A stretch of DNA of 40,852 bases, taken from positions 1-40,852 of the IMG/VR virus record IMGVR_UViG_3300028326_000306; one strand, written 5' to 3'. The notes beneath the pieces are model-generated. The model saw only the letters and a list, made by a program, of their open reading frames with translations, ran no database searches and had not been told where the DNA came from. Source of the stretch: a virus (taxonomy: Duplodnaviria; Caudoviricetes). Below, piece after piece: positions 1-40,852 of the stretch. The translations under genes and the position numbers were made by a program. Numbering within the stretch: position 1 is the first letter of the stretch; each line of letters opens with the position of its first letter.

Positions 1-243
1 TCACTCATCCTCTCTCTCAATCATAGGTTTGCTGTCCAGCAGACCCTTGCTTGACGGATCAACAAACACTCCGACAAGTGCTATGATTACCGATCCGATC
101 ATGTACGGATTATGGATCAGCTGCAGCAGTGCAGCGTAGACCGCATTCCATGATGTCAGTGTATCAGCCGATACTCCCATAGCAGTCAGCACGATACCGA
201 TTATTCCTATCCAAAAGTATGGATTTCTCATTCTTTTTTTCAT
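1..243 (-). CDS. Phage holin (phi-LC3-like)
   Basis: MKKRMRNPYFWIGIIG...GVFVDPSSKGLLDS: two hydrophobic segments and a DP(S/T)xxGxxDS tail typical of Firmicutes phage holins. Start moved to ATG at 243, which follows an AGGAGG RBS. Confidence 0.85.
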   Translation of the reverse strand: MKKRMRNPYFWIGIIGIVLTAMGVSADTLTSWNAVYAALLQLIHNPYMIGSVIIALVGVFVDPSSKGLLDSKPMIEREDE

Positions 244-254
244 ATATGTCCTCC

Positions 255-455
255 TTATCTCGTAGACAAAATAGCAATCACTGTTGATCCAAAGCCAGTA
301 ACTATAGCAGTAAATAAAACCCAAAAGGCTTTTACTAAAAAGTCTTGAGTTGTCTTAACCTCTGTTACATCATTGCTTGTATCGTTCAGCTTGTCCGAAA
401 AGTCTTTCCTATAGTTTTCACACTCGCTATGTGTTACACAGTTCATATCAGGCAT
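255..455 (-). CDS. Small coiled-coil plus C-terminal TM protein of the lysis module (XhlA-like)
   Basis: MPDMNCVTHSECENYRK..., coiled-coil followed by one hydrophobic helix; lies just upstream of the holin; AAAGGAG RBS before ATG at 455. Confidence 0.6.
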   Translation of the reverse strand: MPDMNCVTHSECENYRKDFSDKLNDTSNDVTEVKTTQDFLVKAFWVLFTAIVTGFGSTVIAILSTR

Positions 456-481
456 CGCTATCTCCTTTCTGCTTTTTTTAC

Positions 482-519
482 ATAATAGCAAAAGGCAGTC
501 ACGATTGTGACTGCCTACC
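482..519 (-). promoter_or_regulatory. Putative late promoter for the lysis genes
   Basis: Minus strand GGTAGGCA-GTCACA-N15-TGC-TATTAT, same layout and spacing as the sites at 24586-24623 and 28882-28919. Confidence 0.6.
490..516 (-). terminator. Intrinsic terminator after the 426-aa repeat gene
   Basis: Perfect 10-bp stem AGGCAGTCAC (493-502) / GTGACTGCCT (507-516), 4-nt loop, short T tract on the minus strand. Confidence 0.7.
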
Positions 520-526
520 GATGTGA

Positions 527-1807
527 TTATAATGTCCAAACTTTTCCCGTGGTAGTTGATGTGCATTTGGTTTTAGTTATACCTTCAATCTTAAACTCCG
601 AGGCTTTTATCACTTTTGGTACTTGCAGAACAACAGATGTTCCGCTATTATCACTATCTCTATAGCATATTAGGACATGATTAGAATCAATTAAGACTGC
701 TGAAATGCCAGTTGTATTGGCTGCATTAAACACTGTTTCAGTTCCTACCGTGATTGTTGTTCCATTAATAGTAAGAATTATAGTTGTTCCATAAAAATTG
801 TTTACAAAATCTGAATAGCATACTAGAACATGATTTGAGTCGATAAGGATTGGTTGATTAGTAAATGTAAGTCCTGCATTAAACACTGTTTCTGTTCCTA
901 TTGTGATAGTAGTGCTACTGATAGTTAGCATTTGTGCTGTTCCATAATTTTTATTACCTTCATCTTTATAGCACACTAAAGCATGAGTTGAATCCAATAG
1001 AACTGCTGAAATAGAACTTGTACTGGCTGCATTAAATACTGTTTCTGTTCCTATCGTGATTGTTGTACCGCTGATAGTAAGTACAACTGCTGTTCCATAG
1101 CTATTATTACCTGCATCTTGATAAAATACAAAAGCATGTGCTGAATCCAATACAAATACTGAAATATATGCTGTACTACCTGCATTAAAGAATTTTTCTG
1201 TTCCTGCTGTAACTGTTGTCCCACTAATAGTTAAAATCTGTGCAGTTCCATAACCACCGTATCCATTATCTTTATAGCACACTAAAGCATGAGTTGAATC
1301 CAATAGAACTGCTGAAATAGAACTTGTACTGGCTGCATTAAACACTGTTTCTGTTCCTATCGTGATTGTTGTTCCATTAATAGTAAGAATTATAGCTGTT
1401 CCATAGCCACTGTTATCACTATCTCTATAGCATATTAGGACATGATTAGAATCAATGAGAACCACATTTTTATCCTCTGTATTACCGGAATTAAACACCG
1501 TTTCAGTTCCTGTTGTGATTGAAGTACCGCTGACAGTCAAAACAACGGCTGTTCCGTAATTGCTATTGCCTCCATCCTGATAGCATACCAAAGCATGCAT
1601 TGAATCTATAAGAATTGCTGAAATGTAATTTGTACTAGCTGCATTAAACACTGCTTCTGTTCCACTTATTAAATTATTGTAATCATTTAAAAATTCCACA
1701 AATGTATTAGCACTTATATCTGCTCCAGACGCACGGTATTCACCAATAATACCGTTTATTACATCACTACTGCCTCCGCCACGTCTCGTAATATAACAAT
1801 CTCCCAT
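527..1807 (-). CDS. Putative receptor-binding protein with seven 51-aa repeats (probable beta-propeller)
   Basis: N-terminal MGDCYITRRGGG resembles clostridial phage fibre-tip proteins; seven copies of GTExVFN...(L/I)DSxH(A/V)LxxYxD...YGT; directly downstream of the tail fibre gene. Confidence 0.7.
   Translation of the reverse strand: MGDCYITRRGGGSSDVINGIIGEYRASGADISANTFVEFLNDYNNLISGTEAVFNAASTNYISAILIDSMHALVCYQDGGNSNYGTAVVLTVSGTSITTGTETVFNSGNTEDKNVVLIDSNHVLICYRDSDNSGYGTAIILTINGTTITIGTETVFNAASTSSISAVLLDSTHALVCYKDNGYGGYGTAQILTISGTTVTAGTEKFFNAGSTAYISVFVLDSAHAFVFYQDAGNNSYGTAVVLTISGTTITIGTETVFNAASTSSISAVLLDSTHALVCYKDEGNKNYGTAQMLTISSTTITIGTETVFNAGLTFTNQPILIDSNHVLVCYSDFVNNFYGTTIILTINGTTITVGTETVFNAANTTGISAVLIDSNHVLICYRDSDNSGTSVVLQVPKVIKASEFKIEGITKTKCTSTTTGKVWTL
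625..1670. repeat. Seven tandem 153-bp coding repeats
   Basis: About 100 bp at 964-1065 matches 1270-1371 with one mismatch (offset 306 = 2x153); 41 bp at 651-691 is identical to 1416-1456 (offset 765 = 5x153). Confidence 0.9.
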
Positions 1808-3703
1808 TTATCTCACCACCTTAATCTGAATAGGAATAGAAACCGTCAACGCTTCTGATGTATATATCTTTAGAGTGTCATCAGCAGTGACTGTCATCTT
1901 ATATATCTTGCTCCAGGCTCCGTCTATCGTCTCGTCTTTTGCTCCGTCTACTGGAACATAATCTACAGTAGGCATGTCGCTTGCAAGCAATCCTGATATT
2001 GTAAGGTTTTGCGTGAAGTATCCTGTGTTGTCGGTCCAGGATGTACCTATGGTTGATGAATAATTAATTACTGCTGCTTTACCGCTGAGTTTATTATCTG
2101 CCTCAGTCTTTGTATAAGCATCACCGATTCCATATCCGGCTAGAGTTGTTGCACTGGCGGCTTTGCCATTGACTGTTGTAGTGAGAGCATCTATCAGTGC
2201 TTTAAGAGAAACACCCTGTGCAGCAGACAGAGGCTGATTTGCAACATTGGTAGTCAGATTATTGATGATTGCCGAAACAGAAACCTTATCTGTTGTTACC
2301 GACTCTATCAATGTCCTATTTGATTTGATGTATGCCACAATTTCCGACAGCTGGTCCAGTGTAGTATCATCACTGTTTGCTAATGCGTTGAGTCTTGTTG
2401 TCAGATCAGCAATCAATGTACGGATGTCAGAGTGAGCATTATTAGCAGCGTTATGTGTGCTAAGTGCCGTAGACGCTTGGTTAGCTAAAGATGTATCTTG
2501 ACTGTCAACATAGGTCTTATCAGCCTTAATGCTTAAATCAGGCTTGCCGCTAAGATCACTATACAGCCCTGATTTAGCAACAACAGCAAGATCAGCATTC
2601 TTAGCATATGGAGTCAGATCTATGTTTTGTGCATTCTGAGCAACCTTAGATGCCAGTATATCTATCTCGGCCTGCGTCAGATCGGCATATGTCATCTTGT
2701 CTCCCTTGTCTCCTTTGGGCAGCACAAAGTTAAACTTGGCTGCTGTCGGAGTGCCGACATTGGAAACGCTCGGAATATCACCTGATGTTACTGTCCCTGC
2801 CGCTATCGTAGCTGCAGCTCCAGGATCGCCTTGCGGTCCCTTTAAAACTGCGAGCTGATCTGCCGTAAAATCCGTATACTTAAAAGCATCGCCCTTGTCA
2901 CCTTTTAATCCAAGCAGCTGATCTGCCGTAAAATCCGTATAGATAAATGGATCGCCCTTATCGCCTTTAGGTCCAGTCAGTGCCGCAAGCTGTGCAGGAG
3001 TAAAATCCGTATATACAAACGGATCACCTTTGGCTCCCTTGAGTGCTGTCAGCTGATCTGCGGTAAAATCATCGTAAACAAATGGATCGCCTTTAGGTCC
3101 CTTCAAGCCCAGCAGCTGATCTGACGTGAAGTCAGTGTAAATAAACGGATCGCCCTTATCACCTTTATCACCCTTAACATAGCCAAAATCGAAAGACTGA
3201 CCGGCCTTGTTGGTAACGATCAGATGATTGGATGCATCAATTTTTATTGTGTCGATCTCACCTTTAATTGCCTCTCTCGCCTGCTCAGCAGAGTTAATCA
3301 GCATGTTGATGATCTGATCGTATATGTCCACCGTAGGCGGATTTATAGTGTCACCTGCTGAATAACTAGTTTCGTTTATCATTACCGGAAATGGGATACA
3401 TTTTAAATCCGGTTCAATGGAAACGGTACTGGTAGTTATTACGGTTCCATTAGCCATACCAACTACAGAAACAACAAAACCTCCCTGCTTAATAACCTCC
3501 CAAGGAATCACGCACCTATCATCAGTCAATAAAACAGGTTTTACCAATTCCTTCCTTGTAAAAATAGCAGTCTTAGTCATTCCATCCCATTCTGAGGAAA
3601 ACGTGAAAACAGCATTCAGATAGTTTTTAGCATCTGATACAATTATGTTATGCTCTTGAACCACTGCAGTCTGACCATTCACTGTTATGTGTATATCATA
3701 CAT
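1808..3703 (-). CDS. Tail fibre protein with BppU-like N-terminus and collagen-like repeats
   Basis: N-terminal FTFSSEWDGMTKTAIF motif, G-X-Y triplets interleaved with FxYxDFTxxQL, coiled-coil LDQLSEIVAYIK and ATTLAGYGIGDAYTK fibre motifs. Confidence 0.85.
   Translation of the reverse strand: MYDIHITVNGQTAVVQEHNIIVSDAKNYLNAVFTFSSEWDGMTKTAIFTRKELVKPVLLTDDRCVIPWEVIKQGGFVVSVVGMANGTVITTSTVSIEPDLKCIPFPVMINETSYSAGDTINPPTVDIYDQIINMLINSAEQAREAIKGEIDTIKIDASNHLIVTNKAGQSFDFGYVKGDKGDKGDPFIYTDFTSDQLLGLKGPKGDPFVYDDFTADQLTALKGAKGDPFVYTDFTPAQLAALTGPKGDKGDPFIYTDFTADQLLGLKGDKGDAFKYTDFTADQLAVLKGPQGDPGAAATIAAGTVTSGDIPSVSNVGTPTAAKFNFVLPKGDKGDKMTYADLTQAEIDILASKVAQNAQNIDLTPYAKNADLAVVAKSGLYSDLSGKPDLSIKADKTYVDSQDTSLANQASTALSTHNAANNAHSDIRTLIADLTTRLNALANSDDTTLDQLSEIVAYIKSNRTLIESVTTDKVSVSAIINNLTTNVANQPLSAAQGVSLKALIDALTTTVNGKAASATTLAGYGIGDAYTKTEADNKLSGKAAVINYSSTIGTSWTDNTGYFTQNLTISGLLASDMPTVDYVPVDGAKDETIDGAWSKIYKMTVTADDTLKIYTSEALTVSIPIQIKVVR
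2821..3175. repeat. Five ~60-bp collagen-like coding repeats
   Basis: Five copies of GxKGD(P/A)FxYxDFTxxQLxxL(K/T) in the fibre, also visible as DNA repeats such as GCTGATCTGCCGTAAAATCCGTATA. Confidence 0.85.
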
Positions 3704-3731
3704 GGCATTTCTCCTTTCTTTATATAGCCCA

Positions 3732-3765
3732 ATTATAGAGAAAAGCAGGGAGTGTTTCGCCTCCC
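3732..3765 (-). promoter_or_regulatory. Putative late promoter for the fibre operon
   Basis: Minus strand GGGAGGCG-N20-TATAAT upstream of the AAAGGAG RBS of the 631-aa gene; same spacing as 16640-16673. Confidence 0.55.
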
Positions 3766-3771
3766 TGCTTT
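3741..3771 (-). terminator. Intrinsic terminator after the giant gene (possibly bidirectional)
   Basis: AAAGCAGGGAG-N8-CTCCCTGCTTT inverted repeat a few bases past the stop codon at 3778. Confidence 0.8.
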
Positions 3772-3777
3772 ATCCTG

Positions 3778-6700
3778 CTATTTTTCGTATGTCTCATAGC
3801 CTCCGGCAATAAGACTCTTGGTTTCCCATCCGTACTTGTAATGATAGTTCCAAGCCCTTCTCCATGCCTCAGATGTGTTGCCGGCCTTAAGCAGCTTACC
3901 TAGCTCGTTGACAGCCATTTCTCGCTTCACACCCTTTATCACAGTCTTTTCGATATAATCCTCACTTACACCGTTATTCCGCATGATAGCGATTATTTTC
4001 TTGGCCTCATTAGTTTTTCCTGCAAGCATAGCATCCTTGTACTTGCTATACAGACTGCTCCGGAATTTGTTCTTGGTATTGAATCCGTACTGTCTTAATA
4101 TCGACAGCACTGACTTTGCCGTTGAATAATCAGATTCGTCTATAGCATCGTAGTAAACGGAATTAAGTGCTGACTTCAGCTTACCTTTGGCCTTGTCCTC
4201 CGGATAACCTGCAGCAACCATGTTCTCATATGCATCAGTTATTGATCCGGTATCGCCTGACTTTATAGCCTTGTCAATGCCGCTTGAGTATTCCTCGGAT
4301 ATTTTGGAATTCACATAATCAGTGATTTCCTTTTCCTTATATCCATGCTCAAGCATATCCGCCTTGATCTTTTCTGCCGCCTCTGTGTCACCGGCCTCTT
4401 TAGCAGCCATGAAGTCACGTTTGAAAACTGCTGCGTTCTTTTTATTGTCTATGGAGTAGTACATCCTATGCTTGATATAGTCAGTCTTAGATTTTGATAC
4501 AACCATTTTATATGTCTGCTCCCATATTGACTCACCGTCACGCATCACATTGTACAATGGTATTCCTGTCACATCGGATATACCCTTGCTTGTTGATTTG
4601 ATCTTCTGATACAGTGACAGCTTGCTGTTCTGCCAATCAGTCACCGCCTTGACCAAGTTGGTTATACCTTCCATATCCAGCCTTGTCACATCGTAGCCCT
4701 GGAAAAGCGAGTTAACATCCCTCAGCATAGGCAGCAGCGTAAGCGGATTTACATTCTGTCCAATGTTCTGAATGCTGTACTTCTGCCATTTCTCAAGGAA
4801 TGTTTTGTCCTTGTCATCGTCATCAGCTCCTCTCAGAGCGTCAATTAATGCCGCTACTATTGATACAGCTGCAGCGTTAGCCATGAATACTGATATAACC
4901 CTTGCCACTCTCTTGGTAGCACTTGCTTTTTTTCCGGCCTTGAAGTCATGTCCTGCAATAAGCAGCTCTGTCCTCAACAGATTATACGTTTTCGTAGGCT
5001 CCGCCATGAATGATGTTACGATCTTACTCATGGTGTCATTGTTACGCATAAACTGCGATCTGTGGAACACGCTGTCAACTACCTGAGTACGGTCAATAAC
5101 ATAGCTGAAACGCTCGTTTACGGCCTTCCAGTAATCTTCTGATCCAGGCTTCAGATCTTTTCTCGTAGCGTTAATCTCATGCTTAACAGCATTCCATATC
5201 CAAGCCCAGCCAATATCATCAGCTTTTCCGTAAGCTCCCATGAAAATTTTATCTGCAGTCGATTTGTTGTCCATGAAAATATCTTTCATGTCACGGCTAA
5301 CATCAGTGTTGTAGAAGCCCCAGCTCTTCCACTTGGCGATTGGTGATTTCTCCTGCATCTCATTAATGCTGATTCCAAGGTTAGTAGGATTAGCAAGATA
5401 CTTCTGATCTATCACAGCTCCGGCTCTGACTATAGCTGTAGGCTGCTGGACCAAAACCCTCAGATTCAGGCCCAATGTTCCCTGCTTCATTTTCCTTAAG
5501 AAGAAATTGATAAGGTTATGGTCGCTGATGCTCGTATAGTTTTGGTTCAAGTCATTCATGAAACGCTTAATGTAAGCGTTGGCTGACTTTCCATAAGCCT
5601 TTCTGATGCTGTCCTGCACCGATGCTGTTATGATTTTGTCCTGCATCTGCTTGTAATTGTAGACTCTCTCAAAGTCCGTTATTGCCGGCACTAGGCTGTT
5701 GTACATCGACATGGTAGTTGCATGCTGCGTCAGCACGTTGAAAATGTCATCAATAACTATAGGATTATTGGCATTGACCACAGTGTTCTTGGTAAAGCCC
5801 ACGTTCTTGATCTTTGCCGGCTGCCTGTTATCAAACATTTCATTAAGGAATGCATCTGCAGATTTTATAGGGAAGTAATTCTGTTCTGTAAATTTACGGT
5901 ATCCGTACAGCCTCATGGATGTTTCATTTCCCCAGTCAGCACATGTAGTGTTCAGATAGTCCTGGATTTCCTCTGCAGCTGCTCTCTGCTCACGGCTAAG
6001 CGTTGATATTATTTTCTGCAGGTCCTCATAGGTAACTCTCACTTTGTTCTGAGACAGATTTTTAGAGTATACTCCCTTCATGATTTCCTGCCGCTTGCCG
6101 GCAAATGTCTGCATAGGCGATGCTACGATTCCTGATCCAAGCAGATGTGTCAGTGCCTGCTGACGCTTGCTCAGACAGTACAGCGACATTATCTGCACCG
6201 GCTGCAGCTCTATTGTCTCACCGCTTGACACTGTAAAGGATTCAGCTCTGCCATTATTCTCCCATTCCTTGATAGCGTATTTTGATCCGAGTCCCTCAAC
6301 ATACTGCTTTATCTGATCTACATTCATGATGTTCTTGTCAAATGCGTTTCTCATGTTCTGATAAAGCATATTTTCTGTGCCGCCCATAACCGCAAACATA
6401 TCAGAAGGATTTACGTTTGACTCATTAAGAAATCTCATAACCTCCGGAATGAAGCCTGACTTGTCAGCCTTGTCGCTATGCGTAGCCGCCTCAGCTATTA
6501 CCGCATCACCTAGCTCAGCTATGTTCTGCTTAATCCCCTCAGAGAAGGCTCTGTTAATGGTTGACAGCGAATATCTGATCTTTTTAATGATGTGGTATAC
6601 ATCCGCCAGCTCATCAAGATTCAGGTCCTCAAACCTTCTGCCATCCATAGCCTCTGCCAGCAGTTTCAGCTGATCTGCCATTTCCTCATCCGGCTCCAAT

Positions 6701-9700
6701 GGGGAGTCATCCGCTTTAATGGTTTCTGAGTAAGCATTGCTGAGTGCGATGAATCTCATAGTACGCTTGGACGGACCGTTCTTTTCTGTATAAGCTCTGC
6801 TTCTCTTAGTGCTGAAGTCAAAACCAGCCAACATTTCTGCTATTGCCTTTTTATATCCTTCAGGTATATGTCTGTCATCTGCCGGCTCAAGCAGCGTATG
6901 CGACATCCATTCAGCGTATGCTTCGATCCTTGATGTGTAATACTTGCGATTAGTCTTGTCCTTGTTGTTTTTCTTTACCGCATTCAGCTTGGCCTTGTAA
7001 CGAGCTTCTATTCTGTCCTTGTGCTTTTGGATCACAGCATTTCGCTCTGATACATACTTCTCAGTTTTCTCAGCCAGCTTACGCTTGTATGTTTCACGCT
7101 GCTCCTGCAGCATTTCATCATACTTGGCTTTAGTCTTGTCAGCGTATGTCTGATGCGGCTCCGTAGAATATACGGCATCAAGTATTTCCTTGGCTACAAA
7201 AGGTGTAAGCTCATTCTGCTGACGCATGCTGTAGGTTTCGTACCACGGCTCCATGTCATTCATCATGCTTGCTATGTTGCTGATCTGATCCGCTTCGTTG
7301 GTATATGTGTCTGCGTCAAAGAGGCCAGGATACTCAGCAGCAAGGTCATTGTACATTTCATCTACGCTATAGCCCTCAGTTGTGGAAAGTTTAAACCACT
7401 TTGAATTGCGTCTTTTGAAATCAGCAAATCCCTTTTCTCCGCCAAAGTCACCGATATAGCTGCTGTCTATGCGAAGAGTTCTGTTCTTCAGATCTCGCTT
7501 GATGCTCTCGTAGTTATCCTCATAGGAATCATGCATCATTTTGTACTTTGAAAGTATCATTCTAGCTGCACCCTCTGCAAGATCGTAAAGCATTCCGGTT
7601 GACATATCCTCGCCCTTATTAAGCTCAGTATATATTTCCTTGAATACCTTTTTAATTTCACCATGCAGAGCTGAATCCATATGGCCTAGGTTATCCTCGA
7701 TGATTTCGCTGATCTTCTTATTCATAACCTTTTCTTCAGGTACCGGAATCTTAGTGAGCCTAGTCTCAGCTTTTAGGAATGCGATCTTTTCGTTCAGATT
7801 TTCTATTTCCTTATTCTTCTGATTCAAGAGCTTATCCTTGTCAGATTTCATCTGAAACTTCAGATCGTATTCTGCAGCTGCCTGATTAACCTTTTCAAGT
7901 CTGTCATTCTCACCATATGTCAGATAGTCAATATCATTGCTGTCAAGTAACTGCTTTAAAGTATCGGATGCTGTTTCCGGAATTACTGCCGCTTTAATCT
8001 CGCTTAATTCTACAGCCCTCTTAGGTTTTGCTTCAAAGTATTCAGTAGGCATGTTAGCTATATCATTTACCAAAGATACTATTTCTTTTGCTATGCCAGC
8101 TGGATCAGATGCATTGGACCACTTTTTAATATAGCTGCTGATAGATGCTTCACTCTTGGATATTCTAACAGCGTCAATTATAGTAGCCATTGCATTATCA
8201 AGTGCTATAAATTCATTGTCCTGTCTCTTGTCTTTTATTTTGTTTGCTATTTTGGATAATCTTTCCCCATACTCTTCCTTATATTTTTTATAAGTATCCG
8301 GATCGGCATGAGTCAAGCGGCTGGAATCAGATTTGATCTCTTTAATGCTCTTATAATCTTTAGCCGATACACCCCATATTCCCATAGCACTGAATAGAGT
8401 ATCACCGTTCTCCTGCCCCTTCATCACCTTTACAACATTTTCAAGATTCTCCTCATAATGAAGCGTTTTGAAACTTTTTCTGTTACCGGAGCTTGTAAAT
8501 GTGTCCACGTTTGGTTTTCTTATGCCTGATGATTTTTCAATGCCTGAGAGTAATTTTTCCAACCATTTCTCATATTCGTTCTGATCTACAGCGTTATTGA
8601 TTTTGTCATATGTACCCTCAGTATCTGTGACTTCTTTAGTTGTAATTCCGCCATTAGACTTATAGTTCAAAGCGTGTCTTATGAGTAGTCCTAAACTATA
8701 ACCATTCATACTCTCAACCAATTTGTCAATTTCAGATTTTTTAAGTCCGTTTTCGGCAAGATATTTGCTGTATACCTTTATTATTTCAGGCTTGTTATTC
8801 TTTGCCCATGAAGGCCAAGCTACAGGATTGATTGACATCTGATCCTCAAACGATTTCATCAGATTAGGAGCATTATCAATGAAATACTGGGACAGTTCTT
8901 TTTCATTATCGCTGATTTCTGTAGTTTCAGTTTTATGGATCAAGTCAATAGGATGACCAGTAGTATCAGCAAGAAACATGTTTTTCATGGCTGTATCTGT
9001 TTTCAGATACTCTATCAAACCAGCCTCACCGCCATACCTTTCCAGCCGTCCATCCATATCGGATACCAAATTGTAAGGTGTGCTTCTGAATTCGCTGCGA
9101 ATCAGTCCCTTGCGTTCCAATTCATAAAACTTGTTGGAGTAATCGTTCAGCCTAGAATCATTAACCTCGTATTCCAGGTGCGGATAGATAGGTGTCCATG
9201 CATCACCGCCATATACTTTATTTGAACTCTTGGCCGGATCAATAGTATCTTTATCAAAGATCAATGAAATGTCACCGTACTCGTTATGATCGTAATCATC
9301 CTTGATAATTGCTATGCTTGGCATTGGAAGTCCGCCCAGCTTGATTGATTTCAGCAACTCAGACTCTCTGATGTTATGGACCGCAATAAGATTCTTATTT
9401 GTTTCCACCGGCTGTTTCATGCTGAAACGTATATCCGGATCGTCCGTAGGATTCTCATTGTCTACCGATTTAACCTGTTCAGGAGAAAATGCGATGTAAA
9501 TGTCAGAAGCCCCTTGAATATCCGGATCACCGTACTCGCCTATATCAACAATATCACGGAATATAACACCGTCATATCCGTTGTTCTGTGCATATTCAGC
9601 CCAGTAACGTGTGTTGTGGCCCTCCGGTAAATTCCCTTTTGAGTCTAAGCTGAAGTTTTCTATGCTATATCCGCTGTTTTCCTCTGCCTTAGTCACGGCA

Positions 9701-12700
9701 TCCTCAGCAGCTGATTCAGAGAAACCATATCCGGTAAGAAATTCTATAGCCTCATTTCTGTCCTCTGTAGAAATTGAATCGTCATCATAATCAGCACCGA
9801 TCTCAAATGAATAAGTATTGCCGAATTTCCCAAAACCCTTGATGTAATTAAGTGAAATGTAATCAATCCATTTTCCTTGATCGTCACCAGTGCTGATATA
9901 ATTCCAATGCTGTCCGTTACCCTCAATGATCATAGGATTTTTCAGATTAAGATAAACCTCATAGTTTCCCTCATCGCCCATATCATCGCCTGAAAGATCA
10001 AATATTTCATCTGTATCGTTATAAGTTGCAGCTACCTCTATATCATTAGTAAAGAATAGCGATCTTTTATCATCAGATTCTTTAGGATCAAATACAGTAA
10101 AACCACCATTACTCGTTGCATGATAAAGTGATGCCAGCCTCCCATCTCTGTCAAGAGCCATGCTGTCCGCATACTTTTTCTTTTGTCCGTCTGTCAGTTT
10201 ACGGCCCTTGCTGTCCTCATCACCGTTAGGAGAATTCTTTAAGCAATACTTCCTTCTGTTATTCCCTTTATTATTTGTTCCTCCGTTTTCCCATTTATTG
10301 CCTTTATTAATTCTTTCGCCTTTTCTTCCTTTTTCTCTTCCGGTACTTCCCCCAGGCAGCCTATAATCAGTAGCTGAGTATCTCGAGATAAGTTCATTTT
10401 CTGAGTAATCAGTATTAATTCTATCCGAGTACCAAATAGGTTCCCATCCATTAGCTTCTTCATAAAGTATGCTCCTCCTTATCATATCAATTTTTGTTTC
10501 AGTATGTAGATTAATAGTAACCACTTGTTCTATTGAAGGGTCATAATAATTTCCATTTGTATAAATCAGTTTATTATTGATTCCAAACTCATCACCAACT
10601 GGAATAATGAACAAACCATCTTGATTTTTTGTAAACTGTGTGCCTAGATGTTTATCGCTAATTTTATCGAAAAGATTTGATAATTCTTTTTCTGTGAGCA
10701 AACCGTTGTTGATTGCCCATCCATATTTATTATACTCCCTAATCGTGTATTTTCCAAGCTGTCTGTCAGATGAATCCTTCATGGAGAATCTTGTGTCCGG
10801 TCCTACCCTCTTGGCTGGATACTCATTAAAGTTCATTGTTCCCTGAATAGCATCATTTTGTCTTGAGCTTACGGCATAATCCTCATCGACAAAGTAAATG
10901 ACATCCACTATGGTTCCATCCATTCCCATAATTCTGTTCATTTCTTTTCTTACTTCCAAGCTGCTGGTAGAAATATAAACCGTACTTCCTCCAAGCTCTA
11001 CCATTGACTCTTTAATCCATTTAGACTTGTCTTTCAGCTTGTTGCTGAATTCGCTTATAGCCCTAACCTCACCCAAACTGCTTACATATATTGCTGTTGA
11101 AATGTCATCGCTAACCTGTACAGACTTAGCCGCCTCAGCTAAACTAGTATAACTTGTTATTTTCTTATTCAAAAGCGGATGTTTAATCTCAGGTGTCATG
11201 ATCATATCCTTGGCACCTTTGCTCAGATCGGTTATAGATATTTTCAAATCTCCATCAATGCAGCCGAATTTATTATGGTTGATAATAACATGTCCGTTAA
11301 ATTCCAATCCGCATTTTTTGAAGTATTTAGATAACGTATTTGTTGCCGATACATCTGCTGCAGAAGGTTTTGGTGTTCCTGAAGGATGATTGTGAAGCAT
11401 GTAAATTGATGTCGCTCCTCTGCTTGCTGCGGCACGCATAAGTGAAGGGAAAAACTTGCTCATATCACCGTCAAATGTTTGAGACGTAGAAGGAAGCCTG
11501 CAGGTTATGCCGGTCTGAAATACTACCTTATTGTCAGCATTAAGGAAAATATACCTCATGGTCTCGAATCTTGGATCACGGAATACCTGAGCTATTTCTG
11601 CCATTTCAGCTGTTGAATTAACTTTTCTGCCTAATATGGATGTTGATCCATCCTTAATCAGTGATCTCGTGAATCCCAATGCTACGAGCTTAGTTTCATT
11701 GTCACTGCCGGTATATGAAGCTGCAGCCAAATCATCCAATGACTCCTTGGCAATTTCTATTCCGGAGTCTGTCATATTGAACTTGATGCTCATCTGCTCA
11801 TCGCTTATAGCCAGCTGCTTCTTACGATCTGCAATATAACTGGAGTTTTTCATAGCAAATCTTGACTTAGTAGACTTAGCATTGAATTCATAATTCTTAA
11901 TATACGCATTTTTTCTGTCATTGATCTTGTCGGTAAGGAATGCAGCTTTCAGCTCTGAGTCATTGAAATTAAGCGGCCTGCGTTTATATCCAGGAAGTTT
12001 CATAACTTCTTCTGAATAGTCCTGCCCTTTTTCATATGGTGTCAGATCACTTGGCTTGCTGACCGGTCCAGGTTTGATTTTATGCTCCTCAAATCTGAAG
12101 TCTCCTCCAAGTCTCGGCATCATCTCAATTCCATTTTCCTTACATATCTGCCGGCACTCTTCATCAGTCAGAATATCTTTGATAATCATTGATCCGGAGA
12201 TATACCAAGGGAATGAATTCTTATCTATTGCATTGGTTCTGTATCTGTAATATCCATCTTTAATGGTATAAGGAATACCTGCAAGTGCGTGAGAAAACTT
12301 GCCGTTGGATTTCATACCATACTCGTAAGCCTCCATCTGATAGTCATTGTCTGCAGCAAATTCAACCCTTGCAAATACTATATCCGGATTAAGGAATATT
12401 GTAGGCCCCTTTTCACTTCCATTTTTCTTGTGGCTTGATTCACCGGCTGTCACTCCACGCTTCTTTAACCATCCGGCCCACTTCTGAGCTTTAGGATCAA
12501 CGTTAAACTGAGTAGCATCAGGCACCGGTCCCAAGTGCCAGCCTGGTCTCCATGCCAAAGTATTGCCCTTGCTTGTAACCTTAGCTCTGCCCATCTGATT
12601 CATTTTTATGTTTCCGTCTGCGTCCATATCCGGTACACCTGAATCAGCATCCAGCCATACTCCTCCAGGTGTTCCATATCCTTTTGGATTTTCTACCATT

Positions 12701-15489
12701 GGAGGATACAGCTTTCCGTTCTTAACCTTAAAGGCTTTATATCCAATCATGGTATTCTGTGGTGGTGCAACTTTTCTCAGTTCAAAACGATCTATGCTTT
12801 CATTGTATTCAAGCTCCTTGTCTATGGTTCCGTAAAGTCCCTTAAACCATATCTGCTCCGCCTGCTCTACAATGCCCTGGTCCTTCATCCACTGTCCATA
12901 GTATCTGCTGTTCTTTCCTACAACTATGTCTTTTATGGCCTCCAGCATATCCTTGATAATGCTGTAAATCTTCTCGCCAAGTGTTCTGTTTTCTTCGATA
13001 AGATTCTGAATTGCCTGCTCATCGGTCAGGAAAATATCAGCAGAGTTAGCTACGAATTCTTCCTCAGCTTCTGTTCTGCTTAGCTTTCTGCCGCCCTTGC
13101 TGTAATCAGTAACGATCTCATTAATTCTGTTCTCATATCCCTCAGCATCATCCTTATAGTAATGCTGTACTAGGAAATCCTTAAGCTCCTTATACTCAGC
13201 CGGAGATAGGTCCCTGATGCGATGCGTCAGCTCATGCTTAAGCACGCTCATCAGCGGCTGCGTTGATGATGCAGACAGATAAATAGTGCCATTGTCATAA
13301 TATCCGTTAGCAACATCCTTTAACTCGCCATTGTCGATCTGCTTCTTGATCCAAATATCTGTTCTGAGATTTTTGGCGGCCTTGCTAAGTGCATCAATGG
13401 TATCCTTGTTTTCCTTGATCCATACCTCATCAACATCCTTATCAATGGTCAGCTTGCCCTCAGCCTTGTTCTTTACGGTCTTGACGTTGCTCTTGCTTTC
13501 CTCTATGGTCTGATTTTCTCTCTCGGCCTCCATCTGACCCTGCTTGAAGATTGCAGCCTTGACTGTCATTGGCATCAGATCGTTGTACTTAGTCTCAACA
13601 CTTGAATAGGATTCTCCGTTTCTGCCGGCATCAAATACTTCTGAAAATGCCACAGTGTACTTAAGACCGTTATCAAGGTTATCCAGCTTGTTAACACCCT
13701 GATCGAATATTGACTGTATTTCCGGAGGGAATGACTCGCCTATAGCCTTGATTTTGTTTCTGACATTCTCCTTAGCCTGCTGCTGAACCTGGTCCTTAGT
13801 GATCACAGACTTAGATGCAATCAGCCCAGTAAGAGTTTTCCTTGTTTCTGTGTTAGTTGCTGGAAGAGTAATGCCGGTCATGCTTGACAGCACAGCTCTA
13901 GCTGGTGCGTTCTGTACGCTAAGAGCAGCTACATCCATAGCTGTTCCTGTTCCATTTACTATTCTTGCTATTGCCATTGAGTCAGACACTATCTGATCCG
14001 TTGACGCACCATAGCTCTTGAGAGCCTGAGATGCTTCGTCAGCCGTTTTCAGCACGTTTGAATACATCACGTTGTCTATTTCGTCAGAAACAGTTTTTTC
14101 CCTTTTCTGAGTCTGATAACGTGATACATCTCCTACTACAGATTTCATCTGCTGACGCTGCACTGCCTCTGCCTGTCTGCTTTCCTTATCAATCTGTCTT
14201 GCCACATCCATGTTCTGCTTGAATGTTTTAAAGGCCAGTTCATCGATCTGCGTGTCATATATATGACCGTCAGAGTCAGCCTGGGCTTTAAGAGTCTCCG
14301 CATACTTATATGCATCAGTGTCCTCACCCTGCTTAAGTGCGGAATTTATAATGCTGTTCTTTTCCTCATCGGTATAGGATTCCTTTTCCGGATCAACACC
14401 GGCTACCTTGTTAACAGCCTTGCCAGCAAGATGTGCCGATCCGCCTAAGATTCCTGCAGCTGCAGCTCCACCGGCAAAGTCAAGCCCCATCTGCTTCAGG
14501 CCCTCGGCTGACATTACATCCTTCTTGTAGTTTCCGGCTACGGAAACATGATTATACAAAGAATTTGAAAGCGGCTGCAGAAGATCAGCTGCCACTTCCT
14601 CAAGTCCCTCACCGGTCATACCCACAGCACCTCTTGACATGTTGCGGATCGCCTTATAAACAGCCTCACCGTTGGCTCCGTCATTAACCATTTTCTTAAT
14701 AACGCTTAGTCCTGCAGCTTTATTTGCCAGCTTATAAGCTATTTTTTCGCCTGCACTATCCAAGAGACCTGTTGTGCCGGTAAGTTTCCTCATAGGTCCA
14801 ATCAGGCCTCCACCGAGCAGCTCAGTTCCTACCTGTATACCTGCGTTGGAAAGACCGGCAAGTTTCTGCCTTGTCTCGCTGGCACCGGAGTTTCTCGCAT
14901 CCCTTGATGACTGGCCGTAACTTGTAAGCCCCATGCCCATAAGCATGTTTCCGCCACCTATAATGGCATCCTCGCCCATGTTTAGCAGATTGCTGTATAA
15001 TCCCATAGCGAATTTCTGCTTGCTGTTAAGGCCGTCATTAGCCGCTTGGTCATAAGCCTGAGCCTTAGCATGGTAGGCATCACTCATTTTTCTGACTTCA
15101 GACTTATTCTGCTTAGCAGATTTTTCAAATCCCTTCTGGTAGAATTCCTTCTGACTGTCGCTCTTTAATCCAGTATAGCTGCTGCCACGGTCCTGCCTGT
15201 ACTCTTTTGCATTGGATGTATCTCTTGTCCTTGATGTAGGTCCCACCTGATTCTTCCATCCACTACCTATCTCTGCCTGCTGTCTGCCATTGTGACCGGT
15301 AATGTTGCTTGCCAATAGCTCTAAATAATTAGATATATTATCATAGGTTACAGATTTAGTAGCTTTTGTGATTCTGTTTCCTTTGGTGTTACTGACCGGT
15401 TTTCTGATCTGATCATTCCTGGCCTGCTGTTCCTCAGCATTCCCTCTGATCTCGTTCATCATATCATCAAACGATTTTTTCTTAGCCAT
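3778..15489 (-). CDS. Giant (3903 aa) polyvalent virion/ejection protein: zincin metallopeptidase, JAB/RadC, ADP-ribosyltransferase and unknown domains
   Basis: Gly/Ala-rich hydrophobic N-terminus with GEGLEE; HELTH at aa 752 (13222-13236) with downstream EEEF; JAMM motif HNHPSGTPKPSAAD; YH...FFT...VYL...GYDG...QVKS ART signature; long helical C-terminus; position after the tail nozzle where podoviruses encode core proteins. Confidence 0.85.
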   Translation of the reverse strand: MAKKKSFDDMMNEIRGNAEEQQARNDQIRKPVSNTKGNRITKATKSVTYDNISNYLELLASNITGHNGRQQAEIGSGWKNQVGPTSRTRDTSNAKEYRQDRGSSYTGLKSDSQKEFYQKGFEKSAKQNKSEVRKMSDAYHAKAQAYDQAANDGLNSKQKFAMGLYSNLLNMGEDAIIGGGNMLMGMGLTSYGQSSRDARNSGASETRQKLAGLSNAGIQVGTELLGGGLIGPMRKLTGTTGLLDSAGEKIAYKLANKAAGLSVIKKMVNDGANGEAVYKAIRNMSRGAVGMTGEGLEEVAADLLQPLSNSLYNHVSVAGNYKKDVMSAEGLKQMGLDFAGGAAAAGILGGSAHLAGKAVNKVAGVDPEKESYTDEEKNSIINSALKQGEDTDAYKYAETLKAQADSDGHIYDTQIDELAFKTFKQNMDVARQIDKESRQAEAVQRQQMKSVVGDVSRYQTQKREKTVSDEIDNVMYSNVLKTADEASQALKSYGASTDQIVSDSMAIARIVNGTGTAMDVAALSVQNAPARAVLSSMTGITLPATNTETRKTLTGLIASKSVITKDQVQQQAKENVRNKIKAIGESFPPEIQSIFDQGVNKLDNLDNGLKYTVAFSEVFDAGRNGESYSSVETKYNDLMPMTVKAAIFKQGQMEAERENQTIEESKSNVKTVKNKAEGKLTIDKDVDEVWIKENKDTIDALSKAAKNLRTDIWIKKQIDNGELKDVANGYYDNGTIYLSASSTQPLMSVLKHELTHRIRDLSPAEYKELKDFLVQHYYKDDAEGYENRINEIVTDYSKGGRKLSRTEAEEEFVANSADIFLTDEQAIQNLIEENRTLGEKIYSIIKDMLEAIKDIVVGKNSRYYGQWMKDQGIVEQAEQIWFKGLYGTIDKELEYNESIDRFELRKVAPPQNTMIGYKAFKVKNGKLYPPMVENPKGYGTPGGVWLDADSGVPDMDADGNIKMNQMGRAKVTSKGNTLAWRPGWHLGPVPDATQFNVDPKAQKWAGWLKKRGVTAGESSHKKNGSEKGPTIFLNPDIVFARVEFAADNDYQMEAYEYGMKSNGKFSHALAGIPYTIKDGYYRYRTNAIDKNSFPWYISGSMIIKDILTDEECRQICKENGIEMMPRLGGDFRFEEHKIKPGPVSKPSDLTPYEKGQDYSEEVMKLPGYKRRPLNFNDSELKAAFLTDKINDRKNAYIKNYEFNAKSTKSRFAMKNSSYIADRKKQLAISDEQMSIKFNMTDSGIEIAKESLDDLAAASYTGSDNETKLVALGFTRSLIKDGSTSILGRKVNSTAEMAEIAQVFRDPRFETMRYIFLNADNKVVFQTGITCRLPSTSQTFDGDMSKFFPSLMRAAASRGATSIYMLHNHPSGTPKPSAADVSATNTLSKYFKKCGLEFNGHVIINHNKFGCIDGDLKISITDLSKGAKDMIMTPEIKHPLLNKKITSYTSLAEAAKSVQVSDDISTAIYVSSLGEVRAISEFSNKLKDKSKWIKESMVELGGSTVYISTSSLEVRKEMNRIMGMDGTIVDVIYFVDEDYAVSSRQNDAIQGTMNFNEYPAKRVGPDTRFSMKDSSDRQLGKYTIREYNKYGWAINNGLLTEKELSNLFDKISDKHLGTQFTKNQDGLFIIPVGDEFGINNKLIYTNGNYYDPSIEQVVTINLHTETKIDMIRRSILYEEANGWEPIWYSDRINTDYSENELISRYSATDYRLPGGSTGREKGRKGERINKGNKWENGGTNNKGNNRRKYCLKNSPNGDEDSKGRKLTDGQKKKYADSMALDRDGRLASLYHATSNGGFTVFDPKESDDKRSLFFTNDIEVAATYNDTDEIFDLSGDDMGDEGNYEVYLNLKNPMIIEGNGQHWNYISTGDDQGKWIDYISLNYIKGFGKFGNTYSFEIGADYDDDSISTEDRNEAIEFLTGYGFSESAAEDAVTKAEENSGYSIENFSLDSKGNLPEGHNTRYWAEYAQNNGYDGVIFRDIVDIGEYGDPDIQGASDIYIAFSPEQVKSVDNENPTDDPDIRFSMKQPVETNKNLIAVHNIRESELLKSIKLGGLPMPSIAIIKDDYDHNEYGDISLIFDKDTIDPAKSSNKVYGGDAWTPIYPHLEYEVNDSRLNDYSNKFYELERKGLIRSEFRSTPYNLVSDMDGRLERYGGEAGLIEYLKTDTAMKNMFLADTTGHPIDLIHKTETTEISDNEKELSQYFIDNAPNLMKSFEDQMSINPVAWPSWAKNNKPEIIKVYSKYLAENGLKKSEIDKLVESMNGYSLGLLIRHALNYKSNGGITTKEVTDTEGTYDKINNAVDQNEYEKWLEKLLSGIEKSSGIRKPNVDTFTSSGNRKSFKTLHYEENLENVVKVMKGQENGDTLFSAMGIWGVSAKDYKSIKEIKSDSSRLTHADPDTYKKYKEEYGERLSKIANKIKDKRQDNEFIALDNAMATIIDAVRISKSEASISSYIKKWSNASDPAGIAKEIVSLVNDIANMPTEYFEAKPKRAVELSEIKAAVIPETASDTLKQLLDSNDIDYLTYGENDRLEKVNQAAAEYDLKFQMKSDKDKLLNQKNKEIENLNEKIAFLKAETRLTKIPVPEEKVMNKKISEIIEDNLGHMDSALHGEIKKVFKEIYTELNKGEDMSTGMLYDLAEGAARMILSKYKMMHDSYEDNYESIKRDLKNRTLRIDSSYIGDFGGEKGFADFKRRNSKWFKLSTTEGYSVDEMYNDLAAEYPGLFDADTYTNEADQISNIASMMNDMEPWYETYSMRQQNELTPFVAKEILDAVYSTEPHQTYADKTKAKYDEMLQEQRETYKRKLAEKTEKYVSERNAVIQKHKDRIEARYKAKLNAVKKNNKDKTNRKYYTSRIEAYAEWMSHTLLEPADDRHIPEGYKKAIAEMLAGFDFSTKRSRAYTEKNGPSKRTMRFIALSNAYSETIKADDSPLEPDEEMADQLKLLAEAMDGRRFEDLNLDELADVYHIIKKIRYSLSTINRAFSEGIKQNIAELGDAVIAEAATHSDKADKSGFIPEVMRFLNESNVNPSDMFAVMGGTENMLYQNMRNAFDKNIMNVDQIKQYVEGLGSKYAIKEWENNGRAESFTVSSGETIELQPVQIMSLYCLSKRQQALTHLLGSGIVASPMQTFAGKRQEIMKGVYSKNLSQNKVRVTYEDLQKIISTLSREQRAAAEEIQDYLNTTCADWGNETSMRLYGYRKFTEQNYFPIKSADAFLNEMFDNRQPAKIKNVGFTKNTVVNANNPIVIDDIFNVLTQHATTMSMYNSLVPAITDFERVYNYKQMQDKIITASVQDSIRKAYGKSANAYIKRFMNDLNQNYTSISDHNLINFFLRKMKQGTLGLNLRVLVQQPTAIVRAGAVIDQKYLANPTNLGISINEMQEKSPIAKWKSWGFYNTDVSRDMKDIFMDNKSTADKIFMGAYGKADDIGWAWIWNAVKHEINATRKDLKPGSEDYWKAVNERFSYVIDRTQVVDSVFHRSQFMRNNDTMSKIVTSFMAEPTKTYNLLRTELLIAGHDFKAGKKASATKRVARVISVFMANAAAVSIVAALIDALRGADDDDKDKTFLEKWQKYSIQNIGQNVNPLTLLPMLRDVNSLFQGYDVTRLDMEGITNLVKAVTDWQNSKLSLYQKIKSTSKGISDVTGIPLYNVMRDGESIWEQTYKMVVSKSKTDYIKHRMYYSIDNKKNAAVFKRDFMAAKEAGDTEAAEKIKADMLEHGYKEKEITDYVNSKISEEYSSGIDKAIKSGDTGSITDAYENMVAAGYPEDKAKGKLKSALNSVYYDAIDESDYSTAKSVLSILRQYGFNTKNKFRSSLYSKYKDAMLAGKTNEAKKIIAIMRNNGVSEDYIEKTVIKGVKREMAVNELGKLLKAGNTSEAWRRAWNYHYKYGWETKSLIAGGYETYEK

Positions 15490-15500
15490 AGCAGTCTCCT

Positions 15501-16613
15501 TTACTTGTTCTTACTGTTCTTATCGTTTTTACCGTTCTTGCCCTTTAATTTACTTATGCCGAGGGAGTTAAGAATCATAACCTCTTCAGCGTTAGTAATT
15601 TCTCCCATGTATCTTCGCATATCAATTTCATCAAACACATCTGCAGGCTTGAGCATTGCTTTCTGCTTGTAATTTAAAGTTGTGTATTTCCCTACAACCT
15701 TGGAATCAATTCTTGGAGTAGGATTTCCATTGCCGCTGTTGCTGCCTCCGTTTCCGCTTCCACCGCTACCTCCGGAACCACCGCTGCCACCTGAGCCGCT
15801 TCCACTGCCACCTCTGCTGGAAGTTCCGGAGGATCGTGAGCTTGATGCAGCCTGTGCTGCTAGTGCCAATGCCCTATTCTGCGTGATCAGTGTTGACTTG
15901 GCCTGCTGAGCCAGTGCGATCATCTTCTTATAGTTTGCCGGTTTTGTTTTCTTCAGATTGGCGATCAGCTTGTCATACGACTCCGGTTTTGTATATCTGC
16001 CTGTTATGCTTGCAGCAAAGTCATTGAGATTTGTTGTGCTGATGTCAAGTTCCTGATTTTTCTTGTCCAGGTTATACTCCTTCTGCCACTGCTTATCTGC
16101 CACCTTGTCCCTGCCGACCTGGTAGTCAAAGTTCTGACCGTCAATGTACTGCTGATAGTCCTGACTGGTATCAAACTCATAGTTGCTTCTGTCAAAGTTT
16201 CTCTGATCCGAATATCTGCCGTATGCTGTCTGATCCAGCGAATTAACCGCACTCAAAGCATCAAGGTTATAGTTTCTGTCGTTATTGTACTTATCAAGTG
16301 CCAGCTGATACAGCTCCGGAATTTTATCCGTCAGTGCCTGATTATACTGATTCTGAGCCTGCTGTCCTGCAGTTACTGCATAGGAATTGACTAGACCGCC
16401 AGTGTTAATGGCAGCGTTAGCCATAGTATCCTCATTGGCCTGCTGGCCTAATCTGCCGTATTCCTTGGCATATGCTTGATAAGCCTCATCCGTAGCCGGA
16501 TTATAGGAAAACTTTTCGCCACCGGCAACCTTGCCGATCAGATTATCAAGCTCGCTCTGATAGGCAGAGTTATATGCCTGCGGCTCTTTATATTCTTTTT
16601 TAACGTAAGCCAT
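15501..16613 (-). CDS. Putative internal virion/DNA ejection protein with Gly/Ser-rich linker
   Basis: Q/A/Y/N-rich helical protein (FSYNPATDEAYQAYAKEY), long GGS linker, directly upstream of the giant gene; start moved to ATG at 16613 after a GGAGG RBS. Confidence 0.6.
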   Translation of the reverse strand: MAYVKKEYKEPQAYNSAYQSELDNLIGKVAGGEKFSYNPATDEAYQAYAKEYGRLGQQANEDTMANAAINTGGLVNSYAVTAGQQAQNQYNQALTDKIPELYQLALDKYNNDRNYNLDALSAVNSLDQTAYGRYSDQRNFDRSNYEFDTSQDYQQYIDGQNFDYQVGRDKVADKQWQKEYNLDKKNQELDISTTNLNDFAASITGRYTKPESYDKLIANLKKTKPANYKKMIALAQQAKSTLITQNRALALAAQAASSSRSSGTSSRGGSGSGSGGSGGSGGSGGSGNGGSNSGNGNPTPRIDSKVVGKYTTLNYKQKAMLKPADVFDEIDMRRYMGEITNAEEVMILNSLGISKLKGKNGKNDKNSKNK

Positions 16614-16639
16614 TGATTTACCCTCCTTATTTTTTCTAC

Positions 16640-16673
16640 ATAATCTCATAAAGACACACTGTTATCGCCTTCC
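16640..16673 (-). promoter_or_regulatory. Putative late promoter for the ejection-protein operon
   Basis: Minus strand GGAAGGCG-N17-TGA-GATTAT (20 nt between motif and -10), located between a terminator and the RBS. Confidence 0.5.
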
Positions 16674-16744
16674 GACCTTTTCAAAGGTACAATGTACTCA
16701 ATGATGTGGTCGGAATGCATTTTGTTTGTGGTAATTTATTCCAT

Positions 16745-16775
16745 ATATAAAAGCAGGACCGTTAAGGCCCTGCTT
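16745..16775 (-). terminator. Intrinsic terminator after the tail operon
   Basis: Minus strand AAGCAGGGCC-TTAAC-GGTCCTGCTT followed by TTATAT. Confidence 0.75.
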
Positions 16776-16781
16776 AAGTGA

Positions 16782-16922
16782 TTATTCATTTGATGTATTC
16801 TGCGTAGCTATGTTAGCCAGCTCTCTATTTACAGAGTCAACTATGTTTGATATAGCCATATTGATCTGATTAACCAAGTCCTCATTGCTCTTTGGCTTTT
16901 CTATGTATGTTCCGGTAATCAT
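16782..16922 (-). CDS. 46-aa coiled-coil protein coupled to the nozzle gene (not in the ORF track)
   Basis: ATG overlaps the upstream stop (TAATG); MITGTYIEKPKSNEDLVNQINMAISNIVDSVNRELANIATQNTSNE; ends just before a terminator. Confidence 0.65.
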   Translation of the reverse strand: MITGTYIEKPKSNEDLVNQINMAISNIVDSVNRELANIATQNTSNE

Positions 16923-18508
16923 TATATTCCACTTCCTTCCCTGCAGATTCTCACTATGCTCTCAATATCTGTGCGGCCTGTTCCCTCCAGCTTCAGCTTG
17001 AACCTGTCACATCTCCTCGGAATGATAGGCAGATAGATTGCTCTGCGTTTATCGGTATAAAGATGACATGTAAGCTCCCACGGTCCGTTATCAAATGCTA
17101 AATAGATAGTCATCTGAGACTCATCGTACATTTCCATCCTAAACTGCAGCCGTGAGTAAATCTTTTTGTTTTCAATATATTCATCGTATTCTCCAAACGT
17201 AGCCATCCATTTAATCTGCTCATCCTCCATTACCGGAGTATCTCCCAGCACGTAGTAAACCTTGTTCTTTCCGGCATCAATATATATCAGCTTGCCGTTT
17301 AGGAAAGTAAACATGGTAGCATGGGTATCATCCTCCCTATGCCACAGCCGCCTTGTCAGATCATACGCAAAGTAATCATATGTTCCATCAGGCCTTTTCA
17401 TGCTGATGTAATACTTGACTAGATCGGTCCCAGCAACAGCATCAGTATACTTGTACTTGAAGTTCTGCGTGATCAGCGTTGGATAGTCACCGGTATAGGC
17501 CATAATGCCAGCCCTTGACTTATAGTACATCACACCGTTTATGCACTGGATGCTTTTGTCCGATCCCTTTTCCAAGCCCTGGCAGTTAACAGTGACCAGC
17601 TGATAGGATGCAGGCTTGTTGTTGCCGTAGATTTTATGAATGCAATCCTCCTTGAAAAACAATAAATGCGTAGGATATGCAGCACATCCGGTAAAGTCAC
17701 CGTCTGATCCGACATCAAGAGCGTAGGCCGAGTCTGCCATCATCGTATAATCTCTCCAGTTTTTAGGATCGCCCAGCTTGCTGGAATAAATGCTGTTCCC
17801 CTTGCAGCCCCAAAGCCTGTTGTTGCTCTCACATACGAAATCCATATCCGGCACATCTCTTGTTAGCTTGATCCTGCCTGCCTCAGTGTATGAGCCTTGA
17901 GCCTTGTTAGCATCCGGTATCTTGAATGTATCATTCGGAAATGTAATAACTCCGGAATTGATTGAGACTATCCTTGCTGATGTGTTATTTTGTGTATTAG
18001 TAGTAAATCCAGTTAGAACAACAGTGTCCTTTTCTGCAAATGCAGATAGATCAGCTGTTGTCGGAAGCAGCAGTGTATTTGATGTTACCGTAGTTGTTCT
18101 GCCGATTTCAAGCTCATAGCTTGCTTCCATTGGCTCCAGCGTATCAGTGAGAAGGTTATAGCATATTTTGTCCGGAAACACGCATACCTTGTTGTTAATG
18201 GCGGCTAGGACCTTATCACCTTCTGTTTTCAAAGAGCCTTTATTGATCCCATCATAGAAGAAATTCTTGCCCTCAATTACCACCAGCTTGTTTTTCCAGG
18301 CCATTATGTTATGAAGGCTGTTGTTGTTGTCGGAGAACAGCCCTCTTGCCGGCCTCTGCGTAAGGATCGGATACTTGTCTGATGATAGATTGAGCATGTC
18401 ACGCATCTCACCGTCAGCTATAATAGGAGCGTTGGAATATCCCATAAACTCTATGACCTGCCGCCTTGCATTTTCCTGATAGTCCTGCAGCTTAGGTAAT
18501 ATAATCAT
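16922..18508 (-). CDS. Tail nozzle / packaged-DNA stabilisation protein (P22 gp10 or T7 gp12-like)
   Basis: 528-aa beta-rich protein with NRLWG...IYSSKLGDPKNW motif, following the adaptor gene. Confidence 0.7.
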   Translation of the reverse strand: MIILPKLQDYQENARRQVIEFMGYSNAPIIADGEMRDMLNLSSDKYPILTQRPARGLFSDNNNSLHNIMAWKNKLVVIEGKNFFYDGINKGSLKTEGDKVLAAINNKVCVFPDKICYNLLTDTLEPMEASYELEIGRTTTVTSNTLLLPTTADLSAFAEKDTVVLTGFTTNTQNNTSARIVSINSGVITFPNDTFKIPDANKAQGSYTEAGRIKLTRDVPDMDFVCESNNRLWGCKGNSIYSSKLGDPKNWRDYTMMADSAYALDVGSDGDFTGCAAYPTHLLFFKEDCIHKIYGNNKPASYQLVTVNCQGLEKGSDKSIQCINGVMYYKSRAGIMAYTGDYPTLITQNFKYKYTDAVAGTDLVKYYISMKRPDGTYDYFAYDLTRRLWHREDDTHATMFTFLNGKLIYIDAGKNKVYYVLGDTPVMEDEQIKWMATFGEYDEYIENKKIYSRLQFRMEMYDESQMTIYLAFDNGPWELTCHLYTDKRRAIYLPIIPRRCDRFKLKLEGTGRTDIESIVRICREGSGI

Positions 18509-18523
18509 ATTCGATCTCCTTTC

Positions 18524-18889
18524 TTACAGATAAGCCTTGATCTTTAGCGGATTTTCTGATGTAAGCCGCCTAACGTAATACTCACATGCGTCATTAAACT
18601 TTACCGTAAACAGTGCCATTGTGTTATTGTAAGTGCCTATTTCCCCTTGATTAAAGTCGATCATAGCCTCAGCATAAAGCACATAGCAGTTATCGTATGG
18701 CTTGGGCATCTTCAGCTCTGTTTTTAAATCTTCAGGCAGCGTGTACGGAGTAAAACCCTCCGGAAGTTCCTTGAAAACCTCCGCATGAACCTTAGCTTCA
18801 AGCTCATTGATCCAGTTAAGTATCATCTCATCAGAGTAGCTGTTTGGCTTAACCTCTTTTACATATCCTATTGCTTCTGATATTTTCAT
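18524..18889 (-). CDS. Putative head-tail adaptor
   Basis: 121-aa helical protein (KPNSYSDEMILNWINELE...PYDNCYVLY) immediately upstream of the nozzle gene. Confidence 0.6.
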   Translation of the reverse strand: MKISEAIGYVKEVKPNSYSDEMILNWINELEAKVHAEVFKELPEGFTPYTLPEDLKTELKMPKPYDNCYVLYAEAMIDFNQGEIGTYNNTMALFTVKFNDACEYYVRRLTSENPLKIKAYL

Positions 18890-18901
18890 ATGTCTCCCTC
18901 C

Positions 18902-20974
18902 TTAAGCATTAACAGCGTTAGCAAGCAGTATCAGATCAGCAGCTATGATCTGATCTCCGGAGTGCTTGGCGGCAATACCTGTCGCATGGAATGCATTGAT
19001 AGCTGTTACTAGCTCATTAAAATTGTCGGCTGTAATCGCTGCACCCTTGATAGCATTAGTAAACTTAAATTGAGTAGTTATGTTATTGTCTGCTAGCTTT
19101 TTCTTGATGTATCGGATCAGCAGATTCCACTTAACAGCTTGGATCACGCATGGCTGGCCTGCAGCTATGCTGCCCCAAGAGAAATGCTGCTCTGCGGTTA
19201 CTGTCGCTACATTTGAATACTTGAATTTTGACGTATCTGCCGTAAGCGTAGCCTTAACTCTGTAATAGTACATTGTTGAATAAGCCGGCAGTGCTATTAC
19301 ATCATAGCTAACAGCTGCGGTCCTTTTGGCTGGCGGCACATCATAGCTGGCCTGAGCCGTGTAATTAGTGCCATCTTCCGATCTTTCAAGGGAATAAGTA
19401 ACATAGTTGTTGGTGCTGATTATATGTTCAGGAGCCTCCCAATATACATCACAGTTCAGAGTGCCTATTTCCTGCTCTAAGGCAGTGATCTCTGGGCTTG
19501 GAATATCAGAGTCTCTAAGCGTTGTGTTGTAGTTTCTTACCAGCGTAGCTATAACAGCAGAGTCATTCTTTTTAATGACAGCCTTAATGTCATAGTATGA
19601 ATATGTAATGGAGCCGTCAGAACCAAGCGTTGATGAAACCAGCCCTTCAAACAGTTTACTTATGCTTGTAATAGATGAATCAGCCGGTACGGTGTCTGAT
19701 CCTGCCTCTGTATATGCAGAGTCTACCGATCTTTTAATGTACCAGTAAATCACTCTTGAATAAGAAACTGCAGCTTCCATGTTATTCAGCAGCACTCTGA
19801 TTGAAACCGATGTATTCTTGTCAAGACTGAGCGATGCTTCCTGCTTAGCTGTTGTAGCCGTTGCTGTTTTGGTTCCAAGGATTACGCTGTTGTCATTAGC
19901 ATCACATATTTCTGCCTTTACATTATATATAACGTTATTAAGCAGACCCTCAATAACCTGCCTAGTGCTTGTTGTTGAGTCTGTCAGTGTTGTTGTCGCA
20001 TATAGGTAGTAAACCGAGTCAGATGATTTCTTGTACCACCATTTGATCTTGCGGCCTATTGGCGATGTCATGTCAGACAGCAGCATTCTGAGCGATGATT
20101 CACCGGTTTCCTCACATGTTAGGTTTCCAGGTGTCTCTGACGTTATGACGGAAGCATATGCTGTGTTGGCTAGACCTTGAGTATTGTAGAGTTCTACCTT
20201 AAAGCTATATGATGTATTAGCCCTCAGATTAGACAGAGGATAAGTAAAACTTGTATCATACGTTCCTGCACTGATCGTTGTCTGTCCAAGTAAAATATAC
20301 GTTGAGTCTGAAGGTCCCTGCTTATACCACTTTAGCGTTCTGCCATACTGTTTGTTGGCTCCAAGTCCGTATGCATTAATAGTTGCTGAAGTGTCTGTTA
20401 CGTTGAATACTGACGCACTGATTGCAGTATCGTATGGGATCGTTACACTTGTTCCTGCTTGACCGTCAGGTGAAGTACCTCCTGACAGTTTAACTGAAAT
20501 ATTATATGTCTGACCCTCATTTCCGTTAACAGTAATGTAATCACTTGTCTGATTATATACACTGTGGCTGCCAACAGATGAACCGTCAACGTAGAATTCA
20601 AGCGTTTTATAATATGTTGGGTCCTTTGAGAAAGTAGCATATATAGTCAATGCACCATCACTGCCCCAGCCGCTAACACTTACATCATTCGATGTACTTT
20701 CAGGTATTGTTTGATCGGTTCCTGTATATGTATAAGTATCGCTTGTTCCACTATTGGTAGTCATTGTTGCTTTTAAATCATACGATGTACGTGGAGTAAG
20801 TCCAGTATATGTATACTGTACGTCTGTTGTGCCAGGACCTCTCGTTACGGATGCTACATAATTACCATTTAAGTAAAACTTAAATGTTCTAGTTGCAGAT
20901 GCAAGCTCTGAAAAACCGCCAATTCCCCATGTCAAAGTTGTTGATGTTTCTCCATGCCACTGATATATTGCCAT
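18902..20974 (-). CDS. Virion adhesin/fibre with multiple fibronectin type III / Ig-like domains
   Basis: Repeated (G/N)Lx(P/A/N)xxxYxxK(A/V) FN3 signatures and three RxxxW...DSxY units; C-terminal GxxIxAxxxNxL repeats. Confidence 0.7.
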   Translation of the reverse strand: MAIYQWHGETSTTLTWGIGGFSELASATRTFKFYLNGNYVASVTRGPGTTDVQYTYTGLTPRTSYDLKATMTTNSGTSDTYTYTGTDQTIPESTSNDVSVSGWGSDGALTIYATFSKDPTYYKTLEFYVDGSSVGSHSVYNQTSDYITVNGNEGQTYNISVKLSGGTSPDGQAGTSVTIPYDTAISASVFNVTDTSATINAYGLGANKQYGRTLKWYKQGPSDSTYILLGQTTISAGTYDTSFTYPLSNLRANTSYSFKVELYNTQGLANTAYASVITSETPGNLTCEETGESSLRMLLSDMTSPIGRKIKWWYKKSSDSVYYLYATTTLTDSTTSTRQVIEGLLNNVIYNVKAEICDANDNSVILGTKTATATTAKQEASLSLDKNTSVSIRVLLNNMEAAVSYSRVIYWYIKRSVDSAYTEAGSDTVPADSSITSISKLFEGLVSSTLGSDGSITYSYYDIKAVIKKNDSAVIATLVRNYNTTLRDSDIPSPEITALEQEIGTLNCDVYWEAPEHIISTNNYVTYSLERSEDGTNYTAQASYDVPPAKRTAAVSYDVIALPAYSTMYYYRVKATLTADTSKFKYSNVATVTAEQHFSWGSIAAGQPCVIQAVKWNLLIRYIKKKLADNNITTQFKFTNAIKGAAITADNFNELVTAINAFHATGIAAKHSGDQIIAADLILLANAVNA

Positions 20975-20986
20975 TTAACTCACCAC

Positions 20987-21967
20987 CTATGCGAAAACAG
21001 CTGTAGATGTACCTACCCACGCTGATCCATTGTAAAATTTAAGAGCATTGCCATTGGCTGAATCAATCCACAGCTTACCAGTATCTGCAGGAGCCGATGC
21101 CTGCACAATGAAACATGGGCTGTTTAAGACTTTATTTCCGGATGCAGTACCAATCAGAAGCATTCCGGTAACAGTGTCATATCCCAGCTCGCCTGCAGCA
21201 AGAGTAGGAATGTTGGCCGTAGGTCCTCTGAGAATATGAAGAACCTTCTTGCTTGTGCCGGTAAACTCGCCACAGTCAATGTCAGCCAGTGCATTATTTA
21301 GCTGCGTCATAGACACTACCGTTGACAGATCGACACCGGATGCAGACGATGCATTGCTCATGAACACCGTATACCAGTCTTTAACCTGATTAACGTAATT
21401 CTGAGCAGTGACCAGCATAGCCTGTGCCGATGCTATTATGCCGGCAGTCTCGCTGCTGCGGTTAGCCTCAGCCTGCTGTCTGATGCCCTCAGCCACGCTA
21501 CGCATTTTTTCGCTGTCGAGTATCTTGCTCATGTCCTGCAGCATGCCTATAAGGACCGGAAGCTCCGGATTTTTGTCAGCGTCTGCAGTTACTGTGCTGT
21601 CTGATGCAGACATAACATAGTAGTTTAGCCTTGCTGTTGTCATCCTTGCACCATTGCTGTATATGGTAATAGTAATAAAATGCATACCTACCTGGGCTAC
21701 GCATGATGCAGGCGGCACCAGCGAAACAAGCCCGGACAGAGGATTAATGGTATCAATGCAGCCCTTATCTGAATCAATAAAGTCCTTGCCGTTAGGCATG
21801 GTGATCTTTACAGTCATGATGTCATAGCCAGTGAAATCAAAAGGCTCTGCTCCGTCCATGATGTACATGTTAATTATGTTTCCGGTATCATTCTGCACGA
21901 AACCATCGAGGACGTTAGTGCAGTTATCCTTGACGGAAATAGATGCGTTGAATTCTTTTTTATTCAT
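20987..21967 (-). CDS. BppU-like fibre base protein with Mtd-N-like segment
   Basis: N-terminal FVQNDTG...PFDFTG...ITMPNG; coiled-coil middle; LRGPTANIPTLAAGELGYDT motif of phage fibre proteins. Confidence 0.6.
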   Translation of the reverse strand: MNKKEFNASISVKDNCTNVLDGFVQNDTGNIINMYIMDGAEPFDFTGYDIMTVKITMPNGKDFIDSDKGCIDTINPLSGLVSLVPPASCVAQVGMHFITITIYSNGARMTTARLNYYVMSASDSTVTADADKNPELPVLIGMLQDMSKILDSEKMRSVAEGIRQQAEANRSSETAGIIASAQAMLVTAQNYVNQVKDWYTVFMSNASSASGVDLSTVVSMTQLNNALADIDCGEFTGTSKKVLHILRGPTANIPTLAAGELGYDTVTGMLLIGTASGNKVLNSPCFIVQASAPADTGKLWIDSANGNALKFYNGSAWVGTSTAVFA

Positions 21968-21979
21968 GATATCCTCCTG

Positions 21980-22015
21980 AAAAAAACGTGAGGAATGGTC
22001 CAGCCACTCCCCACG
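21980..22015 (-). terminator. Intrinsic terminator after the capsid operon
   Basis: Minus strand CGTGGGGAGTGG-CTGGA-CCATTCCTCACG-TTTTTTT, abutting the next RBS, so tail genes need read-through. Confidence 0.8.
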
Positions 22016-22046
22016 AAAAAAGCATTTATTGATTTAACTTACTACC

Positions 22047-22484
22047 CTATGCTAAGGTGGATGACTGTTTTTCAAAATCATCAGCAAGGCCCTGGCACAT
22101 TCTTGCAGTCTCTTCATCTTGAGCCTGTGAGTTTTCAAGAGCCTCTGCGAATTTACGCTTGATCTCAACTTCTACACCTCTCTGAATCTGCAGGCTTTCG
22201 CCATTTACCTGAACGAATACATCATCCTTATACTTGCCGTTATCCTTAAACAGCTTAACCTTAACCAGTTCATTGGCACGATCAATTTCTTCCTTGGTAG
22301 GACCGGAAACAGTCTGTTCCGCATTTACCGGAGTGATCTGATCTGCTTTTTCAACAGCTGCAGCTATGATGTCCTCAGCCTTTTTCTTGGCCTCCTCAAG
22401 CATAGCGTCTATAGCTGCCTGAACCTCTGCAGGGATTTCGTTTGTTCCAGCAGTAATTGTCTGCTGATCATCTTTATTAGCCAT
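22047..22484 (-). CDS. Conserved phage protein downstream of the major capsid gene
   Basis: DDVFVQVNGESLQIQRGVEVEI motif; GGAGG RBS; directly follows the MCP. Confidence 0.6.
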   Translation of the reverse strand: MANKDDQQTITAGTNEIPAEVQAAIDAMLEEAKKKAEDIIAAAVEKADQITPVNAEQTVSGPTKEEIDRANELVKVKLFKDNGKYKDDVFVQVNGESLQIQRGVEVEIKRKFAEALENSQAQDEETARMCQGLADDFEKQSSTLA

Positions 22485-22500
22485 TTTTAATTACCTCCAA

Positions 22501-23505
22501 TTAGTTAGCCTCCGCATTGAATGTTGATGCAGATTCAATTCTGAGTCCGTACTGCTCTACCAGTCTTTCTGCAGTCTTGATAGCTTTCCAGCCGGCTGTA
22601 GCTCTCTGATTCAGAGGATCGGCAGTACCAGCTGATCCCATCTGCTTTACGATAAACTCCAGTCCGCCTCCGGTAACCTTAGTAGTACCGTAGAAGTTGG
22701 CTCCAAGCAGCATAGTTGCATATACGGTTGCTCCGCTTGCTCCAGCTCCTGCAAAGACCTTGGCCTCAGTTGATTCAACGAATCTTACACCATACAGCTT
22801 ACCGATTTCTCCCTCAAAGATCTGAGTAGATCCGGCATACTGTGATGCGTTTACCCATTCCGGATCAGATGTTATATCATACTCTACATCCGGATGAATG
22901 ATAGCCACATAGTAGCCACCTATCTTCTTAGTGTTCTTGTTCTTAAGGATTCTAACACCGTTTCTTACATCCTTAACCTTGAGTACATCAGTGCTTGCCA
23001 GTGTAGCTCTTGATGCCTTGCTGTTAACGTATAAAACGTTGGTTCCTGCAGTAATGACTTCCCTTGTGATAGTGTCAAGCGTTCTTCCGGCCTGATCAGC
23101 AAGCAGGTCCTCTGCTTCAAGCAGATTGTTGTCGATAGCCGTAAGGTCCAGTACGTCAGAAACTGTAATGTAATCACCATACTGAGCTACAGTAGCCGTA
23201 AGGTTGGTTACATTGAGTTTCTTTCCGTCCGGAGTTACACCCTCAGTAAGAGGAGTAAGAGCCTTCGGCAAGCTGTCATACTTTCTGAACTCAATGGTTT
23301 TACCGCCATTCTTAGGGATGTCTTTTACCTGACCGAACTGATCATGAATCAGACTAGGACCAGCAAGCCTTATCAGCTCCTTGTCATAGTATGTTTTCAT
23401 TTCAACGGTCATGCCGGTATCACCGGTTACGTTGGTATTAGGTGTGTTAGCGAATCTGTTAAGATCAAACAGTGTGCTTATAATTGCTGTTAATTTAGTA
23501 TCCAT
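22501..23505 (-). CDS. Major capsid protein, N4-gp56 family
   Basis: PKNGGKTIEFRKY, LTEGVTP, QYGDY, GEIGKLYGVRFVE and DPLNQRATAGWK motifs; N-terminal leader ending LFDLNRF. Confidence 0.92.
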   Translation of the reverse strand: MDTKLTAIISTLFDLNRFANTPNTNVTGDTGMTVEMKTYYDKELIRLAGPSLIHDQFGQVKDIPKNGGKTIEFRKYDSLPKALTPLTEGVTPDGKKLNVTNLTATVAQYGDYITVSDVLDLTAIDNNLLEAEDLLADQAGRTLDTITREVITAGTNVLYVNSKASRATLASTDVLKVKDVRNGVRILKNKNTKKIGGYYVAIIHPDVEYDITSDPEWVNASQYAGSTQIFEGEIGKLYGVRFVESTEAKVFAGAGASGATVYATMLLGANFYGTTKVTGGGLEFIVKQMGSAGTADPLNQRATAGWKAIKTAERLVEQYGLRIESASTFNAEAN

Positions 23506-23530
23506 ATCATATCTCCCTTTCCGGAGACAC

Positions 23531-24433
23531 TTAGAGGATTATTTTCTCACCATTGCTTACCCTTCTGCGTATCTCCATCAAATCTTTTTCATCATATTTT
23601 GTCGGATCATTTTTAATGACGATTCCAGGAGCATTGGAAGTACCGTTTTCTTCAGGCCGGAAGCCTCTAGCTCTGATATTGTCGGTTACATTCTTGGCAG
23701 TCTGCTGGGCTACCTTGACTATTGCACCGCCTAAAATATCATCTAAGTGAGCTGATTCATACGCTTTGCGTACACTTTTGCCGGCTCTGAGATCAGCAAC
23801 AAAATCAGGATTCTCAAGTTCAGCCGCAAGATCAAACTCCGGATACATTTTGTTGAGTTCAGCCGACTGGCTCACCCACTCTTGCATATCCTTTTCCGCC
23901 TGCTTCTGTCCTTCTATTGCCTGCAGCTGCTCTGCTGCTCTGCGATTCTGCTGCTCTAGGGCCATCTGCCGCCTGTATGCTTCAGGGGACAGCCCTAACT
24001 CCATTGCTTTGTCTCTGACTAAATCGTCATCCTGCTGCATGGCTGCTTCAAGATCATCAATATTGTCCACGTCATACCGGTCATACAGAGGATTGAGTAC
24101 ATCACTGTATCTGCTGATCTTTTCTTCCAGCTCCTTGGATGCCTTAAACCTTCTGTTGATGTTATCCTGAACTCTTTTATCATAGATGTCCTTGTACTTG
24201 CCTTTGATAAGGTCCTCAAACTCACTGCTAAGGTCCTTGCTATCTGCAGCACCATTGCCATCAGCGTCATGGCCTGAACCTCCGTCATCGCCTCCAGCTT
24301 CAGGACCGTCATCCTTTCTGCCGTACAGCACCTGCGTTGATTCACCGCTTGCGTGGCTAGCGTCACCACCGTTACCGCTTTCGCCTCCACCGGTTCCGTC
24401 AAACCTTCTGAGGTCGAATAAATCTTTTTTCAT
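23531..24433 (-). CDS. Capsid scaffolding protein
   Basis: Acidic Gly-rich N-terminus, helical body, located between the protease and MCP; leader LFDLRRF. Confidence 0.8.
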   Translation of the reverse strand: MKKDLFDLRRFDGTGGGESGNGGDASHASGESTQVLYGRKDDGPEAGGDDGGSGHDADGNGAADSKDLSSEFEDLIKGKYKDIYDKRVQDNINRRFKASKELEEKISRYSDVLNPLYDRYDVDNIDDLEAAMQQDDDLVRDKAMELGLSPEAYRRQMALEQQNRRAAEQLQAIEGQKQAEKDMQEWVSQSAELNKMYPEFDLAAELENPDFVADLRAGKSVRKAYESAHLDDILGGAIVKVAQQTAKNVTDNIRARGFRPEENGTSNAPGIVIKNDPTKYDEKDLMEIRRRVSNGEKIIL

Positions 24434-24585
24434 GTTTCCTCCGGCAGTCTTTCCTGCGTGTCATTATTTAGCACCGTTTCCGGATGCATTGGATAAGACA
24501 CCATTCATGATGTCCTATCCAACGTATTCATCACATATTAAGAGGTAAAATGTATGATTTAGAAAAGGAACTCTCAACCATCTAT

Positions 24586-24623
24586 GTTTTATCATTTTGC
24601 GGAAATTAATGTGACTCCCTACC
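24586..24623 (-). promoter_or_regulatory. Putative late promoter for scaffold/capsid
   Basis: Minus strand GGTAGGGA-GTCACA-N15-TGA-TAAAAC, overlapping the stop codon of the Prp gene; the -10 element is imperfect. Confidence 0.55.
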
Positions 24624-24936
24624 CTTCCAGCAATATCACATGCTGCGGATACTGCATCTCAAGCTGCTTTAAACCGATCATCATAAACTCTACAGCCTTG
24701 ATTATGTCTATCACATATATGCCTAGCTTTGCTTTAGGTATGCAGCATCTAAAGTATCCATCCTCAGCGTCTATAGCTGCGTCTACCGGCAGACTGCTGA
24801 CCAGCGTAGCAAACGTGCCGGTCAGCGTTGAAACAGCAGCACACACTATGTCATTACCGTCTGAGCTGTATTCAGCGTGACCGCTTGCCTCAAATATGAT
24901 GTTATCTTTATCGTTTTTTAGCGTAATCTCTGTCAT
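24619..24936 (-). CDS. prp: Prp-family (DUF464) cysteine protease
   Basis: SGHA...DIVCAAVS catalytic His/Cys motif and C-terminal GLKQLEMQYPQHV; lies between portal and scaffold. Confidence 0.92.
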   Translation of the reverse strand: MTEITLKNDKDNIIFEASGHAEYSSDGNDIVCAAVSTLTGTFATLVSSLPVDAAIDAEDGYFRCCIPKAKLGIYVIDIIKAVEFMMIGLKQLEMQYPQHVILLEG

Positions 24937-24937
24937 G

Positions 24938-26872
24938 CTATTTAGCCTCCGCCTGTTTTCCAGCTCTTAGCCTGGCCTGTGTAGCCTGCGTGTTATCTGT
25001 CACTGGCATGCCGGCAGAATCAGTTTTGGTTGGTGCTACGTTAGCAGGCTGTGCGGCCTGCATCTGAGTGCCGGTTGCAGCTGCGGCCAGCTGAGCTATC
25101 TGTGCCTGCATCACCGGCTGTCCGGTCATAGCATCCATGCTCTGAGCCATCTGCATAGCCATGCCGGCCAGCTGATTTGTTGCCTGAGCCTTCATGTCAT
25201 TGTTGCGGACCAGCTCTTTGATCTTGTCCGATCCCTCAAACTCTACCATCTCAAGCATAGCCTCAGCCTGCGTGGCCAGCTGCGGATTAAACACTCCTAA
25301 CTGGAAGAACTCCTTGGCTGTTTCATTCTGAGCTTCACGGCTGAAAGGTGACTGCTTCTGAGCCATGATCTTAATGTCAAAGATCGGCTTGCGTGTCAGC
25401 AGCATTCCGTCAATGCCCTGCACTGTCTGCGGCATTAATCCGGAATTGTTGAATGTCTCAAACTCGTACTCACCATTAGGTCCATCTATACGGAAGCAGC
25501 GATCCTCAGTGTAGAACTGAGCCATAAGCTCCAGTACCAGCTGATTGATCTGCTTATATGCTCTGTAGGAAGTTTTGATCATATCTCTTGACAGCTTGCT
25601 TCCGGCCTCCTGCAGTGCGGCAATAGCTGAAGCAGCAGTAACACCGGATGCCGTACCACCTTGAGAGAAGTCACGGTTTCCGCTTGTTTCCTTTAGCTCA
25701 TCTATCTTAAGCTGCATATGATTGATGATGTATGCCGGTACCTGCTGCACCTGAATAGGAGCCAGCCTCTCCGGATCGACAGAACCGTCAACATGCACGA
25801 ACTCTTTTGACCAGTCAGCAAACTCATCCATATTAACGTTTGCACTGTTGCTGACGAAGTACCTTGACTTGCCGGTCATGGCAGCGTTGTTAAGCACTAT
25901 CTGATCCAGCTTGTCTATGTAGAGCTGCGGAGACTTCATAATATCCACATACCCTAATCCCACAGGAGAAGAATTAAGCGGAAATAATGTATCAAATACG
26001 AATGGATACTTTCCATGATCGTAATATCCGGCCTCTGCGTATCTCTCATCATTCTCACTGGCATATATGATATTGCCCTCAGCAAACTTGCAATAATGAA
26101 CTACCAGCCTGCCCTCGCTGTTGTGAATCTTGTAGTACCAGTCATACACTACCACCTTGTTTTCATCAGATTCCTTTTCTTCTACATCAACATATCTAAC
26201 TATGTCACCATTGATGCCGCCTGAGATGCTGCCAAACAGAAACGGATACTTTGACAGCAGCACATCTCTGTCCACAGCATTGATTGAGAACATGTTTGTA
26301 GAGTCCTGAATGTTTTTAATTCCAGGCTCCCAAAAGAGATTGAGAAGGTCCAGCTGCTGTATGTCTATGTCACCAAGCCCATTTTCCTTTGAGCTGTTCC
26401 AAAAGACACCATACGGAACGGTTCCCATGATCGCCTTGTACCACCATGCATCAGAGTATGTCTGCTCAAACTCATTAGCCTCAAGAATGCAAGGGACAAT
26501 CTTCTGCAGCCGCTTGGCTGTCTCATCATCAGACTGCTCCCTAGGTAAGAAGTTTGGCATTGGAAAATTGTCCATTGCATCTGCATGCTTGTTTGCTATG
26601 CTGTTAAACATCCATGCAGATGTCGGCTCCGGATCATCCTCTTTTCCCTCAGTCCTGCCTATAGCGTTCCACACATCCAGCTTCCACCATTGATCATTCT
26701 CCACGATCCTCTGCTCCATCATAGTTTTGGCTGACTTATATCTGCGGAATGTATCAAGTGCTTTAGCTATGCTGTCAGTGTCTATCGGTCCCTTGCGGCC
26801 TGGATAGTTGATGCTGTCGCTTACAATGCCGGCCTGTTTGCCCTTTTCAGCCTGTTTTATTTTAGCTGCCAT
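24938..26872 (-). CDS. Portal protein
   Basis: 644 aa directly after TerL; YPFVFD, SGNRDFSQG...TAASAIAALQEAG motifs of P22-like portals; Q/A-rich tail. Confidence 0.88.
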   Translation of the reverse strand: MAAKIKQAEKGKQAGIVSDSINYPGRKGPIDTDSIAKALDTFRRYKSAKTMMEQRIVENDQWWKLDVWNAIGRTEGKEDDPEPTSAWMFNSIANKHADAMDNFPMPNFLPREQSDDETAKRLQKIVPCILEANEFEQTYSDAWWYKAIMGTVPYGVFWNSSKENGLGDIDIQQLDLLNLFWEPGIKNIQDSTNMFSINAVDRDVLLSKYPFLFGSISGGINGDIVRYVDVEEKESDENKVVVYDWYYKIHNSEGRLVVHYCKFAEGNIIYASENDERYAEAGYYDHGKYPFVFDTLFPLNSSPVGLGYVDIMKSPQLYIDKLDQIVLNNAAMTGKSRYFVSNSANVNMDEFADWSKEFVHVDGSVDPERLAPIQVQQVPAYIINHMQLKIDELKETSGNRDFSQGGTASGVTAASAIAALQEAGSKLSRDMIKTSYRAYKQINQLVLELMAQFYTEDRCFRIDGPNGEYEFETFNNSGLMPQTVQGIDGMLLTRKPIFDIKIMAQKQSPFSREAQNETAKEFFQLGVFNPQLATQAEAMLEMVEFEGSDKIKELVRNNDMKAQATNQLAGMAMQMAQSMDAMTGQPVMQAQIAQLAAAATGTQMQAAQPANVAPTKTDSAGMPVTDNTQATQARLRAGKQAEAK

Positions 26873-26875
26873 ATC

Positions 26876-28303
26876 TTATATCCTCCTGAAAAACTCATAT
26901 TTGCCGTAGTCCTTATGGTCCAGCATGCCCAGCGGATCAGTGATGCCATCGGAGCCTACGGTCTTAATATCCTTAGTAACAGTTTGTATATTAAGCGGAT
27001 AGTCCATGCAGACATATCGCCACTCATCATAGTTATGATCTTCCATCTCCGTATTGATGTCCTCAACCTTTGTTTCCGAATACAGAAGTGCAGGAATGCA
27101 GCGGATGAATTCCGGACAGTTACGGAAAACATAGAACATTGGAATGCCGTTCTCATCCATATGCAGCCGGTAGTGACACTGCATCTTGCCTGGAATTCTG
27201 CTGTGGTCTGCAGGCTCAAAGTATACTCTCTGAGTCTCCATCAGCTCTGCTATTGACTTTCCGGTTGACTTCTCGAAGATTGCAGGATCAGCGATGCCTC
27301 TGATCCGCTTGCCTTTAAGATTAGGATCAGTGTCCTCTATCTGCCGTATGGTCTCTGCCACCTTCTCAGGATTCCACTTGACACCCTCATTAGGTGTAGC
27401 AGTACAGCCATACAGCTCTTTGATGCGGTATATCCTCTGCTCAAAGTCAACAGCATACCAACCAACAGAAAATGGTTTACTATATCCCCAGTCAAAGCCT
27501 CTGACTATTTTCCAGTCTGCCGGCACGATAAACGGATCAATGACATGCGATCCCACACGGTCCGCATAATGCTCCGGCACATCAAGCCACTCCTCAAATA
27601 CTTGACCCTCAAACACATCCCATCTGCCGTACAGCCATGCCTCTCTGATCTTTGGAGGCAGTGCCTCCAGCTGTCTGATGTAATCCGGATCGGCAGCCAT
27701 CAGTGCCTTGTTGTCCTGCACTAAGCTCTGAATGAACTCGTAGTCATCAGGATTTTCCATGTCCTTATATCGCCTGTCGATGAACAGCCGCTTGACCCAT
27801 GCATGGCCTACGTTGCCAGGATTGCAGGTGTAATAGGTCCTCTTAGGATATTTGTTGACACCTCTGACGCAAGCATTGAGCTTACGGATGCGGTCCTCAG
27901 TCTGATGTGTAGCCTCATCGACAAACAGCACATCAACTTCTGTTCCCTGGAAGCGTTCAGCATCCTTGTCATTCTCACAATATCTGAACAATATCCTGCT
28001 GCCATTGGGGAATGTTATGTTTTTCTTACTGTCATTATATTTAGCCAGCCGCTTGCTCTTATCACTGTCATACACATGCAGCTGCTCACACAGCGGAATG
28101 ATGTGGTTTTCAGACAGTTCCGGATAGGTTCTACGCACTATCATGATCTTGATGCCTGGAAATCTGTATGCCAGCAGCAGCGACTTGGTCCTAACGGTCC
28201 AGCTCTTGCCTCCGCCTCTCGCTCCGCCAAATGCTACATACTTGCTCCTGGCCTTGAGCATCAGTGCCTGCTTCTCGTTGGGAGGCGATAAAATCAGCTC
28301 CAT
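26876..28303 (-). CDS. terL: Terminase large subunit
   Basis: Walker A GGARGGGKS, Walker B LFVDEA, TCNPG, nuclease motifs GFDWG and EDHNYDEWRY. Confidence 0.95.
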   Translation of the reverse strand: MELILSPPNEKQALMLKARSKYVAFGGARGGGKSWTVRTKSLLLAYRFPGIKIMIVRRTYPELSENHIIPLCEQLHVYDSDKSKRLAKYNDSKKNITFPNGSRILFRYCENDKDAERFQGTEVDVLFVDEATHQTEDRIRKLNACVRGVNKYPKRTYYTCNPGNVGHAWVKRLFIDRRYKDMENPDDYEFIQSLVQDNKALMAADPDYIRQLEALPPKIREAWLYGRWDVFEGQVFEEWLDVPEHYADRVGSHVIDPFIVPADWKIVRGFDWGYSKPFSVGWYAVDFEQRIYRIKELYGCTATPNEGVKWNPEKVAETIRQIEDTDPNLKGKRIRGIADPAIFEKSTGKSIAELMETQRVYFEPADHSRIPGKMQCHYRLHMDENGIPMFYVFRNCPEFIRCIPALLYSETKVEDINTEMEDHNYDEWRYVCMDYPLNIQTVTKDIKTVGSDGITDPLGMLDHKDYGKYEFFRRI

Positions 28304-28875
28304 TAATCAGCCCACCCTTCTGCATCATCATCAGCAAAACGCACAATAACCTCATGATCCTGCTGATCCGCATCTGCTGCAGCTCTCTGCTTATCCAGCT
28401 CCAGCTTTTCTCTTGCCAGTGCCAGCTGCTCAGACTGCTCAGGTGTCAGTATTCCATTCATGGACCGCTTCATCTGCTCAAGCAGCTTAAGCGTCTGAGC
28501 CGCATCCTTTAGCGAACGCATGTCTACCTTCTGAAACACACGCTCCTCGCTGTCAAACGCACCATCAAGACCAACATTAACGATGAACCGGTTGAACTGA
28601 TCCGCATCCTTTAAAGCTGTGTTCAGATGCTTCTCCAGCAGCGTCAGGCAGTCAAGCTCTTTTACCATGATGTTTGCCTGCTTTGTGGCAGTCTTTTGTA
28701 TTACTTTTGTATGCACCTTGTTTGCATACTGCTGCCTGCTTTTACACCACCCTTCCGACTTGCTGTGTTTGGCTATGGTACAAGCATTAACACCATACTT
28801 ATCCGCTAACGCTCTGATAGATTTATTGGATGTAATATATTCAGTTTTGATTTTCTCCCAATCAATCTTATTCAT
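28303..28875 (-). CDS. terS: Terminase small subunit
   Basis: DWEKIKTEYIT...SIRALADKYGV HTH N-terminus; stop overlaps the terL start. Confidence 0.85.
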   Translation of the reverse strand: MNKIDWEKIKTEYITSNKSIRALADKYGVNACTIAKHSKSEGWCKSRQQYANKVHTKVIQKTATKQANIMVKELDCLTLLEKHLNTALKDADQFNRFIVNVGLDGAFDSEERVFQKVDMRSLKDAAQTLKLLEQMKRSMNGILTPEQSEQLALAREKLELDKQRAAADADQQDHEVIVRFADDDAEGWAD

Positions 28876-28881
28876 ACAAAT

Positions 28882-28919
28882 AAAATAGCAGTTAAAGATT
28901 TTAAATGTGACCGCCTACC
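28882..28919 (-). promoter_or_regulatory. Putative late promoter for the packaging operon
   Basis: Minus strand GGTAGGCG-GTCACA-N15-TGC-TATTTT, ending 6 nt before the terS ATG. Confidence 0.65.
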
Positions 28920-28929
28920 CCATGCCAAT

Positions 28930-28953
28930 AAAAAAGCAGCCGGTAATGGCTGC
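28930..28953 (-). terminator. Intrinsic terminator upstream of the late promoter
   Basis: Minus strand GCAGCC-ATTACC-GGCTGC-TTTTTT. Confidence 0.7.
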
Positions 28954-29082
28954 AGCATAATAGCAAACAGATCAGACTGAATAGACAGACGGATAGACGG
29001 ATTTATTAATATAATTACTTAATAATCTACATATAAAAAAAGAAAAAGAATAATATAATATATATATAATATAATAATAAAG

Positions 29083-29113
29083 AAAAAAGCTCCTGAATAA
29101 ATCAAGAGCTTTT
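29083..29113 (-). terminator. Terminator ending the early/middle operon (possibly bidirectional)
   Basis: AAAAGCTCcTGA-ATAAA-TCAaGAGCTTTT inverted repeat just past the stop at 29119. Confidence 0.65.
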
Positions 29114-29118
29114 AATAT

Positions 29119-29391
29119 TTATTTACTGTCGCTGATCCTCTGCAGCGTTCTCTCTATCTTGTACTTCCTCCATGACCATACTGCATCATTGCCTTCCATG
29201 AGATATTTAATTTGAGCAATCATGATCTCTACGTCAGCGATCTCCTCCATAACATGATCCCATGTTTCAACGGTCCGTTCTCCACGATGCTTAAGTATTG
29301 CCTGAGCCAGCTCCATGCATTCCTCTACTGCCTTCAGCTCCTGTGCATCCAGCTTAAAATGGTCAGCTATACATTTAATATTTTCTTCCAT
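29119..29391 (-). CDS. MazG-like nucleotide pyrophosphohydrolase
   Basis: EECMEL...EEIADV acidic motifs; start moved to ATG at 29391 after a GGAG RBS. Confidence 0.8.
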   Translation of the reverse strand: MEENIKCIADHFKLDAQELKAVEECMELAQAILKHRGERTVETWDHVMEEIADVEIMIAQIKYLMEGNDAVWSWRKYKIERTLQRISDSK

Positions 29392-29399
29392 GTCTGCTC

Positions 29400-29804
29400 C
29401 TATTCTACAATCTGCCAATCATCCTCTAGGATGTCGCTCTGTGATGCCAGCCATATCTGAAATGATCCATCCGCACACCTCATCTGTAGGTACGGCCTAA
29501 CTTTAAACAGACTGCCCTCCGGAATGCCTATCGCATCTGCAGTGTTCTTGTTAGCTGGAATTCCTTCCGGATAACCTGATCTGTAAACCACATACATACC
29601 CTTGCCATTCCATCCCTCTCTTGCAATCTTCTTTCCAGCTTTTAAAGCCATTAATGCATCACTGAATGACAATCCTTCCCTAACATGTTCCCATCTCATT
29701 TCTTTTTCTCCTTTCACTTTTACTGTAATTGATTCATTTGTTATTACAATATCGCACATTAATGCGTTATTGATTTGGTCTCTTGTTATTACTGTGGTTT
29801 TCAT
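29400..29804 (-). CDS. DUF2829 / Tad2-like protein (candidate immune-signal sponge)
   Basis: SFSDALMALKAGKKIAREGWNGKGMYV...PYLQMRCADG...WLASQSDILEDDW, the DUF2829 signature, after a ~40-aa N-terminal extension. Confidence 0.85.
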   Translation of the reverse strand: MKTTVITRDQINNALMCDIVITNESITVKVKGEKEMRWEHVREGLSFSDALMALKAGKKIAREGWNGKGMYVVYRSGYPEGIPANKNTADAIGIPEGSLFKVRPYLQMRCADGSFQIWLASQSDILEDDWQIVE

Positions 29805-30109
29805 TCCGCACCGCCTTTCACTATGTCGATTGCACGTTGGATGCCTTTGTAAAAACCATTGGTTTGGTCACCATTGTTAGCTCTACGTTTTGTGGCACAT
29901 TTCATTTCTACTGCTATGGCAGTTCTTAACTGCGTTATTTTCTCGTCCACATCGTAGGCTGTCGGTTGTTCTTCGACTGTCATAATCGTACTTACGAGTG
30001 CATCTTCCAATGTTATTGTTTTAGGCTCATCAGCATGTGGTTCAAACATTTTTATCAATTCTTTTTTCAGTGCATCCGCACTTATTAATCTATCGCTCAC
30101 TTGTGCCAC
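29801..30109 (-). CDS. Hypothetical phage protein (RLISAD...PTAYDVD type)
   Basis: Overlapping start/stop with its neighbours; paralogous to 30090-30398. Confidence 0.7.
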   Translation of the reverse strand: MAQVSDRLISADALKKELIKMFEPHADEPKTITLEDALVSTIMTVEEQPTAYDVDEKITQLRTAIAVEMKCATKRRANNGDQTNGFYKGIQRAIDIVKGGAE

Positions 30110-30398
30110 CGTCTTTCACTATGTTGTATACTTTATTTGCCCTCAAAAATAAATTCCATTTGTGGTCAAATAATGTATCATGATGACCATTTCCCGCTAA
30201 CTTTTGCAATTGTTTTATCTTTTCGTCAACATCATATGCTGTCGGCTCATTTCTTATTAGATTTTTCACATCTCTTATGGTCAATGTAATTGGGAAATTA
30301 TCACAATAATATTCGGGAATAGTGTCACCATTGGAATTAACCAATAATTTTATCATTAATGAATTGGCACTAATTAATCTATCACTCATCTTACTCAC
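30090..30398 (-). CDS. Hypothetical phage protein (RLISAN...PTAYDVD type)
   Basis: AGGAG RBS, overlapping neighbours; paralogous to 29801-30109. Confidence 0.7.
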   Translation of the reverse strand: MSKMSDRLISANSLMIKLLVNSNGDTIPEYYCDNFPITLTIRDVKNLIRNEPTAYDVDEKIKQLQKLAGNGHHDTLFDHKWNLFLRANKVYNIVKDGGTSER

Positions 30399-30720
30399 TC
30401 TCCTTCAATTCCTGGTCTATTTCTATACTATATCTCCACGGACGTTTTTCTTTTTCTTTTCCCCACATTCCTGTGTTATAATATACATCTTCAACGTGTT
30501 TATCCGGATGTTCAGATTCTACTTTAATTACGAGGATTCCACATTTAAACTCATATACGACGATTTTATTTTCTAAAAAATCCCATGTCATATCATCGTC
30601 CCGTCTTGCTTCACAGACGAGCCCTTTAAAAACAGGCATGTTTTGGTCATAATCATTGTTTGAGTAAATCCATACTTGTTGCCAATATACACTTTTATCT
30701 AGCATTTCATATAATGTCAT
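30391..30720 (-). CDS. Hypothetical phage protein
   Basis: 109-aa ORF packed in the operon with a GGAGG RBS; no motif recognised. Confidence 0.65.
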   Translation of the reverse strand: MTLYEMLDKSVYWQQVWIYSNNDYDQNMPVFKGLVCEARRDDDMTWDFLENKIVVYEFKCGILVIKVESEHPDKHVEDVYYNTGMWGKEKEKRPWRYSIEIDQELKESE

Positions 30721-30893
30721 TCCTGCTCACCCTCCTCAATTTTGTAAATCGTATATTTTCCAGCAGCTTTTACACCTCTTGACACTGCACAGTAAAATAC
30801 ACTCTCATTCTTTTGATTTAAAAATTTAACGCACTCTCTTGATGTACCGCAGAAGCAGCACATGTCATCGTCATCGTATAAAGCATATAGCAT
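30717..30893 (-). CDS. 58-aa small phage protein, possible HTH/NUMOD1-like (not in the ORF track)
   Basis: MLYALYDDDDMCCFCGTSRECVKFL...; fills the gap after ssb; stop overlaps the next start (ATGA). Confidence 0.65.
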   Translation of the reverse strand: MLYALYDDDDMCCFCGTSRECVKFLNQKNESVFYCAVSRGVKAAGKYTIYKIEEGEQE

Positions 30894-30902
30894 GGCATGC
30901 CT

Positions 30903-31310
30903 CTAAAAAGGTGTATCTAAGTCTGTGTCCTGAAATGCAGCCGGCATTTCTTCCTGAATGTCATCCGGACCGGCAGCAGCTGGCCCCTGCTTATGATCTC
31001 CCCACTCTAGGAACTCAACTCGTTCCGCAGCCACATCCGTAGTGTAGATAGTATTACCGGACCGATCTGTATATGATCCGGTCTGAATCCTGCCCTGCAC
31101 ACCTACGAGTCTGCCCTTCGCAAGATACTTCTCGCAGTTTTCAGCCTGCTTGCCGAATACATTGATCCTCGGATAATCTGTTTTCTTATCATCACCCTTT
31201 TTAACCGGTCTGTCTATTGCTATGCTGAATGTTGCTACAGCCAGCTGTGAGGCTGTATATTTTACTTCAGGATCACGAGTGAGCCTGCCTATCAATGTTA
31301 CGCTATTCAT
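30903..31310 (-). CDS. ssb: Single-stranded DNA-binding protein
   Basis: MNSVTLIGRLTRDPE, KGRLVGVQGRIQTGSY, acidic tail ending PF. Confidence 0.97.
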   Translation of the reverse strand: MNSVTLIGRLTRDPEVKYTASQLAVATFSIAIDRPVKKGDDKKTDYPRINVFGKQAENCEKYLAKGRLVGVQGRIQTGSYTDRSGNTIYTTDVAAERVEFLEWGDHKQGPAAAGPDDIQEEMPAAFQDTDLDTPF

Positions 31311-31513
31311 CTTTTAATCCGCCTTTCATTTGCTCTTTTTCGTTTAGTGTGTGACCATTCTACAAATGTTGTGTTGTAGTTTTCATGGTTCCCTATGACT
31401 ATCTTGTTGTACTGTTCATTCCTTCCGGTAAAATCTTTATAATCCAAGCATCTGCTGTGACACTCTGCCGATCTTATGTCGCATCCGTAACATGGATTTT
31501 TAGGCTTGATCAA
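31307..31513 (-). CDS. Small Cys/His-rich (Zn-binding) phage protein
   Basis: PCYGCDIRSAECHSRCLDY motif; overlapping neighbours. Confidence 0.7.
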   Translation of the reverse strand: MIKPKNPCYGCDIRSAECHSRCLDYKDFTGRNEQYNKIVIGNHENYNTTFVEWSHTKRKRANERRIKR

Positions 31514-31781
31514 CCAGCCCTACCTCCATCCTGTAAAGGTCCTTGATGTCATCGTACAGTGCCAAAATCTCATCTTTAATCGGCCTCACAAACATATTGG
31601 CAAGTGTTGGCATCTCTTTAATATCGCATCTGATTGCATCGCCATCTCGCACTATGGCAAAGTCATCATAAGTTGCAATATAGGTTGTCCGTTTATCCGC
31701 TATGGACTCTATGCCATAGTATGTTGGGCTTTTATCCAGCCTCTGCCTGATTCCAGGCTTGCAGTTATATCTTACCAGCAT
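31500..31781 (-). CDS. Hypothetical phage protein
   Basis: 93-aa ORF with GGAGG RBS, abutting the upstream gene. Confidence 0.65.
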   Translation of the reverse strand: MLVRYNCKPGIRQRLDKSPTYYGIESIADKRTTYIATYDDFAIVRDGDAIRCDIKEMPTLANMFVRPIKDEILALYDDIKDLYRMEVGLVDQA

Positions 31782-32264
31782 TTAAACCTCCAAGATTTCC
31801 AGCTCAGGATAACGATATTCAAACAGCTTTTTCTTCAGCCGGTACACATCGGTCCTAAAACCTTTAGCATCAATCACATATACCTTCCCAGTGTCATCCT
31901 TATACTGGAAGTCAGCTACATATTCGATCTTCCGGTAATGCTTACCGTTCTTTTCAAATGCCGGCTGCAGCTCAAACCTTGGCTGCAGCTTAAGATCAGT
32001 GATCTCTCCGGCTATTTCTTGATACTTAAGAACATCGTATATATTAGCTTCCTTGTATGAATCAAAAGTGATGCCATCAACTATTGCTTTCTTATTGCCG
32101 AATTTGCTATCAGTTTTAATCCGAGAGCGTTTTTTATCAGCATTTCGATTAATCCCATTATGGGATGATTCAGACACGTTAAATCGGCTGTTTTTCCGAT
32201 TCGCTATCTCCAGTTTCTTTTTCACCTGCATCTGATATTTCTTCGGCAATTCCTCTATCATCAT
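31782..32264 (-). CDS. DUF1064-family PD-(D/E)xK nuclease (possible resolvase)
   Basis: SKFGNKK..VDGITFDSYKEA, LQPRFEL, YVADF...IDAKG...YRLKKKLF. Confidence 0.85.
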   Translation of the reverse strand: MMIEELPKKYQMQVKKKLEIANRKNSRFNVSESSHNGINRNADKKRSRIKTDSKFGNKKAIVDGITFDSYKEANIYDVLKYQEIAGEITDLKLQPRFELQPAFEKNGKHYRKIEYVADFQYKDDTGKVYVIDAKGFRTDVYRLKKKLFEYRYPELEILEV

Positions 32265-32805
32265 TTTCTGCGATCCTTTCCGCTGTCTTAAGTATTAGAA
32301 TTCTGTCATTTTCAGGACTAACCTCAAACTTAAAGATGTAATTCTGCCGGAATGATTCCAGCTCTCCAGTGTCAATTTCTGTTATCCCATTTTGGTACAT
32401 AACTGCAGCCAGCTCCATCAGAGCTATACTTTCTCTGCTCACTGCTATTTTAACCATGCCCTGCAGCTTCTTGATCTCACGCTGTTTGATCTCTATGTTT
32501 GACGCTACGTTACGTTCCACAATGCCGATGTACTGGATCAGCCGCTTAATCCTGCGTTCCTTGCTGTCATTATAGAACCTAAGACGCATATTACTTATGG
32601 CCTCTTTATCCTCCAGCTTGGATGATTCATCGTATACGGCCTGCAGCTGCATGTAGTAGTTGCAGCTTTTGTAGTTGTCCTGACACACATTCAGCAGATG
32701 CGTTTTCTTTTTATCCAAGTCATTAAAGAACTTGATGCATCCCTCACAGCTTATTGTTCTGCGTTTGTCCCCATTGTAGTAAGGACATTTAATTACATAT
32801 CCCAT
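32179..32805 (-). CDS. Cys4 Zn-finger plus coiled-coil protein
   Basis: CPYY...SCEG...C...SCNYY N-terminus; start moved to ATG at 32805 after GGAAGGA. Confidence 0.6.
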   Translation of the reverse strand: MGYVIKCPYYNGDKRRTISCEGCIKFFNDLDKKKTHLLNVCQDNYKSCNYYMQLQAVYDESSKLEDKEAISNMRLRFYNDSKERRIKRLIQYIGIVERNVASNIEIKQREIKKLQGMVKIAVSRESIALMELAAVMYQNGITEIDTGELESFRQNYIFKFEVSPENDRILILKTAERIAENDDRGIAEEISDAGEKETGDSESEKQPI

Positions 32806-32807
32806 AT

Positions 32808-33671
32808 TCAATTCCTTCCCAGCCATTCTTTGACTCTGCGATTGATTTCATCCTCGGCCTCACGGTCCCTCATCTCAGCCTCTGCCAATACTCTGTTGCG
32901 TTCTGCCTCTGCAGCTTTTGTTCCCCACTGCATTTCCTCAGCACATTTTTTAGCATAGGCATAAGGTTTGCGGATCGGCTCCGGATTATCCCTATCCTTT
33001 AGCTTAGTGTTAATTGCCTTTATCAGACCAGGAACATCTGTATATATTTCATTCAGTCTGTCAATATCCTTATCAGATAAACATAATAATATACTATGAC
33101 TGATAGACTCTTTATCTATATCTATATCTATATCTATATCTTGATCTGACTCTGACTCTGTTCCGTTACTTAACGTGACCGTAACGTTATGCGTAACGTT
33201 ACTATTAACGTTACCTTTTTCTGTTTTGTCCATATTAGCGTTGACATCATCCTTACTTTTAGACCTATAACGCTGCTGACGCATCCGATTCTGTTCTTTT
33301 ATCCGGTCCATGCCCTCAATGTTTTGGTACTTTCCCCAGTTGGATAATTGCATAACGTTTTTGGTAATGTTACCTGTAACGTTATCCGTAACGTTACTAA
33401 CGTTACTAATCATCCCAAACTTTTCAAAGACCTTAATGGCCCTTATCACCATTTCTTCCGATCTGCCAAACTGCTGGGCCAGCATCTCAGCATCGTATGG
33501 GATGTCCTTAGTCAGATAGACCATGCCGTCATCATTAACGCTACCGGCTAAACAGATCAGCTTGAACCAAATGATTATGATGCTGTCACCTTCAGGCATA
33601 CGTTCTATCTGTTTAATTTTCCGATTGTCGAAGATGTCAACGGCTATTTTGATCCATTTTATTTCCGACAT
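32808..33671 (-). CDS. Phage replisome organiser / replication initiator
   Basis: IKWIKIAVDIFDNRKIKQIE...IWFKLICLAG, NWGKYQ, internal NVT and DIDID repeats typical of origin-containing initiators. Confidence 0.9.
   Translation of the reverse strand: MSEIKWIKIAVDIFDNRKIKQIERMPEGDSIIIIWFKLICLAGSVNDDGMVYLTKDIPYDAEMLAQQFGRSEEMVIRAIKVFEKFGMISNVSNVTDNVTGNITKNVMQLSNWGKYQNIEGMDRIKEQNRMRQQRYRSKSKDDVNANMDKTEKGNVNSNVTHNVTVTLSNGTESESDQDIDIDIDIDKESISHSILLCLSDKDIDRLNEIYTDVPGLIKAINTKLKDRDNPEPIRKPYAYAKKCAEEMQWGTKAAEAERNRVLAEAEMRDREAEDEINRRVKEWLGRN
33171..33405. repeat. Origin iterons within the initiator gene
   Basis: Palindromic TAACGTTA at 33182, 33194, 33206, 33377, 33389 and 33398, with variants at 33171, 33353 and 33365; mostly 12-bp spacing in two clusters. 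Confidence 0.75.
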
Positions 33672-33868
33672 TTCCCATCCTCCCTTAGATACATGAATCT
33701 TACCTCAAATGCACCATGAGATAATGCTCTAACTCTGCATCTGTGCTGAGACTCTCGCTCCTGCTTTTCTGTTTTATAAAACGGACACCCTTTACTTCCG
33801 CATGCCGGATGCATTTCTGCCAATCCGTTGCATCTGCCTGGGCCAGCTAACATAATACATTTATCCAT
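33659..33868 (-). CDS. Small Cys-rich phage protein
   Basis: C...C..L...CGSKGCPFYKT motif; GGAGG RBS. Confidence 0.7.
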   Translation of the reverse strand: MDKCIMLAGPGRCNGLAEMHPACGSKGCPFYKTEKQERESQHRCRVRALSHGAFEVRFMYLREDGKCRK

Positions 33869-33876
33869 TGTGCCTC

Positions 33877-34752
33877 CTATTTATACTGGTAATTCTCCCA
33901 GTCTGTTGCTCTGAAAACAAACTTATTGTTGCACCATCGCTGCAGCTTTTTTGTGACTGCAGGAGCGTTTGGTCTGTCATACACCATCACAAAGGGATCG
34001 TAGTCCAGCTCCCTAAGTTTTATGATTCTTTCTAAATCCTGCTCGTGATTAGTATTAAAGTTGGTAAGCACGTACACCCTAAGCTCTCTTCCTCTTTTCT
34101 GAAGAAGCGGCCTGAAATACTTCAGCTTCTCGTAGGTTTTAAACTCATAGTTGTCCCAAGCAAAATGCAGCATTTTTAACTTCATCCTTGACAGCTGGTC
34201 CGCACCCTTGTCTGTTAAGCATCTTATGTCCAGCCCTTGGTTGAATTCAATCTTTGCTTTAGTTTTAATCAGCTCATCAAAGATCTGTTCACACTCTTTA
34301 CTGGCAGTGATGTTTGGATCAAGCAGTATGATGTTTTTCTGTCCTTGCCAAAATTCACTCAGATCAGCTACCTTATGACTGACCAAACCTTCCTTGTCTC
34401 CTACGATGCAAAAGTCACAATGTCTAGGGCATCCTCGTGTGATGAAGCCGTAAGCAGTATCCTCGATGCCATATAACGAGTAGTCAGGATACATATGCTC
34501 TATATTATCCGCAAGCGGACCGTCACCTGCGTATCCTGTACCACCGGTTATAATTGAATCGGCATTGATGCATGTCATTTCATCCTCAGAGTAAGTGCTG
34601 TCAAATACCTTAGCTTTATAAACAGTGTCATAATGCTTGAATCCGTTCCACCATTCAACATGATTGCCTAACGATTTTTCATAGGCAGCTATTTTCATTA
34701 ATGCAACATTGGGAAAGTTATGGCTGTCTACATCAATCATTCCTATGTCCAT
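33877..34752 (-). CDS. Radical SAM protein
   Basis: TRGCPRHCDFC (CxxxCxxC), LLDPN, FNQGLDIR; N-terminal IDVDSHNFPNVALMKI domain. Confidence 0.88.
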   Translation of the reverse strand: MDIGMIDVDSHNFPNVALMKIAAYEKSLGNHVEWWNGFKHYDTVYKAKVFDSTYSEDEMTCINADSIITGGTGYAGDGPLADNIEHMYPDYSLYGIEDTAYGFITRGCPRHCDFCIVGDKEGLVSHKVADLSEFWQGQKNIILLDPNITASKECEQIFDELIKTKAKIEFNQGLDIRCLTDKGADQLSRMKLKMLHFAWDNYEFKTYEKLKYFRPLLQKRGRELRVYVLTNFNTNHEQDLERIIKLRELDYDPFVMVYDRPNAPAVTKKLQRWCNNKFVFRATDWENYQYK

Positions 34753-35747
34753 GTTATCTGCCTTTCTGTCGGTTCGCTGACTTCATTCAGCAGTATCTTT
34801 CTGAAGATACTTTCAAAGATAGGCACTACGATTGAATTGCCTGCTTGCTTATATAATGCCGTGTTTTGCTTACCCTTAACTCCAGGATTGGCCTTAAGAG
34901 CGTTTTTATAATCCTTGTCCGAATATCCCATAAGCCTCCAGCATTCAAGCTCTGTAAGTATTCTGTAGCTTCCGTCTGATCTCTTAATAATTCCACTGTT
35001 AGGGCAAACATTCTGCTTTGTAGTTATAGTCATTGCATAGTTTTTTATAACAGACAGCTTATTTATTGGTGCATTGTCATAATTATTGGGATCAATTTTA
35101 TTGGCCATGCTTGGAGCTTTAATAGTATATTGATCCGGTACCTCACTGTCCGGCTGGATATAATCCCATACATTTCCCATTGGTTTACGTATCAGATCAT
35201 CAAAGTCAAACGCATCTTTTCCGAGAACAGATACTGTAAAAACTCTCTGCCGGTTCTGCGGAATACCAAACTCTCTTGCGTCAAGAATATCAAATGAATT
35301 GGTATATCCCATTGACTCCATTTCCTTCAGATACTTGTTGTAATTGTGAATCATATATCTGCTTCTCACATTCTTAACGTTTTCCCAAATTACATATCTC
35401 GGCTTCCATGCTCCCATCTGTCTAATGATGTTGATTGTTTCCCACATCAGACTGGACCTTGTATTGCTCCCCTCATCACCGCCTTGCGGTACTCTGCGAT
35501 TGTAACCGGCTATGGAAAAGTCCTGACAAGGGCTGCCATGTATCAGAATGTCCGGTTTAAGGTTCCATCCGACCACAGACTGCGTTTTATATGACAGTTC
35601 GTCAGTAAACATCGCATTGTATGATCTTACTGCTTTTTCGTCTATCTCAACGTAATCTATGGCCTTTACCGGTATTCCAATATTTCTTAATGCTACTCTT
35701 GGACTACCAACCCCACCAAATAATTCTAAAATCTGTACTGGTTTCAT
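34743..35747 (-). CDS. DNA (cytosine-5)-methyltransferase
   Basis: Motif I FGGVG, IV GSPCQDFS, VI ENV, VIII QNRQRVF, X QAGNS. Confidence 0.95.
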   Translation of the reverse strand: MKPVQILELFGGVGSPRVALRNIGIPVKAIDYVEIDEKAVRSYNAMFTDELSYKTQSVVGWNLKPDILIHGSPCQDFSIAGYNRRVPQGGDEGSNTRSSLMWETINIIRQMGAWKPRYVIWENVKNVRSRYMIHNYNKYLKEMESMGYTNSFDILDAREFGIPQNRQRVFTVSVLGKDAFDFDDLIRKPMGNVWDYIQPDSEVPDQYTIKAPSMANKIDPNNYDNAPINKLSVIKNYAMTITTKQNVCPNSGIIKRSDGSYRILTELECWRLMGYSDKDYKNALKANPGVKGKQNTALYKQAGNSIVVPIFESIFRKILLNEVSEPTERQITWT

Positions 35748-36595
35748 TATTTGACTACCCCATCAGCATCAATGCTCACCTGCTCCAGCGGCTTCAGCTG
35801 CGGAGTATCTGACTGATCCGCATCATCTTCCTCAGTAACCTCATACTCAGCCTGTACAAGATCAACATCCTTGTCATCGATCACAGCATTTACTGTAGTT
35901 TCATCTGATGTCATAGCTCTGACAAAGTCTGACTTAAGCGGAGCATATTTCAATGCCTTCTTGATCACTGTCTTTTTCGCCATCTCATCCCACGAGTCCG
36001 ACCATGCCGGTGAGTTCTTAGCCTTGCTGAACTTGTTTCTGTGTGCCTCAATGTCTGCTGCCGACATGACCTCAAAACCATAGCCTCCGGAAACCAAGTG
36101 ATAAACCGCATACACCCATGCGACCTTGCCCTTGTCAGCATCCATAGTTGGGATATGTCTGAGCTTAGGTTCCAAGCCGTACTCAAACTCAAAGGTATCA
36201 TTCTGATATACCACATGGGCCTCGATAGATTTCAATTCTCCTGATCTGTGAGCCAGCTCGATCAGACCTCTATAGCCGAGCTGGAACTGACACTCAGTTT
36301 TGTATGGAATAAGGTAAGCCTGTCCAAGCGGAGTGTTAGGCTCCAATCCGAGCTGAGCTGCATTAAGCAATGCACCTGCAAAGGATGCAGGAGTACATCT
36401 TGCAAGCTGCGGATTCTGAATGACAGCTGTTGTAGCGATGCGTACAAATCTTTCCGGAGTCATCACTGCCGGCAATGCTTTAGCGAACTGAGGCTTATAG
36501 CTCTCAATCCAATCCTTAATAGTTGGCTGCTTGCTTGTTTTCTCTTCCTTGCTTATAACGGCATTGCCGCTTTTTACGTTTACTGAATTTGTCAT
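35747..36595 (-). CDS. recT: RecT-family single-strand annealing protein
   Basis: AQLGLEP..LGQAYLIPY, FQLGYRGLIELAHRSG, EMAKKTVIK. Confidence 0.95.
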   Translation of the reverse strand: MTNSVNVKSGNAVISKEEKTSKQPTIKDWIESYKPQFAKALPAVMTPERFVRIATTAVIQNPQLARCTPASFAGALLNAAQLGLEPNTPLGQAYLIPYKTECQFQLGYRGLIELAHRSGELKSIEAHVVYQNDTFEFEYGLEPKLRHIPTMDADKGKVAWVYAVYHLVSGGYGFEVMSAADIEAHRNKFSKAKNSPAWSDSWDEMAKKTVIKKALKYAPLKSDFVRAMTSDETTVNAVIDDKDVDLVQAEYEVTEEDDADQSDTPQLKPLEQVSIDADGVVK

Positions 36596-36596
36596 C

Positions 36597-37535
36597 TTAC
36601 TTTACCTCCTTGGTTTTCAAAACTCTTGTTTCGCTTGTTTTACAAACTGCTTCATATACATCAGGATATTTTTCCTTTAGTGCCTTGCTGTCCACGGTTT
36701 GCCTTGACTGGCTCTTCCAAGTGACCACATAGTGTTCTGTGCTTCCCTCTGTGCAGTCTCCAAGTTTGGAGCAAATCTCCGCCTTAATACTTTTCTCTTG
36801 TGCCTCGATACGTTTTTTCATTTCCTGCACTGACAGCAGATTCTTGATTAAATCATCAGATTCAGTAAGCACTATACTCAGACCGTTATCATGTGGATGC
36901 AGCTTATTTAATGTTTCAAAGCTGCTGTCCGATCCATCAGCATCAGGCTGTATCTTAGTCAGCACATTATTGTTCCAAAACTCTATCTCGCTGGCTAGCA
37001 GCATAGCTATGTCATCATCATTCCTTGCGACCTCATACCAGTAAAATCCCTTGCCAAACTGAAGGATCGCCAGGTACATCTTGTCATAACCCATGACCGC
37101 CATATAATGCTGGAGCTGGCAGTAATACTGTTTTGGGATATCCCCTGCTCTCAGATCGTACTTGCCGAACTCGCTCATAGTCTTGCATTCCAGTGCGGCA
37201 TTCTCGCCTACCACAGTACGGTCAATGTTAGCAGTTAAAAAATCGTAGTCATCATGTACATACATGAAGTTGTCTACACGGACCTTCTTGCCGGTTGCTT
37301 CCATGAAACGGTCCGCCACGTACTGCTCAAGATCACGGCCCAGCCTCATACGTTCATTGTCATTGTCCGGCTCACCGTCAAAATATCCCATCTTGTCAGC
37401 CCACAGCGTGAGCTTATCCTTCCAAGGATTCATTCCCACGCATACGGCAGCATCGCTTCCGCCTATGCTTTTCTTTCTGAGCTGCAGCCAATCATCATGA
37501 GTCATCTTAGTGACATTAGCTAATTTCTTTCCCAT
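36597..37535 (-). CDS. YqaJ-type viral exonuclease
   Basis: WLQLRKKSIGGSDA, ANIDR, LECKT, YYCQLQHYM; adjacent to recT. Confidence 0.95.
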   Translation of the reverse strand: MGKKLANVTKMTHDDWLQLRKKSIGGSDAAVCVGMNPWKDKLTLWADKMGYFDGEPDNDNERMRLGRDLEQYVADRFMEATGKKVRVDNFMYVHDDYDFLTANIDRTVVGENAALECKTMSEFGKYDLRAGDIPKQYYCQLQHYMAVMGYDKMYLAILQFGKGFYWYEVARNDDDIAMLLASEIEFWNNNVLTKIQPDADGSDSSFETLNKLHPHDNGLSIVLTESDDLIKNLLSVQEMKKRIEAQEKSIKAEICSKLGDCTEGSTEHYVVTWKSQSRQTVDSKALKEKYPDVYEAVCKTSETRVLKTKEVK

Positions 37536-37544
37536 CGTATCCTC

Positions 37545-37715
37545 CTAATTAAGTTCTATCTTATAATCATCAATATCCGCATCATTCATATTAATTCCAT
37601 CATTAGCGTAGGCACTTGCTACATCGTCCATCGCATTCACTTCACTGTCGGCTAAAATGTTTATGGTTTTAAACCTAACCTCGGTAATTTTAACTTCGTA
37701 CAGTTTTGCCATCAT
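37545..37715 (-). CDS. 56-aa DpnD/PcfM-like small protein (not in the ORF track)
   Basis: MMAKLYEVKITEVRFKTINILADSEVNAMDDV...; GGAGG RBS; fills the gap before the exonuclease gene. Confidence 0.6.
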   Translation of the reverse strand: MMAKLYEVKITEVRFKTINILADSEVNAMDDVASAYANDGINMNDADIDDYKIELN

Positions 37716-37983
37716 CAACACCCTCCGCAGCTTCTTTCAAAGCCTTTTCAAGATTTCCCTTGATTCTTTCGATCATCTGATCACCATCATCGTAGTCAGT
37801 TAGAGAAGCATCAAATAAGGCTTTCATAACCATCCTGCTTTTATAATCCCCTACCATTTCTCTCAGATTCTCGTTTCTGACTGCTCTGAGCAATGCCTCA
37901 AGCTCATCAAGTAGGCTTAAAACCGTTCCTTCAATTTTGATATGCACATGCTCTTCAGTTGATGTTACATTAATCATTCTCAT
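37690..37983 (-). CDS. Hypothetical phage protein
   Basis: 97-aa ORF with AGGAGG RBS, overlapping neighbours. Confidence 0.65.
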   Translation of the reverse strand: MRMINVTSTEEHVHIKIEGTVLSLLDELEALLRAVRNENLREMVGDYKSRMVMKALFDASLTDYDDGDQMIERIKGNLEKALKEAAEGVDDGKTVRS

Positions 37984-38131
37984 TTCCTCCTAACATGTAT
38001 AGAACTGATAATACCAAAGTGACCACGAATAGCAGTGACCCTCCACCAAAGGCCAGGTAAGGGCGGCTGGCTATGTCTGCCGCCATGATCAATGCCGCTA
38101 TAATCAGTGCGGCTAAAATCTTAAATCTCAT
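37970..38131 (-). CDS. 53-aa two-TM membrane protein (not in the ORF track)
   Basis: MRFKILAALIIAALIMAADIASRPYLAFGGGSLLFVVTLVLSVLYMLGGNEND; GAGG RBS. Confidence 0.65.
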   Translation of the reverse strand: MRFKILAALIIAALIMAADIASRPYLAFGGGSLLFVVTLVLSVLYMLGGNEND

Positions 38132-38136
38132 AATGC

Positions 38137-38449
38137 TTAACCTCTCGTAAAATCCAAATACTGTTCTTCTTGACGCTGTCTCAGCTTCTGAGTCTGATGA
38201 TTAGCTCCATAGATCAGCGGAGCCTCTCTCTGCAGCATCTGCCTGCAGCATCTGCCTGCAGCGTCTGATTGATTCAAAGCTAGGCATCTGACTGTCATTA
38301 TGACCAAGCAGCATCTCGCCAAATGGAATATTCATGTTGTAGTTAAGATTTCTGTAAACCTTATAGATCAGTCTGAAATCATCATTTCTAGACCACGGAT
38401 CATTCAGCAGCACATCTGCCACTGTTTTCTTAATGTTATTCAGTCTCAT
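38137..38449 (-). pseudogene. Early phage gene frameshifted by a 13-bp tandem duplication
   Basis: Removing one CTGCAGCATCTGC unit joins ...PSFESIRRCRQMLQ to REAPLIYG...LDFTRG, giving one 99-aa ORF that ends at the next RBS. Confidence 0.7.
38230..38267. repeat. 13-bp tandem repeat, about three copies
   Basis: CTGCAGCATCTGC CTGCAGCATCTGC CTGCAGCGTCTG. Confidence 0.95.
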
Positions 38450-38621
38450 TAGCGTACATCCTTTCATTCAGGTACCGCTTTGGCACTCTTCCGGATACTG
38501 TAATGTATCCTTTTTTCTGCAGCTCACTGTTGCACATTTTGATAATCGCATAGGCTTTAGACTGCTTAATGCCGAACAGCTGCATAACATCTGTGACGCT
38601 ATAGTATGACGGTTCGATCAT
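38436..38621 (-). CDS. Excisionase-like DNA-binding protein
   Basis: YYSVTDVMQLFGIKQSKAYAIIKMCNSELQKKGYITVSGRVPKRY resembles ICEBs1 Xis-type proteins; start moved to ATG at 38621 after GAGGAG. Confidence 0.75.
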   Translation of the reverse strand: MIEPSYYSVTDVMQLFGIKQSKAYAIIKMCNSELQKKGYITVSGRVPKRYLNERMYANETE

Positions 38622-38863
38622 GACAGTTTCTCCTCTCCTTGGTCCCATTTTGGGACAACTCGGGTAAAAAAATATCAACAATGAGTTGTGCGTCACGTAT
38701 TTCCAGCACATTGCACATGGCAATGATCTTATCGTCAGTTATAGCACCACTCGTTATTGATCCATCTGTTTACTGTGTTCTTAGACACATTCAGCCTGTC
38801 CGACAGTTTACGCTGTGACATTCCCTTGGTTGCCAAAATTCCTAATGCTTTGTATTTGTCCAT
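38599..38863 (-). pseudogene. Cro-like HTH regulator with an apparent +1 frameshift
   Basis: MDKYKAL...SQRKLSDRLNVSKNTVNRWINN stops after 42 aa; the adjacent frame continues GAITDDKIIAMCNVLEI...DIFL, the missing last helices of an Xre domain. Confidence 0.7.
38642..38656. promoter_or_regulatory. Distal repressor operator
   Basis: GTCCCA-TTT-TGGGAC palindrome identical to the core of the operator at 38881-38897. Confidence 0.8.
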
Positions 38864-38880
38864 TTCTTTCACCTCTTCTC

Positions 38881-38967
38881 TGTCCCATTTTGGGACAAGT
38901 ACAATATAGCATACTAGCAATACGATGTCAACCCATTTTGGGTTATATGTATTTACTTTTTGGGACA
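38881..38967. promoter_or_regulatory. Switch-region operators
   Basis: TGTCCCA-TTT-TGGGACA (38881-38897), AACCCA-TTT-TGGGTT (38930-38944) and half-site TTTTGGGACA (38958-38967), between divergent cro and cI. Confidence 0.8.
38903..38931 (-). promoter_or_regulatory. Early lytic (cro) sigma-A promoter
   Basis: Minus strand TTGACA-N17-TATATT with an extended TG, flanked by two operators. Confidence 0.85.
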
Positions 38968-38980
38968 CTTGCACTATAAT
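38952..38980 (+). promoter_or_regulatory. Lysogenic (cI) sigma-A promoter
   Basis: TTTACT-N17-TATAAT upstream of the repressor RBS. Confidence 0.65.
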
Positions 38981-39019
38981 ATGCATATAAAGACATATAA
39001 TAAGAAAGGAAGTGAGCAA

Positions 39020-39442
39020 ATGAAATATGTAGATGATACTGGAATATCTTATGAAATTGATCCTAATCTGATTAGTCAGCGACTGCAGGAAGTCTTGACA
39101 GAAAAGAATATAAGTTACAATGAACTTGAAAAGATGACCGGTATACCAAAATCTGCCCTGCAGCGTTATGCTGCCGGCACCACAAAGAAAATCCCTACTG
39201 ACAGAATAAGAGTAATAGCATTGAAGCTCCATGTTAATTTGCTATACTTGCTTGGATTAACAGATGACCCAAACGAACTACCGGTATTTAACGTTTCCGT
39301 TAATACTGATAAAGTTAGTATAGTAAATAATGCCAAGTCTGATAAGATTCAGAAGCTGCTTAATTACTTCTGTCAGCTTAGCGATGATGAGATGATAGAT
39401 TTGATCAGGTACGCAGAATTCTTGTATGAAAGGGGAAAATAA
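39020..39442 (+). CDS. cI-like Xre-family repressor without an S24 peptidase domain
   Basis: SYNELEKMTGIPKSALQRYAAG HTH; short helical C-terminus; divergent from cro; start moved to ATG at 39020 after AAAGGA. Confidence 0.85.
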   Translation: MKYVDDTGISYEIDPNLISQRLQEVLTEKNISYNELEKMTGIPKSALQRYAAGTTKKIPTDRIRVIALKLHVNLLYLLGLTDDPNELPVFNVSVNTDKVSIVNNAKSDKIQKLLNYFCQLSDDEMIDLIRYAEFLYERGK

Positions 39443-39453
39443 ACGGTGATACC

Positions 39454-39624
39454 ATGGATTACATAATACCTATAGCCGCAGGATGGTACATTGTACTATT
39501 TGCATGGTTCGATGACGGACACCATGAGAGGCTTTATAAAAAAGCTATGCTTTTGATATTTGTTGCAGCATTACTTTATTTTGCATTCCGCATATTAGAT
39601 GCACTAGGCAATATACATTTTTAG
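39454..39624 (+). CDS. 56-aa two-TM membrane protein in the lysogeny operon (not in the ORF track)
   Basis: MDYIIPIAAGWYIVLFAWFDDGHHERLYKKAMLLIFVAALLYFAFRILDALGNIHF; fills the cI-int gap and its stop overlaps the integrase RBS. Confidence 0.65.
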   Translation: MDYIIPIAAGWYIVLFAWFDDGHHERLYKKAMLLIFVAALLYFAFRILDALGNIHF

Positions 39625-39635
39625 GAGGTAATCAT

Positions 39636-40670
39636 ATGCCGTCATATAAAGACAGCAATGGTAAATGGTACTGCAAGTTTTATTACAAAGATTGGAATGG
39701 TGAGAGCAAGCAAAAGAAGAAATCAGGATTTAAACTGAAACGTGATGCAGATGAATATGAAAGGAAATTTTTAGAGTACCACACTAGTGATGCCAACATT
39801 ACAGTCGGCACTTTAGCGGATCGGTACCTGGAACTCAATAAACCAAACTGGAAAGCTCAAACATACTACTCAAAATGCAGCGTAACAGATAACTTAATTA
39901 GGCCCTATTTGGGTAATACAAGCATTAATGAAGTAACTCCCTTAATGATTATCGAATGGACCAATAAAATCCGTGAAACCGGCATTAAAGACACCACACT
40001 TAAAACATATGTCAGCGTATTAAAGGCAATGATGAATTTTGCCGTTGTACATTTTGGGCTGGATAAAAGTCCTGTAAATGATATTAAAATCAAAACGCAG
40101 AGCAGAGAGATGAACTTTTGGACCATTGAAGAGTACAGAGAATTTATGACGTGTGATCTTGATCTGCAGTATAAGCTGGCAGTTAAGGCACTATACTGGA
40201 CCGGCCTCAGAGTCGGAGAGCTGCTGGCACTGACCCCTAACGATTTAAAGGATGGCTACATATCTGTAAATAAAAACATAATCTCAGCAGGATACAGACG
40301 GATTATCCAGGACTCACCTAAGACATCCAACAGCAGGCGAAATGTCAAAGTTCATGAAAGCCTGATGGCAGAGCTTAGGGACCTAGCTGTTAAGGAAATG
40401 TTAAATGAAAATAATTTAATTTTTGATTTTACAAATCAGACGTTAGGCTATAGAATAAAACAAGGATGCAATCAGACCGGAGTTAAAATTATCCGAGTAC
40501 ATGATATACGGCATTCTCACGTAGCGTTGATGATCCACTTAGGTTATGGGACAAGAGCCATAGCGGATCGGATAGGTGATAATCCGGCTGTGGTCGATCT
40601 AATATATTCGCATATTTATGAATCAGATGTGGATAGAATGATAGATAATTTCTCCGAGCTGGATAATTAG
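39636..40670 (+). CDS. int: Tyrosine integrase with N-terminal arm-binding domain
   Basis: KKKSGFKLKRDA arm-binding motif, TGLRVGE, PKT, HDIRH, catalytic Tyr in IYSH. Confidence 0.95.
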   Translation: MPSYKDSNGKWYCKFYYKDWNGESKQKKKSGFKLKRDADEYERKFLEYHTSDANITVGTLADRYLELNKPNWKAQTYYSKCSVTDNLIRPYLGNTSINEVTPLMIIEWTNKIRETGIKDTTLKTYVSVLKAMMNFAVVHFGLDKSPVNDIKIKTQSREMNFWTIEEYREFMTCDLDLQYKLAVKALYWTGLRVGELLALTPNDLKDGYISVNKNIISAGYRRIIQDSPKTSNSRRNVKVHESLMAELRDLAVKEMLNENNLIFDFTNQTLGYRIKQGCNQTGVKIIRVHDIRHSHVALMIHLGYGTRAIADRIGDNPAVVDLIYSHIYESDVDRMIDNFSELDN

Positions 40671-40688
40671 TACCTTTTTAGTACTTTT
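40667..40688. repeat. Candidate integrase arm-type binding sites
   Basis: Direct repeat TTAGTAC(C/T)TTT with 11-bp spacing at the integrase stop codon. Confidence 0.5.
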
Positions 40689-40741
40689 CATAAAAACAAG
40701 AATTGCTGAATACAGTAATATCAATAGTAAAAGGGGATTAT

Positions 40742-40852
40742 ATGAACAATTTTTCAACTTTATCTAAAAACATTGACAAGGTAATTTGCATAGTTATTGG
40801 GATACTAGCGGTTATAAGCATTACAATGATCGGAAGCACTCAGATTGCAGAC
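40742..40852 (+). CDS. 5' fragment of a probable host membrane protein (FtsW/RodA-like N-terminus), cut by the window edge
   Basis: AAAGGGGA RBS; MNNFSTLSKNIDKVICIVIGILAVISITMIGST resembles the first TM helix of SEDS proteins; only 37 codons visible. Confidence 0.45.
   Translation, partial: MNNFSTLSKNIDKVICIVIGILAVISITMIGSTQIAD

Follow-up and report, generated by a model that had tools for sequence, protein, structure and literature searches.

We found that the cargo domains of a giant phage protein are cassettes of many families, shuffled between a fixed part made up of the N-terminal region and a zincin and a fixed C-terminal part, and that the exchanges retained one short peptide per junction, crossing over inside this peptide at times. 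The junction peptide, [IVG]-[RK]-[FY]-[SQ]-[LIVFM], is a putative cut site of the protein's own zincin that would release separate enzymes, a reading we hold with slightly better than even confidence. The window, meaning the whole stretch of 40,852 bases that was analysed, is a provirus record rated 98% complete by CheckV. A PHROGs scan of 27 window proteins named an integrase, RecE/RecT, a methyltransferase, terminase, portal, capsid, an internal virion protein and tail fibres; because the scan named neither a tail tube nor a tape measure among these 27, the phage is probably podovirus-like. The giant gene is located within the virion genes, with terminase, portal and capsid upstream and a tail fibre downstream according to PHROGs. 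The features are as follows.

3778..15489, minus strand: gene for the giant polyvalent protein, 3903 aa (phrog_22978, E 1.5e-282)
13477..15489, minus strand: N-terminal region, aa 1-671, Gly/Ala-rich and kept in relatives; likely the packaging or membrane-conduit part
12820..13476, minus strand: zincin-like metallopeptidase domain, about aa 672-890, with H752, E753 and H756 (nt 13236-13222) and E811
12775..12789, minus strand: junction 1, RFELR (aa 901), a degenerate copy
11863..12774, minus strand: cassette 1, mobile among relatives (phrog_30118, aa 913-1126)
11848..11862, minus strand: junction 2, RFAMK (aa 1210)
10792..11847, minus strand: cassette 2, a RadC-like JAB domain (aa 1301-1408, Pfam) and a second, unnamed part
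10777..10791, minus strand: junction 3, RFSMK (aa 1567)
10756..10776, minus strand: seven-codon remnant of an ART cassette, left by a 519-nt in-frame deletion; the cassette is whole in relative L002
10252..10755, minus strand: cassette 3, with homologues in L002, L090 and P0090
10237..10251, minus strand: junction 4, KYCLK (aa 1747), within a low-confidence polar linker
9430..10236, minus strand: cassette 4, an ART-PolyVal ADP-ribosyltransferase-like domain (aa 1780-2015, Pfam)
9415..9429, minus strand: junction 5, RFSMK (aa 2021)
7861..9414, minus strand: cassette 5, a PBECR5 predicted nuclease (aa 2020-2216, Pfam) and a long C-terminal part
7846..7860, minus strand: junction 6, KFQMK (aa 2544), the exact restart point of homology to several relatives
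3778..7845, minus strand: conserved C-terminal region (aa 2549-3903), with a single transmembrane-like segment near aa 3531
24619..24936, minus strand: Prp cysteine protease, the second protease of the phage (PF04327, E 2e-16)
35747..37535, minus strand: RecT-like and RecE-like genes (PHROGs)

By every feature testable here, the giant protein is a phage-type polyvalent protein in the sense of Iyer 2017 (PMC5512222), a class in which, as the first-pass annotation had noted, zincin peptidases are combined with ART, RadC and other conflict domains. Unrelated activities share one polypeptide (ART-PolyVal, PBECR5 and RadC, all above Pfam cut-offs) and, as in the polyvalent proteins described there, the protein is giant, is encoded among virion genes and combines an MPTase with these domains. 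RadC appears only in conjugative-element proteins in the accessible text of that study, whereas here it lies in a phage protein. The N-terminus, which had been called hydrophobic, is Gly/Ala-rich and not strongly hydrophobic, with a Kyte-Doolittle peak of 1.1 (19-aa window); the maximum for the whole protein is 2.3, at aa 3531 in the C-terminal part. All five window cassettes recur in other giant proteins with borders near the motif positions, and homologues of cassette 2 have motifs at both borders in two relatives (L086 and P0095). Cassette 1 had no Pfam match, and an ESM Atlas search with cassette 3 gave no usable matches. A search of a phage collection for relatives returned only two unannotated fragments and no cultured, annotated relative.

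The first-pass annotation had read the junctions as [RK][FY]x[ML][KR]. This regular expression has exactly six strict matches in the protein, at the residues and nucleotides listed above, and the protein has one HExxH (HELTH, aa 752); the motif positions yield segments of 309, 357, 180, 274 and 523 aa before a final 1360 aa. Whole-protein shuffles gave a mean of 0.55 matches, with six or more in 0 out of 5000. Because the expression had been fitted to the window's own six copies, a held-out test on relatives mattered. We fetched relatives without use of the motif, either through a search with the conserved C-terminal region (the best 120 of 1695) or with patterns from that region (80 of 164 viral loci kept, plus 35 genome loci); after removal of redundancy, the bay between the zincin and the C-terminal region could be defined in 99 of 105 proteins. 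In the 98 non-redundant relatives, leaving out the query, the strict expression matched 89 times in the cargo bays (88,855 aa) and 12 times outside them, in 2.6 times more sequence (227,357 aa), and shuffled bays gave a mean of 10.3 matches (maximum 21). We rejected a chance origin of the motif on these figures (a mean of 0.55 in shuffles, and 89 held-out matches against about 10).

A strict match was present in only 49 of the 98 relatives because the family motif is broader than the expression. Thus, the six copies are real but the original definition was too narrow, the family consensus being the peptide given at the outset. A family core, [RK][FYW][SQAC][LIMVF], mostly preceded by I, V or G, with D, E or N as a further element, and defined partly post hoc, after inspection of the relatives, gave 237 sites in the 99 proteins. 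The aromatic position was F in 136 sites and Y in 96, and the next position was S or A in 193 and Q in 43. The weakest window copy is RFELR, which fails the family core. Methionine occupied motif position 4 in 4 of the 6 window copies compared with 14 out of 232 elsewhere, a dialect of the window's own. Unbiased counting of repeated 3-mers and 4-mers failed to recover the motif because the motif is degenerate. We also rejected a genome-wide cargo tag, since the 28 other genes of the phage that were checked gave motif matches at chance level only.

Further comparison revealed that cargo changes at the motif when homologous giant proteins are aligned. In an all-versus-all BLAST of 53 motif-masked bays, alignment starts clustered just after the motif and alignment ends just before it: 241-250 of about 1030-1110 alignment ends fell within 12 aa of a real motif, compared with 40-93 near sham masks displaced by +/-60 and +/-100 aa. 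Such an end lay within 12 aa for 83 of the 92 internal motifs. Bay segments grouped into recurring families in shuffled order (among the 44 of 53 architectures listed), and the 237 sites yielded 116 combinations of upstream and downstream cassettes. Pfam edges coincided with the motifs at junctions 4 and 5, with ART-PolyVal ending at 2015 and PBECR5 starting at 2020.

Individual insertions and deletions pointed the same way. One relative (L058) carries a 200-codon ART cassette that is missing in L060 and L071, and the crossover falls within the motif, over a run of six identical bases; several close pairs become identical again from the opening codon of the last motif onwards. In the window, a 519-nt (173-codon) in-frame deletion removed an ART cassette that is whole in L002, and exactly one motif remains. 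The payload bay proposed in the first-pass annotation, into which cassettes would plug, is borne out by cassette families that are shuffled, meet at the motif and keep exactly one copy per junction in natural indels. The RecT-like and RecE-like genes are candidate agents of the exchange. Many breakpoints between close relatives fell within cassettes, as expected from ordinary homologous exchange. The ends of the window's 173-codon deletion lie 7 and 2 codons past two motifs; this deletion and the breakpoints within cassettes count against the favoured reading.

The junction peptide is selected as a peptide, given that its codons are free. Among 55 genes with DNA available (108 sites), same-residue pairs shared an identical codon in 134 of 345 cases, against 123.7 expected from codon usage; all six arginine and all six serine codons were in use, and synonymous sites of the motif were as free as those in the rest of the gene. 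We rejected a site-specific DNA recombination site on this codon count. The idea that the motif is the swapping junction thus held for cassette exchange, which does occur there, but not as a conserved DNA recombination site.

By sequence comparison, the variant of the motif tracks the carrier protein and not the cassette. Residues through F/Y go with the upstream cassette, and later residues go with the downstream cassette or the carrier. At motif positions 3, 4 and 5, within-protein agreement was found in 173, 109 and 111 of 226 pairs, compared with 152, 82 and 55 in family-stratified permutations, respectively, and 0 of 2000 permutations matched the observed values. A further comparison took 74 cassettes, each with a close homologue whose carrier has a distant zincin: at the positions that differed, the other junctions of the carrier sided with the carrier in 54 cases and with the homologue in 12, with 23 ties; at position 5, overall agreement with the homologue (0.59) exceeded that with the carrier's other junctions (0.48). 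Q-, S-, P- and T-type variants occupied separate zincin clades in the 51 proteins with at least three sites, a pattern that kinship alone could produce, so that it is no proof of co-evolution with the zincin. The flanks of the motif form a polar setting in which hydrophobic residues are depleted (0.19 versus 0.30). When the ART cassette was modelled with AlphaFold2 (20 rows, mean pLDDT 70), both motifs lay outside the confident core, with block scores of 41-68 and 56 at the motifs versus 88-94 at the core ends, and neither formed a confident strand; Foldseek with this model found no match at E <= 0.001.

These data bear on the possibility that the peptide caps the ART-like domain structurally and was left behind by recombination, having spread as the only micro-homology common to the cassettes, and that nothing reads it. 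Such an origin would suit the frequent occurrence of I-R-[FY]-S behind ART-PolyVal, the Pfam PBECR5 model that itself begins on the motif (profile position 2-3), the indel that crosses over in identical bases inside the motif, and the RecE/RecT of the phage. Nevertheless, we consider it very unlikely: the synonymous sites are free, the upstream families that the peptide terminates include eight or more unrelated ones, its variant goes with the carrier, and in the ART model it is of low confidence and not a strand.

We also considered docking of the peptide on the host sliding clamp (DnaN), which by analogy might tether nuclease and ART modules to replication forks or block host polymerases; the idea was prompted by RFSLK, an APIM variant for which binding to the E. 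coli beta-clamp has been reported. RFSLK, the commonest form in the family, binds with a KD under 50 uM as a cell-penetrating peptide and, when expressed, stops growth (PMC7261172, as far as its accessible text goes). The same text, however, calls the clamp pocket promiscuous, and the window carries RFSMK instead of RFSLK. Although all six window copies end in K or R, only 124 of the 237 core sites do, and 17 proteins with at least two sites have none that does; moreover, the clamp pocket is conserved while the peptide drifts with the phage lineage. Clamp docking is, in our judgement, scarcely probable.

To place the peptide in a wider setting, we searched with a motif-free profile of the ART cassette, which found 30,511 representatives, and examined the best 150 of these. 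Across 561 ART tails in 210 proteins the pattern was hydrophobic-x-X-small, where X was F or Y in 384 tails and E, S, K, Q, R, H or A in the remainder. X was consistent within proteins (565 of 787 pairs versus 378), a figure inflated by tandem copies. I-R-[FY]-S follows ART-PolyVal even in very distant phages, so it may be partly structural there. In other distant phages the same tail reads I-T-E-S, I-N-E-S or L-T-E, and LTEQ also occurs; the T4 head protease gp21 cuts Alt at ITE and LTE (accessible text of PMC5694885). This match of ITES and LTEQ with the gp21 sites argues more strongly than anything else for a protease site in this slot, with the cut after X. The split between upstream and downstream residues at F/Y fits a cut at the same bond. 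The parallel also carries a warning, by the same analogy, that the enzyme need not be the zincin.

The known head-protease systems, T4 gp21 on Alt (ITE, LTE), SPN3US gp245 (A-X-E) and phiKZ gp175, resemble the window motif, as far as the accessible texts describe them, in their short sites with a hydrophobic P3 and a small P1' on cargo carried in the head, carriage being our inference for the window protein (PMC5694885, PMC10052503). Enzymes of the gp21/gp245 type are separate serine proteases that, in the same accounts, trim propeptides after Glu from many proteins. By contrast, the window motif is internal, has an aromatic residue (F, Y or W) at P1 in place of Glu, occurs in one protein only and has its candidate enzyme in cis.

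An enzyme other than the zincin could nonetheless cut the peptide, be it the Prp of the phage or of its host, or some head or host protease that the scans did not recognise. A Prp is encoded in the window, and the Prp sites at the scaffold and capsid N-termini of this phage are typical and end in R-F. Prp cuts between F and a small residue, as at L27 and phage scaffold and capsid proteins, and the I-x-E-S parallel points to maturation proteases. According to the accessible text of the same source, however, Prp binds Leu at P4 and P6, requires a small P1' and acts on N-terminal propeptides only (PMC9261936). Leu stood at P4 in just 3 of the 237 motif sites and P6 was polar; Tyr at P1 (96 sites) and Gln at P1' (43 sites) also speak against Prp. 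In relatives, F is preceded by Q or L at the Prp sites but still by R/K in the cargo motif, so that the two do not co-vary. We rejected Prp as the likely enzyme on the P4 count and this missing co-variation. A gp21-like protease was not found among the 27 PHROGs-scanned proteins, some of which had no assignment. Cutting by any of these other enzymes is distinctly unlikely in our estimate.

Turning to the zincin, we obtained an AlphaFold2 model with a pLDDT of 83.6 that contains the zincin layout of three strands, the HExxH helix and a downstream Glu helix. Its fold neighbours were weak (E >= 0.05, Z 5.7, rmsd 4.0-4.6 over about 145 residues), but the top ones, lethal factor and Pro-Pro endopeptidases, were all zincin folds, and the weak matches were to gluzincin endopeptidases; a PDB sequence search with the zincin alignment found no real relatives. 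E811 was invariant in 53 of 53 and 49 of 49 zincins, in a set picked by HExxH. An iterated profile gathered 214 zincin domains, with HExxH in 203, HExxE in 7, HExxxH in 2 and another form in 2; the variants inspected also kept the catalytic Glu and the third ligand. By sequence, the domain looks intact and its activity is putative. A complex prediction of the zincin with zinc and a 33-aa motif peptide scored 0.21 against a threshold of 0.32 and was not used as evidence.

Several observations count against cutting by the zincin. The first junction behind it is degenerate: of the 60 proteins in which it could be located, 10 have a full motif there, 31 a partial one and 19 none. In addition, 12 of the 99 bays have no core site. 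Proteins with HExxE, HExxxH or other variant zincins still carry junction motifs; these variants reflect either an altered metal site or dispensable catalysis. Zincin and tail type also disagree in places: 17 long proteins with F/Y-type ART tails lack a match to the zincin profile of the window family, and 8 proteins with other ART tails do match it. In the other direction, one protein without a zincin (P0180) has decayed junctions, a single case.

A different reader would bind the peptide and leave it uncut: the zincin-like domain, the C-terminal region or a portal or tail protein could use it as a repeated handling signal to pack, unfold or thread modules through the ejection channel. The positional and selection evidence suits binding no less than cutting, and the HExxE variants retain their motifs. 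Among the fold neighbours of the zincin are the anthrax EF and LF N-terminal domains, which are non-catalytic zincin folds serving translocation. The precedent of N4 virion RNA polymerase is close: an ejection protein of about 3500 aa that combines an HExxH domain with a large, helical C-terminal region, it is packaged uncut and requires its zincin region for encapsidation, though, unlike the window protein, it has a polymerase and the accessible texts describe no swappable bay (PMC13434306, PMC5512222). ArdC and TraC1 likewise have such zincins yet are transferred uncut (PMC5512222, accessible text), and antirestriction by ArdC is reported to be independent of protease activity (PMC7213743, accessible text). 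These cases also count against cutting by the window's zincin. On the other side stand the retained catalytic Glu and third ligand, the absence of the peptide from the other predicted ejection proteins of the phage, and the ART tails of other phages that match published cut sites (PMC5694885, accessible text). We regard an uncut handling signal as unlikely.

Another giant podophage protein, phi24B gp47 (2811 aa), is a polyvalent protein found in virions and proposed as an ejection conduit; it differs in that its peptidase is proposed to attack peptidoglycan, and we found no internal processing or junction motif described in the accessible text (bioRxiv 10.64898/2026.04.10.717836).

Under cutting by the zincin, the giant protein would be packed in the head and ejected along with the DNA, and an active zincin would cut in cis at the junction peptide, the likeliest bond being the one that follows the aromatic residue (I-R-F / S-M-K). 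Cutting could take place in the head or after entry, and we favour after entry; once released, the ART-, nuclease- and JAB-like domains would attack targets in host defence or housekeeping. The readable cleavage code proposed in the first-pass annotation has good indirect support from the sequences, in the form of peptide-level selection, polar linkers, carrier-specific variants and invariant zincin residues. We give about an even chance to a broader proposal, in which tailed phages of gut Clostridia would run self-cleaving polyproteins: a zincin in cis would recognise a five-residue code particular to the lineage, cut behind the aromatic residue and set free a range of freely exchangeable anti-host enzymes. 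Acquired cassettes would be re-coded to the protease of the carrier, and the code would be one dialect of a wider hydrophobic-x-P1/small grammar read elsewhere by other proteases.

Self-processing by the zincin is a known idea: Iyer 2017 proposed MPTase processing of polyvalent proteins and drew the analogy with RNA-virus polyproteins, and we found no junction peptide, cut position or cassette grammar in the accessible text of that study (PMC5512222). The junction motif is apparently new, as we found no description of it; our search of mainly openly accessible literature returned no paper naming it in phage proteins, although it may be visible in the Iyer supplementary alignments. Since 2017 the prediction has stood without a testable site. 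The motif supplies exact positions, a candidate bond, a catalytic residue to mutate (E753) and natural specificity variants, so that the self-processing question becomes a short biochemical project. Whatever its reader, the motif parses giant proteins into natural units, at 237 sites in 99 proteins so far and with 1695 homologues found in one search; if the code is true, it would delimit all cargo units, whether known or not, across well over a thousand relatives. Relatives lay in genomes of Senimuribacter, Gallibacter, Family XIII, Oscillospiraceae and Lachnospiraceae, gut Clostridia. Good anti-defence candidates of gut phages are to be found among the unnamed cassettes.

The commonest form in the family of the junction peptide [RK][FY]x[ML][KR], a candidate cut site between the cassettes of the giant protein, was RFSLK. 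This form is identical to an APIM peptide that PMC7261172 reports as a binder of the bacterial beta-clamp. In the zincin of seven full-length relatives (P0213, P0245, P0258, P0264, P0273, P0289 and P0336), HExxE replaces HExxH, and both the downstream Glu and the motifs are retained. P0180 is a 1947-aa ART+RadC protein that lacks HExxH, and its junction peptides have decayed.

The relative L002 is a remnant of the window's prophage that has lost about 26 kb, including the head genes and the zincin. Its deletion junction lies at L002:2872-2857, where window position 37481 is joined to 11736. Despite these losses, five motifs persist in L002 within an open frame of 2900 codons; its alleles of cassettes 4 and 5 differ from those of the window.

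Sites matching Prp, a cysteine protease and a rival candidate to the zincin, were found on two head proteins.

24619-24936: Prp gene, phage-encoded
23531-24433 and 22501-23505: scaffold and major capsid protein genes, respectively, with N-terminal sites matching Prp

At these sites, R precedes F in the window, and Q or L does so in relatives.

Among ART-PolyVal arrays of other phages, six (P0190, P0219, P0230, P0311, P0312 and P0340) had I-x-E-S junctions, which resemble T4-type head-protease sites. Further arrays had the junctions LxQS, ITAS, IRKS and INMA.

Many relatives carry an M23 peptidase (PF01551) at the C-terminal end, which is absent from that end of the window's giant protein (window 3778-4900). 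The latter has a transmembrane-like stretch near aa 3531.

Tail-fibre genes have diverged in L002.

527-3703 and 20987-21967: repeat-rich tail-fibre genes

A 326-aa gene among them has a sub-threshold Mtd_N match at its end. In the early region (window 33877-35747), a radical-SAM gene adjoins a DNA cytosine-methyltransferase-like gene.
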